Source: Prorocentrum cordatum (Eukaryota). Taken from it: a stretch of DNA of 56,749 nucleotides. The notes under the pieces are model-generated. The model was not told where the DNA came from, did no database searches, and saw nothing but the letters and a program-made list of their open reading frames with translations. Where the stretch lies: NCBI GenBank assembly GCA_963575745.1, contig CAUYUJ010000071.1:62001-118749 (forward strand), in the 5' to 3' direction. How positions within the stretch are numbered: position 1 is the first letter of the stretch; every line of letters starts with the position of its first letter. Position numbers and translations under genes: made by a program. Shown here one piece after another: positions 1 to 56,749 of this stretch.

Positions 1-120
1 AGCTCCGAATAACACCACGCAAGACCCCCACAAGCCCCCAGCTGGGAGCTCGCGGGCTTAGGCCTCCTGGAAAAGGACTCCGAGCCATGTGCGCAACCAC
101 ACATGCTAAGCTATGTGTTT

Positions 121-212
121 CGTCACTTCATCCTCCTACTTCTTCTCCTCCTCCTACTCATCATCATCAGCATCAGCATCAGCATCAGCATCCGCATCAG
201 CATCAGCATCAG

Positions 213-260
<48 letters not shown>

Positions 261-709
261 TGTCATCATCAGCATCATCGTCATCATCGTCATCATCATC
301 ATCATCAGCAGCAGCATCATCCATCGCCACCAATATTTTCGTCATCATCATCCTCATCAGAATCATCATAGTCATCATCAACGCCATCGCCATCGCCAAC
401 GCCATCACCATCACCACCACCATCACCACCACCACCACCACCACAACCACCATCATCATCATCATCATCATCATTGTCATCATGATCAGCGTCATCATCA
501 CCATCATCATCACCAGCACCATCATCATAAGCATCATCCTCATCGTCATCATCGTCATCATCATCAGCAGCAGCATCATCCATCACCACCAACATGATCA
601 TGAGCATCATCATCTTCATCCTCCTCATCATAATCATCATAATCGTCGTCAACGCCACCGCCATCGCCAACGCCATCACCATCACCATCACCAGCACCAC
701 CACAACCAC

Positions 710-744
<35 letters not shown>

Positions 745-2270
745 GCGTCATCATCAGCATCGTCAACAACATCGTCACCATCACCCTGCCCCGTTATTAT
801 ACTTAACAACAGAGTAAAGTCAACATCAACCTCAAGAAATTCATCATCAGTATAAAGATTACCCATATCGACCTTAACAGCAACAATAGCAGCCGCAGCA
901 AAATCATCAGCAGCAGCAGCATCGTCATCACCATCATCAGCAGCAGCAGCAACATCATCATCCTGAGCATCATCGACATTCTCATCATCGCCATCACCAT
1001 CATCAACATCATCAACAACGTAATCGTCATCGTCATCGTCATCGCCATCACCATCATCAATCGTGTTGGCATCATCATCAGCAGCAGCAGCATCCGCAAT
1101 CTCACATGATCGCCCACCAGCATCATAGTAATGGTCCGTACACAAATCCGCATCACCGCCATCATCGTGGTCGGCGCGATAGTGACCATCAGCAACAGAA
1201 AGATAACCGCAATTGTCATAGACGTCATGGTCATCACAACTACCGCCACCGTCATCATCACCAGCATCACCGTCATCGTCAGCATTGACGACACCACCAC
1301 CACAACCTATCATCGTCATCATGCTACTCGTCACCACCACCACCACCGCCGCCATCATCATCAGCAACAACATTCGCGCCATCATCGTTGTCGGCGTCAG
1401 CATCACCATCGTCATCATCATCATCGCCAGCATCATCACCAGCATCATCATCATCATCATCATCATCATCAGCATCGTCATCATCATAATCATCATCACT
1501 TGCATCATCATCCTGTCCAATGACCCCATCAACCACCATTTCCCCATCATCGACAATATCATCAATAACATCACCAACGGCATCATCATCACCATCATCA
1601 TCACTATCATCGCCAATCTCACTATGACCACCCACCGACGTCACTTACATCATCAGCGTCATCGTCATAAAAATCATCATGTCAACGCCAGGCCCATGAT
1701 GATTCGCCATTAGCAGCAGCAGCAGAGACACATCAACAATCGTCATCAACGCCATGGTCTTCACAACTACCATCATTATGAGCTAATCATCTCATCATCA
1801 TCATCATCACCACCATCAGCAGCATCAACATTGTCAACACAATTACGACCATCATTACCATTATCAACATGATCGTGCTCGTCATCACCACCACCTCCAT
1901 CATCAGCAGTATCATCGTCATCGTGTTCATCAGCATCGTCGTCGTCATCATCATCCACTTCATCCGCATCATCATCAGCATCATCTGCATAATCATCTTT
2001 TCGCCATCGTCATCAACATCAACATCAATATCATCATCAGCAGCAGCATCAGCATCGTCATCATCATCAGCATCATCACCACCACCACCACCACGATCAT
2101 CATCATCATCACCAGCAGCAGCATCACCATCATCAGCAGCAGCATCAGCATCGGCATCAGCATCAGCATCAGCACCATCATCATCATCATCAGCATCAGC
2201 ATCAGCATCAGCATCATCATCATCATAATCATCATCATCATAGGAACCATCACCATCGACGTCAACATCA
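121..2270. repeat. degenerate (CAT)n/(CAC/CAG) trinucleotide microsatellite block
   Basis: Near-continuous CAT-family triplets; ORFs here are poly-H/I/S/M/D artefacts. Confidence 0.97.
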
Positions 2271-2559
2271 TCCTACACTTGTCCATCCATCATCCCTCTC
2301 CCTGTCCTATCTTTACCTTCCAGCTCCTCCGTTTCATCATCCTTCCATTCCTTCTGAAGAACTCCTCCTTGTCGCACTCCGAAACCAGTCGGAAGGCCAG
2401 CCTGGGCGTTTCGCCAGGGACTTCCTCCGTACCATGTATGATCCTGAAGCTTAAAAATTGGCAATAGTTTCACAAATGGAGGACATGTGGTTTTCACTAT
2501 GTGCATGGCCCGCGCCTTAGCACCGCGCACACTCGTTTCAACATTTTGCACGCGCTTCA

Positions 2560-2930
2560 CGTATTGAGGGCAGGTCGTTGTGAAAATGTGGCTCTCGCCA
2601 TGCCAGAGCTTCATGGATTGAGGGCGGGTCGTTCTGAAAATGTGGCTCTCGCCTCAGCGCCACGCACGTTCGTCCTAAACATTTGCGAAAGTTTCACGGA
2701 TTCCAATGGTCAACGTACCAGAGATGGTGTTTTTCGGAACGAGTTCGAATTGTCAGGGCGCAACGGTTGCGTTGATTTGCGGTGTTGGCGTCCGAGGAAT
2801 GGTGTTTTGGCACGATTCAGGATCGTCAAGACGCAACTGTCAGGTTGACTCGTGGCGTTGGAGTCCCGAGAATGGTGTTTCGGCACGCTCCAGGATCTTC
2901 AAACGGTTGCCTCCTAACGGGGCACTTCCC
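2560..2930. repeat. short degenerate tandem repeats (about 53 bp x2, about 74 bp x3)
   Basis: ttgagggc(a/g)ggtcgtt.tgaaaatgtggctctcgcc occurs twice; atggtgttt..gg.acg recurs near 2722, 2797 and 2870. Confidence 0.6.
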
Positions 2931-3239
2931 CGAGTGGAAATGAATCCTTGTAGGGGCCTAAGAAGAGGGAGCTTGCAGGGAGGATTTGTTCCCTTCTCGT
3001 TGATGAGTCTTGGGTTCACTGGTCCCCCTCCTCCCCCTCCTTCTAGTTCGCCTCCTGTGCCCTCCCCGTCTCCATGCGGCGAGGGTAGAGGAGAGGATGG
3101 AGCCAGACTGGAGTGGATGTGCGGGAGTGAGGCCAAGGGGCCGGGGGGGTGAGAGTACTGCGGAGTCACATGAGTTACATCTTGAATCGAACAATCCACT
3201 GATGGCTGCATCGATTGGCGGCGCGCTCAAGGGGTGGAG

Positions 3240-3360
3240 GGAGGGGGGGAGGGCTTCTTGGAAGGAAGCTGCTTCTTCGAAGGCGCCGGCCTTGCATCTA
3301 TAGACAAGGCCCGCGCCCTCTAAGAAGCAGGGGCGCTCCTAAGAAGCCCTCCCCCTCCCC
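3240..3360. other. about 120-bp imperfect palindrome at the LINE 3' end
   Basis: gggggagggcttctt..ctgcttctt..ggcgc.ggccttg..TCTA|TAGA.caaggcc.gcgcc..aagaagcag..aagaagccctccccc. Confidence 0.85.
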
Positions 3361-3499
3361 CCCACCCCCCTCTGCGCGTGGCTGCATCGAGGCAGCGTGC
3401 ATCCGTCGCGCGTTCCGCAGCCGCCGAGGCTCGACCTTCTGGAGCCAGGCAGAGCGAAACGCTGCGCAACCAACAACATCCTTCACGAGCCCCCCCGCC

Positions 3500-6400
3500 C
3501 GCAGAGCCCCGCCGCCCCGGGGCCGGAGTCTCCACTCCCCACTGCTGGGAACCTCACAGATGGCAAAACGTGTTTAAATCGACGGTCACCCCATTCTTTT
3601 CAGGACGGAGCACCTTTTTCAACTTATTCCACGGATTGCAATGTGTAGCCACCTTGCCTGGCTCACACTTCTTGTCGAGGTTGCGAAGTTGGCCACCCGA
3701 CGTCAAATAGCCGCACTAGTGGCAAATTCAAGCCGCCCGAGCAATCCAGCAGCACGCAGACACGTCCAAGCTCGCGAAGCCTGGACGGAGAAACCTGCAG
3801 CACAGCGTCGCGCCTCCCCGGTGGGGGCTCGACCGAAGGACGACCACGCTTGCCACGCAAGCATGCTGCACGCTGCCAATAGTTGCCCACCCAGCTCCAC
3901 AGATGGACGCTCTTGCCCCCCCCCCTGCGGACGCTCCACAGGGGGGGGGGGCACGCTGGACATCGGGGCCCAAAGACAAACGCGGCCACAGAGCTAGAAG
4001 CTTAGCCCCGAGACAGCCCACAGCTCTGGCAACCGCAATATTACGATCAAAGCCCTCAAGATCGGACCCCGACGGCATAGGATGCAAGAGCACCGCTTCC
4101 TTGGCCGCCTTATCGGCCCAATCGTTGCCTTGCCGCAAAAAATCGATCACGGTCGTCGGTGGCAGCCTGGACGCCCACCTGCACCTGCTGCACCTTCGGC
4201 CAATGATCACGCAGATGCTGGGCCATGCCACTGTCACTGTACCTTCGACTGCTTGAAGGGATCTCGGGCCAGGGCAAGCGTGAAAAGCCCACACAGCCCC
4301 GGCCATCGGAAAAGGCCGTAGATGGGCCTGTCGCCCACTGAACAGCAACAGACATAGCATGGCATTCCGCTGCCTGCGGAGTCTGCTGGCAGGGCGCCCA
4401 CGCTGGACCTTTAACTCGACACGCAGCATTGCCTGTCTCCTTCGAGACGACCACGATAGACCACCCCGCTCTGTTGAGGTCCCCCACCAGGAAACTAGTA
4501 CGCGAGCCGTCGACAAATATGTCACCCTCGAACCACTCCTCGATGTCCCCCTCCTCCTCCGCCCACCCCACCACGATGCCCCCCCGACTTGAGAGGCTGC
4601 GGGAAGTCGGAGGGGCGGGGGGGAGACACCGTAGCAGGCCAGATTGTCGCCAGCCTTAGCTGCCCAATCTTGCATGTCCTGCTTAACAAGCTTATCTCGA
4701 AAATCGACCACCTCAGGGCAACGGCATTCCCACAGGCGATGTCTAAGGGTGTCTAAGCCTTCCCCTCACAGCGGGCACACCGTGGTGGGCAGCACGTAAC
4801 CTAAGCTGGCGGCACGCTGGCGGGCGTAAATCGCCCGGCAAAAAAAAAAAAACGAGCGCAGGCAGCCTTTCTGGTAGGGGGTAAACTTGGAGCTTTTGAG
4901 GTAACTGATAACAGGATCCACGCAGGCCCTGCCCTTCAAATTGAGCCTGGCCCCCAGGTCCCATTCAAGCCCCCTGACAACAGCCTTCCGCAGAAGCGCG
5001 CGAATCAGCTGGGGCGAAAACTCGGTAAGCTGAAGCCCCCCCCCCCAGATCAGTAACCAGGACCCCGAGAGCAGGCATGGTCCAGGAAATACACTCCAGG
5101 GATTTCCGAGGGGCCGTAACGGGGCCCGACACACTTCGCCACAGCGGGGACTCGCCCTCGCAGCCAGCCTGCCACGCAGCTCTGAGCTCCGGTAAAGTCG
5201 GCGCGTGACTATACAGCCGATGATGCGCCCACCATATCTCCTTAGACCAACGGATGATTGGGGCAACACACGCATACCAGCACGGCCCCCCGTGAGCAAG
5301 CAAAAAGGCCGTCAACGATCGGCCCCTTAGCCGACGGCTGCAAAACCTTTCCCGCTCGGCGCCGATAACTCAACAATTCGAAGTCGCTGACCTCGGACCC
5401 CAAAAACCTTAGAAGCGAGGGCACCCGAGGCAAAAACATGTCGGGCAACACGGCCCCAAACAGTGGGCGTCAAGCGGGCCGACCGAGAAACGAAACCACG
5501 GGTCTTCCGTTCGCGTTGTTTGTATTTGGCGCTCCTTCCTTACCTCTGCGAGGCCGGCCTGCGCAATCATCAACACCGAGATTCGGCGCCGACGAGACCG
5601 GTGGTCCCGCCAGCCCTCCAAGCTTGGCAGCGAGCTCACGTCCAAGCGACTTGGAGGAACAGATCAGCGAACGCCCCCCCTCGTCCTGACTGACTTCGGC
5701 ACCCGCCCCGTCCTCCAAGGCCGAGTACAGCTGGCGAGCAACAGACGGCAGGCTGGCGACGATGCATCCCTGGGTGCCCGTCGCGCTGACACCAGCATCG
5801 TCGATGTACCACTTAAAATGGACCTGGGGGGGCGTCCAACTTTTCCAGATCCTGAATGGCATAGACACTGATAAAACTGGCGGCGAAGGTGCACCCCGCA
5901 TTAATGCCCCCCTCGGCCCAGTAGGGCCCACCCACGGCCCCCGTTGAGGACGAAAACCCGAGCCTGGAGGCACATGGCAATCGCCAATCGGGCGATGGCC
6001 AGCGGGAAATGCATCTGCCTGACACGAAACAACCACATCCTCAGATTGATAGTCTCGTAGTATTCGTATAAGTCGAGCAGCACAGTGGCCGCTTCTTCCT
6101 TGATCAAGGTGGAAGTCTCGGCCCGAACCGCCTGCCTCCAGACCACGTCCTGAGCCCCTTCAAAGGGTCCCGCGGCAAAAAAACCCTCGCGTGGGTGAAT
6201 TCCCACTCTTGCGCCAGCGGACGACGCACCATGCCGCGCGCACGATAAAGAGCGCAGAAGTTCCCAATCGGTCGAAACCCCGCACTCACACTGGGGACGA
6301 GGGTGAGGAGGGCGACGGAGACCTGGACAGGGACCAGAGCGGTGAGCTCCATAAAGGCAAACATAACAGCAACCATGAGCAGCAGCGCATCACTCATGAA

Positions 6401-8100
6401 AGCGAAATGCTTCATGTGGAAGCCATCCACACTGACCGAAGTCTTGTCCTTAAACTTCCGCGAGAACTCCCGAATGGCTTCCACTGGCACGGGCTGCAGA
6501 AGAGGGGCCAACTCGCCAACTTCGAACCAACTTCCAGAGCCCCCAACCCCCCCAAAGCTTCGAAAAGTTGGAGGACTCAGCCTTGAGTAAGGAGAGAGGG
6601 TCAGCCACCACCACCCCGTCCAGGGACAGGGTGGCGGCGGGGGTCCAAGGAGCGGCCCCGTTAGAGGCCGCGTGAACACGACGGGCCCCCCGATGGGCTT
6701 CAAAAAGAAGCCGCCCCCTCCAATCCTTGTCGGCAAGTTTCCTGGCCGACGCCTCGACCTCTGACAGCGCCGTCTGGAAGGCGCCCACCATGCGAGCGAA
6801 AAAGTCGAACAGAGGCCCGCCCTTGGCCTCGTACATCCGCAACTCGAAGATAAAATCGCGCAGGGCACCCAAGAAACTATGAGCAGGCCCTAGGTGCTGC
6901 GCAAACTGAGGCGGCGACTCCAGAGCAGCAAGCACAGAGTCGACGCCCGTCTGACTGCCGTTCGACCAGAAGCCTTCGAAGTCACAAAACATGTTGGCCA
7001 ACCAGCGGCAAGAGAACAGTTCCGAGTTCATACGAGTGCCCTTCTGGTGCAAAATGCGCCCCCAACACATCTGGGGGGCTTGCCCCTCGCGCCCCACACG
7101 GGCAGGGCCTTGCCAGTGGCCGCGGACACCTTGCGCTCAGCAGCATTCGCCCAGAGTCTATACGAGCGATCAAGGACCTCCTGGGCCCTGTCCCAGTCGC
7201 CCTGCCCAGCCGCAACCCGAGCAGACCCCAGCACGTCGCGGACCCTAAAGGGCGGGAACACCGCCTCGAACACCTGGACGGGGGCCAGGGGGGTCGCGGG
7301 GAGCGGCGGAGGGCGCCGAAAGGCGAGGGCCTGAAGACGACCGGGACTGGGATGCGAGACGACTTGCACGAGCGAATGGGGAGCGAGGCCACTCTCACGG
7401 ATCACCTTAACTTGGCTAACGGTCTTGGCAACGTCGGCCGAAGCGATGGAAAAAGTCGCATTGGTTGAGTCCTGCCGTTGACTTACAAGCGTGCCCATCT
7501 AGAATCAAAAGCTGGATATCCTCCGGCCTGGATCCAGAGCCGCCCGAAAGGAGCATCGTCGGCCCCATACTGAAATCCGCCCCGAGAAAAAATTGCACCC
7601 CAGGGCCTGCCCCAGGGGGAGGCACGAACACACGAGGTCAACGTTTTCATCCGACAGGTCCTGGCAGTCGTGGAAATAGGCCGACAAGATGGCGAGATGC
7701 GCCTGCCCTGGGACGTCCACGATGCCCACAAGGGCCCGCCCCGCAGCAATCTGACGGCCAGAAGGCGGCGCAGCAAGACCCAAAGACTCTCTCACGAACG
7801 TCGCCACGCCAGCAGAGGGGCCACCTCCACTGCCCGACACCGCCGCCACCCACCGGCTCTTCCACCCGTGGCGTCTCGCCCGCGACGATGCCGAAGCCAG
7901 TTGATGGGGCATCTGCTTATGCTCCTGCATGACCACCACGCGTGCCCCAGTCTTCTGCAACCACAACTGTCCAGATCCCCAGCCAGAAACGCTACCGGTT
8001 TCAATCGCTGGCGCGAGCTGGTCCAGAGGGAACGCGCCAGCCTCCAGAGGCCGCGGCAGCTGCTCCCGGGGCCCGGGCGAAACACCAGGCATGAGAGGCC
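3500..8100 (-). pseudogene. frameshifted LINE ORF2 (APE, RT, RNaseH, C-terminal Zn motif)
   Basis: Domains are split across many ORF-track frames (7505, 7416, 7028, 6450, 6104, 5901, 5470, 4766, 4110, 3728, 3663); ends approximate. Confidence 0.85.
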
Positions 8101-8414
8101 CGCGGGGCTCTAAAAATTTAGGCGGCGGATTCGGGCCACTACGATCGAGGGCCGACTTGGCCCTAGCCAACGCGTGACCAACAGCTTTCAAGAGGGAGGG
8201 GCGAGCACCAGATCCAGAACCGACGGTGGCGGCGTCAGCCTCGGAGGTCCACGCAAGGCGAGCCAAAAAAATCTGTTGGGAGAACGCCACCTCGACGTCT
8301 CCCGCGCCCTCACCTAGGTTCTCGACACTGCACGCAGCAAAAGGCGGGGAGGAGGAGAGAGGTCGACCTAGCGTCGACCCCCAAAAGTTAGCCTGCGCAT
8401 TGCCTGCCAGGGGC

Positions 8415-9806
8415 TCAGAGCTCAGAACGGGACGGCTCGAACCTGACAGCGCCCCAATCGATGAGGAGGGCCTCGAACGCGAAGCCAAACCTGCACCCCC
8501 ATGGGCTTGCACAGCCAGTGCGACGCCTCCCGCGGGAGGCCGAAGTAGTCCACGATCCCCCCCCCAGGCGGAACCTGCGGGGGGCGCCGTGCAACACTCT
8601 GTCAGCACGAGAGCGTACATCACCAGGTGCAGCAGCAGTAGGCGCGGGGCCGCCTTCGCCTGCAGGCGCAGGCTCGGGCGCGGCAGGCGCCCCGCCCTCG
8701 CGCCCTGCGGCGGCAGCGGCGGCAGCGGCGCCAGCGGCTGGGGCAGCACCACCCCCAGCACTGGAAGTGCCGCCGCCTGGAGCGGCACCACCTGCTGCTG
8801 GTAGGTCATACTGTCCTTCGGTGCGGCGACGCTTGGCCTGTAGCCTCTTGAGCTGCTCGGCATGAGCCTCCTTGAACGCCTTCGACTTGGCGGCAGCCTC
8901 ACCGAAGAGCTGTCTGACCGCAGCCTGGATACTTTCTCGCAATTGTTCCAACCTTTTTGTCGCTTCCTGCTTGTCCTCGTCCGAAAACTCGTACTCCGTC
9001 TCAGCAGCGAGCAAGCTGTCCAAACAGATAGGCAGCGACTCTCCATTGAGCAAGTCGTCAACACTGAGCATCGGTGGAGGGGCAGGCTCTCGAGGACAAC
9101 CTGCCGCGGCCTGCAACTGGCTGACAAGTGACTTGTGCTTCTCCTCAGCCACCTGCAGCTCCTCTCGGAGGGAACGAACTCGGCCCCGTTGTGCATCCAG
9201 CTCGCTCTCCAACCGCTCGAAGACGTTGAGGTTCTTCCCGAGCTTCGTGTCCAGGGCGCGCATGTCGTTGAAAGAGCGGTTGACCTGATGCTCCAGCGGG
9301 ACCTGGACCTTGGCCTCCTCAGCCTGGCGGCGGAGGCGAGCGTCGAGTTCCCGCTGCCACTTCTCAGCGGCCTCGGGGCCCCCCATGCGGCGCAAGCCGT
9401 CCACGAGCCCGCGCAGCTGGTCAGTGTCGGAGAGCTGGCCCGGCGCCGCCAGGGGGTTGCCGTTTCCAGACCAGAAGAGAGGGCCAGGGCGACGAGGAAG
9501 GCCATCAGCAGGCGCAGGGGGCAGCGCACGCTCCCAGGTGCCAGGCGGAGCGCTGCCTGCCCACACGCCCTGCGGCTGTGGCCAATGCTGGCCCGTCCGC
9601 GGGACAGCGCGCCAGGCCCAGCAGTTCTTGCACTGCGCCCAGCCCTGCTTGTTCTTCTTGAATCCGCACGAACTGCATGTCCATGTGGATGCACGGCTCT
9701 GAGCATCCCACTCTGCCCAGCCGTCGACGGCGGCCTGCTCTCGCCACGGCCAGCTGGCACGCGCCTGGGCTCCACGCCCCCGCTGGGCTGAAGCAGACGG
9801 CGCCAT
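8415..9806 (-). CDS. LINE ORF1 protein with RanBP2-like zinc finger and coiled coils
   Basis: ATG in gccgccATGg context; WTCSSCGFKKNKQGWAQCKNC; long E/K/R/L helical stretches; lies upstream of the APE region. Confidence 0.8.
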   Translation of the reverse strand: MAPSASAQRGRGAQARASWPWREQAAVDGWAEWDAQSRASTWTCSSCGFKKNKQGWAQCKNCWAWRAVPRTGQHWPQPQGVWAGSAPPGTWERALPPAPADGLPRRPGPLFWSGNGNPLAAPGQLSDTDQLRGLVDGLRRMGGPEAAEKWQRELDARLRRQAEEAKVQVPLEHQVNRSFNDMRALDTKLGKNLNVFERLESELDAQRGRVRSLREELQVAEEKHKSLVSQLQAAAGCPREPAPPPMLSVDDLLNGESLPICLDSLLAAETEYEFSDEDKQEATKRLEQLRESIQAAVRQLFGEAAAKSKAFKEAHAEQLKRLQAKRRRTEGQYDLPAAGGAAPGGGTSSAGGGAAPAAGAAAAAAAAGREGGAPAAPEPAPAGEGGPAPTAAAPGDVRSRADRVLHGAPRRFRLGGGSWTTSASRGRRRTGCASPWGCRFGFAFEALLIDWGAVRFEPSRSEL

Positions 9807-9917
9807 GGCGGCGCTGCAAACTTGGGAAGTGAAGGTATCCTGTCAAATTGCTTGGTTCGCAGGAACGCGTGCCCTTCTGAAGAACGCCCCTGCAACGCAA
9901 CTTGGCGCAGAAGGGCT

Positions 9918-10940
<1,023 letters not shown>

Positions 10941-11444
10941 TTCGGCCTTGACTAACAAAATATCGGGGCCGAGTTGACGGCTCCTCTCGTCTTGACGACT
11001 TAAGTGTTGGAGCTGAATTGACGATTGCTTTCGTATCCGCGAACGTAGTCTTGGGGCCGAGCTGACGTCTGAAGTGTCCGGGCCGAGTTGACGACCGTAG
11101 TGGGCGCTTCTCAAGATATGCGCCGTCTGAGCCACTGGGCTGGATTCAAGTCATCATCTTCATCCGACTCATCCTCCTCTTCATCATCAAAAGTCGAAAC
11201 TCCTCCGCCCCAGACCCGCCCTCCCCGACCCAAAACCGTCCACCATCGGTCCCGATTTCTCTTCCTGGGTCCATCCTGATCGCTTTTTCGTTCCAGATCG
11301 ATGTCTGCCAGTCCTGATCTCCGAAACAGGTCCCCAGAGGCCCAAATCGGCGACACCGCCGCCGACGACGACAGAGACGACCAAGACGACACCGACGAGG
11401 ACGAGGACGAAGACGAGGACGATGACGACGACGATCCCATCGGC

Positions 11445-11545
11445 CTTGAGCGGGCTCTCCTGGGGTCGCTGCGAGACCGCGAGCGAGACCACGAGGCCGG
11501 GCGGCCCCGGCTCCCCATGTTCTCCCGCGAGCGGCTGAGCGTGTC
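11445..11545 (-). CDS. KH gene exon h (RS-rich: DTLSRSRENMGSRGRPASWSRSRSRSDPRRARS)
   Basis: cag|G acceptor in phase with exon g, AG|gc donor, 101 bp. Confidence 0.7.
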
Positions 11546-11799
11546 CTGGCCACGGCGTCCGCTGGCGGGTCGCCCGCGCGCGCCCGTCTCCCTCGTCCTC
11601 CTCCGTTTTCTGCTTCTTTCCCTCCCATCCCTCCTGCTTCCGCTCCTTCTGCCTCGTCGTCATCCTCCACCTCCTCCTCCTCCTTCTCCTCCTAGCCCTC
11701 CTCCTCCTAGCCCTCCTCCTCGCCCTCCTCCTCCTCCTCCTCCTCCTCCTCCTCCCCCTCGTCTTCCATCCTCATCATCATCACACCAACAACCACACC

Positions 11800-11833
<34 letters not shown>

Positions 11834-13302
11834 GCAACAACCATTTTAAGGCTGTACGCTCTTACTTGCCCGCGAGTCATTCAACACGTATACCCTACAC
11901 CCTCGATACCCGCCCTCTTCGTCTTCGATCACACCCCTTTCGGGGGGATTATTTCTCTTTGCTGGGGCCGGCGGGCTTAGACGTACGGGCAAACCGGAAC
12001 GGGCGGACAATCCTTCGGGGGCGTACATCTCTCTGCCCGCCATTGGAATTGGCGCGGGCCCTGCAAGAGGAGGAGGGGAAGAACGAGGGAGAGTGGGAGG
12101 AAGGGGAGGGGGAAGGACGAAGGAAGAGGGAAGATACCACGTTGTGAAGGCGTCCTTGGCGCGTGCGTGGTTCCTGAGCGCCGAAACGCAATTCCAGAAT
12201 AATTTGTGAGGACGTCACACGCGAGAGCGCAGTCCTGAGTACATTGTAAGGAAATCTCAGGCGGAAGCGGGGGCCCTGACTAAGTTGCGAGGAAGTCTCA
12301 AGCGGGAGCGCCGTTCCTGAGCAAATTGCACGGAAGTCTCAGGCGGGAGCGGGGGTCCTCACTAAATTGCGAGGAAGTCTCAGGCGGGAGCGCCGTTCCT
12401 GAGTCAATTGCGCGGAAATGTCAGGCAGGAGCGGGGGTCCTGAGTAAAATTCGAAGAAGTCTCAGGCGGGAGCGCCGTTCCCACGTAAATTGCACGGAAG
12501 TCTCAGGCGGGAGCGGGGGTCTTGATTACATTGCGAGGAAGTCTCAGACGGGAGCGCCTTTCCTGAGTAAATTGCGCGGAAGTCTCAGGCGGGAGCGGGG
12601 GTCCTGAGTAAAAATCGAAGAAGTCTCAGGCGGGAGCCGTTGTTGTTGTAGCCCGGGGGGCAGGGGCACAGTTTGAGCAGGAAGACTTTCCTTGAGAAAA
12701 AACAAGGTGCGAGCCCCGGGGGTGGCACTTCAATCGAAAAAAAACAATGTGCACCTGTGGGGGGGGATCAAAAATAATTATTCTTCAAGAATGAGAGTTC
12801 AACAACCACAACAACAACAGTTAAAACTACAACACCAACAACAACAACCACAACCACAACAACAACAACGACAACATCAGCAACAATCACAACAACAACA
12901 GCAACCACAACCACAACCACAACCACAACAAAAACCACAACAACCACAACAACCACAACAACCACACCAACAACCACACCAACAACAAAAGCAACAACAA
13001 CAACAACAACCACACTGGCAACCACAGCCACAACAACAACGACGACTACAACAACCACGACAACAACAACAACCACAACCACAGCAACAACAATAACAGC
13101 AGCAGCAGCTACAGCAACAACGAACTAAGAACCACGACAACACCAGCAGTAGCAGCAGCAGCACCACCAGCAACAGCATCAGCATTACCATCCTCAACTG
13201 CAATGTCATCGGCATCCTCATCGTCATCAGCAGCATCGCCAACATCCTAAACAACAACAATAACAACAACAACAACGACAACAACAACAACAACAACAAC
13301 AA

Positions 13303-13360
<58 letters not shown>

Positions 13361-14340
13361 GACAGCGACAGCGACAGCAACCACAATAGCAACAAGCAAC
13401 AGCAACAGCAACAGCAACAATAATAACCACGACAACAGCCATCATTGCAAGACTATTCGCTCTTATCTGCTGGCGTGCAATTAATTCAACACGTATACCC
13501 CAAACCCTTGATTCCCCCCCTCTTCGTCTTCGATCGTGGCCCCTTAGGGGTAGATCTTTCCTACCTGTTACGTGTATTTCGTGCAGCCCCTAAGGCAGGG
13601 GAAAAGAAGACGGCTGGAAGAAAGGGACAAGGGGGAGGGACGAGGATCGAGCACGAGAGAGAGTAGCAGGAGAGGCGCTAGGAGCAGAAAACACGTGGCA
13701 GCACCAGACGGGCAGATCGGGCGGGTGGGCCCCAATGGGCGGATCGGGAAGGCGGGCCCAGGCGGCCAGGTCGAGCAGGCGGGTTGCATGAATCGCGAGC
13801 AAGTCTCCCGCAATAGCGCGATTCCCAAATAAATCGTCTGAAATCTACAGCGAGAGCGTGATTCCTGAGTGTCGAGGGCGCGGCGTTTGAATAAGTTGTG
13901 GGGAAGTCCCACGCGAGAGCGCGATTGCTGTATAAATTGTGAGTGAGTCCAGCGCGAGAGCGCCTTTTGGTAATAACATGTGATGCAATATCAGGCGGGA
14001 GCAATTGTTGTGGTAAACCGGGGGCCAGCAATACAGTTTGGTAAACCGGGGGCCAACAGCCCGGTGCCAACCCTTGTAAAAGACGGGGTGGGAGCCCCAG
14101 GAATACAGACTGGTTGCCGGGCACGGGCATCAACCATAAAGTTCTTAAGAAATGAGAATTCAACGACAACGACACCACAGGTAACAGCATCAGCATCGGC
14201 ATCATCATCAACGTCATCAACACAATCAGCATCATCACCATCATGGTAATAGCCAGTCAGCATCATCATCCGACCAACAGCAGCAGCATCAGCAGCAGCA
14301 TCAGCAACAGCATCAGCAACAGCATCGTGACCATCATCAC

Positions 14341-14375
<35 letters not shown>

Positions 14376-14423
14376 GCATCATCATCATCACCATCACCAT
14401 CACCATCATCATCACCAAACCAC

Positions 14424-14486
<63 letters not shown>

Positions 14487-17400
14487 TAACATCGTCATCC
14501 CCATCATCATCAGCATCATCATTATCAGCATCATCACCATCATCATCAGCTCGCCATCATCACCATTACCGGCTGTCACTGCTTTCATCCGTCCTCTGTG
14601 CCGTTGTCGCAGGAGCTCTTACCAGGCACTCGAAGCATGCGAATGCAGCCCGCACTGTCAGAGAGAAAACACCGCGCAACACGTCAAGCGACGCAAGAGT
14701 GGGCTGCTGCGTCATCCCACTGCGCAGGCACGCGTCGGAACTGCCTCCCCGCCCCCCCCCTTCTCTGGCGCGTGAGGCGCGCGGGAGGCGGCGCCGAAGG
14801 CTCACCGCCAGGGCTCTGGGGAGAGGAGCATGGCGCCCAACCGAGAAAGCCGCGCGGGCCCCCGAACGTGCATGTCCCTGCCGCTGCACTTCTTACGGCC
14901 GTGCACCGTGGCGCCGAAGGGCCGGCAGGTACCCCGACCTGCAGGGCGCACGGCTCCTGCAGGCAGCCTCGGGGTGCGCCGCGGTCCGGCGGCCTGCCCC
15001 GGAAACGGAAGACACCCGAGCAGAAAAAAACCGACTCGAGGCAGCTACTCCAGATTTCGTAATAAAGGGAGGGGGGTCTCATTTCGGGGAGGGGTCTCTT
15101 CCAGGCTATCTTGGAGGGCCTGGGGGGTCTGGGGACGATGTTTTGGAGGGTTCTCCCACGGGGGAGGTCTGAAATGGCTTGTCTTGGAGGGTCCAGACCC
15201 CCTCCCTTTTATTACGAAATCTGGAGTACTCAAATTCCGCGGTAAGCGCAGGGGCAGTACGGTCGGGAACGTTTGCTTAGCGCGTCGGGGCGGCGGCCCC
15301 CGCGACACGCTGTGCCTTGCGAGCGGATAACGTGCCGCTCCGCTCCGAGGGGCGGGAGGCTGGGAAAGGGCGCGTGACGTCGACGCTCGGGGGCTGGGAC
15401 GTGGATGGCGCGCCGCGCCGAGGCGTGGTGGGCCAGAACCGGCGGCGAGACACGCTGAGTCAAAGTTCTCGACCGTATAGGCGCCCCGGCTCCCCAACCT
15501 GTGGGACGCTGGGGCGGCTGCACACTGAACTCCTCCGCCAAATTCGCTGGCTCCTCGGCCAGCCAGACGACGCAGTGCATACGTCGAGCTCTTCCGACCG
15601 CCGCGAGCTCGGCGCTGTTCCGTGGCAAGCGTGGGGGTGGGGGTTGGGGGAGGCGCCCCCGCTGGGGTCGACCTCGCCTCGGCGGATCACAGCGCCACGG
15701 GTCGAAGCGCCGTCGGCGCGCCGCGGCTGTCCACGACGGGGGCCGCTGTTTCGCGGTTGTCTTCACGAACCGACTACAAAGATGTGTTAAAAAGAAAATT
15801 CCTTCAAGCCGAAGAACGGGACGAAACCCAGCGATTGAAACAAACGTTGAAATTTAAACTGGCGCCACACGAAACGAAGACCGGAACGAGGCGTTTAGAA
15901 TTCCTCGACGTGGAGATCCCCACATGTGCATCTCGTACTCCTGTCGCGTCTCACTGAAGACTCTGTCTATCAGCATCTGGGTGTGAATGCGAATCCGCGT
16001 GGACGACAGGTGCGGCAACGAGGACAACGACGACGACGACGACGACGATGACGACGACGACGACAGCGACCACTTCAATGACGTCCTCCTCCTCTGGGCA
16101 TCTATTAGGGAAGACGAGGGAGCACACAAACGCAGTGGCACGCCAGCTGTATTCCGGTAACCACGTGTGTGCGCGCGAGCATTAGTGCGAGTGAATATGA
16201 GCGTTTGGTGATCTGAATGTGAGCGAGTCGGAGTGTGAGTGGATACGGGTACGATTGAGCCTGAGTGTGAGTGAGTCTGGATATAGTAGGAATGGGACTG
16301 AGTATGAGTCTGAATGCGAGCGAGTCTAAGTGCGAGGGGGTCTGAGTGCGAGTGAGTCTGAGTGTGGGTGAGTCTGAGCTTGAGCGTGGTAAATACAATT
16401 CTGAGTATGAGTGGGCCTGGGTGCGAGGTAGTTTGAGTATGAAGAGTCTAGGGTAGGTGAGTCTGAGTGTGAGTCAGTCTGAGTGTGAGTTGGTCTGGGT
16501 GTGAGTGAGTCTGAGCTTGAGTGAGCGAGCCGGAGCATGAGCGGGCAAGGATGAGTGAGTCTTATGATGGTTCACTATGAGTAAGAGTGAGTATGAATAT
16601 GATGAGTGAGTCTGAGTGAGGAAGAGGTGCTGATGAGCAGGTCCAAGTGCGAATGACCTCGTCTGAGTGGGAAAAAGGGAAGCAGGCGAGTGAATGAGTG
16701 AGTGAGGAAGACACAAGTCCAAAGAGAAGTCTGCCGGGCAGAGACTGGCAAACCGCTTGAGCCATCCCCACAATCTGGGCGCGAACCCTGAAGTGACCCC
16801 TGGCGGCTCCCCCATGGGAGCTCAAATGCGACGCCTGCCATATCGCGTAGAGTATTGAACCACAAAGCAAAAAATCTGGGGGGGGGGGGGGGGCAGATAC
16901 AGGCAAACCGCCAGAGACAACCCCACAATCTGAGCGCGACTTCTGGCATGTCCCAACCCCTGGTGGCTCCCCCTTGGGATGCCCGAGTGTCACGCCTGCT
17001 ATATTGCGGTGAGCATGGGCCCGCCAAAAGAGAAAGTCTGGGGAGCAGAAACAGGCAAACCGCTTGAAACAACCCCACAATCTGGGCGCGGCGTCTGGCA
17101 TGTCTTCACCCCTGATGGCTCCTCCTTGGGGGGCCCAAGTGCCACCCCTGCTATATCGGGGTGAGCATGGGACAACCGACAAAGAACAGTCTGAGGGAGG
17201 CAGAAACAGGCAAACTGCTTGAGACATCCCCGCATTCTGGGCGCGACATTTGGAGTGCCCCCACCCCTGGCGGCTCCCCCCTGGGGTGCCCGAGTGCCAC
17301 GCCAGCCATGACGCGGTGAGCAGTGGACCACCGAGAAGGCCTGAGTGAGTCTGAGTGAGGACGAGCGTGCCAGAGGGAGAGACGCTGAATGTGCATGAGT

Positions 17401-20400
17401 GGGAGCGCGTCTGAAGCTAAGTCTGGATCTGAGTGAGTCTGAGTGAGGACATGATGTGGCTGAGCCTGCTTGAGGAAGGCTGAGTCTGTGGACCCCGTGA
17501 GAAAAATGAATCTTAGAATACGGTGAACAAAAACAAAAAACGAAAAGAAACGGAAAACGAACAACGAAGCGAGCAAACAAACAAACACACAAACCAAGCT
17601 AAGCAGCGTTGTGGTCGGTCGTTCGTGGTCTTTGGCAGGACTCGCAAAAGAGCAAAAGCCCTGCCTGGTAACATGCCGCCTCCTAACCATCGTGCTGCCA
17701 TAAGAAACGGCTGAACTGCAACGAGGAGGGTTTTCTGGCCACGGCAAGCCTCGGTCACGAAGCGGCTTCCCCAGCCTGCCCAGCCTGGATCCAAAGAACG
17801 GCCGAAAACCAGAGCCCGTCCTGGGCCCAGAATGTCTTGACCGCGCGGCTGTCTGCGACGGGGGGTCGATGTCTGTGGTTGCCTTCGATAGGGCTCGCAC
17901 AGTCACAAGCTCTCGCCTAGCATATTGCCGCCTCCTGGTGGACGTGTTCTCCCTCCGCAGCCCCAACCCGAATCTTCTCATCCGCCGGGCAGTTCCGCTT
18001 CGTCACATCCTCCTTCCTACTTTTCCTCCTCGTCCCTTCTTCCTCTTCCTTCCTCCTCTTCTTCCTCCTTCTCCGCCTCCTCCTACATTTCCTTCACATC
18101 TTATCGTTCCTACCAGGCCGCCAGAGACCGCGAGGGCCCCGATCCTTGATCATCCGCTTGGCCCTCTCGATGTTGTCCGGCATCCCAGAGAGGTACACCG
18201 TGCGCTTGTCCGGCTTATCGGGGGTATCGTCCTTCAGGATCCCGTGGAGGAGGGGAGTGAGGAGTGGGAACAAGAAGGATGTGGAGGAGGAGAAGAGAGA
18301 GGGGAGGAGACAAGCCAGGCGCGCTCGTGCCACATCTGACATCGTATCTCTCCCTCCCATCCCTTCCCTGTGCGCTGATGTTTCTCTATCCGCGGACGCG
18401 TGTCATAGTCGACCTGGAACTCCAACAGAAGAGCACTGTCGTGTCATGCGCAATCGGAAAAGAGGAGCTGCGTACATGGGAGGAGCAGGTGGTGGGTTAG
18501 CAGGAGGATGAGCAGGAGGAAAGGAAGGAAGAAAAGCAGGAGGAGGAGGAGGAGGAGGTGGAAGGAGGAGGACGAGGACGAGCAGAAGCAGCAGGAACTG
18601 GAGCGGAAGGAGGGGGAGGAGCAGGAGGATCAGGGGGAGTCGGAGAAGGGGAAATGAGGGGGGCGACAGCGATGAAGAATGACTCGGATCAAAAACAATG
18701 GCCCGCTCTGGGGCGCGAGCACCACTCTGAACAATGGAAGCAAAGCGCCGATCCGAGAGTGAGGCCCACGCTGCAGGCGACAACAATCAGAGTGCAAAAT
18801 CCCACCAGCCCTAAGGGAGTAGATGGTCCAACGATGTGTGTTCGCTCCTCTTCTAAAGCCCCCCTTCCCCTCGGGGAGGGGTACCCTCCTCCTCGCTTCC
18901 GTGGGTATCTTTGTCTGGGGGTGTCGCGAGTCGTCAGGGCGCGCAAAATGGCCCAATAAGGCTCATAGATGGCGCCCGATGCTCCAAAATGGCCTCCAAG
19001 ATGGTTCGAGACAGCCTCCGACATGCCTCCAAGACGCCCCAAGAGGACCGCAAGACGGCTCAAAGTGCTCTCGGAGCCCCCATCCGGATCCCCCCAAGAG
19101 GCAAACATCAGTCAAAAACCAAGGGGAAGTCAAAATGATGTTTGCCGTCTCGCCTTTTTACCTAACAGCGAAGACTGATAAGTTTCTAGAATGGTCTCAA
19201 AAGAAAACATCATGACTCCACAGGGGGGTCCGGGCAGGATCCGGGGAGAATCCGTGGAAGTCTTTTTCAGCAAACAGTTACACTTTTCGTGGTTTTCGAA
19301 GTCCCAGAACTCCACTCCCGAGCCACATTCTGAATGCCCGGAGCCAACTGTAGGCCACTTCGTGGTCGTCGAGTTCCCAGAATTCCATTCTTGGGCATGA
19401 TTTTGAATTCCCGGAGCCAACTGTAAGCCACTTCGTGCTCCTCGAGTTCCCAGAACTCCACTCCTGGGCATGATTTTGAATGCCCGGAGCCAACTGTAGG
19501 CCACTTCGTGGTCTTCGAGCTCCCAGAGGTCCACTCCTGGGCATGAGTTTGAATGCCCGGAGCCAACTGTAGGCCACTTCGTGGTCTTCGAGTTCCCAAA
19601 ATTCCATTCCTGGGTATGATTTTGAATGCCCTGAACCAACTGTAGGCCGCTTCGTGGTCTTCGAGTTCCCAGAATTCCATTCCTGGGCATGAGTCTGAAT
19701 GCCTGGAGCCAACTGCAGGCCACTTCGTGTTCTTCGAGCTCCCAGAAATCATTCCCGGGCCACATTTTGAATGCTGAGGCAGGCTGAGGCTGAGGCAGGC
19801 TGAGGCTGAGGCTGAGGCAGGCTGAGGCTGAGGCCGAGGCTGAAGGCAGACTGAGGCTGAGGCTGAAGCAGGCTGAGGCTGAGGCTGAGGCTGAGGCTGA
19901 TCCAGGCTGATGTTCTGGCAGGCTAAGGCTGAGGCTGAGGCTGATGCAGGCTGAGGCTCAGGCATGCTGAGGCTGAGGCCGAGGCTGAAGGCAGACTGAG
20001 GCTGAGGCTGAAGCAGGCTGAGGCTGAGGCTGAGGCAGGCTGAGGCTGAGGCAGGCTGAGGCTGAGGCAGGCTGAGGCTGAGGCTGAGGCCGATGCAGGC
20101 TGAGGCTGAGGCTGAGGCAGGCTGAGGCTGAGGCCGAGGCTGAAGGCAGACGGAGGCTGAGGCTGAAGCAGGCTGAGGCTGAGGCTGAGGCAGGCTGAGG
20201 CTGAAGCAGGCTGAGGCTGAGGCTGAGGCAGGCTGAGGCTGAGGCTGAGGCAGGCTGAGGCTGAGGCTGAGGCTGAGGCTGAGGCTGAGGCTGAGGCTGA
20301 GGCTGAGGCTGAAGGCAGATTGAGGCTGAGGCTGAAGCAGGCTGAGGCTGAGGCTGAGGCAGGCAGGCTGAGGCTGAGGCAGGCTGAGGCTGAGGCAGGC

Positions 20401-22358
20401 TGAGGCTGAGGCAGGCTGAGGCTGAGGCTGAGGCTGATGCAGGCTGAGGCTGAGGCAGGCTGAGGCTGAGGCTGAAGGCAGACTGAGGCTGAGGCTGAAG
20501 CAGGCTAAGGCTGAGGCTGAGGCTGAGGCTGAGGCTGAGGCAGGCTGAGGCTGAGGCAGGCTGAGGCTGAGGCTGTGACTGCGACTGCCGTTGCCGCTGC
20601 GACCGTCATCGCGAATGCGACTGCGACTGCGAGAACAGCAGAATTCTATAACTAGATTCTCATCTGAATCTTAAGGGGAATGCTTCCAAATATGCTCCTA
20701 CACATCGCTGTTAGGTTGCTTTGCCGGGATAATCACTTCCGATTAGCTACGGCCCCAAGATGGTCCAAGAAAGTCCCAAGAGGGGTCTAAGAGACCCCCC
20801 AGAAGGCCTCAAGAGCGTCCAGGAGCGCCCCAAAGGGCCCCAAGAAACGAGCTTACGGGCTCTACGGGGGGAGCGGTGCCAAACAAGGCCCCCCTTTTGA
20901 TCGATGGCCTCCAAGATGACCCCAAGAGGCCCTCCAGGGCTCCAAAGAGACCCCCAAGAGAGCTCCAAGAAGGCCCCAAGACCCCCCAGGGGAACCCCCA
21001 AAAGAACCCCCAGAGGGCCCCAAGAGGGCCCCGAGAGAGCCCCAAGACCCAAGAGGACCCTAAGAGGGCCTGAAGAAGATCCCGAGATGGCTGACAGAGT
21101 GTTCGTCCTCCTCGTCCTCGCCATCCTCGTCCTCTCCTCCTGCTCCTCCTCCTCCTCCTCCTCCTCCTCCTCCTCCTCCTCCTCCTCCTCCTCCTCCTCC
21201 TCCTCCTCGTCATCCTCCTCTGGGTCGTTGTTTTCGTTATTCACATTTCCCTCGTCCTCCTTCCTCCTCCTCCTCCTCGTCATCCTCCTCTTCTTCGTTG
21301 TTTTCGTGATTGTCATCTTCATCGTCGTCCTCGTCCTCGTCTCCGTCCTCTTCCTCCTCCACCTCCTTCTCGTCCTTGCCCTCGTCGTCATCCTCGTCCG
21401 TGTCATCCTCGTCCTCTTCTTCATTCTCATCCCCCTCCTCCTCGTTCACCTCCTCTCGTCGTCCTCCATACCATCCTCCCACTCCTCCTCCCCTCCTTCC
21501 CCACATCCTCAGTTCACCATAGTTGCCCGTCTTGATTCACTATATGTATCTCTCCCTCCAGATTCCCATCAACATTCATGGGCAGCGGCGTTTCCGAATG
21601 GGCGCATGGGGATTTTACGGCCGCAGGCGAACGCGCCAGCGGCGGGCGAAGTGGGTCGGGCCGCGACCGGCTTAAATTACCGACGGCTAACGCGCGCGAC
21701 TAGGCGGTCGCGGCGGCGCCGGATGCAGCAAGCAGCAACTGCGGCGAGGGTGAGGCTGATCCCAGGGGGAGCTGAACCCAGGGCAGAGCTGCAAGGTGAC
21801 CCAGGGAAACCCAGGGGACACCAAATTAGCCAAACCTGACACGCGCTGCCAAAATGGCGCGAAATCTGAAGAGGCGCCAGCCGAAGCGTCGCACACCGAC
21901 AGACCAAGTAATGACCGCTCAAAGGTAGGTAAACCTGCGTCCCAGGAGCAATCATGTGCACCGCTGTCCTTGCATAGCATAGCAAAAGCGCATGGGGATA
22001 CGCGAAGCGTGAATAATCCAGAGGACAGCATCATACTTGTCCAATCCCGTCCAAAGAACATCTTCCGTACGGAGTCAGGGGAGCGAGGAGAGTAGTATTC
22101 AGAATGTGTAAGTGTGAAGCGAGTGAGTGTGTCAGTCAGCCAGCAAATCGGTGAGTGAGGGAGCGGACGAGCGAGGGAGGGAGACGGGGCAGGAGGGAGG
22201 GAGGGACGGACGGACGGACGGACGGAGTGACGAGTGACGAGCGAGCGAGCGAGGTGCACAGTATGTACACAGGTGTGTATGGTCGAGGGGATCAGCAACT
22301 CGAACGAGTGATCAGGCGAGTAGGCATGATCCCCGAGCAGCAAAGCACCTACGACAAA

Positions 22359-22406
<48 letters not shown>

Positions 22407-23712
22407 GGCACCCCGTCCTTGGAGATCTCGATGCGGACGCCACAGTCCTTCGAGATAGAGTTGATCGTGTCGCCCCCCTTGCCGATCAGCATCCCGACCA
22501 GGTCGTTCATGATCGTGATGCTCGACTGCTGCGGCACGGCCGGGCGCGACTCGGTCTTGTCACCGTCCCCGTCCGCCTCTTCAAAGGGAAGAGAAGCACG
22601 CAGTGTGTGCCGACGACCCTGGCCTAGACCGTCCTGGGTCCAGGACTCCTCCTCCTCCTTCTCCTCCCCCTCCCTCCTCCTCCTCCGCCTCCTCCTCCCA
22701 GAGCAGACGCCCTCCTGGCTCGGCCAGGGAAGCAAACGCACCGATCCCGGGCCCAGGATGGGCCCGGCCGGGATCGGTGCAGGTGCACACTGCTCGTCGC
22801 CGGAGCCTTGCCCTTGTCCGCGTCGGCCCCCGCGGTCAGCGCTGGCAGCCCCAGCTTCTTGGCCTCCTTGCCGATCATCTCCTCGACCATCTTCTTGGCG
22901 AATTCGATGCACTCTGGGGGGCCGGTGATGTGTATCACCTGGGCAGCAAGCTTCGACACACCGCCACCGTGCCATGTCAAGGCCATCCTGGGGCCTGGCA
23001 TGGTGTATACGCCCTCCTGGCCGAGGTCAGGAGGGTCCATACAGTGGAGGCCAGTCCACAAGAAATCTTCCACAAGAAACCCAACCCTGAGACCCCAGGA
23101 CGTCCATTGATTTTTGGTGTGGGAACGTCACGCCTTCCATCGCAAAACCATCGAAACCCAAGAAACCCAGGGCACCCTGGAGACAAGCAGGGTATTTCTT
23201 GGCATGGGTCTCCACTGTGTACGCCCTCCTGGCCGAGGTCGGGAAGGTCCATACATAATCCTGAGGCCCAGGATAGTCCTGACTGGGCACGGCGGGCATC
23301 ACAGGTTCTTTCTGCGGATCACCCTCGCGTCAGGGTCCTCGGCGCAGGCATCCTTTGAGATGTCGATGCGCGCCCCGCTCTCCTTCTTGAGATCCTTGAT
23401 CGTCTCGCCGTTCTTCCCGATGAGGATGCCAACCAGCTCCTGCGAGACCTTCATTACGCAGGCGTTCGAGGAAGTGCCCGACCCAGAGATCTCGCGCGCC
23501 TGCTTCAGGATATCCTCGATGAGCTGCTTGGCTTTATCAACGCAGGCCTGTGCGCCGCTGATGAAGACGCTGCGCTTGCCGCCTGGGCTCGCTCCCTGTA
23601 TCGCTGTTCCCAGCTTCTCCATCCCCATCCCTCCATCTCCCTCGCTCCCCTCTCCCTATCCCTTTCCCTCGCCCTCTCTCCCTCCCTCCCTCTCTCACTT
23701 CATAAATTCCTA

Positions 23713-23751
<39 letters not shown>

Positions 23752-26700
23752 CCTCCCTCGCTCTCCCTTCTCCTCCATGTCTCTATATATATATATATAT
23801 ATATATGTATCCCTGCCTCGCCTCCACTCCACTCCCCCTCCCCCCCTCTCATCCATCCATCCATCCATCTGCCCCCCTCTCCCTGACTCTCTCCCTCCCT
23901 GTCTCCCCTAGAGATGAGGCTGCATCCCGTCGATTTCCCGCTCGCAATAATCTCGATCTGGACCAGATCTACGACATCGCCAGATATAGCGATAAGTATA
24001 GCAAGCTTGCCTTTAACGATATCAAGCGTTCCTCCAAATATGCTTGCTGCCCTTCCAAACGACGGTCATAAGTGACGGAACGGCTCCGCTGGAGCTTTGG
24101 TGGCAGTGTCTCCAACTCGCTGAAGGCATGCAGTATCAAAGACCTGGCTTAGGCGCTCCCAGGGAGCGGCCTGAACGTACTATTGATGTGGAAATGTTGA
24201 AAGATACGCCGCAGAAGGTTGGTGTCACCGACATAGGCCCCGCTTCACTGGATTATCAGTCGTGCTGGGCTCTGCATCGGCCCATACTGGGCCTCCAAGG
24301 AAGAAATTCGCTCATGAGTTACCTGTCGCTGGAAAGTCGCTCTTCCAAACGCTCCTCCCGGATGCTACTTCTCCTGAGGGTTACGGGGTTCAGCGATATC
24401 GTAGACGAGAGGGGGCACTCGTGGCTTCACATAACATTGGGGGGTGACATCGTCGACAGGCTTGGTGGAGCTGGGGGGCGAGTCTACTGACATAAGCATC
24501 CTTGTCGAAAGCACTGACTGGGCTCGCACGGGTCATACCATGTCTAGCATGGCGGGGGAGGGAACTGTTCTGCTGTGAGAAGCTGACATCGAAACACCGA
24601 TGACCTGCATCGTCAGGCTCGCTGCTCGTGGTCTGGAGCGGCGCGGGTGGCGCCGTTGCCTGACGCTTGGGCCTGTGGTCCCTTAGGCCGCACAGGAGGG
24701 GTGCGATAGAGCTGTCGCCGCTTTGAAGAAGGCCGCGCTCTGTCGCCTGTGGCATCCCTTTTCTTGCCCACCGACTCTGCGGCTGATTTCTTCCAAGGGG
24801 TCCCAAACAGGACGGTCCTGTTGCGAGGCGGCGGTTGTTCCTCGAAGGCGTGCCGCAGACGCGGCTGCAGGAGTGTCCTACTGCTACGCACGGATCGGGG
24901 GAAGGCATCCGGGCACACCTCTCTGGAGCAGGGCCACGAGCGTGGGTTGGTACCTCTTTGTGATCTGGTCCAGGTTTGCTCTGTGCTGCAGTTGGACAGT
25001 GAATCGCGACAGCTTGAAAGAGGCCTGTCCTGCGCAAGGCGCTGGCTCACACTAGAATCCGTCACTGGACCCCTCCCTGGTCCTGCTCATCATCATCCGC
25101 CCCATCATCATCATTGCCCTAAGCATCAGAACAACAATAGTACTAATAATGAGAATAGTATGAATAAGAACAAGAATAATAATCATAAGCATCATCATCA
25201 TCATCAGTAGCAGCACCATGGGCAGCAGCAGCAACAACAACATCAGCATCACCAGAATCGGCATCGTCATCAGTCATCCAAATTAGTTCTTGCGGATCCA
25301 CTTCATGATCATCATGCTCATCACCATCGAAGCAACAGCAGCAGCATCCTTACCATCACCACCACCATCACCATCACTATCACCATCGTCATCGTCATCG
25401 TCATCAGCGTCGTCATCACGATCATTTTCTCATCATTACGTTCAGCATCAACATCAACAGTATCATCATCCTCATTATCAGCATCGCCACCATCATCACA
25501 ATCACCAGCATCATCACCATCCTCATCATCGTCGTCGCCGTCAAAGTCGACGTTGTCGGCATCGTCAGCGTCATCGCCGCCGTCATCATCATCGTACTCA
25601 GCATCCTCACCAAGATCACATCATCCGCATCATCATCATGATCATAATCGCCATCACCATCACCATCACCACCACCATCATCGTCATCGCCATCGTCATC
25701 GCCATCTACATCGACATCGTTGGCGCCGTCGGCATCACCAAGCGGACAAGCGGACAGGCGGCCTGCAGTCGAGGTGCCGCGGGGGCACTGCAGGGTGGCG
25801 CGGGGGCGCCGCTATTGGTGAAGCAATGCGACAGCAACAGGACTCGATACATCAAATTGTCTGTAAGGAGGACAAGGAGGGGGAGGAGGAGGCAGACGGC
25901 GACGACGACACTAGAATATTAGCCGCGCAACCATGGCCACTAACCGTTGTGTGTACCCAGACTCCAAATTGTCCCACGTGTCCGTCCCCGCTAGTCGTAG
26001 AAACCCTGCAACATGTTGTGGCGCGTCTTCGACACACTGACGAATGTAGGATAGTATGTCGTCCCACCACCTGGTATTTTGCCGTCCAACACGGCGTTGT
26101 GTATGTATGTGCGCGTCATGTTGTGGCTCCCATTGTAACACTCGCTGCGCCCATTCCTTCGCACTGTTGGTACAAATTTCTTGCAACCATTTCCATTCAC
26201 GCTTTTTGATTGTGGTAATCCGATATCCGATCCCCAGATTTGAAATACTATGTTCGGCTTGTTGCGTTGCACGACGGATCCCATCCGTCCAAGGTTCACT
26301 GGCATATTCTTCCTGGAGTTGGTCAGCATCCGCGGCTGGAAGTGGTTGAGCGCTGTGAACATCCCCTCCACTGCCTGTGGTAGTTGAAGACTCGTCGTTT
26401 TCCCGGTAGTCGCCGTCGTTGTCGCCGTCGTGATTGCGTCGGGGATCTTCTTCTGATGACTCCAGCTTATTTTTTCAAGGCGTTTTGATGATCATGCGGA
26501 GCATCTGTCTCTGCGTTCTGCCAATTCTGTTTCCAAAATTCCTGAATAACCGTCCATGCCTCACAATCATACAGCATTCTCGGCGTAATTGCTCCCTGGA
26601 AAAAGCGGATTCGGTTATTCATAAAATAGCGTCTTCCCGAAAGCTCCTGCTTGAGCAAATGGAACTTCTCCACGCTGCAGAATTTCGGTTTTCCATCTCG

Positions 26701-29700
26701 GTCTTGTGGTACTCGCTGAATTGCAGCTTTCGGCCGGGGTACTTGGTGGAGCGGCACGGCGGCAACACTTCGATCTTCATGTCGTGCACTAATACGTGGC
26801 TCGGTTGTTGTCTCGTTCGTTCGTGCCGGTGCCCATTGTGCAAAATGCAGGTCTTGTCTGGATGAATGTGAAGGCCGGTTTTCGCCGCTTCTGTGCTGAG
26901 GTCGGAGAGCATCGTTGTAATGTCGCTGCTGGAGTGCGCGATCAGGAGGATGTCGTCGGCGAAACGTAAGTTGTTCAACAGCTCGCCACCATGGGCGTGC
27001 AATTTGGATCAAAATCTCCGTGCTGCCCACTTCTGTTTCACCACTCGCATAACATGTTCGGAAACAGAATTGAGAAGCAGGGAGCTGAGTGGGTCGCCCT
27101 GTTCCGTACCCCTTGCGATGTCGACGTTTTTGCTGCGACGGTCGGTGTGGATGGTTCCTGTGTGTTGGCTGACAGCTTCTGGAACAAATTGATATACGGA
27201 GTCGGAACTTGCTGTTCTCTGAGAGATTCCCATATGCTCGCGTACGTCACGGTGCCGACAGCCTTCTTGAAATCGACGGCTGCGATCCAGAGCGGGGCCT
27301 GCCACTCATCTGTGATATCGTGCAAGATCGTCGCTGTGAATAAATGGTCGGTTGTTCCTCGCTTGGGTCTGAAACCCGCCTGGTCTGGACTTTGCTGGTC
27401 GTCTAACGTATCTCCCAAGCGTGTGCATAAGAGTTTTGGAAATAACTTATACAACATTGGTATGCTTGCGATCGGTCGATAATTCTCCGGGCGCACTGGG
27501 TCCCCACCCTGATGTAGTACCTTTCTCACAATGTGTTTCCAACTGGAGGAAGCGGGTGAGTCAGGACGTAAAATGTTGTTGAAGTGTATCCCCTGTGTGT
27601 TCGGAGCCCGCTTTGTTTTCAACTGGCGTAGTGCTTCCGACAGTTCACGGTCACTGAAAGGAGGAATCGTATCTGCTTCGTTTGGGCCGTCGTATTTCTG
27701 ATGTTCTTTCTGCGCGTCGCTGTACAAGTTCGCATAGAAATCTGCAATTACGTCTGCTATGGCCCGTCTGTCGTGCTGTGCTTGGCCACTTGCATCCACC
27801 GTGCCTGGAATCAAGTCCTTTCCCTTGTAGCGTTTAATCCCACTGGTTCGCTTTAGATCTCTGTGTTGGGTGAGAATTCGATCGATAGCGGCTGTGCGAA
27901 CGGCTCGTTTGACAGCCCTGAGCTCCTTGCGGATGCTCTTGTTTCTGTGTGCTCGTGCTGTCGTGTTGGTGGCTGGTGTGTCCCGTCTTTTCTGGAGTAG
28001 TTGTGCAATAGTGCTGGTCGTTGTCGCTTGCGTGGTGCCGAGTGCGTCGGATTGCTCTGTTTGGTGTTGCCCCGTTAGCGCCTCGGCGATGTCGGCCTCG
28101 ATGTTCTCGCACTTGAGCTGGAGTCGAGCGTCGAGCAATGGCTTGTCCAACTTGTCTGTGAGAGAGTGGCGGTATGCAGGGATGTCGTGTGGAGCCCAAG
28201 CCGGGCGGTTCCGTCGTGGTCGACGCTGTTTCCCCTGTCGAATTGGTGCGTCTTGCTGGCTGCTGTGTCGGTGTCGTCCGGGTGGTCGGAATGTTAATCG
28301 TAACTCTCTGTGGTCGGAGCCGAGGTCGATGTCGTTCGTTGCCTCGCAGTCGACAGTTGCTCGCCATATGGGTTTGCTGGTCAATATGAAATCAATTTGG
28401 GGTTGCTGTTCTTCGGGTGATGTGTACGTGGTCATGTTGCATGCGTGCTTGTAGAAGTACGTGTTCGTAATTTGTAGTCTTTCCGTGGACACCCAATTCT
28501 TTAGCCACTGGCCTTGCACGTTGACGTCGCCATATCCACATGGCCCGAAGGTACGTCGGTCGTCCTGGGATTGTCGCTGCCCCACCCGTGCGTTGCAGTC
28601 CGCTCCGATGATGAAGGCGAGCTTCGTCAAGGTGGCATTCGGTGGAGTTCTTGCAGAATGCTGTACATTGATTGAATGCTCTTGTCACTGTATCCGCTAT
28701 GTGGGAAATAAGCTGAAACGATGCGCAATCTCAATCCAGACACCACGATGTCAGCATACCATAATAGCTCGCTGATCGGTTGGAAACAGCGGATAGCATT
28801 CGCAAAGTTGTTATTCGAACCCGGACCCCATGAATATATGCCCATCTTTGGACGCCCACTGTTCGTGCTTCTCTTGACGCCATCTGTCGTTGAGTGTTAT
28901 AAAAGCCCCAACATGTACCACGCCATTCTTGGAAAAGCTCCTCCACACGATCTTCCGAAATAAGTCCACGCACGTTTACCCTCATCAACATCAATATCGC
29001 CACGGTCATTATCAACAAATCGGTGGGGTCCTTCAGTAGCGCCCCGTGCCCAGGAGACCCGGTCCAAAACTCCGCCACCAGGCGGGAGTCTTGAGCTGTG
29101 GCCAAGTGCACTACAGAACACGCCCCCCCACACATATACGCACACATCAGCTTCATCATCCCCCATCATCCCTGCTCATCATTTACACCCCTGACTTTCG
29201 TAGGGCCCAGCGTGCCTGGGCTGTCTCCCGTCTTCGAGATGTCGATGCGCGCCCCGCTGTTCTGCGGGGGGGGGGGGGGGCGAGGGTGATGGCGACGAGG
29301 GAGAGGGGAACAACGACGACGTCCACGGTGACTTCAAGGTCCTCCTCTTTTCCCCTCGTCCTCCTCCTTCACCTTCTCCTCGGTCGGCCGGTCGGTCGAA
29401 AGGCAGATGAGTCGAGGCCTAGCCACAGGTGGGACAGAGCAAAAGGGGAAAAAGAAAGTGATGGCAGCACCGGCAGCGGCGCGGGGCGTCGGGCAGCTCC
29501 TGCCCACGCCAAGAGGCGCAGGCGGCGCAGCGAGGAAGGCTACACAGAACTCATCCACATGAGGAGTACTGCCCAGGGCGCAAAGAACAGCCTCCCTCCT
29601 GAACAAGACCAACTACTGTCCATAGACGAGCGCCCGCCAACAAGCGGAGCGCACTGGAAACTTATTACCACTTCGAGTGAGTGTACACTGGCGGGGCCCT

Positions 29701-32700
29701 TGGGCACAGCACACATTCAGCGACAGGCTCCCTCAGTGGAAATTGCTCTACTACATGCGTTGAGTCCTTTGGTCGGAAAGGGCAGGTACAGGAACAGGCA
29801 GCAGTGCAAGCACAGCCGCGACAGTGAATACTTCACACACCCCTGGTCAGTATACGTGGTTCCTGAATCATACAGTCCATAGCAATACATACCACCCGCC
29901 TCTCCCTGTGCGCCCACGAAACGTGTGAGGGGTGTGCCGAATCGGGCGCGGGCACGCCATGCGGACCATGCCGCTGGGGCCTTCGGTGGAGCTCCCCTCG
30001 GCGCCCACAATACGTGTGAGGGGTGTGCCGAGTCGGGTGCGGGCACGCCATGCGGACCCTGCCGTTGAGGCCTTCGGTGGAGCTCCCTTCTGCGCCCACG
30101 AAACGTGTGAGGGGTGTGCCGAGCCGGGTGCGGGCACGCCATGCGGACCCTGCCGTTGGGGCTTTCGGTGGAGCTCCCTTCTGCGCCCACGAAACGTGTG
30201 AGGGGTGTGCCGAGCCGGGTGCGGGCACGCCATGCGGACCCTGCCGCTGGGGCCTTCGGTGGAGCTCCCTATGGGGCGACGAAACGTGTGAGGGGTGTGC
30301 CGAGTCGGGTGCGGGTACGCCATGCGAACCCTGCCGCTGGGGCCTCCGGTGGAGCTCCCCTCTGCGCCCACGAAACGTGAGGGGTGTGCCGAGTCGGGTG
30401 AGGGCACGCCATGCGGACCCTGCCGCTGGGGCCTTCGGTGGAGCTCCCTTCTGCGCCCACGAAACGTGTGAGGGGTGTGCCGAGTCGGGTGCGGGCACGC
30501 CATGCGGACCCTGCCGCTGGGGCCTTCGGTGGAGCTCCCTTCTGCACCCACGAAACGTGTGAGGGGGGTGCCGAATCGGGTGCGGGCGCGCCATGCGGAC
30601 CCTGCCATTGGGGCTTTCGGTGGAGCTCCCTTCTGCGCCCACGAAACGTGTGAGGGGGGTGCCGAGTCGGGTGCGGGCACGCCATGCGGACCCTGCCGCT
30701 GGGGCCTTCGGTGGAGCTCCATTCTGCGCCCACGAAACGTGTGAGGGGTGTGCCGAGTCGGGTGCGGGCACGCCATGCGGACCCTGCCGCTCGGGCCGTT
30801 GGTGGAGCTCCCTTCTGCGCCCACGAAACGTGTGAGGGGGGTGCCGAATCGGGTGCGGGCACGCCATGCGGACCGTGCCGCTGGGGCCCTCGGTGGAGCT
30901 CCCTTCTGCACCCACGAAAAGTGTGAGGGGGGTGCCGAATCGGGTGCGAGTACGCCATGCGGACCCTGCCGCTGGGGCCTTCGGTGGAGCTCCCTATGAG
31001 GCGACGAAACGTGTGAGAAGTGTGCCGAGTCGGGAGCGGGCATGCCATGCGGACCCTGCCGCTGGGGCCTTCGGTGGAGTCCCCTATGGGGCGACGAAGC
31101 GTGTGAGGGGTGTGCCGAGTCGGGTGCGGGTACGCCATGCGGACCCTGCCGCTGGGGCCTTCGGTGGAGCTCACTATGGGGCGACGAAGCGTGTGGGGTG
31201 GTACACCCTGCCGCTCGGGCCTTCGGTGGAGCACCCTACGGGGCCACGAAGCGTGTGAGGGTGTGCCGAGTCGGGTGCGAGCACGCCATGCGGACCCTGC
31301 CGCTGGGCCCTTCGGTGGAGCCCCCTTATGCGCCCACGAAACGTGTGAGGGGTGTGCCGAATTGGGTGCGTGTACGCCGTGCGGACCCTGCCGCTGGGGC
31401 CTTCGGTGCAGCTCCCTATGGGGCCACGAAGCGTGTGATGGGTGTGCCGAATCGAGTGCGGGCACGCCATGGGGACCCTGCCGCTGGGGCCTTCGGTGGA
31501 GCTCCCTTCTGCGTCCACGAAACGAGTGAGGGGTGTGCCGAATCGGGTGCGGGTGCGCCATGCGGACCCTGCCGCTGGGGCCTTCGGTGGAGCTCCCCAT
31601 GGGGCCACGAAGCGTGTGAGGGGTGTGCCGAATCGGGTGCGAGTACGCCGTGCGAACCCTGCCGCGGGGGCCTTCGGTGGAGCTCCCCATGGGGCCACGA
31701 AGCGTGTGAGGGGTGTGCCGAATCGGGTGCGGGCACGCCATGCGGACCCTGCCGCTGGGGCCTTCGGTGGAGCTCCCTTACGTGCCGACGAAGCGTGTGA
31801 GGGGTGAGCCAAATCGGGTGCGGGCACGCCATGCGGACCCTGCCGCTGGGGCCTTCGGTGGAGCTCCCCATGGGGCCACGAAGCGTGTGAGGGGTGTGCC
31901 GAATCGGGTGCGAGTACGCCATGCAGACCCTGCCGCTGGGACCTTCGGTGGAGCTCCATATGGGATCACGAAGCGTGTGGGCAGGGTGCGCCAAATTGGG
32001 TGCGAGCACGCCATGCGGACCCTGCCGCTGGGGCTTCTGGTGGAACTCACTATGCGCCCACGAAACGTATGAGGGGTGTGCCGAGTCGGGTGCGGCTACG
32101 CCACGCGGACCCTGCGCCGGGGGCCTTCGGTGCAGCTCCCTATGGGGCCACGAAGCGTGTGAGGGGTGTGCCAAATCGGGTGCGAATACGTCATGCGGAC
32201 CCTTCCGCTGGGGCCTTCGTTGGAGCTCCCCATGGGGCCACGAAGCGTGTGAGGGGTGTGCCGAAGCGGGTGCGGGTACGCCATGCGGACCCTGCCGCGG
32301 GGGCCTTCGGTGGAGCTCCCTATGCGCCCACGAACCGTGTGATGGGTGTGCCGAGTCGGGTGCGGGTGCGCCATGCGGACCCTGCCGCTGGGGCCTTCGG
32401 TGGAGCTCCCTATGGGGCCACGAAGCGTGTGAGGGGTGTGCCGAATCGAGTGCGGGCACGCCATGCGGACCCTGCCGCTGGGGCCTTCGGTGGAGCTCCC
32501 CTATGTGCCGACGAAGCGTGTGAGGGGTGAGCCAAATCGGGTGCGGGCACGCCATGCGGACCCTGCCGCTGGGGCCTTCGGTGGAGCTCCCTTATGTGCC
32601 GACGAAGCGTGTGAGGGGTGTGCCGAATCGGGTGCGAGTACGCCATGCGGACCCTGCCGCTGGGATCTTCGGTGGAGCTCCATATGGGATCACGAAGCGT

Positions 32701-33392
32701 GTGAGCAGGGTGCGCCAAATTGGGTGCGAGCACGCCATGCGGACCCTGCCGCTGGGGCTTCTGGTGGAACTCACTATGCGCCCACGAAACGTGTGAGGGG
32801 TGTGCCGAGCCGGGTGCGGCTACGCCACGCGGACCCTGCGCCGGAGGCCTTCGGTGCAGCTCCCTATGGGGCCACGAAGCGTGTGAGGGGTGTGCCAAAT
32901 CGGGTGCGAATACGACATGCGGACCCTTCCGCTGGGACCTTCGTCGGAGCTCCCCATGGGGCCACGAAGCGTGTGAGGGGTGTGCCGAAGCGGGTGCGGG
33001 TACGCCATGCGGACCCTGCCGCTGGGGCCTTCGGTGGAGCTCACTATGAGGCAACATGACGTGTGAGGGGTGTGCCGAATCGGGTGCGGGTACGCCATGC
33101 CAACCGTGCCGCTGGGGCCTTTGGTGGAGTCCACCATGTGTGAGGGGAGCTCCCCATGGGGCAACGGTCCGTGTGAGGGGTGTGCCGAACGGGGTGCTGG
33201 CACGCCATGCGGACCCTGCCGCTGGGGCCTTCGGCGGGGCCCACTATGGGGCCATGAAAAGTGTTAGGGATGTGCCGAATCGGGTGCGGGTACGCCATGC
33301 TAACCCTGCCGCTGGGGCCTTCGGTGGAGCTCCCTGTGGGGCCACGAAGCGTGTGAGGGGTGTGTGTGTGTGCGTGTGCGTGTGTGTAAGAG

Positions 33393-33425
<33 letters not shown>

Positions 33426-33856
33426 CGATGATGATGATGATGATGGTGGTGGTGATAATGATGGCGATGATGATGGTGGTGGTGATGATGACGAGGAGGA
33501 GGATGGTGCTGATGATGATGCTGCTGATGACGATGGTGATGATGATGATGATGATGATGAACTGGTGATGGTGGTGATGATGATCCGCATGGTGATGATG
33601 GTGGTGACGATGATGATACCGATAATGATGCTGATGGAAATAATGATGTTGATGATGACAATGCTGAGGATGATGATGATGGTGATGATACTGATAAGCG
33701 TGATGATAGTGATGGTGGCGGTGATGATGGTGCTGATGATGACGACGGTGCTGATGACGATGATGGTGATGATGATAATGATGCTGGTTATGATGCTGAT
33801 GACGATGACGATGGCGATAGTGATGGTGATGCCGATGCCGATGGCGATGTCGATGG

Positions 33857-33887
<31 letters not shown>

Positions 33888-36800
33888 AAGGGTGGTGGTG
33901 GTGTTGATGTTGATGTTGATGTTGATGCTGGTGTTGATGCTGATAGTGATGCTGATAATGATGATGCTGATGATGATGATGACGATGATGATGATGATCT
34001 TATTTCATTCATTGTGCCAGGGACGCTATTTGCTGCCAGGGGGCGAGGGCGACTGTCTCGCCAGCAGACGGGCGCGCGAGACAGACTGGGCAGCAGCCAA
34101 ACTCGAGAGACCAGAGAGGCGAGAGAGGGGGGGGAGGGAGGGAGACTTGAGCCGAGGCGGTTGCGGCACAGAGCATTGCAACGATCAAAGCACTACAAGC
34201 AGTTATATGATCTCATTTCATTCATTGTGCCAGGGACGCTATTTGCTGCCAGGGGGCGAGGGCGACTGTCTCGCCAGCAGACGGGCGCGTGAGACAGACT
34301 GGGCAGCAGCCAAACTCGAGAGACCAGTACTTGGCATCCCTGCAGACCCTGGCCCACGGCCGACAACATTATCAAACATTTACCGACGCAAGCTTACTGA
34401 GCCTCGCGTCGCGGAGGTTCGTCGCACTATTAACGAGCCAATCCGCACCCCACTGGGAAAACTCACGAGGGTATCTGTTCACGCTGAGAGCCCATGGGCG
34501 GCCAAGGGGATCGAGCGCCGTCAATCTGACGTGAAACTTGTTGTTGCCAGTGCACCTTCCACCGCGACCGTCACACAGAGGACGCGCGCTCAGTCGCGGA
34601 AAATCTGCGCCCCACGCCCACAGCTTAGTCGGGCGGGGGTGCAAGCCTCCGTACTGACAGAAGTTGAATTCGGCAGACTGCGAGGCTAGCGAGCACGCGT
34701 GCCTGAAAGAAGCGAGCGACGGCTGGGCCGAGCAGAGAGGGCATTCAGCTATAACAGGGACCCTTAATCGATGGCTCTCGAGGATCATGGCGGCGAGCGA
34801 ACCCCAGAAGCCCCGAGAGCGGGAGGAGGGGGGCCCAGGACCCGAGGAAGGAGAGGCCCACACCCCCAGGACCAGGGACCCCCGAAGCCACCCCAAGATC
34901 CTCTGGCGCACCGCGGGTCGAGACCAGTCAAGACCAGGATGCTTGTTGGGATCGAAACAGATGGCGGCGAATCCCCGAGCTCGCCAGCGCCGAACAATCG
35001 GCCACGAGGCGCTTCCAATCCCAATGAAAACCGAGCGAGGAAAAACGCAGGCAGCAGCAAGAGCTGCCGACAGCTGGCGCGTCAGATAGCCGTCCACCTG
35101 CTCGTCAGTGATGGTTTCACCTGGCCACGAGACGAGACGGCCCGCCTCGCGGGCACCGGCCACGGGAAAGGCGACCCCAGCGCTGCCGCCTCGATCAGCA
35201 TGACGAGGTGCGCGTCCACGCGCTGGCCGAACTCCATCACGTTGTCGGGCAGGTTGTTGATCTGCTGCTGGAGCTTGGTCCTCTTCGCGTAGCGGCGCAG
35301 TGAGGAGTCTGTGATCCACCTCCCGCGGTCCTTCACCTCGGGAAGGGAACGCCGCGCGGCCAGCAAGTCGTCGCTGGCCGCGCTGTGGCGCAGCACGTAC
35401 AGAGAGGGCTGCGCCTCCAGCCCCAGCAGCTCGGCCGCCTGGTTGAAGGCGTCGCGGACCTCCGCGACGTCGAAGTCCCACAGCGCCGTGCCGCCAGGAC
35501 GGGCGAGCTTGAGGGCCGCCCAGAGCGGCCACCAGTCCGTCTGATCCAGGGCCACGCTCTCGTCGGTGATCCCTGTCTTCCCAGGCCGCCCGTCCTCGCT
35601 CGGGTTGAGCACCAACCCCCACTCGCCGTAGCCCTTGCCTGCCAGCGGGTTCGGCGCCACCAGCGAATCGCCTCGAAGGCGAAAGGCCTCCGAGGGGCGG
35701 AGGTACGCCGCGAAGGAGAGAAGCACGAACATCGCGAAGGGCAGCTGGCCGAGCGAGATCATCGCGCCCACGATCGCCATCACGGCAGGCCGAGGGATCG
35801 GCAGCCGCACGCAGGGCGGCTTCAGCTTCTTCCAGCCGCCCAGCGCCCTGCACGCCCTCGGCAGCGCGGCGCGGGGGGGGCCCAGCGCTGGCAGCAGGTG
35901 TCGCAACGCCGACAGCGTTATCCGCCCCGTCGCCGTGTCGAAGCCGTCTAAGGCCAGGTGCGCCAGGAAGGCCGTCAAGATCACGTCGAGCTCCGACGAC
36001 GTAGTCCAGGACAGGCCCATCCACAGGCACCAGGTGACCAGCCTCTGGGCGTGCGCCGAGTAGCTCTTGGCGGTGGCGTCGGTGAGCGCCGCCGCCTCCA
36101 GGAAGCTCAGGCGGCCGCACTTCAGCTCCGTCAGGGACGCCTGGGGGGCGAGCCTCTGGCGCGCCAGCGTCATGGCGCGGGGAGGGCGCCTCCCGCGCCG
36201 AGGCCCGCGCGGCGCCGTCTCCACGTGGACGATCGCCCTGCCAGTGCGGCCCGACAAAGAAGCCCGACCTCGACGGGGCATCTGACGGGTTGAACTCCGA
36301 CGGCACCCAGCGCACGTACGCCCTGCAGCCCGTGGCGAGCAGCAGAGAGGTGATGCGGCGAAGAGGCCTGGTCAAATTTGCCGTCCGACCGCGGCCCTTG
36401 CCGGCGCTGAGAGCCAGAGCCAAATTGTCAACGAAGAGGAGGAGGCGGTGCCCCTGCAAGGGCCCCGAGCGCAGGAGGTGGCGGAGGGCGAACTCCAGAG
36501 CGTCCCCCTCAGACTCCAAAATGTTATTCCCCTTCGCGTGGACCCTGCTCGAGTGAACCACCTTCCAGTCGGTCTCCCTCAGGATCTCCTCGGGGACCTC
36601 CGTGAAGCCAGGGAGCCCCGCCCCGACGTCCAGGGCGTTCTCAAAGTTGGCGACGTCGTCCAGGCCCCGAAAACGCAGGAAAAGATGCCCAGGCGAATTT
36701 CCAGAATTTGCCGGGGCATCTTTTTGCACCATTTTTTCTGGTCGAAGTAGGCCCTCCTGACTTGATGAAGCCTCGTGAGCGTCTCCCAGAACGTGACCGG

Positions 36801-39800
36801 AAGGGCGCTGGACAGCAGAACTGGGGACCTCGGGCGAACCTGAAAGGGCATGTTGTCGAGCGGCTATGGCGTCATAGAACCTGTACCTGACCTTCTCGGC
36901 GAGACGACCGATCTCGGCGACGACGGGGACGGGCAGCGTGCGCCGACAGACCCCAATGCCATACCCCGACGAGTCAGACGCGGTGACATCGGGCGCCCAC
37001 GGCAACCGCCAAGACGTGGCCCACAGAGGCAATGTAGATTGGACCCACTGAAGCTCCCTGAGGACCCCGTCCCAGATCTTAGTCGGCTCCGGCGAACGAC
37101 TCCGCGAGAAAGCGAAAGTGGCCGACAGCATTGACAAGGTCTCCCGCCTGCTCAGCATGGCCCAAGTGATGTGACCGACTAAGGATGAGAGGGCACGGGG
37201 CGAAATCTTTCCGTGGCGCAGAACCGATCGAATTCCAAGCCGCAGGCGAGCAAGGCGGGCACACGGGACCCTCATGGCCCCCTTGATGCCGTCGAACTCC
37301 AGGCCTGTGAAGATCATGGATGTACGAGCACCCTGGACCTCGTGCACGGGCAAGTGATGACGAGACACAGCCTCTGAGATGCGCTGCAGCACGCGGTCAG
37401 CTAGCTCACGCGAGCCCGCGACCACGCAGAAGTTGTCGACATAGGCAGCCACGGCCCAGTCGTCAGTGCGCTGCAGCACGGTCGGCGGGGCCCCGTCGAC
37501 GATGAAGCGATGGCCCTCCACGGCCGCGTCTCGAACGATGATGTTGGTCAGAGCATCCTGGCAGAAATGCAAGGCCCAGTTCCAGCCCATGGGCATCACC
37601 AAAATCTCAGGCACCACGTCGATGTCCAGCCCCATGCCGTCCAAACGCAGAACCCGATTCGTGACACACGGAAGGGTGAAAGCGCGGGCCAGCTCCGAAG
37701 GCAGCTTCATGTGGTAAAAGGCGCACTGGATGTCCGCTGCCGCCATATAGCCGCTGACCTCGGGGCTGATCTCCATGCCTGCCCAGGACGCTGAAGTAGG
37801 TAACTTGGTCCCAGCAGGCTCCACGAATGAAAGGTTAGCAATGCGAGTGTCGAACACCATTCTCAGGCTCCCGTCCTTTTTGGTGACGAAGAACACGCCC
37901 ACTGAAGGCTGCTCCCGTTGCCGTCGAGGACGAAAGCGCAGCATCCCAGCCGCATCCAGTCGACGAAGAAAGTCGGCGTAGCGGTCGGGGCAGCTCAAAA
38001 GGAGAGGGTCGACGTAAGGCTTGACCAGTCCAGACTCCTTGCGCCTGGCGTCTGCCTCGGACTCGGAGACAAGCATACTCGTCCTCCATGACTCTAGCCG
38101 ATGCAAAGCGGCCTCGCTGCAGATATCGCCCAAAGGAGTGGGGGTCGTACCTGCGGCGGGCCAGGACACAGAGTCCTTGGCGTAGGGTCGCACCACGGTA
38201 TCGTCTTCGCAATAACCAGGTGTATGTCGGAGCAGCTCTTCGAGGGCGGCATCCGAGGTGGCCTTGTCGACAGGCATGTCAGCAGGCCACGAAAACGATT
38301 GAAATGAATCGGCAATGTGCTCCAGCGCCAGCCTCTGCGGTAAGTTAGCTGCACCATCGGGCGCCGAAACCTCGCGTCCACAACTGCGCTGGCCGTTGAG
38401 GTCGCTGAGGCTATCTATGCACTCGTTGGCCCAGACTCGCCAGGCAGCACCGCGATCACAACGTTGACGGGCACGACGAGAAACACAAAACTCCCGACGG
38501 GCGTCGACAGCGAGCCGAGGTAGGGGAAAGATATTGCGCTGGCGCTCGTCGGACGAGACCGCCATCGCGAAGCTGTGCAGCTCCTGGCCCGGGAAGTCCC
38601 AGCAGCCTCTGACGAGGGGCCTGCCACTGGAACGCGAAGCGCCGTGGGCTATTGACGCAACGCCCGCTCCTCGCGGGCCTTCCTGCGTTCTTTAGCCACC
38701 GCAGCCTCGGCTTTCAACTCGTCTGCAATCCACGTGCTGAGGAGAGGGCACACGCAAACGTTGCCGCGGCTCTCCTGCGCGCCGAGGAACAGGTTGTTCT
38801 CGACGCGATCGTCCAGCACGTTGCTCTTGTCCTTGTCCTTCTTGTCGTTACCCTTCGGCTTGAACGTCTGCTCAACCACCTTCTCTTCCAGGAGTTGGAG
38901 GCGACGTGCAGTCATCTCCAGATGCGAGAGCTCACCCACGTTGACCTGGTCATAGCACACCGCCAGCTCCAGGATGCGGCAAAGGAGGGCGTGCTCGCGC
39001 GTGATCGGGTCGTCCTCCGACATACGCCACTCCGACATCCACTTGGTGTGCCAAGCTGTCGGGGTCCCCGCCTGTCGCTGGATGTGGGCACACACCCAGG
39101 CGGCAGTCCTCGGACCACGCACAGGCCAATCCCTCCAGTTCGTCGATGAGTGGAGCATCGTTCCCTCACGGAAGTCCCTCCAGCGGTCGCCGCGGACGTC
39201 GATGCTCACGGCGTTGACGCGCAGGTCGGCTGGGGCAGCAGCCGCCGCAGGCGGGGCCGCCGCTGGCACCGCGAGCGCGCCCCCAGCCGCAGCCGCGGCG
39301 GGCACCGCGCCCGGCGCCGCAGCGGCCGGCGGCGCGGCCGCGGCCGCGGCGGCGGGCGGGGCCGGCAGTGCAGGGGCCCCAGGCGCGGCGGCGGGCGCGG
39401 CGCCCGCGCCCGCCAGGGCAGCCACCAGGCCAGGCATCGCGACGCCCCCTCCCGGCGCTGCTGCCGCAGCGCCTGCGCCTCCAGCGGCCGCCATCGCCTC
39501 TGCAGGGGCCCCCGCGGCAGGCCCGCCAGGTGCGCCAGGCACCGCCGCGGGCTGCGGCGCAGGGTCAGCAACCACGTGATTGCCCACCGCGAGGCCGCCC
39601 ACGTTGCCAGCGGCCAAGGGCATGTTGGCGGGCGACGCGGGGCGGCCGCCTCCGAAAAGCGCGGCCGCCTCCATGATGCCAGCCCACACGTCGGCGTCGG
39701 ACGGCAGCGCTCTGAAGCCGTACACGCGAAGCCCAGCTGGCCTCTCGCCCTGCCCTGCTATCATGATGATGCCCGCGATGTCGGCATCTGGAGTGCCACT

Positions 39801-42800
39801 CTCTTCATATCGATCACCGTCAGGCGTGATGACGTATACTGTCGTCCCAGGCCCGCGCCACACAATGAGCCGCTCATGCCACACGTGCGCGCCAGGCACT
39901 CGATATCTGACGAGCGCCCAATGCAACTGGTGAGCCATATTCACGCAGTAGAGGCCTTCTTATCTCTGACGGCCCTCGCCTGGGCGCGGGCCGTTTCCTC
40001 GAAGCTGGCAGCAGGCGCCTCGGCGGCGGGGCTGCTCTCCGCCCTGCGGGCAAGCAGCGCGCCTCCTGCGGCACCGACGGCCAGGCCGACGGTCAGCGCG
40101 GCCGCCGCGTAGGCCGCGATGAGCCCCCCGCACGAGGGCTCGGGCACCTGGCCGCCAGCGCCCGCGCAGACACAGGCGGGGATGGCGGGGCAGGTGAGCT
40201 GCGGCGCGCAGGCCCCGCAACTCGGCGCGGCAGCGCGTGCCACCACGGAAGCTCCCACAGCCTGAGCCCCGTATCGCAGAATGTCTGAAAAAGATGCGAC
40301 GATGTCTTGCATGGGAGCCACACAAATTAAGACTTGAGCCGAGGCGGTTGCGGCACAGAGCATTGCAACGATCAAAGCACTACAAGCAGTTATATGATGA
40401 TGATGGTGATTATGGTGATGGTGATGGTGATGGCGACGAGGAGGGCAGAGGCAAGGAGGGGGAGGACGGAGGAGGAGGAGGAGGGGGAGGAGAAGGATGC
40501 GGGTACTGTCTCTTCAACACGAGGACCCAAGACCACAGGATAGTTGGGAAGAAAAGATTAGGAAACCATACTTATGACGGAACCGTGGCTTACAAAGGGC
40601 GCATCTGGCGCCGAGATGACTGCGAACTTGGTGCATATCGCTGACGATGGTATCCACTTCCCAGAGCTGCTCTGATCAATCCCAGCATGCCCCGCTCCCC
40701 AGGTGCAAACTAGAAGCTCGCGCCCAATGAGGGCGAGCACAGCTGTGGCACAAAATGCCAGTGGTGTGGCTGCTAGGGCTTGTGGCGGGCAAGCTGAGAG
40801 CTGTCCTTTTTCACGTGGCTGCCCTTTCTCGATCCTCCTCCGCCTCCTCCTCCTTCTCCTCCTCCTCCTCCTCCTCCTCCTCCTCCCCCTCCTCCTCCTC
40901 AATCAAGCCAGGGGCTCAAGCCTGGTCCAAGCATGGGGCTCGAGCGGGCGCCTGTGCTCCTCCCGGGGCTTGGTGTCCACTTGTGTGCAGCTGCGGCTTG
41001 AGGTCGTCGTTTTCCGCTCCGCGGCGTTCGGGGACAAAGCGGCGCAACACCACGTCTAACTCAGTCCTTCACCGTGGTGCTCGAGGTATTGGCGTGGTGG
41101 TTTCTCCGCCCATCCGTGTCGCACATTGTTCGTTGGTGCATCGCGAGCCTGCGCGCATTTCCACTGATATGGTCATTGTGCAGTTCGACGTTCTGGTGGG
41201 ATGCGGCTCAGGTGGATTTCCAATGGAAGGGCTTAAGGGATGAGCCGTGGTAGCTAACATTCACTTCGCCCTCGAGCCTGGTGTGCCCTGGTGCCTCATC
41301 GGCTTCTGGAGGGTTTCTTGGTGTGTCTGCTGCGATGTGGATGTGGCCTCTGGCCTAGGCTTTCTGCGTTGTTTTCTGTGTTGTCGTGCTGATGCAGGTG
41401 GAGATCTTCATCTATGTGTTGGCCACGCTTTATCCTCATGGGCCTCATCGTGCGGGTGAGGTTTGCACGCGTATCGCGTCTTGTTGTACGCGGCTACAGC
41501 ATGGGCGGTGTGGCGAGTCATAGCAGGCCAGCTCTGGTGCAGTACTTCGGCAAAGTGTTGACGCTGTGTTTTCTCAATAGTTTGTCTGGCTGGTGGTTGA
41601 AAGTAGCTTGCAGCTCGCTACACACCTTGTGAGTTTTGCTGGGCTGGGCATTGCGATTCAATCATAACGGACGGCACCGTATCGGGTGTGCTTTCATCAT
41701 TATCGTCTTCGCCTTTATTTCCTACGCGGTCATGAAGTGATCGGGCGGCCTACCCAGCAGGAGAACCCTTCCCTTTAGCGTAATCAGAATCAGAATCATG
41801 ATCTCCTCCTCCTCCTCCTTCTCCTACTCCCCTCCTCCTCCTCCTCCTCATCATCGTCATCGTCATCATCATCGTCATCATCATCATCAACATCATCATC
41901 ATCAGCAGCATCATCATCAGCATCATCATCACCATCATCATCATCAGTATCAGCATCATCATCAACATCATCCTTCTCTATTATCATCCCTTCTTCTCCA
42001 CCTCAGCATCGTCGACGTCATAGACATCATCGTCATCATCGTCATCGTCATCATCGTCATCATCATCGTGGCCCGCCGCTCCGGCGCCCACAGCCAGCCC
42101 GCCTCCGCCGACGGCCCTGGCCGGCGCCAGACCTGCGTTCGCGGCAGCCGCTCCAGCGGGCGCGACGTCAGCGCCTCCGGCCCCACCAGCTGAAGGGACG
42201 ATGGCGCCAGCCCCTGACCCAACGGCACCAGCAGGCAAAGACCCCAGCCACCGCCAAGAGCGCCGCGTCGTGCGCTGCAAGCACCGGCGTGGCCTGGGCC
42301 ACGAAGGCGGCAAGCTCGGCGGCCGTGAGCGGCTGGGCGAAGTCGTACACGGCGACGCCCGCTCTCGCCAGCGGCGGCGTGATGGTCCCGCCCTCGCGGA
42401 TGAGCGCGCGCCCTGGGCCGACCCTGTACCAGTGGCGGAGGTCGTCGTTGTCCTCGGTGAAGTACTCGACGAAGAGGCCGCGGTCTGGCGACACAACTCC
42501 TGCGTGGCGAACGTCCAAACCAACGATACCCATCACCGCACGCGCGTGAAGCAATGGAAGCCCTGCCACGCCATACGCCACAAACAATTGATATCCGACA
42601 TTCATAACCGGTTGGCCGTCGCAAGCAGCCCGCATCCACGAGCGACTCGACGAACGAGGACAATCGGCAAGGTGGCCAGGACATCCCTCGGCTCCGCCTC
42701 GATCCCTGCCAGCGGCCGCCGGCGGCAGCCCCGGCAGATCACGTTCCCCGCCGCCCTCAAGCAGCGCGAGGCGAGCACCCGCACCAGGAGCGGCAGGAGA

Positions 42801-43531
42801 CCGAACGAGACCTCGAAGCCCCAGGAGATCTCGTTCTTGACCGGCTCGGGGCAAGCCGGGCAGAGATCAGGCCACACCAGCTCCACGGGCGGCGCCGCCA
42901 CGGGCAAGCACCGCTCCAAGCCCGCGCACAGCTCCTCGGCCAGCGCGGGGGTCGGCGGTCCGGCCGCCGGGCAGCTCCGCGCTGGCGGGTCTGGAGCCCG
43001 CGCCGCCGAAGGCGACGCATGGCGACGGGCTGGCGCCGGCGGCGCAGGCCCGGCACGCGGCGCGAGCCACCACTGGCTCCGCCACGCGCTGCGCGCGTGG
43101 AACGCCGGCAGAGTCGCCGCCTGGCCCGCCTGGCGCAGCCATGCCGCGCCGAGGGTTCGGGCGGCCTCGGGCCAGACGGGTCGAGCAGGACAGGGCAACA
43201 CCTTGGACCAGGCAGAGCAAGAGGCCAGAGGGAGGCGACGAACGGCGACACGGCACAGCACACACAGCACACACAGCACACACAGACACACAACACAACA
43301 CAACACTACACTACACTACACTACACTACACTACACTACGCTACACTACACAACACTACACAACACCGAACGAGCGAGGACAAGGAGAAAAGGGCGGTAG
43401 CTGGCGATTCGAAAAAGGCTTGTGCCGAAGCGGTTGCGGATGCAGCCGCGCGGCCCGTTTCCGCATCACGACTACTGTTCTAGAACTGCCCATCAGAACT
43501 TTCTTCATCGTGTCATCGTCAGCATCATCAC

Positions 43532-43606
<75 letters not shown>

Positions 43607-43621
43607 AATCATCATCATCAG

Positions 43622-43680
<59 letters not shown>

Positions 43681-43690
43681 GCATCATCAG

Positions 43691-43741
<51 letters not shown>

Positions 43742-46700
43742 AATCATCATCGCCACCACCACCATCATCATCATCATCGTAATCAGCATCATCACCATCA
43801 CCATTATCATCAGCATCAGCATCAGCATCATCATCATCATAAGCAGCATCATCAGCATCATCATCTGCACTACCATCATCATCATACTCATCAGCATCAT
43901 CATCCTCAGCAGCAGCAGCATCATCAGCAGCATCATAAACGTTATCAACGATCAGTATCATCCTTCTCCTCATCATGCGTAGTTGTATGTGTTGCTCCCC
44001 TTGTCCACGTCCTGCCGCCCCTCCCTCCCTCCGCCCTCCCTCCCTCCTCTCTCATCCCCCTACATCCACACTTACACACTGTAAAAACTACTCTGCTGTC
44101 TCCCCTGACCATCCACCATCCCTCCCCCCTCCCTCCCCGTCCTTCCTCCCTCCCTCCCTCCCTCCCTCCCTCCCTCCCTCCTCTCCCCCCCCCCCCCCCC
44201 TCCCTCCCTTTCCCTCCCCCCCTCCCCACCTCCTCCCTCCTCCCTCCCTCCCTCTTCCTCCTCCTCCTCCTCCCTCCTCCTCCTCCTCCTCCTCCTCCTC
44301 CTCCTCCTCCTCCTCCTCCTCCTCCCATCATGCTCTCCCTTGCCTCCCCCCTCCCTCCCTCACCCTTCCCCCATTGTTCCCTCCCTCGTCCTCCGCCTGT
44401 TCTCCCCACCCCGCGTCCTTTTGCAGCTCCTTCACGACCTCCCCGCCCCGGCCGATGACCTCTCGGGCGGCGGTCCCGAGGGGAGGCGGAGGTCTCGGGA
44501 GGCCAGGAACATCGGCCTTTGGGCCTCGGGGGAGAGGAGGAGGAGGAGGACAACGGCGACGGCCACGGCGACGGCGACGGCGACGACGACGAGGCCGAGG
44601 ACCAGGACGACGAGGAGAACGGCGACGACGAGAGCACGAGGACGAGGGGGAGGACGCAGGGGGGGAGGATGCCAGGGCGCAGCCGTTGCCCGGCCCCCCC
44701 GCGGGCAGCCCCTTCCCGGCAGCGCGCCGCCCGCCCTCGTCGCTTTTTTTTCTGCTCGCCTGCACTGCGGCCCCGCAAGCGGCGACCGGAGGGGGAGCTT
44801 GAAAGAGGAGGCCTTCTCGGAGGGCGGCGGGGTGTTTCAGAAACGAGGAGGAGGAGGAGGAGGAGGAGGAGGAGGAGGAGGAGGAGGCCTCCGATCGTGA
44901 CAAGTTGTCTGCATCTTCGAGTAAGGCGTGGACAACTTCTCAGGAGGCCCGAGGCCTCGAGAGCCTCGCGAGAAGGCCCGCCCCGTCGCTGCTCCCCCCC
45001 CGGCTCGCCGCCGACGTGTGCGCGGCTTTGCGCGCTGGTCGCGTTCAAAACCGATGCGTAAATCCCACACGGCGACCTCCGTTCTTCAATACGTGGCGTC
45101 TGGATTTCCACAGAGAGGGGTGGGGTTGGGAAAGGAGGGAACACGTGTGCGCGGCTTTGCGCGCTGATCGCGTTCAAAGCCGATGCGTAATCCCACACGG
45201 CGACCTCCGTTCTTCAGTACGTGGCGTCTGGATTTCCAAAGAGAGGGGTGGGGTTGGGAAAGGAGGGAACAGGGACCGCTGCCGAGGACGAAGTAAGTCA
45301 GCAAGGGGAGGAAGGCGGGGCGGAGTCCGGAGGAGGACATGGAGGGGGGGGCAGCGGGGTCGGCTGGACGCAGCATTACACCACTCTGTGCGCCGATCAT
45401 TGGTTGACTCTGATTTCCCCACGAGCCCAGGTAAGCGCGGGGCGAGAGACCCTGCCCGCCCGCCCGCCTCAAACGAAGGGGTAAATGCTAAGCGACAGGG
45501 CCCCGAAGCGAAAGGGGGAGGAGCGGGGAGGGAGGGAACGAGGGAGAAAGAGAGAGAGGGAGGGAGGGAGAAAAAGAGAGAGAGAGAGGGGGACAAAAAA
45601 GAAATGTGCAGGAGAAGGGTTCGAGAGTTTCTGCGCGGTCCTGGGGCTCTGGCTTGGGGCAGGGGGCAAGCCCCGCCCGCACAACTTGGCGCGCGACCGC
45701 CGCGCACGCAGGAGCGCGCGACGCGGGGGGGGGGGGGGGGCCAAAGGAAAGAGGAGGAGGGGAGGAGGAGGAAGGAGGAGGAGGAGGAGGGGAGGAGGAG
45801 GATGAAGAGGAGGAGGAGGAAACGGAGGAAGAGCAAGAGGAGGATACGCGGTGGCCCGAGGTGTCTCGCCGTGGTGCCCTGTGGTGTCCAAATGGTGTCC
45901 CGTCGGTGTTCCGTCGGCGGTGGGCGGGCGGTGGCCCAGGGTGTCCCGCCGTGGTATCGATAGTGAAGGTCGATAGTGAGATCGATGAGGAGATCGCTGG
46001 AATGGGATCGATAGTGGAGTCGAACGTGAGATCGACAGTGAGGTTGATTGTGACACTGGTGGTGAGATCGATAGTGAGATCGATAGTGAGATCGATCGAG
46101 AAATCGATAGTGAGATCGCTAGTGGAATCGATAGTGGGATCGATCGCTGAATCCATTGGTACTAAGACTGGCCGCGAAGTCGATAGTGGGATCGGTCGAG
46201 TGAGAGCGAAAGCGGGGACGGTAGTGGCATTAAATCGCAGCGCAACATCGTTATCAGGCGTCGTCGCTGACTCGAGGGCGCGTCACCAGCATCGTCATCA
46301 TCAGACCCACCGCATTTGCCAGCAGTCGATTATTCTTCCCCCCGCCCCCCGAACCTCCTACTCACCCGAAGGGTGATCGTGGGGGTATACTCTGTGGCAA
46401 GATGTACGGGCAGCCGTGCAACAGGTGTGAGAGCGACTGGAGGAGCAGTGGGGTGGACAGAGAGAAGGCGGAATACGAGGGAGGAGGGAGTGAGGGGAGG
46501 GGAGGGAGGGAGGAAGGGAGGAAGGGAGAAGGAGAGGAGAGGAGTCGTACAGTCGAAACTTGTCCATCAGACCGTGGGTCAAGAACACGAGCCCCTTTGC
46601 AGAGGCCCAAATACCCGCGCAAACACTCCAGACGAAGAGCACTCCCGGGAGGAGAGCACACACACGAAGAACGGAAGGATACCCCTGGAGAGCTGGGGCT

Positions 46701-49700
46701 TGTTCTCAACCCTCATGCCAGCTGAGGGGGCCGAAGGCCCACCCTCATGAGAAGCACCCAGACAAGCGAAGCCGTGTGCTCAGTAAACTCACCCAAAGAA
46801 GGAACCGAATGGGGCAGGACTGCTTAGCAGACGCCCAGGGTGGGGGGCCACATGCGAACCCCACCCCTACCCCACAAGATTTTTGGGGGGGGAGGGTGGG
46901 GTTCACTTCGATCGGAAGCTCCCCCTCAGAAATCGTGGGGGGCAGGGGCAGGGCTCGCCTGTGGCCCCCTGCAGGGCTGTCTAGCAAACTTCAGCTACAC
47001 CGTGGGGGTCGCGGTGCTTCCGCCCCTCCGAGCCGTGCCGACCGGCCGGGCGGCGGGGCTCCTCGGAGGCCCTCCGACCTTCTTCTGCAGACCACTCTCT
47101 GTCTTCGGGGGAGGCTCAGAACAGTCCCCGGCAGGCCAGCGGACTTCCGAGCCTTCTCGGAAGGCCCGCGCCTTCCCCTCGCTTCCCCCCCCCCACCGGC
47201 TCGCCGCCGGCTTCTGCATGGCTGCGCGCGCTGATCGCACTCAAACTGGACGCGTGGTTCCACACGGCGCCCTCCGGCGCACTGCTTTCTTCGATACGTG
47301 GCGTCTGTAGTTAGGTCGGGCCTGTCCCCCTACAGGAGGATTTTGGACGGAAAAAAGCATAGTCAAAACATACTCCAACAAATATTCAAAGATAGTCAAA
47401 GACTCGTCCACTGACTATTTTCACTATTTGAACACTCCTCCTGTAGAGGGATGCCTGACTTACGTCTGGAGCTCCGCAGAGAGGGATGACTATTTTTACC
47501 TAACAGCGAAGACTGATAGGTTTCTAATGGTCTCAAAAGAAAGCATCATGACTCCCCAAAGGGGTCCGGGCGGCATCCGGGGAGAATCCGCGGAAATCGT
47601 TTTAAGCAAACAGTTACACACTTCGTGGTCTTCGAGGTCCCAGAACTCCATTCCCGGGCCACATTCTGAATGCCCGGAGCCAACTGTAGGCCACTTCGTG
47701 CTCTTCGAGTTCCCAGAATTCCATTCCTGGGCCACATTGTGAATGCCCGGAGCCAACTGTAGGCCACTTCGTGCTCTTCGAGTTCCCAAAACTTCATTCC
47801 CCGGCCACATTTTGAATACCAGGAGCCAGCTGTAGGCCACTTCGTGCTTCGAGTTCCCAGAACTCCATTCCAGGGCATGATTTTGAATGCCTGGAGCCAA
47901 CCGTAGGCCACTTCGTGGTCTTCGAGTTCCCAGAATTCCATTCCTGGGCATGATTTTGAATGCCTGGAGCCAACTGTAGGCCACTTCGTGGTCTTCGAGT
48001 TCCCAGAACTCCATTCCTGGGCATGATTTTGAATGCCCGGAGCCAATTGCAGGCCACTTCGTGTTCTTCGAGTTCCCAGAACTCCATTCCCGGGCCACAT
48101 TTTGAATGCTGAGCAGGCTGAGGCTGAGGCTGAGGCAGCTGAGGGCAGGCTGAGGCTGAGGCTGAGGCTGAGCAGGCTGAGGCTGAGGCAGGCTGAGGCT
48201 GAGGCCGAGGCTGAAGGCAGACTGAGGCTGAGGCTGAAGCAGGCTGAGGCTGAGGCTGAGGCAGGCTGAGGCTGAGGCTGAGGCTGAGGCTGAGGCTGAG
48301 GCTGAGGCTGAGGCTGAGGCTGAGGCTGAGGCTGAGGCTGAGGCTGAAGCAGGCTGAGGCTGAGGCTGAGGCTGAGGCTGAGGCAGGCTGATGCTGAGGC
48401 AGGCTGAGGCTGAGGCTGAGGCTGAGGCAGGCTGAGGCTGAGGCTGAGCCGAGGCTGAAGGCAGACTGAGGCTGAGGCTGAAGCAGGCTGAGGCTGAGGC
48501 TGAGGCAGGCTGAGGCTGAGGCTGAGGCAGGCTGATGCTGAGGCAGGCTGAGGCTGAGGCTGAGGCTGAGGCTGATGCAGGCTGAGGCTGAGGCAGGCTG
48601 AGGCTGAGGCTGAGGCTGAAGGCAGACTGAGGCTGAGGCTGAAGCAGGCTGAGGCTGAGGCTGAGGCAGGCTGAGGCTGAGGCTGAGGCAGGCTGAGGCT
48701 GAGGCTGAGGCTGAGGCTGAGGCAGGCTGAGGCTGAGGCAGGCTGAGGCTGAGGCCGAGGCTGAGGCTGAGGCAGACTGAGGCTGAGGCTGAAGCAGGCT
48801 GAGGCTGAGGCTGAGGCTGCTGAGGCTGAGGCTGAGGCTGAGGCTGCTGAGGCTGAGGACTGTTGATCTGCTGAATGCCTGCGACTGCGAGAACTACAGA
48901 ATTCGACTGCGAGAACAGCAGAATTCTACAACTGGATTCTCATCTGAATCTTAAGGGGAATGCTTCCAGATATGCTCCTACACATCGCTGTTAGGTTGCT
49001 TTGCCGGGATAATGTTACTATTTTTTGAATTTTCCTCCTGTAGAGGGACACACACGCCCGGCCCCTCTCCCTTCCCCCACACGCTCGCCGCAGCCCTCAA
49101 CCCCCATGCCAGCCGCAGCCCCTTTCGCCCCTCCGAGCCTTGCCGACCAGCGGGCCAGCGGGGCTTCTCAGAAGCCCTCCGGCCTTCTGATCCTCCTCCT
49201 CCTCCTCCTCCTCCTCCTCCACCTCCTCCTCCCTCCTCCTCCTCCTCCTCCTCCACCTCCTCCTCATCTCCTCGTTACATTCTCGACATCATCACCACCA
49301 CACCACCACAATCATCGTCACCGTCCTCCTCCTCCTCCTCCTCCTCCGCGCCTCCTCCTCCTCCCTCCTCCTCTCTCGTTTCATTCTCGACATCATCACC
49401 ACCAACACCACCACAACATCGTCACCCGTCGTCATCCTCCTCCACCTCCTCCTCCTCCTCCTCCTCCTCCTCCTCCCCTCCTCCTCCTCCTCCCTCCTGC
49501 CTCCTCCGCCACTTCCTCTCCTCCTCCTCCTCCTCCTCCTCCTCCTCCTCCTCCTCCTCCTCCTCCTCCTCCTCTGCCCCCGATCGGGTGGCGATCCAGG
49601 CGCGCCCTCTTGGATCACCTCAGGCATACAACATTTCTCAACTGCCGGATAGTCAGGAGATCGCCTGAGGGACTCGCGCGCCGTGGAGTTGTTCGGGAGG

Positions 49701-52700
49701 CTCGGGCACCCTCGGCTCTGCTGGTCTTGACGCTGGGACCGCTGGTGCGCTGCCGGGCGCGGCGGCGCACGGTCCCCCCGCGGCGCCTCGTGCCCAACCG
49801 GCTGAGGCCCCTGAAGCGGCGATGGTCGAACCAGCGCGTCTCTTCCAGGAGGAGGTCGTCGAGGCGCCCGTGGAGCTCAAGTTGGATCTGCTTCTACCGG
49901 TGCCGCTGCGCCGTGGCACGGCCCCCCTCCACATCGCCACCATCAACGGGGACACGTGGCAAGGGGCTCGCACGGTGCTGGAGTGGAACGCTGCAGCCGG
50001 CAGGCGCTTTGACGTGGCCTTCGTTCAGGAGACGAGGTTCCCCGACTCCGAGGCGGCTGGGGGCGCTCGCCAGTGGTGCTTGGGCCAGGGCTGTCATCTT
50101 GCCCTGGGCCCTCCTCGTCGGACTGGCGCTGAGCGTCTGGCTGTCAGTGGCGGCGTGGGCCTCTGCATCGGCACGCACATTGGGGTCTTCAGTGGCATTG
50201 CTGTCCCTGATGAGTGGAGCCATCGCATTGTGGCCAGGAAGATCCACCTCGGCGAGGGCTCGGTCCTCTTGGTGATCTCTCTCTACATGATCACCTCCAT
50301 CGGCCTCACTGGTGATAACCTGGCGCTCCTTGCGGAGGTGGCGTCTATTGTTGGGCAGTTCCCTGTGCCCTTCATCATCGGCGCCGACTGGAACGTTGAC
50401 GCCCACGACCTTGTGGCCAGCGACTGGTGCCAGGAGGTGGACGGGATCATCGTCAACCCTGGTGTCCCGACATGCGGGGACAACGAGTACGACTACTTCG
50501 TCATGTCCCGCTCGCTGGCCCACCACACCTCCCACCCTCAGGCGTTTGCTGGCACACCTGCCGGCACTCATGTTCAGGTGTGTTGCACCCTGGGGGATAT
50601 TTGGGAGCATCCGACGGCTTGGCTGGAGGATCCTCGGCGGCCCTTCTCAGTAGCCAGGAAGGCTGTCGGATCTGAGGAGTCGGTCAAGCCCAGGGAGCAG
50701 CCCACCTCCGAGTCGCAGCGGGAGGCTGCGGAGTTGCTCGAGCCCTTGGAGTGTTTGCAGACAGCCAGTGCGAGGTGGTTCGACCTAGCCGAGGCCTCTC
50801 TCATCCGCTCCCAGCAGATTGACTTATCGGTTGCTCATCACCACCGTGGGCGAGGTCGAGGCATTCGTCTGGTGGAGCGGCCTTTGCTTGAAGTCCATGA
50901 GCGGCGGCAGCGCCGTCACGACTCGTCCGACACCGAGGCTTGGTGGAGCCTTCTTCGCATTTGGAGAGCAATGCTTCGGTGGGGGCAGGCCAGCCGTGGT
51001 TCTCGCGGCAAGCGACAGGTGGTGCGTGCCCGCCTTCATCTTCAGGCCCAGGCCCTGACATTACCTCCAGCTGTGGCTGGTGCCGAGGCCCTTCGTACGG
51101 TGGCCGTCGACAAGTGGCTTGGGCTTGCTGAGCGGGACAGCCCTCTTTCTGCTTGGTTTGAGGATCTTCTCGAGGAGGAGGTGGCCGTGCGCAGGCGAGC
51201 TGACGCGGCTGCCAAGGCCAAGCTATGGCGAGATTTTTGCAAGTCGGCCCTCGACGGCCCCGGGAGGATTGCGCACAAGCTTATTAAGCCGAAGATTGTC
51301 GAGCCTCTCCCTGTATCCCTGCCTGGCGACGTTGATTCCCTGCCGCAGGTGGGCTCGCTGGCGGTTGAGGGTGTTTTGCAGGAGTGGCTTCCGCTTTGGA
51401 TCAAGGACTCGAGGAATGATGAGCAGCACGCCTCCGAGTGGAATGTGGCGACAACCCTTGAGCCCATCAGTGTCTCGCAGGTGCGCTCGGCCATCCTCTT
51501 CTTCGGCAGGAGGAAAGGCCTGGGCTGGGACTCCTTTCATCCGCGGCTGCTTGGGGAGCTCTCGGACGCCTTGGTTGCTCGATTTGCGGCCATCTTAAAC
51601 CGGTTTGAGCTCACTGCCGAAGTCCCCGAGCTTTGGACGACGATGTTCGTTTTCATTCCCAAGCCTCCTCCTGACGTCGGCCGTCGGCCGATAGGGCTCC
51701 TGGGCCTATGGCCCCGCGTATGGTCCAGGGTACGACAGCAACGAGTTCGCGGTTGGGAACACAGTGTGGATGCCAGCTTCTTTTGGGGCAAGTCCGGCGA
51801 TACGGCGGCCGACAGAGCTGCTTACATCCACAACCTGCTGGTGGTGCATGCTAAGCGCCACGGCTTCGTCAGCGGCACTCTGTACTACGACGTGCGGAAG
51901 TTTTACGAGAACATCTCCCACGGCGCCATGCGCGAGGCTGGCAGGCACTACGGCTTTGACGAGCAGCTGCTGCGATGCCTGTGCGCGGTCTACCGTGGAC
52001 CCAGGCGGGCCCGCTGGCTTGGCGCGACCTCGCGCCTGGTTGTCCCCAACGGCACGGTGATCGCGGGTTGCAGCTGCGCGACTGGCACCGTGAAGCTCAT
52101 GACCCTGTGCGTTTTACGGACTATTGCCATTGAGACGCCTGTCTGCCGGCCGCTGAACTTGGTGGACGACTTGAAGGTGCATGCTGTGGGTTCTCTCCGC
52201 ACTGTGGCTCGGCAATTGGTCAAAGCAGCCACGATTGTAGCCACTCAGATGAATGAGCTCGACCTTCCGCTCAACTTGGACAAGACCTGCTTCCTGTGTT
52301 CGAGCCCTGAGTTGCTCGAGGCTCTGCTGGACGACCCCGACTGGCCGTTCGACGAGTCCTTCCTGGCCACCACCCACCGTGACCTGGGTGGCGACGCTTC
52401 TGACGGCAAGGCTCGCCGCGTGCCTGTGCAAAACAAGCGCCTCCTCGAATCGTCGGCCGCTGCGACTCGGCTCTCGAAGATTGGGCGGGGGAGGGAGGCT
52501 TCTCGGGTGCACAGAGCGGGCCCAGTCGCTAAGGCCACGTGGGGGGCGCACATTAATGGTCTTGGGAATTCGGCTCTGAGGACTCTGAGGGTGGCCTCTG
52601 CCAGGTCTTTTGGCCCCCTCCAGCCTGGATCCTCCCTCGGCCTCACCTTCCTTCTTTGCGGGGCCCCCCAGCGGGATCCTCTTGTTTCGACGACGGTGGA

Positions 52701-55035
52701 CGCCGTCAAGTCATTTGTTTCTGTCTGGTGGCACCGCAGTGTCACGAAGCAGGTCCTCCTCTCTGCGTTTGACGATGCACTCGTGTCTGCGAGGAAACCT
52801 AAACCCTGGGGCTCCGCCAAGCAACCTCTTGCCGCTCTTGTGTTAACGCTTGCTCGGATTGGTTGGAGGTTGGATGTCCCAAACGAGGTCCTGATTGACC
52901 AGGCGGGTCGCTCCTGGAGTTTGTCTGTGTTTTCCCCGGCCTTCTTCGCCCTTCGCGTGCGCGAGGCGTGTGAGGAAGCGATTGTAATGGAAGAGCAGGC
53001 TAGGCAGAGTGATTTTGGAGCCGAATGGCGCGGCCCCATCTGTCTCAAGCCGGCTCTGGATCTGATCTCGAAGCAAGGCTCAGCTTGGTCTGATCATTGT
53101 CGTCACTGCTTGCGCAGCCTTGTTACCAACAGGTATTGGTGCCAGCAGCGGTTTCATGACGCCTGTCAGGACATACCCCCTGCCTGCCTGGCCTGCCAGG
53201 CCCCATCAGGTACCATGTTTCATCGTCGATTTGATTGCCCCGCCCACGATGCGTGGCGACGGGATGTTTTGAGCCCCGACCTGCGCCGGGCAGCGGGTAG
53301 AGTGCGCCTTCTTTCGTCTAGGGCCCAGGAGTTGTTCGCCAGGTGTGTGCTCCCAGACCCCACTTGCTGGTTCTCGCGCCCCTCCGAACCCCCTGAGGCC
53401 ACGGTCTATAGGCACAATTGGCCTGCCGACGGGCTGGTGCTCGGGGAAGGGGCCCATGTGTTCTTGGACGGCTCGTGTTTCGAGCCTGCCCTCCCTAGGA
53501 TTCGATCGGCAGGATGGGCGGTGATCGTTACGGACGGGTGGGGGAAAGTTGCTCGTGCGATTTGGGGGCGCGTGCCCGTGTGTGAAGCTCCAGCCCAGGT
53601 CGCCCGTGACGGTGAGGACTATGCAGTGGTCTCTCTCGTTCGCCATGCTACTGTGTTCCCTGGGGCCAACTTGCATGGGGACTGTGCCGGAACTCTCGGG
53701 TATGTTTCGGACCCCGCGGGAGCTGTTTGTCCCGATAATGTTCGGGCGCATATGTGGCAGCATGTGTTTGATAAGCTCGACGGAGTGCGGTGGCGTAAAG
53801 TTCCTGCCCATTGCACCCTTCGTGATGTCGAGAACGGTAAGCTCAGCCGTCTCGAGTATCTCGGCAATAAGGCTGCCGATGAATATGCCAAGCGAGGCGC
53901 CTCATTGGGTCGAATCTCTGCCGCTGATCGTGCCGTCGTCGATGGTTGCTTTGAGTTGTCCCGGCTGTTGTGCAAGTTCTCAGCTGAGCAAGAAGCTCGG
54001 ATCGGGGACAGTGGGCAGTTCGACCATGTCGGCATCGATTGGCTGAGGCATATCACCCTTGAGGTCCCTCCTCTCCCTGATGATCCTCCTCCTCCTTCCG
54101 AGCCTTCTCCTCCTGGCCGTTTTGATTGTGGCTCCGTACGGCGGCCTCCTATTGGGAGTGGCGGGACGGGTCGGGAGTCGGGAGGGGTGGGCGACGACGG
54201 TGAGGAGGGCAGGGCCGAGAGGCCCGACCTCCATGTCTGGCCGGCCCGCGCCCACGACATCATAGAGTGTGGGGTCACTGACCCCGCTGGGGCGGCCGCT
54301 GGCTCCCTGGCCTTCTGCACCCGTTGCGGTTCAGTCTGTACCGTCGGAGGGCACGGTGGCAAGACTGCTCTCGCGTCGGATTGTCTGGGCCATCGTTCCC
54401 AGGGTCGTGAGAGGCAGTTGGCTTGGATTTTGCAGGGCCGCCATCCTTCGAAGAAAGATTTTCGGGTCTCGCGAGCGACCGTGTTATCGGACCCAGCTCG
54501 AGACTACCTCGCCGCCAAGATGGGTCTGGACGACCTCCCGTTGCTCGCGCCATCTCGGTCCAGAGGCTATCTGGCTTCTTCGTCGGGCGGGATTGGGAGG
54601 GTTTGGGCTGGGACTGGGGTCGACCTTCAGCGAGGCCTTTCACTTTACGGGTTCAGCTCTCGGGAAGAGGCTGAATCGCTCGGCGCTCGAGCGCAAGAGC
54701 GCCGACGGCAGGTTGTGCCGCCCGAGGAGGACTTGGACCCTCCCTAACTCGTTTGGAGTTTGTTTGATGCATGTTTAATGTGGTGGCACCTTTCTAGCCG
54801 TTGCCGGGCTCCTCCTCCTCCTCCTCCTCCTCCTCCTCCTCCTCCTCCCCCTCTTCCTCCTCCTCCTCCGCCTATTCCTCCTCCTCCTCCTCCTCCTCCT
54901 ACTCCTCCCAGTCTCAACCTCCATGCCTGCTGCAGCCCCGTCGCCCACCCGAGCCTTCCCGACCAGCTCCTCCTCCACCGACAGCACCACCGGCGCCGCG
55001 CGCGGCTCCGCCGCGGGCACCGCGGGGGCCGCGGC
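11445..55035 (-). CDS. multi-exon host gene (partial): triple-KH-domain RNA-binding protein with RS-rich region (FUBP/KHSRP-like architecture)
   Basis: Eight exons splice in frame and rebuild three KH domains with GxxG loops (ELVGK|VIGRGGE, LVGILIGKNGE, LVGMLIGKGGD). Start and stop codons not found in the window. Confidence 0.9.
11841..12800. mobile_element. non-coding repeat element flanked by (CAA)n, copy 1, with internal 41-bp tandem array
   Basis: Shares its left end (cgctctta..attcaacacgtataccc..ccctcttcgtcttcgatc) and right end (ttctt..aatgaga.ttc) with 13441-14160; gaagtctcaggcgggagcg recurs every 41 bp at about 12240-12640. Confidence 0.7.
12801..13440. repeat. degenerate (CAA)n/(CAG)n microsatellite
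   Basis: Visible directly in sequence. Confidence 0.95.
13441..14160. mobile_element. non-coding repeat element flanked by (CAA)n, copy 2 (diverged)
   Basis: Same termini as 11841-12800; shorter, degenerate internal repeats. Confidence 0.65.
15046..15228. mobile_element. MITE with about 30-bp TIRs and TA flanks (Tc1/mariner-type)
   Basis: TA-ctccagatttcgtaataaagggaggggg ... ccccctcccttttattacgaaatctggag-TA. Confidence 0.88.
16180..17480. repeat. degenerate (GAGT)n tract enclosing an about 155-bp tandem repeat x4
   Basis: ggcaaaccgc..ga...a.ccccacaatctgggcgcg recurs near 16750, 16905, 17055 and 17210. Confidence 0.75.
18145..18231 (-). CDS. KH gene exon g (DDTPDKPDKRTVYLSGMPDNIERAKRMIK)
   Basis: aag|G acceptor, AAG|ga donor, 87 bp; completes KH3. 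Confidence 0.88.
19155..20733 (+). mobile_element. composite non-autonomous element (HINE/DINE-1-like), copy 1
   Basis: T-run plus ACCTAACAGCGA (19160-19171), 73-bp tandem repeats, (GCTGAG)n tract, TCGCTGTTAGGT (20705-20716) 17 bp before the shared end; second copy at 47493. Confidence 0.8.
22418..22576 (-). CDS. KH gene exon f (KH3 N-terminal part)
   Basis: gag|G acceptor, AAG|ga donor, 159 bp; LVGMLIGKGGDTINSISKDCGVRIEISK. Confidence 0.9.
22807..22938 (-). CDS. KH gene exon e (VIHITGPPECIEFAKKMVEEM...DKGK)
   Basis: cag|G acceptor, AAG|gc donor, 132 bp. Confidence 0.88.
22967..23292. mobile_element. MITE-like insert filling most of KH intron d-e
   Basis: About 30-bp imperfect inverted repeats ccgtgccatgtcaaggccatcctggggcct / aggcccaggatagtcctgactgggcacgg; internal direct repeat tacgccctcctggccgaggtc x2. 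Confidence 0.65.
23323..23582 (-). CDS. KH gene exon d (end of KH1, most of KH2)
   Basis: cag|G acceptor in phase 1, AGG|gt donor, 260 bp; KRSVFISG...LVGILIGKNGETIKDLKKESGARIDISK. Confidence 0.92.
25085..25740. repeat. degenerate (CAT)n microsatellite
   Basis: Visible directly in sequence. Confidence 0.93.
25920..29040 (-). mobile_element. decayed RTE-like non-LTR retrotransposon (APE-RT)
   Basis: VNVRGL, IVSAYFP, IIGADCNARVG, ITNTYF, QIDFIL, SDHR, NYRPIA, QAGFR, VDFKKA, QGDPLS and LRFADDI spread over frameshifted ORFs; ends approximate. Confidence 0.9.
29216..29261 (-). CDS. KH gene exon c (NSGARIDISKTGDSP+G)
   Basis: cag|A acceptor, CAG|gc donor, 46 bp; SGARIDISK matches the KH2 repeat. 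Confidence 0.85.
29909..33360. repeat. 90-91-bp tandem satellite, about 38 copies
   Basis: Unit gaaacgtgtgaggggtgtgccgagtcgggtgcgggcacgccatgcggaccctgccgctggggccttcggtggagctcccttctgcgcccac repeated head to tail. Confidence 0.96.
33392..33998. repeat. (GAT)n microsatellite (left flank of YR element; resumes at 40394)
   Basis: Visible directly in sequence. Confidence 0.95.
33999..34327 (-). repeat. 3' repeat cassette: B1 (34212-34327), A2 (34143-34211), pyrimidine spacer (34115-34142), B2 (33999-34114)
   Basis: B1 and B2 are both 116 bp with 2 mismatches. Confidence 0.95.
34372..38565 (-). CDS. RT-RNaseH polyprotein, open through the YR region into a degenerate C5-methyltransferase-like domain
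   Basis: RT: FFVTKKDGSLRMVFD, ADIQCAFY, MPMGW, YVDN, FTG. DIRS-type RNaseH: ASDSS, LESE, FVDN, WVPSEFNPSDAPSR. C-terminus: ICFD, GVWASP, AECP, FCQYG, PTKLW, YP. Confidence 0.92.
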   Translation of the reverse strand: MAVSSDERQRNIFPLPRLAVDARREFCVSRRARQRCDRGAAWRVWANECIDSLSDLNGQRSCGREVSAPDGAANLPQRLALEHIADSFQSFSWPADMPVDKATSDAALEELLRHTPGYCEDDTVVRPYAKDSVSWPAAGTTPTPLGDICSEAALHRLESWRTSMLVSESEADARRKESGLVKPYVDPLLLSCPDRYADFLRRLDAAGMLRFRPRRQREQPSVGVFFVTKKDGSLRMVFDTRIANLSFVEPAGTKLPTSASWAGMEISPEVSGYMAAADIQCAFYHMKLPSELARAFTLPCVTNRVLRLDGMGLDIDVVPEILVMPMGWNWALHFCQDALTNIIVRDAAVEGHRFIVDGAPPTVLQRTDDWAVAAYVDNFCVVAGSRELADRVLQRISEAVSRHHLPVHEVQGARTSMIFTGLEFDGIKGAMRVPCARLARLRLGIRSVLRHGKISPRALSSLVGHITWAMLSRRETLSMLSATFAFSRSRSPEPTKIWDGVLRELQWVQSTLPLWATSWRLPWAPDVTASDSSGYGIGVCRRTLPVPVVAEIGRLAEKVRYRFYDAIAARQHALSGSPEVPSSAVQRPSGHVLGDAHEASSSQEGLLRPEKMVQKDAPANSGNSPGHLFLRFRGLDDVANFENALDVGAGLPGFTEVPEEILRETDWKVVHSSRVHAKGNNILESEGDALEFALRHLLRSGPLQGHRLLLFVDNLALALSAGKGRGRTANLTRPLRRITSLLLATGCRAYVRWVPSEFNPSDAPSRSGFFVGPHWQGDRPRGDGAARASAREAPSPRHDAGAPEARPPGVPDGAEVRPPELPGGGGAHRRHRQELLGARPEAGHLVPVDGPVLDYVVGARRDLDGLPGAPGLRRLRHGDGADNAVGVATPAASAGPPPRRAAEGVQGAGRLEEAEAALRAAADPSACRDGDRGRDDLARPAALRDVRASLLRGVPPPLGGLSPSRRFAGGAEPAGRQGLRRVGVGAQPERGRAAWEDRDHRRERGPGSDGLVAALGGPQARPSWRHGAVGLRRRGGPRRLQPGGRAAGAGGAALSVRAAPQRGQRRLAGRAAFPSRGEGPREVDHRLLTAPLREEDQAPAADQQPARQRDGVRPARGRAPRHADRGGSAGVAFPVAGAREAGRLVSWPGETITDEQVDGYLTRQLSAALAAACVFPRSVFIGIGSASWPIVRRWRARGFAAICFDPNKHPGLDWSRPAVRQRILGWLRGSLVLGVWASPSSGPGPPSSRSRGFWGSLAAMILESHRLRVPVIAECPLCSAQPSLASFRHACSLASQSAEFNFCQYGGLHPRPTKLWAWGADFPRLSARPLCDGRGGRCTGNNKFHVRLTALDPLGRPWALSVNRYPREFSQWGADWLVNSATNLRDARLSKLASVNV
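35082..36281 (-). CDS. tyrosine recombinase
   Basis: YLRPSEA (R), GKTG (K), LYVLRH, RGRW, LRRYAK (catalytic Y). Confidence 0.95.
   Translation of the reverse strand: MPRRGRASLSGRTGRAIVHVETAPRGPRRGRRPPRAMTLARQRLAPQASLTELKCGRLSFLEAAALTDATAKSYSAHAQRLVTWCLWMGLSWTTSSELDVILTAFLAHLALDGFDTATGRITLSALRHLLPALGPPRAALPRACRALGGWKKLKPPCVRLPIPRPAVMAIVGAMISLGQLPFAMFVLLSFAAYLRPSEAFRLRGDSLVAPNPLAGKGYGEWGLVLNPSEDGRPGKTGITDESVALDQTDWWPLWAALKLARPGGTALWDFDVAEVRDAFNQAAELLGLEAQPSLYVLRHSAASDDLLAARRSLPEVKDRGRWITDSSLRRYAKRTKLQQQINNLPDNVMEFGQRVDAHLVMLIEAAALGSPFPWPVPARRAVSSRGQVKPSLTSRWTAI
38649..39944 (-). CDS. YR element gag-like ORF1
   Basis: 431-aa ORF directly upstream of RT (ATG at 39938); globular N- and C-terminal parts joined by an Ala/Pro linker; N-terminus homologous to the ORF at 42605. 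Gag label is positional. Confidence 0.8.
   Translation of the reverse strand: MNMAHQLHWALVRYRVPGAHVWHERLIVWRGPGTTVYVITPDGDRYEESGTPDADIAGIIMIAGQGERPAGLRVYGFRALPSDADVWAGIMEAAALFGGGRPASPANMPLAAGNVGGLAVGNHVVADPAPQPAAVPGAPGGPAAGAPAEAMAAAGGAGAAAAAPGGGVAMPGLVAALAGAGAAPAAAPGAPALPAPPAAAAAAAPPAAAAPGAVPAAAAAGGALAVPAAAPPAAAAAPADLRVNAVSIDVRGDRWRDFREGTMLHSSTNWRDWPVRGPRTAAWVCAHIQRQAGTPTAWHTKWMSEWRMSEDDPITREHALLCRILELAVCYDQVNVGELSHLEMTARRLQLLEEKVVEQTFKPKGNDKKDKDKSNVLDDRVENNLFLGAQESRGNVCVCPLLSTWIADELKAEAAVAKERRKAREERALRQ
39941..40312 (-). CDS. YR element ORF0: small Cys-rich putative membrane protein (123 aa)
   Basis: First ATG after the SL-like motif (an in-frame upstream ATG also exists); SCGACAPQLTCPAIPACVC, then hydrophobic LIAAYAAAALTVGLAVGAAGGALLA-RR; stop lies 2 nt before the gag ATG. 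Confidence 0.6.
   Translation of the reverse strand: MQDIVASFSDILRYGAQAVGASVVARAAAPSCGACAPQLTCPAIPACVCAGAGGQVPEPSCGGLIAAYAAAALTVGLAVGAAGGALLARRAESSPAAEAPAASFEETARAQARAVRDKKASTA
40330..40398 (-). repeat. split direct repeat A1 (69 bp), identical to A2 at 34143-34211
   Basis: agacttgagccgaggcgg...cagttatatgat read at both positions. Confidence 0.97.
40901..41800 (+). mobile_element. non-coding insert between (CCT)n tracts, beginning with SL-like fragments
   Basis: CCT runs on both sides; starts agccaggggctcaag..agcatggggctcgag; no credible ORF. Confidence 0.4.
42068..43505 (-). mobile_element. 5' fragment of a second, divergent YR-retrotransposon family (SL-like motif, ORF0-like, gag N-terminus)
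   Basis: ATG at 42605 MNVGYQLFVAYGV..LHAR..VVSPDRG..VYDF aligns with gag MAHQL..VRYRV..WHER..VITPDGD..VYGF; shared 21-nt 5' motif; flanked by (CAT)n; (ACTAC)n expansion at about 43290-43365. Confidence 0.75.
43505..44400. repeat. (CAT)n followed by (CCT)n/CT-rich low-complexity sequence
   Basis: Visible directly in sequence. Confidence 0.93.
44418..44459 (-). CDS. KH gene exon b (VIGRGGEVVKELQK)
   Basis: gag|G acceptor, AAG|ga donor, 42 bp; GxxG loop. Confidence 0.85.
45010..45270. repeat. about 128-bp tandem duplication, with a third diverged copy at about 47200-47310
   Basis: acgtgtgcgcggctttgcgcgctg.tcgcgttcaaa...tacgtggcgtctggatttcca occurs twice. Confidence 0.8.
45955..46200. repeat. 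12-bp minisatellite (ATCGATAGTGAG)n, degenerate
   Basis: Visible directly in sequence. Confidence 0.8.
47323..47451. mobile_element. short MITE; an additional right TIR at 49033-49050
   Basis: tgtccccctacaggagga is inverted to tcctcctgtagaggga(ca) at 47436 and 49033. Confidence 0.65.
47493..49013 (+). mobile_element. composite non-autonomous element (HINE/DINE-1-like), copy 2
   Basis: Same layout as 19155-20733; subterminal IRs at 47498-47509 and 48985-48996. Confidence 0.8.
49574..54808 (+). mobile_element. apparently intact single-ORF non-LTR retrotransposon inside (CCT)n
   Basis: (CCT)n directly on both sides; one 1641-aa ORF; no poly(A) tail. Confidence 0.93.
49822..54747 (+). CDS. APE endonuclease - reverse transcriptase - CCHC zinc finger - RNase H polyprotein
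   Basis: ATINGD, FVQET, IIGADWN, YDYF, GTH; RRPIGL, YDVRKFYE, IAGC, LVDD; CLAC..HRRFDC; VFLDGS, HGDC, KVPAH, GNKAADEYAK. Confidence 0.95.
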   Translation: MVEPARLFQEEVVEAPVELKLDLLLPVPLRRGTAPLHIATINGDTWQGARTVLEWNAAAGRRFDVAFVQETRFPDSEAAGGARQWCLGQGCHLALGPPRRTGAERLAVSGGVGLCIGTHIGVFSGIAVPDEWSHRIVARKIHLGEGSVLLVISLYMITSIGLTGDNLALLAEVASIVGQFPVPFIIGADWNVDAHDLVASDWCQEVDGIIVNPGVPTCGDNEYDYFVMSRSLAHHTSHPQAFAGTPAGTHVQVCCTLGDIWEHPTAWLEDPRRPFSVARKAVGSEESVKPREQPTSESQREAAELLEPLECLQTASARWFDLAEASLIRSQQIDLSVAHHHRGRGRGIRLVERPLLEVHERRQRRHDSSDTEAWWSLLRIWRAMLRWGQASRGSRGKRQVVRARLHLQAQALTLPPAVAGAEALRTVAVDKWLGLAERDSPLSAWFEDLLEEEVAVRRRADAAAKAKLWRDFCKSALDGPGRIAHKLIKPKIVEPLPVSLPGDVDSLPQVGSLAVEGVLQEWLPLWIKDSRNDEQHASEWNVATTLEPISVSQVRSAILFFGRRKGLGWDSFHPRLLGELSDALVARFAAILNRFELTAEVPELWTTMFVFIPKPPPDVGRRPIGLLGLWPRVWSRVRQQRVRGWEHSVDASFFWGKSGDTAADRAAYIHNLLVVHAKRHGFVSGTLYYDVRKFYENISHGAMREAGRHYGFDEQLLRCLCAVYRGPRRARWLGATSRLVVPNGTVIAGCSCATGTVKLMTLCVLRTIAIETPVCRPLNLVDDLKVHAVGSLRTVARQLVKAATIVATQMNELDLPLNLDKTCFLCSSPELLEALLDDPDWPFDESFLATTHRDLGGDASDGKARRVPVQNKRLLESSAAATRLSKIGRGREASRVHRAGPVAKATWGAHINGLGNSALRTLRVASARSFGPLQPGSSLGLTFLLCGAPQRDPLVSTTVDAVKSFVSVWWHRSVTKQVLLSAFDDALVSARKPKPWGSAKQPLAALVLTLARIGWRLDVPNEVLIDQAGRSWSLSVFSPAFFALRVREACEEAIVMEEQARQSDFGAEWRGPICLKPALDLISKQGSAWSDHCRHCLRSLVTNRYWCQQRFHDACQDIPPACLACQAPSGTMFHRRFDCPAHDAWRRDVLSPDLRRAAGRVRLLSSRAQELFARCVLPDPTCWFSRPSEPPEATVYRHNWPADGLVLGEGAHVFLDGSCFEPALPRIRSAGWAVIVTDGWGKVARAIWGRVPVCEAPAQVARDGEDYAVVSLVRHATVFPGANLHGDCAGTLGYVSDPAGAVCPDNVRAHMWQHVFDKLDGVRWRKVPAHCTLRDVENGKLSRLEYLGNKAADEYAKRGASLGRISAADRAVVDGCFELSRLLCKFSAEQEARIGDSGQFDHVGIDWLRHITLEVPPLPDDPPPPSEPSPPGRFDCGSVRRPPIGSGGTGRESGGVGDDGEEGRAERPDLHVWPARAHDIIECGVTDPAGAAAGSLAFCTRCGSVCTVGGHGGKTALASDCLGHRSQGRERQLAWILQGRHPSKKDFRVSRATVLSDPARDYLAAKMGLDDLPLLAPSRSRGYLASSSGGIGRVWAGTGVDLQRGLSLYGFSSREEAESLGARAQERRRQVVPPEEDLDPP
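54955..55035 (-). CDS. KH gene exon a (AAAPAVPAAEPRAAPVVLSVEEELVGK)
   Basis: cag|G acceptor, AAG|gc donor, 81 bp; supplies the first strand and helix of KH1. Confidence 0.75.
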
Positions 55036-55074
55036 CTGCGCGTGCGCGGGGGGGGCGGCACGCCCCGGCTCCGA

Positions 55075-55200
55075 CGGCGCCGCCGACGACGCCGACGACG
55101 GCGACGACGACGACGCCGACGCCGACGCCGACGACGCCGACGCCGACGACGCCGACGACGCCGACGCCGACGCCGACGAGGACGAGGACGAGGACGACGC

Positions 55201-55236
<36 letters not shown>

Positions 55237-55320
55237 CGCCGCCGACGACGCCGACGACGACAACGACAACGACGACAACGACAACGACGACGACGACGCA
55301 GACGCCGACGACGACGAGCG
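55075..55320. repeat. (GAC/GCC)n microsatellite
   Basis: Visible directly in sequence. Confidence 0.93.
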
Positions 55321-55862
55321 CCGGCTCCTCCTGAGGAAGTGGGGCTCCCGCCCCTTGAGAAAGTAGGTGGCCCAGGAGAAGGTCGGAGAAGGATAAGGTA
55401 CCCATACCGTTGTGGATGCCATGACAATGGACACACTAACAATCCTCCAATCATGGAATTAAAGATGTGTTTAAAATGTGTAAAACATATCTAAAAACGT
55501 TTCAAACATGTTCTTACATATCTAATACATGTTTGAAACATGTTTTAGACATCTGGAAATTATTTGGCAGCACGCTTCCTCTCCATTAATCGACTTCCAC
55601 AACCATACCGCTACCCTTCCTGCGTTTTCGCCCTTCTTGGGCCTCCTCGGAGGCCCTCGTCGCCACCGCAGGAGTGGATTCGCCTCGAAATCCTGGTCAG
55701 ATCGCGCACCGGGAAAGGTCCAGGGAGACCGCCTGCTGAAACCTCACGCCTCGTATCGGCGGCCAGCCCGAGGGCTCTCCCCAAACCTCGCACTCATGCG
55801 CGCGTGCAACTTCTACACGGATGGAGGCGGTTCCTGTGCAAAGTGAGGCTCTCAATTGACGC

Positions 55863-56595
55863 TTACTTGAACGCTAGCTTCATGTATCTTGAAATGCCGA
55901 GTAGCTCCAAAAATGCAGCCCTGGCCCCAGAGTCGTCAGTTTTCCGCGTCATGCCACCCCGAGGTTCCGACCACTTCCCCAACACCAACTTTTCACTCGA
56001 CTCGTTTCCGACAGCCCCGCGACCCGGTAAGGGCCCCTGGAGACCGAAAATTGCCTCACCCGTAAGTGTGGTCGCCGGAAGAGCCGCGATGATGTAGGAC
56101 TCGCACTCGTCGGCCTCCTTGCACTTTTTCGAGCAGGCCACCATCAGTTCACCGATCTCTCCTGTGTTTGCGATGTTCGTAGATGAGACGAGAATGTCGC
56201 GCAAATTGGTGCATGCGGTGCACTTCATGACAACAGCTCCATTGATGGTGCCTGCCGCTTTATTTTCATCAACATCAGCACGGTCAGGATCCCAAAAGGC
56301 CTCTCGCGTCGGCACGACTGGTCAACTCCGTCTTGTGCCCAGAGATTTCCGCATGTTTCAGCATGACATGAACAGTAGTCACGGCCGTGATGACGGCGGA
56401 TGTCGTCGCCACGAAGACGGTGAAGAGCACATTGCAAAGCCGAGGGCAGCGAAAACAGTTCATCCTTGACTCGGCGTCCGCTGGCGGCCGGTATTCATCC
56501 TCGAAGGCCGTCGGGCTCTGCCTTGAGGGCACGCTGTGCTAGGAAGCTGTGGCCGGGGCTGTGAGAGCCCAAACTGTGAGCCAAAATTTGGCTCG
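55863..56595 (-). pseudogene. possible processed retrocopy (relic spliced leader plus frameshifted ORF with TM segment and Cys motif)
   Basis: Minus strand GAGCCAAATTTTGGCTCACAG near 56574-56594, then overlapping ORFs 56532-56284 and 56315-55863 with protein-like composition. Confidence 0.4.
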
Positions 56596-56749
56596 AGGAG
56601 AACTGGACCCTAGTGCGCGACGTCAACTTTGGACGGCCTGGTAAAATCGGTTGCGGGGCCTTCCCCAAGGTGCGTTCTAAGCAGAATTCCGAGAGGCCTC
56701 AGTGACGACAAGGGCCCCCCGCAGGCTCCAACAGGCTAAAGACAAACTA

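Follow-up and report, generated by a model that had tools for sequence, protein, structure and literature searches.

A probable accessory membrane-protein gene directly upstream of gag in a clade of dinoflagellate tyrosine-recombinase retrotransposons

Tyrosine-recombinase (YR) retrotransposons are textbook three-gene elements that encode gag, RT/RH and YR, sometimes with a methyltransferase or a hydrolase. In the stretch of 56,749 nucleotides of Prorocentrum cordatum DNA analyzed here (the window), one such element carries an additional open reading frame, ORF0, immediately before gag. Is ORF0 a gene, how would it be translated together with gag, and what might its product do? An earlier note on this DNA regarded ORF0 as a membrane protein new to YR elements and coupled to gag by termination-reinitiation, saw the same arrangement in a second family, and named among its checks transmembrane (TM) prediction, profile and structure searches, dN/dS across copies, and positional conservation. 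Its statement that no upstream membrane protein is known in YR elements agrees with the literature that we searched (subscription-only papers were outside its scope), where we found no description of a membrane ORF or of leaky scanning in DIRS-type or tyrosine-recombinase elements.

The retrotransposon that carries ORF0 has the following parts.

40330..40398, minus strand: A1, 5' terminal direct repeat, 69 nt, 100% identical to 34143-34211
38649..39938, minus strand: gag-like ORF1, 429 aa, called gag by position only; no Pfam family
34372..38565, minus strand: pol ORF, 1397 aa, with putative RT/RH, a linker in overlap with the YR gene, and a conserved domain at the C-terminus (35079..34375)
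35082..36281, minus strand: putative tyrosine-recombinase ORF, 399 aa, lying within pol in a different frame
34207..34327, minus strand: B1, internal repeat, 121 nt, 98% identical to 33994-34114
34143..34211, minus strand: A2, internal copy of A1, a 69-nt direct repeat with 100% identity
33994..34114, minus strand: B2, 3' terminal repeat and 3' end of the element, 98% identical to B1 over 121 nt

The repeats are arranged as A1-coding-B1-A2-B2. Elements of the DIRS order have either such split direct repeats or inverted repeats with an internal complementary region, and judged by this organization we class the element as a tyrosine-recombinase retrotransposon of the split-direct-repeat type (A–coding–B–A–B; DIRS/PAT-like). 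Pol matched the Pfam family RVT_1 below the cut-off (E 0.012 in the window, 1.1e-5 in the related locus L024), and its RT profile had no match in the PDB. The motifs FFVxKKxGxLRLIFDTRxLN and YVDN in the pol alignment are presumably RT motifs. The YR ORF likewise matched Phage_integrase (E 0.0095) and Phage_int_SAM_1 (E 0.0025) below the Pfam cut-off, and its profile matched XerD at E 0.0074. Its invariant residues R195, K235, R298-H299, W322 and Y331 fit what we take to be the tyrosine-recombinase catalytic pattern. Among 47 metagenome loci with a gag homologue, RT homologues were found in 31 and YR homologues in 14, with the same nesting inside pol in six; the pol domain that follows the YR gene was found in 12 loci.

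ORF0 itself, as read from the sequence, runs on the minus strand from an ATG at 40312 to a TGA at 39943..39941, with these features.

39941..40312, minus strand: ORF0, 123 codons plus TGA, encoding a predicted small Cys-rich single-pass membrane protein
40229..40309, minus strand: residues 2-28, N-terminal amphipathic/hydrophobic helix in the AF2 model, possibly a signal peptide or hydrophobic patch
40130..40219, minus strand: residues 32-61, Cys cluster C-x2-C-x5-C-x5-C-x-C-x11-C
40049..40129, minus strand: residues 62-88, predicted TM helix with G76-x3-G80, then RR
39947..40012, minus strand: residues 101-122, conserved basic C-terminal helix (..ARAQxxxVRxxR..), from AF2 and conservation across sub-family 1
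39936..39946, minus strand: ORF0/gag junction GCG TGA AT ATG, spacer of 2 nt, gag in a different frame

The description in the earlier note holds for this family: six cysteines (residues 32, 35, 41, 47, 49 and 61; SCGAC..LTCPAIPACVC..SC) precede a hydrophobic run of 27 residues and an RR pair at 89-90, and the TGA lies 2 nt before the gag ATG. Hydropathy is in line with a TM segment. On the Kyte-Doolittle scale the 19-residue mean (KD19) peaks at 1.98 over residues 64-82. Of the 20 ORF0 loci, 19 reach a KD19 of 1.65 or more; the products of the 20 loci, of 96-177 aa, have 3-8 cysteines before the TM segment and 1-4 K/R within 12 residues after it. An AF2 model from a 29-sequence alignment (mean pLDDT 76) has helices at residues 2-28, 62-93 and 101-122; block pLDDT is 81-94 for the second and 81-95 for the third, and falls to 52-57 in the Cys segment, of which AF2 is unsure. 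A model from nine sequences had been poor (pLDDT 54.7). Residues 2-19 have a hydrophobic moment of 0.57, and in 14 of 20 relatives the hydropathy of the N-terminal region (KD11) reaches 1.8 or more. The window protein contains no N-x-S/T sequon, and its relatives almost none. The basic residues C-terminal of the TM segment suggest a C-in topology, and the Cys segment would be expected to face the lumen or the outside.

The length of the frame says little about whether it is a gene. In this DNA of 60-73% GC, 435 of 1000 Markov-1 simulations of 1 kb contained an ATG-initiated frame of at least 123 aa. Because frames of that length are common by chance, the significance of ORF0 comes from its conservation. 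We found eight close protein homologues at 60-88% identity, and a profile search retrieved 17 library representatives at E<=1e-3, including proteins of 121-164 aa that keep the Cys pattern, the TM segment and the C-terminal helix at about 30% identity. In an alignment of 13 sequences C32, C35, P37, C41, C47 and C49 are invariant, as are G76 and G80; among 29 sequences no column is invariant, and C35, C41 and C49 are at least 90% conserved. The rest of the protein, beyond the Cys core and the TM segment, evolves fast.

Nucleotide variation points to coding constraint as well. Variants were counted in DNA contigs of four public runs at >=80% identity, with 40 of 214 rows listed; among those listed, 9 of 10 in ORF0 were synonymous third-position changes (P=3.6e-4), and 24 of 30 in the gag control from the same DNA copies were synonymous. 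Between L004 and L008 pN/pS was 0.54 for ORF0 (P=0.013) and 0.20 for gag, and it was 0.13 for L021/L022. For distant loci substitutions are saturated and pN/pS values of 0.43-1.09 are uninformative.

The position of ORF0 is conserved too, as the earlier note had proposed to verify. Sequence upstream of gag was present in 34 of the 47 metagenome loci, and 20 of these 34 have a strict ORF0-like frame (same strand, >=4 Cys then a TM-like segment) ending at gag, while eight more have relaxed or cut forms. In the remaining six assessable loci (L009, L030, L032, L033, L035 and L042) we found no such frame, L035 having a TM-only variant. ORFs of the strict type made up 20 of the 54 ORFs upstream of gag, compared with 1 of 243 elsewhere (Fisher 1e-15). 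The sub-type of ORF0 follows the gag tree, where sub-family 2 is a single clade (100/100); ORF0 is present in the basal pair L012/L043 as well. Three Prorocentrum cordatum gene models (P0010, P0024 and P0025) fuse ORF0 to gag. These comparisons support the view that ORF0 is a real, conserved coding region built like a small single-pass membrane protein, and an integral and ancient part of this retrotransposon clade, located directly before gag or overlapping it.

The second family of the window fits this pattern only in part. Two features are relevant here.

42602..43147, minus strand: second-family ORF0 relic, an open frame without ATG, with an ATGA overlap with gag
42168..42605, minus strand: second-family gag fragment, 145 aa, truncated, then a microsatellite

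The earlier note had placed an equivalent ORF in this family, and a Cys-rich frame is indeed there: 43315..42602 reads ..LCPACPEP..FEVSFGLLPLLVRVLASR..CRGCRRR.. and ends in the ATGA overlap at 42605-42602. It has no ATG, with no Met in 237 stop-to-stop codons, its hydrophobic run is broken by R and E, and it shows no significant similarity to ORF0 (E 2.1). The protein P0009 is 75% identical to it over 181 aa, from residue 57 on, and the codon at the Met of P0009 is CTG (43138-43136). The gag fragment is homologous to the N-terminus of the L013 gag (BLASTP E 2e-14; also by tblastn), and neither frame of this family has a Pfam family. We therefore read the second-family copy, with CTG for ATG and a truncated gag, as a decayed relic. 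The claim holds only through L013, an intact relative with the same upstream ORF (similar to the relic at E 2e-4) and the same ATGA overlap with gag. The TGAAT that the earlier note saw at both junctions is present at both, but does not recur at the junctions of related loci, so we consider it coincidental and rejected it as a shared signal.

Upstream of ORF0, inside the A1 repeat, lies a further element of interest.

40333..40353, minus strand: spliced-leader-like stretch, 20 nt before the ORF0 ATG

Over its final 8 nt it is identical to the 3' end of the dinoflagellate spliced leader, and the whole stretch differs from the 21-mer in PMC6050394 by six substitutions in 21 positions. In 13 of 20 loci the 60 nt that precede the ORF0 start contain GCTCAAG, the spliced-leader 3' end as printed in that paper, at a distance of 4-36 nt from the ATG; this corresponds to 12.1 per kb against a background of 0.11 per kb. 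In all 13 loci there is no ATG between this motif and the start of ORF0. An in-frame ATG of the window element lies further upstream in A1, at 40363. Judged by the motif, the ORF0 ATG would be the first ATG on the element RNA, after the spliced-leader-like sequence.

Inside ORF0, ATGs are almost absent. The window has none in the 371 nt between the ORF0 and gag starts. Summed over 20 distinct loci, the intervals from the ORF0 start to the gag start amount to 6712 nt and contain five ATGs, where 67 (Markov-1) or 101 (gag density) would be expected, a depletion of about 13- to 20-fold; 16 loci have none and the other four have 1-2. In 17 of 22 loci no ATG of any frame lies closer upstream of gag than that of ORF0, and 12 small database homologues of ORF0 contain no internal Met in 1562 residues. 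The start codons also differ in context under the general eukaryotic rule for positions -3 and +4, which is assumed here to apply to dinoflagellates: position -3 of the ORF0 ATG is a pyrimidine in 17 of 20 loci (P=0.004) and position +4 is a G in 4 of 20, and the gag ATG has a G at +4 in 13 of 20 and a purine at -3 in only 10 of 20. A near-absence of ATGs in all frames behind a start codon in weak context, as seen in ORF0, is the pattern that marks leaky scanning, and this mechanism appears to explain the coupling to gag better than termination-reinitiation does.

Our preferred reading, to which we give a probability of about 60%, is that ORF0 is a genuine, conserved and ancient accessory gene of a dinoflagellate DIRS/PAT-like clade, encoding a membrane protein with a tethering role from a leaky-scanned first cistron. 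The product would be a protein of about 100-175 aa with an N-terminal helix, a Cys segment (core C-P-x-C .. L/S-x-C-P .. C-x-C), one TM helix (with GxxxG in the sub-family of the window), basic residues and a short cytosolic tail. ORF0 would be the first cistron of the element RNA, beginning in a weak context at the first ATG after the spliced-leader-like sequence. Since ORF0 is essentially free of further ATGs in every frame, ribosomes that skip this one would continue scanning until they reach the gag start, and one RNA would thus give little membrane protein and much gag. We propose that the protein tethers particles of gag and RNA to a membrane of the cell, to serve their assembly or trafficking; by analogy with the proposal for insect FAST-like proteins its role may instead be transfer between cells.

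Searches by profile and structure, another of the checks named in the earlier note, gave no match that hints at function. ORF0 has no Pfam family and no usable match in the ESM Atlas; Foldseek returned a best E of 4.5 in BFVD and no match in the PDB. Against PDB sequences the ORF0 profile gave weak compositional matches only (anoctamin-6, E 0.008; MAP17, E 0.1), which we rejected as homologues. Direct pattern searches of viral_contigs and metagenome_contigs did not find ORF0 relatives, and gag relatives were not found in viral_contigs.

Transfer between cells can be stated in a stronger form, in which ORF0 is a cell-cell fusogen of the FAST/sORF2 type that passes particles between cells during gamete fusion or in dense populations, making the element infectious without an envelope gene. 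The retention of the ORF through deep divergence of the elements is in line with this, and so is the build that ORF0 shares with the sORF2/FAST-like proteins of PMC11952523, whose main text describes proteins of about 100 aa with one TM segment, a motif before it, basic residues and a tail helix. However, no sequence or fold similarity was found, the myristoylation motif is absent in 20 of 20 ORF0s, the basic patch is weak (1-4 K/R), and the host is unicellular and walled, which limits the opportunity for fusion. We regard this as unlikely, while granting it a real chance. Somewhat less probable yet is the broader proposal that these dinoflagellate YR elements are envelope-less but transmissible, with ORF0 as a Cys-rich, FAST-like membrane protein carrying gag particles across membrane contacts between gametes, neighboring cells or species. 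If true, fusogen-like genes upstream of gag would be a convergent and widespread strategy, from insects to unicellular algae, and would offer a route for horizontal spread of elements in dinoflagellate genomes.

Concerning translation, termination-reinitiation would have ribosomes finish ORF0, stop and restart at the adjacent gag ATG, as in the stop-restart systems of calicivirus VP2 and influenza B BM2. In part of the clade the two codons do lie very close together: they overlap by 1 nt (TGATG/TAATG) in L001, L004, L006, L007, L008 and L021/22, form ATGA in L013 and in the second family of the window, and are separated by +1 to +4 nt in the window element and in L003, L011 and L026. Yet the distance from stop to start ranges from +4 to -56 nt, with overlaps of 20-56 nt in nine loci. 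Overlaps of this size are seen in L039, L037, L031, L019/20, L028/29, L024, L036 and L045, and one of about 133 nt in L012/L043. Within 100 nt upstream of the junction, TGGGA, the rRNA-binding motif known from calicivirus work, occurs in none of eight tight-junction loci, and this mechanism has no need of an ATG-free upstream ORF. As the general mode of coupling, the proposal of the earlier note is therefore improbable, although reinitiation could add to leaky scanning where stop and start touch.

The role of the product allows another reading, that instead of tethering particles ORF0 forms a small viroporin-like oligomeric pore in a membrane or modulates a membrane pathway of the host. The protein is small, and GxxxG is a helix-helix packing motif that is invariant in the TM segment of the window's sub-family. 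It is not kept across the wider family of 29 sequences, and ORF0 lacks a pore-lining polar pattern, so that we judge this reading to be quite improbable.

Programmed ribosomal frameshifting, which would yield a membrane-anchored ORF0-Gag fusion beside free Gag, has even less in its favor, and we give it very little credence. Many loci have a conserved overlap of 20-56 nt in different frames (VDGRRxLG in the ORF0 frame), but dual coding by itself would lead one to expect such conservation, neither the window nor the 1-nt-overlap loci have a usable overlap, the gag frame of the window is open for just seven codons before its ATG, and the depletion of ATGs is left unexplained. Finally, a merely regulatory uORF or chance frame in GC-rich DNA, with a functionless peptide, would suit the simulated frame lengths and the fast evolution among distant loci but is scarcely credible and was rejected in view of the Cys pattern, TM segment and tail helix kept at low identity, the synonymous bias and the position specificity.

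A fourth gene for a membrane protein, kept across a deep clade, changes the picture of how YR elements replicate, and suggests a membrane-bound step or even passage from cell to cell. Translation control is poorly known in dinoflagellates, and this element, in which a first cistron free of internal ATGs follows a spliced-leader-like sequence, offers a clean case on which leaky scanning can be tested. On the practical side, current Prorocentrum cordatum gene models merge ORF0 and gag, and a profile of the ORF0 family would improve repeat annotation in dinoflagellates.

Several known systems resemble the locus in part. Viral bicistronic mRNAs translated by leaky scanning have, like ORF0/gag, a weak first ATG, an ATG-free stretch up to the second start, and a second ORF in another frame that may overlap the first; the difference is that ORF0/gag lies on a retrotransposon RNA seemingly with a trans-spliced leader, its mode of initiation being read from the sequence. 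The env-like ORFs of LTR retrotransposons and insect endogenous retroviruses are extra membrane-protein genes, as ORF0 appears to be. Env genes, however, encode large glycoproteins downstream of pol that are expressed from spliced RNA, whereas ORF0 is tiny, lies upstream of gag and lacks sequons in the window protein, and we do not class it as Env.

With respect to the element as a whole, the dinoflagellate DIRS-like elements of PMC5890265, including SymbioDIRS-Dnmt3, share the A-coding-B-A-B repeats, a divergent RT that aligns poorly with Pfam (as that paper describes for dinoflagellate DIRS RTs), a separate YR ORF and an extra domain in the Pol ORF. The words "gag" and "transmembrane" do not occur in the main text of that paper, while the window element has a gag-like ORF and a predicted TM ORF, and in contrast to SymbioDIRS-Dnmt3 its domain after the YR carries no assigned methyltransferase identity.

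FAST proteins are closer in build to ORF0. Both have about 100-200 aa. FAST proteins are bitopic, as ORF0 is predicted to be; their small ectodomain contains a hydrophobic motif, a polybasic stretch lies next to the membrane, and the tail includes an amphipathic helix. Some FAST ectodomains use cysteines (p10). ORF0 has candidates for these features in its N-terminal helix (which could instead be a cleaved signal peptide), in the 1-4 K/R after the TM segment and in the modeled tail helix; juxtamembrane cysteines are present in some relatives and absent from the window protein. Against this likeness, there is no sequence or fold match, no acylation motif was seen in ORF0, and it is encoded by a retrotransposon, not by a dsRNA virus.

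The closest known analogue of ORF0 is sORF2, a FAST-like small TM protein of the Drosophila MDG1-group LTR retrotransposons; similar proteins are also proposed for nackednaviruses and some picornaviruses (main text of PMC11952523). Differences are clear. According to the same text, sORF2 belongs to elements with an integrase and LTRs in Drosophila, whereas ORF0 belongs to a unicellular alga and to elements with a tyrosine recombinase and split direct repeats. ORF0 is longer than sORF2 and has a conserved Cys cluster ("cysteine" is absent from the main text of PMC11952523), its hydrophobic N-terminus is compatible with a signal peptide, and it has no sORF1 partner. The MGxxxS/T myristoylation motif that defines sORF2 is absent from ORF0, since residue 2 is Gly in none of the 20 sequences. 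The likenesses nevertheless extend to position and build: like ORF0, which has fewer than 200 aa and one TM segment and lies next to gag, sORF2 as described there is small, in sense orientation upstream of gag and carried on the full-length RNA of its element. Its single TM helix is central, with a hydrophobic or amphipathic motif N-terminal to it and basic residues after it, the tail is amphipathic, and the primary sequence, as in ORF0, is too divergent for homology searches outside its clade. The parallel with these FAST-like proteins, reported in 2025 upstream of gag in insect LTR elements, would suggest convergence of unrelated retroelements.

We regard ORF0 as a conserved gene encoding a small protein of membrane type, at a probability of about 0.9. 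The frame starts with an ATG at 40312 and runs for 123 codons to a TGA at 39943..39941 (minus strand), and the gag-like ORF of 429 aa begins at 39938, two bases past this stop (junction GCG TGA AT ATG). Cys residues lie at positions 32, 35, 41, 47, 49 and 61, followed by a hydrophobic run at residues 62-88 (Kyte-Doolittle 19-residue maximum 1.98), RR at residues 89-90 and a 33-residue tail. The earlier note's description of the frame, Cys cluster, hydrophobic run, RR and stop adjoining the gag start was thus accurate on direct reading. The open frame by itself means little because GC-rich DNA yields such ORFs: the local DNA is 60-73% GC, and an ATG-initiated ORF of at least 123 aa arises in 435 of 1000 Markov-1 simulations of 1 kb.

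Homologues and patterns of variation are more informative. A word-seeded search returned eight proteins 60-88% identical to ORF0, one of them a Prorocentrum cordatum gene model, and a search of 1.84 billion representatives with the ORF0 profile gave 17 at E<=1e-3. These matches include proteins of 121-164 aa that are only about 30% identical to ORF0 and retain the start Met, C-x2-C-x-P-x-L-x-C-P..C-x-C, the transmembrane (TM) segment and the C-terminal ..A-x-A-Q-x3-V-R-x-R-R.. helix. At the DNA level, the comparison covered contigs from four public DNA runs over 38600-40420 at >=80% identity, and 40 of the 214 variable places were listed. Among those listed, nine of ten ORF0 variants are synonymous third-position changes (P=3.6e-4), the tenth being G62A, which is also present in homologues; for gag the figure is 24 of 30. 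One contig restores the frame by a +1/-1 indel pair 6 nt apart. Between closely related metagenome loci, pN/pS is 0.54 for ORF0 (P=0.013) and 0.20 for gag (L004/L008), and 0.13 and 0.19, respectively, for L021/L022; more distant pairs are saturated (pN/pS 0.43 to 1.09). The dN/dS check proposed beforehand found a synonymous bias both in the listed copy variants and in the close pairs. Outside its core, the protein is fast-evolving.

Across 20 loci, the ORF0 proteins are 96-177 aa long, with a hydrophobic N-terminal segment in 14 (11-residue hydropathy >=1.8), 3-8 Cys ahead of the TM segment and 1-4 K/R after it; Gly at residue 2 occurs in none of the 20. A predicted TM helix is supported by the hydropathy maximum in the window, by TM scores of at least 1.65 in 19 of 20 loci and by an AlphaFold2 model built on 29 sequences (mean pLDDT 76), which has helices at residues 2-28, 62-93 (block pLDDT 81-94) and 101-122 (81-95), with the Cys segment as a low-confidence region. 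TM residues G76 and G80 are invariant in the window's sub-family. We read ORF0 as starting with a predicted signal peptide or a hydrophobic patch, followed by a small outer segment rich in disulfides, a single predicted TM helix and a tail in the cytosol; this topology is suggested by the basic residues that come after the TM segment. Family, structure and profile searches found no family, fold or look-alike for it.

With a gag alignment, 47 metagenome loci were collected. Gag is followed by reverse transcriptase homologues in 31 of the 47, and recombinase homologues are present in 14, namely in every long locus. An HMM of 13 ORF0 proteins matched an ORF on the gag strand, just ahead of gag, in seven loci at E<1e-3 and weakly in two more; other loci, on reading, have upstream ORFs of the same build and different sequence. 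One sub-family is well defined, with C-P-x-C-x-V-T-C-G-x-x-S-C-P-x-V-x-C-T-T-G-H-I-E-L followed by the TM segment. Under a strict, sequence-independent criterion (at least 4 Cys within 50 residues, then a 19-residue window with hydropathy >=1.6), 20 of 54 upstream same-strand ORFs passed, in 20 loci, versus 1 of the 243 ORFs in other parts of these loci (Fisher 1e-15).

Upstream ORFs in the 47 metagenome loci
Strict Cys and TM test passed: 20 loci
Relaxed ORF0 forms: 5 loci (L003, L013, L021, L022, L044)
Cut ORF0 forms: 3 loci (L001, L004, L019)
No such ORF: 6 loci (L009, L030, L032, L033, L035, L042), L035 having a TM-only variant
No upstream sequence, not assessable: 13 loci

A Cys-rich TM ORF lies directly before gag, or overlaps its start, in 20 of the 34 assessable loci by the strict test and in 8 more in relaxed or cut form, the positional conservation that the earlier note had proposed to look for. 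The upstream ORF L035:3-494 has a TM segment, a polybasic stretch and an ARAR..RR tail motif, with no Cys cluster on the available sequence, and could represent a variant of ORF0. In a 20-row gag tree, loci with the second ORF0 sub-type group as a single clade (100/100), and the basal pair L012/L043 also has a signal-like, Cys-rich TM ORF; ORF0 is therefore older than the diversification of the element clade. In P. cordatum gene models, ORF0 is joined to gag in P0024 (525 aa) and P0010 (430 aa), and P0025 (1544 aa) consists of an ORF0 fragment, gag and pol. Public models of this species (P0010, P0011, P0024 and P0025, 430-1544 aa) fuse ORF0 with gag, pol and even host-like exons from the flanks, and ORF0 is thereby hidden in the current annotation.

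A second element family in the window had been credited with a similar ORF0, a claim that holds for the family's intact relative, locus L013, and fails for the window copy. The window frame (43315..42602) contains no Met anywhere, has three ATGs inside it and shows no similarity to ORF0 (E 2.1). A database protein, P0009, shares its stop and is 75% identical to it over 181 residues; conservative matches make up just 79% of positions, similarity begins at residue 57, and the codon at the position of P0009's Met is CTG in the window (43138-43136). The gag fragment is cut short at about 115-145 residues, ahead of a microsatellite. Judged from these features, the copy is a decayed 5' remnant. The family itself is real: the gag fragment is similar to L013 gag at its N-terminus (E 2e-14), and L013 gag belongs to the clade described above. 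Ahead of gag, L013 keeps an intact ORF of 165 aa that opens at the closest preceding ATG (494 nt free of ATG), ends in ATGA and shares PCPAC..SW.EV.FG.LLLL.ELA with P0009 (E 2e-4). With a score of only 1.30 for the hydrophobic segment, it is doubtful whether this sub-type has a TM helix.

The window's element spans 33994-40398, with the minus-strand order A1, ORF0, gag, pol/tyrosine recombinase (YR), B1, A2, B2.

Repeats and enzyme ORFs of the element
40398..40330 and 34211..34143, minus strand: A repeat, 69 nt, copies exact
34327..34207 and 34114..33994, minus strand: B repeat, 121 nt, copies 98% identical
38565..34372, minus strand: pol ORF, Pfam RVT_1 match below the curated cut-off
36281..35082, minus strand: tyrosine-recombinase ORF, nested in pol in another frame, Pfam Phage_integrase match below the curated cut-off

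The A-coding-B-A-B layout is that described for DIRS-like elements of Symbiodinium in the available text of PMC5890265, which also notes poor Pfam alignment of dinoflagellate DIRS reverse transcriptases. A profile of six recombinase ORFs matched XerD at E 0.0074. With the Pfam matches below their cut-offs, the element is accepted as putatively DIRS-like mainly from repeat architecture, gene order and conserved motifs. The YR ORF lies wholly within pol, whose frame is open across the overlap both in the window and at six diverged loci (L008, L011, L024, L036, L039, L045; in L039 as two long pieces), and about 1.2 kb appears to be dual-coding. After the overlap comes a 235-aa C-terminal pol domain (34375-35079, minus strand), which is kept in 12 related loci (E 2e-19 to 6e-4), has no match in Pfam or PDB and occupies the place of the methyltransferase in DIRS elements. 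At its core (residues ~115-260, 39150-39600), gag is Ala/Pro/Gly-rich and of low complexity, reaching 85% GC; a large number of unrelated metagenome contigs stack there with loose ends (depth spikes at 39271-39453), so coverage at this core is uninformative on the element. Just past the element's 3' end is a tandem array of nine ~90-nt units (32500-33364; 73-91% identity to the first). Long tracts of trinucleotide-type microsatellite (GAT/GGT/GGA and complements) flank both elements (33370-33930, 40395-40500, 40830-40900, 41800-42080, 43400-44000), cut off the second-family gag and make long spurious ORFs in several frames. Further downstream, a 1641-aa ORF at 49822-54747 (plus strand) is apparently another large retroelement-type polyprotein.

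How gag is reached was addressed from the junctions and start sites.

Junctions between the ORF0 stop and the gag start
Spacer of +1 to +4 nt: L026, window, L003, L011
1-nt overlap (TGATG/TAATG): L001, L004, L006, L007, L008, L021/22
ATGA overlap: L013, the window's second family
20-56 nt overlap: nine loci
About 133 nt overlap: L012, L043

The earlier note proposed that termination-reinitiation couples the two ORFs. The wide spread of stop-to-start distances across the clade argues against stop-restart as the common mechanism, and TGGGA, the calicivirus-type stop-restart motif, occurs within 100 nt in none of the eight tight-junction loci. ATG depletion also speaks against this coupling and points to leaky scanning. 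The ORF0 start is the nearest ATG upstream of gag, in any frame, in 17 of 22 loci. Between the two starts, 6712 nt from 20 distinct loci hold five ATG triplets, against 67 expected under a Markov-1 model and 101 from the ATG frequency in the first 900 nt of gag (0.74 vs 15.1 per kb); the window has none in 371 nt, and internal Met is absent from all 1562 residues of twelve small database homologues of ORF0. In 17 of 20 loci a pyrimidine stands at -3 of the ORF0 ATG (P=0.004), with A there in none and G at +4 in four; at the gag ATG, 10 of 20 loci have a purine at -3 and 13 have G at +4 (window: CCCATGC and AATATGG, respectively). A first start in weak context with an ATG-free run to the second is the classical leaky-scanning signature in eukaryotes. 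From the depletion and the start contexts we infer that leaky scanning is probably the main route to gag.

The 3' end of A1 reads ..CCGCAACCGCCTCGGCTCAAG (40353..40333, minus strand); the final 8 nt coincide with those of the 22-nt dinoflagellate spliced leader printed in PMC6050394. Relative to the spliced-leader 21-mer, there are three changes in L006 (L006:64-84), five in L011 (L011:178-198) and six in the window. GCTCAAG occurs 4-36 nt ahead of the ORF0 ATG in 13 of 20 loci, with no ATG in the spacer (12.1 per kb before the ORF0 ATG vs 0.11 per kb elsewhere). This suggests that the element RNA is trans-spliced or has a leader relic. Most simply, the RNA would carry or receive the leader at the GCTCAAG stretch, the ORF0 ATG would be the first on the message, and the in-frame ATG at 40363, 5' of the spliced-leader-like stretch, would go unused. 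A spliced-leader-like stretch is also present in the A2 copy (about 34146-34166).

These findings are of interest for transposon and dinoflagellate biology. In line with the earlier note, the literature searched yielded no description of a membrane ORF in DIRS-type elements, and it yielded none of leaky scanning in them either; the available text of the dinoflagellate DIRS description (PMC5890265) mentions neither gag nor a transmembrane protein. Tethering of particles to membranes is a tentative role for ORF0, at somewhat less than even odds, and FAST-like transfer between cells would be an unlikely one. The closest known analogue belongs to another retroelement order. This is sORF2, according to the available text of PMC11952523 a TM protein of roughly 70 aa upstream of gag in Drosophila MDG1-group LTR retrotransposons, which is similar to the FAST fusogens of reoviruses, co-localises with Gag and has been suggested to transfer capsids out of follicle cells to the oocyte; the paper extends the proposal to similar ORFs of nackednaviruses and some picornaviruses. 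ORF0 is like sORF2 in its position upstream of gag and its general build. Unlike sORF2 and FAST proteins, it lacks the acylation signature, and it has an additional Cys cluster. ORF0 may therefore work like these proteins, by analogy, and we do not file it as a member.

Follow-up and report, generated by a model that had tools for sequence, protein, structure and literature searches.

A spliced-leader-like box closing the terminal repeat in a DIRS-order retrotransposon of Prorocentrum cordatum

Why does a tyrosine recombinase (YR) retrotransposon carry, at the boundary between its terminal repeat and its first gene, a short box resembling the dinoflagellate spliced leader (DinoSL), and is this box derived from the leader and still of use to the element? 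Dinoflagellate genomes hold many retrogenes tagged by spliced-leader (SL) relicts, and each mRNA receives a new 5' end by trans-splicing. A box at the repeat/ORF1 boundary may accordingly show how YR elements cope with host trans-splicing, and an SL-derived box in a YR terminal repeat would make a specific hypothesis for retrogene origin and for autonomous element replication. All positions given below refer to a stretch of 56,749 nucleotides of P. cordatum DNA (the window). In line with a preliminary description of this locus, no published description of an SL-like box in YR elements was found.

The box belongs to a young split-direct-repeat YR retrotransposon of the order A1-int-B1-A2-B2 (33994-40398), which, like its parts and the decayed relative described below, lies on the minus strand. 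The 5' terminal repeat A1 (40330..40398, 69 nt) is identical to A2 (34143..34211) at 69/69 positions (40398-40330 versus 34211-34143) and sameness breaks off immediately at either side, which bears out the earlier statement that the identity stops 3 nt past the AAG at the end of the box. B1 (34207..34327) and the 3' terminal repeat B2 (33994..34114) share 98.3% identity over 121 nt (34327-34207 versus 34114-33994), and a 28-nt spacer consisting of pyrimidines only (34115..34142) separates A2 from B2. An ATCAT core marks the B1/A2 junction, where the last 5 nt of B1 also form the start of A2, and recurs at each outer end within the (CAT)n target, as the first five bases of A1 and as the end of B2 adjoining the (CAT)n microsatellite. 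As in DIRS-order elements, the split direct repeats are arranged as A1 ... B1-A2-B2 (with 28 nt between A2 and B2), the core is common to the circle junction and the target without a staggered-cut target-site duplication, and a tyrosine recombinase takes the place of a DDE integrase.

A gag-like ORF of the element (P0002, 38649..39959) aligns with P0012 (46% identity) and P0013 (67%), and the pol frame (P0001, 34372..38691) comprises a putative reverse transcriptase (RT, ~37012-38094) followed by an RNase H-like stretch recognised by eye. The RT matches RVT_1 at E = 7.5e-4 (19.7 bits, under the 29.6 cut-off); relatives of the pol frame are P. cordatum proteins of 44-61% identity, among them P0005 and P0007, which carry PF00078, and the final 260 aa of the frame gave no family match. 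The tyrosine recombinase ORF (35082..36371), in a different frame from pol, matches the PHROG_1 integrase (E = 3.9e-5) and Pfam Phage_integrase (E = 0.011, under cut-off), with no PDB sequence match, and no DNMT was recognisable in the element by Pfam search. As judged from its repeats and predicted proteins, the element is a DIRS-order retrotransposon of the Ngaro/PAT-like split-direct-repeat type.

Upstream of the gag-like ORF lies ORF1 (39941..40312; ATG at 40312, stop at 39943-39941), whose predicted product is small and Cys-rich, contains a hydrophobic segment and has a basic tail. Protein searches matched 13 representatives and 8 clusters, by which ORF1 is recognised as a real, conserved gene. 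Since five homologs (P0010, P0024, P0025, P0015 and P0016) begin at a Met aligned with 40312 (MQD), the box can be placed in a non-coding leader. It occupies 40333..40354 (a D base plus a 21-mer), ends 3 nt short of the A1 end and is followed 20 nt downstream by the ORF1 ATG; sequences and coordinates are as first described. Upstream of it, repeat A contains 44 nt with an ATATAA. A second copy lies inside A2 (34146-34167), and the identity of A1 and A2, which includes all six departures from DinoSL, confirms that the box is element-encoded and heritable. Short Logan contigs from four DNA runs included one A2 variant (~34128-34214) with 3 substitutions and 2 insertions upstream of the box, the box itself being unchanged among the matches listed, an observation which is anecdotal. 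Predicted folds of the box and leader were no better than those of shuffled controls (z-scores -0.5 to -0.9), and a hairpin reading of the box was dropped on these grounds. Rfam gave nothing at gathering score in this comparison, and its sub-threshold snoRNA matches sit on microsatellites.

To what extent does the box resemble DinoSL? Using as reference the canonical 21-mer copy of locus L002:182-202, we found that box A aligns with DinoSL at 15/21 positions, the six differences (positions 4, 6, 9, 10, 11 and 13) being transitions throughout, so that the gapless match of the preliminary description is borne out. Taken alone, this degree of resemblance is at chance level: a match of at least 15/21 is expected 1.16 times per window under a binomial model and 1.05 times in 300 Markov-simulated windows, and the window contains six 15/21 matches and none of higher score, three of which are unrelated to the box (36414-36434 in the RT ORF, and 31803-31823 and 32526-32546, both in a 91-bp satellite). 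The preliminary description had named an abundance of similar-scoring SL matches in random sequence as a point against its reading, and such matches indeed proved common, at about one per simulated window. A transition-only match of 15 or more, a feature that was spotted post hoc, occurred in 0/300 simulated windows. Canonical DinoSL is absent throughout the window.

The longest exact stretch shared by box and DinoSL, GGCTCAAG, measures 8 nt and thus falls short of the exact match of at least 9 nt, located at most 500 bp upstream of an ORF, that defines relicts in the accessible text of Song et al. 2017 (PMC5585692). No stacked or truncated relict (cut after nt 7) was found, the box being full length, and a search for the truncated-SL form at 12/15 or better gave one match in the window (51391-51405), which is unrelated. 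Four of the six departures fall within the Sm motif of the SL exon (AUUUUGG; PMC5029490, available sections), a stretch which here reads GCCTCGG, and two of the six abolish the internal AG, the acceptor in relicts, as far as PMC5585692 and PMC3229502 could be consulted. The box also differs from an SL RNA gene in being followed by TCT instead of a GT donor and in the loss of the Sm motif. A captured SL RNA gene promoter was considered and rejected, since the 44 nt that precede the box in A show no similarity to the flanks of the 127 listed canonical sites; a second SL-3'-like stretch ahead of the ATG (~40323-40313) aligns only with a gap of 3 nt, lacks significance by a rough estimate and is given no weight here. 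Because the box misses the relict definition and lacks both the Sm motif and the internal AG, the term mimic is unproven.

A third copy of the box is found in a decayed relative of the element (43419..43440) and matches box A at 19/21 positions, which reproduces the initial observation; since chance would yield a match of this quality to any one 21-mer 5e-5 times per window, the two boxes are truly related. This third copy (43439-43419) matches DinoSL at 15/21, with five transitions and one transversion. The fragment is collinear with the element: the box is followed by a decayed ORF1-like frame with a VVARAA..C..C block (42870..43142; hhalign E = 0.21, weak) and by a gag-N-like stretch (42291..42620; 25% identical over 117 aa by tblastn, and aligned by hhalign at E = 4.1e-4 with a probability of 35%). 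No repeat defines its 5' end, for which there is only a microsatellite edge ~75 nt upstream. The claim that the box is shared by divergent families depends on the homology of the fragment itself, which is weak (hhalign 0.21 for ORF1, 4e-4 for gag-N). Of the claim that the surroundings of the two boxes show no similarity, the part concerning the non-coding flanks holds, as these are unalignable; downstream, however, there is a weak second block (40255-40159 versus 43080-42995) with a Smith-Waterman score of 45, compared with 25±3 (maximum 38) for shuffles.

Further information comes from predicted proteins of relatives, 18 of the 38 listed cluster members (ENA subfamilies) reading through the leader. 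W-L-K-V-Q-A occupies positions -8..-3 in all 18 and A-x-A-x-P-S-A positions -16..-10 in 17/17, while columns -17 to -25 are variable, making the box the most invariant leader block in this set. W-L-K dictates TGG-(CTN/TTR)-AAR 15 nt ahead of the ATG, which fits the last nine bases of DinoSL, and in a related subfamily a T-rich codon precedes TGG-CTN-AAR, as deduced from the protein sequences. In the element itself, the frame over the box reads SAQV, unlike W-L-K, and upstream haplotypes look mutually frameshifted. Because the frame over the box differs between the element and its relatives, the conservation is at the nucleotide level. In a gapless comparison of 13 codon-determined positions, the subfamily agrees with DinoSL at 11/13 and with the element's box at 8/13, and it has the DinoSL base at 3/3 determinate positions where the element's box departs, an argument that fails if an equally possible alignment (the element's box with 3-nt and 8-nt insertions) holds. 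An IUPAC-aware alignment of back-translated relatives with the element leader had a low, ambiguous score, and translating the leader in alternate frames gave no protein match. Overall, the 5' half of the box drifts between subfamilies while its 3' GGCTCAAG stays, this stretch or a codon equivalent being kept in three lineages. The motif thus occurs in other family members, namely in the decayed relative within the window and, as the SL-3'-like W-L-K, in 18/18 leader read-throughs.

Searches beyond the window extended this set no further. A metagenome scan with a transition-degenerate pattern gave at least 140 matches at at least 125 loci, 127 of the matches being canonical SL, and among the 125 loci listed there was no relative of the element proteins, of ORF1 or of the window's other RTs. 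Four of the matches listed have four SL differences and are apparently due to chance. L016 and L095 lie in a bacterial groEL-like gene (by eye), L042 is ORF-dense on both strands and prokaryote-like, and L080 has a low GC content (0.34). A narrow box pattern found one match in viral contigs (L001), which is unrelated, and an ORF1 profile search of viral contigs and genome contigs detected no relative.

Given these results, is the resemblance to DinoSL fortuitous, the box being a conserved cis element (an R-like segment, a start, packaging or protein-binding site) unlinked to the leader? The chance-level frequency of such matches with three unrelated ones in the window, the missed relict definition, the absence of canonical DinoSL from the window and the post hoc nature of the transition-only pattern all speak for it. 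Yet the SL-like match falls exactly on the one non-coding stretch that is strongly conserved, located where repeat A ends and 20 nt ahead of ORF1, no simulated window matched by transitions only, and the TGG-CTN-AAR and T-rich codon of the subfamily are nearer to DinoSL than the element's own box is. We therefore regard a fortuitous resemblance as unlikely, while granting it appreciable weight.

We tentatively favor, at somewhat less than an even chance, a model in which the box is SL-derived and element-encoded and has been kept as a trans-splice acceptor and as a short homology for regenerating A1 from A2. Joined to this reading, and held with the same reserve, is the proposal that the box is a worn DinoSL descendant now built permanently into repeat A, within the 5' leader, in a Prorocentrum-like host. 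Of the results above, the repeat structure with A1 identical to A2, the recurrence of the box at 19/21, the 18/18 read-throughs, the 11/13 agreement and the transition-only departures, four in the Sm motif and two at the internal AG, speak for this reading, and the chance-level 15/21 score, the 8-nt exact match, the absence of a stacked truncated relict, the outcome of the metagenome scan among the loci listed and the weak homology of the fragment speak against it. In this model, the AG of ...GGCTCAAG| would serve as the acceptor joining the host's true DinoSL to the element mRNA, and splicing there would dispose of ATGs lying further upstream and shorten the UTR to 20 nt. The 11 nt GGCTCAAG+TCT would then occur both in the SL-capped mRNA and in the internal A2, and through them the reverse transcriptase could jump from the mRNA 5' end into A2 to copy anew what A had lost; A1 would therefore always be copied from A2. 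The general DIRS model, in which internal copies serve to restore a subgenomic transcript (PMC7192593, in the text available), speaks for such a mechanism. The switch would have to occur early, within the 11 nt, because A1 is without the canonical SL that copying of the whole leader should have left. The 5' half of the box would be free to drift, the Sm motif and internal AG having already been lost, and the W-L-K codons of the relatives would be expected to read TGGCTCAAG. The acceptor, the strand transfer and the start site of the element RNA are putative parts of this mechanism.

The original proposal of a maintained leader rather than a decaying relic is partly supported, in that the 3' end is best kept across relatives, while the drifting 5' half argues against a full-length mimic. 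Such a true SL mimic, with transcription starting at the first base of the box and the unspliced RNA imitating SL mRNA in translation, export or stability, appears rather improbable. The DIRS model places the start site within the terminal repeat (PMC7192593, same limitation of the source), and the box forms the last 25 nt of A, is preceded by 44 nt with the ATATAA, is full length with a permitted first base and is followed by a short UTR and an ATG. Against this stand six mismatches, four of them in the Sm motif or T-run, a first base G found in 5/127 canonical SL sites among the matches listed, substitutions or indels within the box of the subfamily, predicted ORFs of relatives that remain open for as many as 95 aa ahead of the ATG, and folds with nothing outstanding. 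A drifting 5' half and a stable 3' GGCTCAAG fit retention of the 3' end better than a full-length mimic.

Doubtful, too, is an inert relict, an SL captured once by reverse transcription of trans-spliced element mRNA and now decaying without function. Relicts of mRNA recycling abound in dinoflagellates, their identity falling to 50-100% as they decay (PMC3229502, in the sections accessible), and the 5' half of the box varies between subfamilies; decay is, however, difficult to reconcile with a box kept at 19/21 between unalignable flanks, with its invariance in the 18 read-throughs as against the variable columns, and with the persistence of the 3' stretch in three lineages. Finally, a coding constraint on the box as part of an ORF1 N-terminal extension from ATG 40363 (MLCAATASAQV...) was rejected on frame grounds and is highly improbable, for although no stop interrupts the frame between 40363 and ORF1 and both differences between box A and the fragment copy are synonymous third-position changes, two of two third positions amount to p ~0.1, the homologs begin at MQD, the fragment has no in-frame ATG upstream, and the reading frame is not kept across the box, where the subfamily reads W-L-K and the element SAQV.

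More broadly, dinoflagellate YR elements might have adapted split-direct-repeat replication to a trans-splicing host, the box acting both as leader acceptor and as landing pad for cDNA entering A2, a generalisation that we hold to be speculative and improbable at present. If true, SL homology could let the element RT switch onto any SL-capped host mRNA, and the massive formation of retrogenes in dinoflagellates would thereby have a concrete mechanism. If the box is only a worn relict, the element's own mRNA would once have been recycled through a trans-spliced form.

The proposed transfer has a counterpart in the R region of retroviral and LTR-element RNA, a short terminal homology by which nascent cDNA jumps and the lost end is restored, whereas the homology proposed here would be to a leader that the host attaches in trans. 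SIRE of Trypanosoma cruzi supplies trans-splice acceptors. Like the present element, VIPER/SIRE of T. cruzi (PMC6681497) is a YR retrotransposon whose repeats are ordered A1...B1-A2-B2 and whose host trans-splices; SIRE corresponds to the A2-B2 region, and an SL-like box is not reported for it in the accessible part of that source. SLACS and CZAR, site-specific non-LTR retrotransposons of trypanosomes, also have a 5' end tied to the host SL, in that they insert in SL RNA genes between exon nt 11 and 12 and borrow the leader (PMC5814959, consulted sections); the present element, in contrast, carries its own box and is flanked by (CAT)n microsatellite in a window without canonical SL. The Pr77 hallmark of L1Tc/ingi-type elements is similarly a short conserved 5' leader securing a usable RNA 5' end, but it is described there as an internal promoter and ribozyme with unspliced transcripts, unlike SL (PMC5814959).

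Closer in architecture are the SymbioDIRS/DIRS-like elements of Symbiodinium (de Mendoza et al. 2018, PMC5890265), which share the A-coding-B-A-B order, the dinoflagellate host, a divergent RT barely visible to Pfam and a separate YR ORF; our element is without a recognisable DNMT and has the extra small ORF1, and an SL-like box is not mentioned for SymbioDIRS in the available text of that study. Closest with respect to the box are the DinoSL relicts preceding retrogenes (Slamovits and Keeling, cited in PMC3229502; Song et al. 2017, PMC5585692), which, in the portions of these sources at hand, are likewise genomic SL-like sequences upstream of an ORF, keep the terminal AG and presumably originate by reverse transcription of trans-spliced RNA. 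In contrast to such relicts, the box is full length, unstacked and not cut after nt 7, its exact match is 8 nt instead of the required 9 or more, and it has lost the T-run thought to serve as promoter motif (same sources); moreover, it is part of an autonomous YR retrotransposon, in which it lies inside the terminal repeat and has a duplicate in A2.

Self-comparison of the window showed that 40330–40398 is identical to 34143–34211 (69/69; repeat A) and that 33994–34114 matches 34207–34327 at 98.3% over 121 nt (repeat B). On the minus strand, from 40398 to 33994, the YR element is ordered as A1 (69 nt), internal region, B1 (121 nt), A2, a 28-nt spacer (34115–34142) made up solely of pyrimidines, and B2, a split-direct-repeat layout shared with Ngaro/PAT-like and Symbiodinium DIRS-like elements as described in the accessible portions of PMC5890265 and PMC7192593. 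Base-by-base extension confirmed the preliminary description in that the repeat A identity breaks off immediately at both edges, 3 nt past the AAG. The pentamer ATCAT ends B and starts A (34207–34211), and also occupies both outer ends of the element (33994–33998 and 40394–40398); the sequence on either side, at 33940–33993 and 40399–40440, is a (CAT)n/(ATC)n microsatellite in which the element sits. This pattern would be the expected trace of a circle junction recombining with a short target core, and the shared ATCAT core suggests a recombinase site preference for such microsatellites. Microsatellite arrays are plentiful in the window, and a decayed relative at ~43.5 kb adjoins one too.

Besides a small ORF1 (40312–39941, minus strand) and a gag-like ORF (P0002), the internal region contains a pol frame in which RVT_1 scores weakly, below cut-off (E = 7.5e-4), and, in another frame, a tyrosine recombinase (Pfam E = 0.011; PHROG_1 integrase E = 3.9e-5). 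The C-terminal 260 aa of pol (34375–35154, minus strand), located 3' of the recombinase ORF, had no counterpart in Pfam or among PDB sequences; by position only, they could represent a degenerate DNMT of the SymbioDIRS type or the methyltransferase-like domain known from DIRS elements. The closest proteins are unnamed Prorocentrum cordatum products (44–61% identity) and ENA metagenome proteins, and parts of the element are present in marine metagenome runs; this points to a dinoflagellate host, probably Prorocentrum or a close relation. Elsewhere in the window lie a further reverse-transcriptase fragment (27041–28684, minus strand; RVT_1 E = 2.7e-11, above cut-off), a ~1.6 kb duplicated block with GGCTGA-type tandem repeats (19155–20733 and 47493–49013, 87.7% identity) and a LINE-like element with a 1692-aa open frame (49669–54744, plus strand; N-terminal part AP endonuclease-like by eye; weak RVT_1, E = 7.8e-4), on whose strand no DinoSL-like match of at least 14/21 was found anywhere.

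Repeat A closes with the box gCCGCAACCGCCTCGGCTCAAG (40354–40333, repeated at 34167–34146, minus strand), and a third copy, tCCGCAACCGCTTCGGCACAAG, lies at 43440–43419 on the minus strand; re-reading the window returned these sequences and positions as previously claimed. As reference we used the canonical dinoflagellate spliced leader (DinoSL) 21-mer from metagenome locus L002:182–202, by far the commonest form in the metagenome scan (127/140 among the matches listed). Recomputation gave the same values as the preliminary description: 15/21 for box A, its six differences (positions 4, 6, 9, 10, 11 and 13) all being transitions, and 19/21 between the two boxes; the third copy scores 15/21 against DinoSL too, one of its six differences being a transversion and the other five transitions. 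The Sm motif, which lies in the DinoSL exon (accessible text of PMC5029490), takes in four of the six box A departures. Two departures remove the internal AG, the next acceptor used by DinoSL relicts according to the accessible parts of PMC5585692 and PMC3229502, while the terminal AG and the GGCTCA before it are retained.

By number alone, 15/21 to DinoSL is unremarkable. Similar-scoring matches in random sequence, which the preliminary description had named as telling against its reading, are in fact common: 1.16 matches of at least 15/21 are expected per window (binomial), and 300 first-order Markov simulations gave a mean of 1.05, with at least one in 65% of windows. The window holds six 15/21 matches and none higher, three of them unrelated to the box (one within the RT ORF, two in a 91-bp satellite), and canonical DinoSL is absent from the whole 56.7 kb. 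The satellite array (29900–33364, ~3.4 kb, unit 90–91 bp) includes two further units with 14/21, and we take its DinoSL matches as chance. The two boxes themselves are related, since a 19/21 match is expected 5e-5 times per window. Transition-only mismatches occurred in 0/300 simulated windows, a feature spotted post hoc whose weight is to be discounted accordingly. What is unusual is the combination, namely a DinoSL-like match, differing by transitions only, exactly on the sole strongly conserved non-coding island at the end of repeat A. An SL-derived origin fits this coincidence of place and substitution pattern better than chance does, and an unrelated cis element that happens to resemble DinoSL is unlikely, albeit the strongest of the alternatives.

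ORF1 relatives comprised 13 representatives in a full HMMER search and 8 clusters in a word-indexed search, sharing a Cys-rich block, a hydrophobic segment and a basic tail; ORF1, whose own block reads C..C...C....C.C, is a real gene. Pfam holds no family for it, and no ORF of its kind is among the DIRS-order domains described in the accessible portions of PMC5890265 and PMC7192593. In the element ORF1 precedes gag; in the related protein P0012 the two are fused. Because five homologs (P0010, P0024, P0025, P0015 and P0016) start at a Met aligned with ATG 40312, the box, ending 20 nt before the ORF1 start, can be placed in the 5' leader.

Gene calls run upstream through this leader in 18 of the 38 cluster members listed, across six ORF1 clusters. 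All 18 read-throughs contain W-L-K-V-Q-A at −8 to −3, and A-[D/V]-A-[T/A]-P-S-A occupies −16 to −10 in 17/17; between −25 and −17 there are two strongly differing haplotypes, resembling one DNA in shifted frames. The residue before W (L in 10, S in 7, M as start codon in 1) points to a TTG/TCG codon. W-L-K is encodable solely by TGG-(CTN/TTR)-AAR, which fits TGGCTCAAG, the 3'-terminal nine bases of DinoSL, 15 nt ahead of the ATG; the GGCTCAAG box of the element stands in a different frame, read as SAQV. With AAG as anchor, no gaps allowed and bases deduced from ENA proteins alone, 11 of the 13 positions fixed by the genetic code agree with DinoSL versus 8/13 with box A, and the L-variant has the DinoSL base at all three fixed positions where box A departs (10, 11 and 13). 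IUPAC-aware alignment of the subfamily leader to that of the element is ambiguous: a rival alignment introduces 3-nt and 8-nt insertions relative to box A, renders the subfamily 5' part nearly identical to that of the element, and leaves the W-L-K box as an extra SL-3'-like 12-mer. Whichever alignment is used, the ENA subfamilies and the element both show a predicted SL-3'-like box directly ahead of ORF1; the apparent closeness of the subfamily to DinoSL fits an SL-derived origin under the gapless alignment only. P0013 (1009 aa, a P. cordatum-like gene model) is a chimera in which host-like sequence is joined to portions of ORF1 and gag from this family, and holds S-F-W-L-K ~330 aa upstream, the in-frame reading of the last four DinoSL codons, TTT-TGG-CTC-AAG.

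Within a putative fragment, two weak similarities to the element follow the third box: a DNA block (43080–42995 versus 40255–40159; Smith-Waterman 45, shuffles 25±3, maximum 38), whose counterpart in ORF1 is the VVARAA..C..C portion (hhalign versus the ORF1 profile weak, E = 0.21), and then a gag-N-like stretch at 42620–42291 (tblastn 25% identity over 117 aa; hhalign E = 4.1e-4, probability 35%). As box, ORF1-like and gag-N-like blocks keep the order and strand of the element, the fragment is, with moderate support, what is left of the 5' region of a distant, decayed relative. The earlier statement that no obvious similarity surrounds the boxes holds for the non-coding flanks, which do not align with those of the element, and fails downstream, where the two weak collinear blocks lie.

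In DIRS-type elements, internal copies of the termini allow subgenomic RNA to be made full-length again (accessible text of PMC7192593). If the host trans-splices its mRNAs, all sequence upstream of the acceptor is lost. With an acceptor at ...GGCTCAAG|, upstream ATGs such as those seen in the read-throughs of relatives would be removed and a 15–20-nt UTR left; the 11 nt GGCTCAAG+TCT, common to SL-capped mRNA and A2, would let the cDNA jump into A2, so that A1 would be recopied from A2. This would account for the terminal location of the box within A, the break in A identity only 3 nt beyond it, the better-kept 3' half and the identity of A1 and A2. As a whole, we regard the acceptor and jump mechanism as the leading but tentative model, falling just short of probable.

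A true mimic placed at the first base of the transcript appears rather doubtful, and an inert relict slightly more so. The proposal of a maintained leader instead of a decaying relic is supported as to nucleotide-level conservation in an inherited leader, and is not supported as to the full length, maintenance being unequal with the 3' half better kept. Since A1 is the same as A2 down to each of the six departures, the box travels with the element by inheritance, without being refreshed from the host leader each cycle. A standard DinoSL relict was rejected, as the longest exact match is 8 nt, against the 9-mer criterion in the accessible text of PMC5585692, the box is full length without truncation after nt 7, and no stacked copy of the truncated form follows it; an SL RNA gene was likewise rejected (no GT donor, altered Sm stretch, no Rfam match). 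Coding constraint is very improbable: with initiation at the in-frame ATG 40363 the box would be coding (AATASAQV), and box A and the fragment differ at two third positions, both synonymous, but W-L-K of the relatives and SAQV of the element lie in different frames, which places the constraint at the nucleotide level in a non-coding leader.

Dinoflagellates are already known to have DIRS-like elements as well as retrogenes marked by SL relicts. A full-text literature search gave no paper on DinoSL together with DIRS, none of the titles listed joins an SL to a YR element, and the accessible portions of PMC5890265, PMC12014239, PMC5585692 and PMC6681497 mention no SL-like box in YR elements, in agreement with the earlier remark that no such description for DIRS-order elements was known. 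As far as the accessible text of PMC5814959 describes them, the trypanosome SLACS/CZAR elements, which sit in SL genes, work differently from the element described here, as does the trypanosome Pr77 leader from its box.
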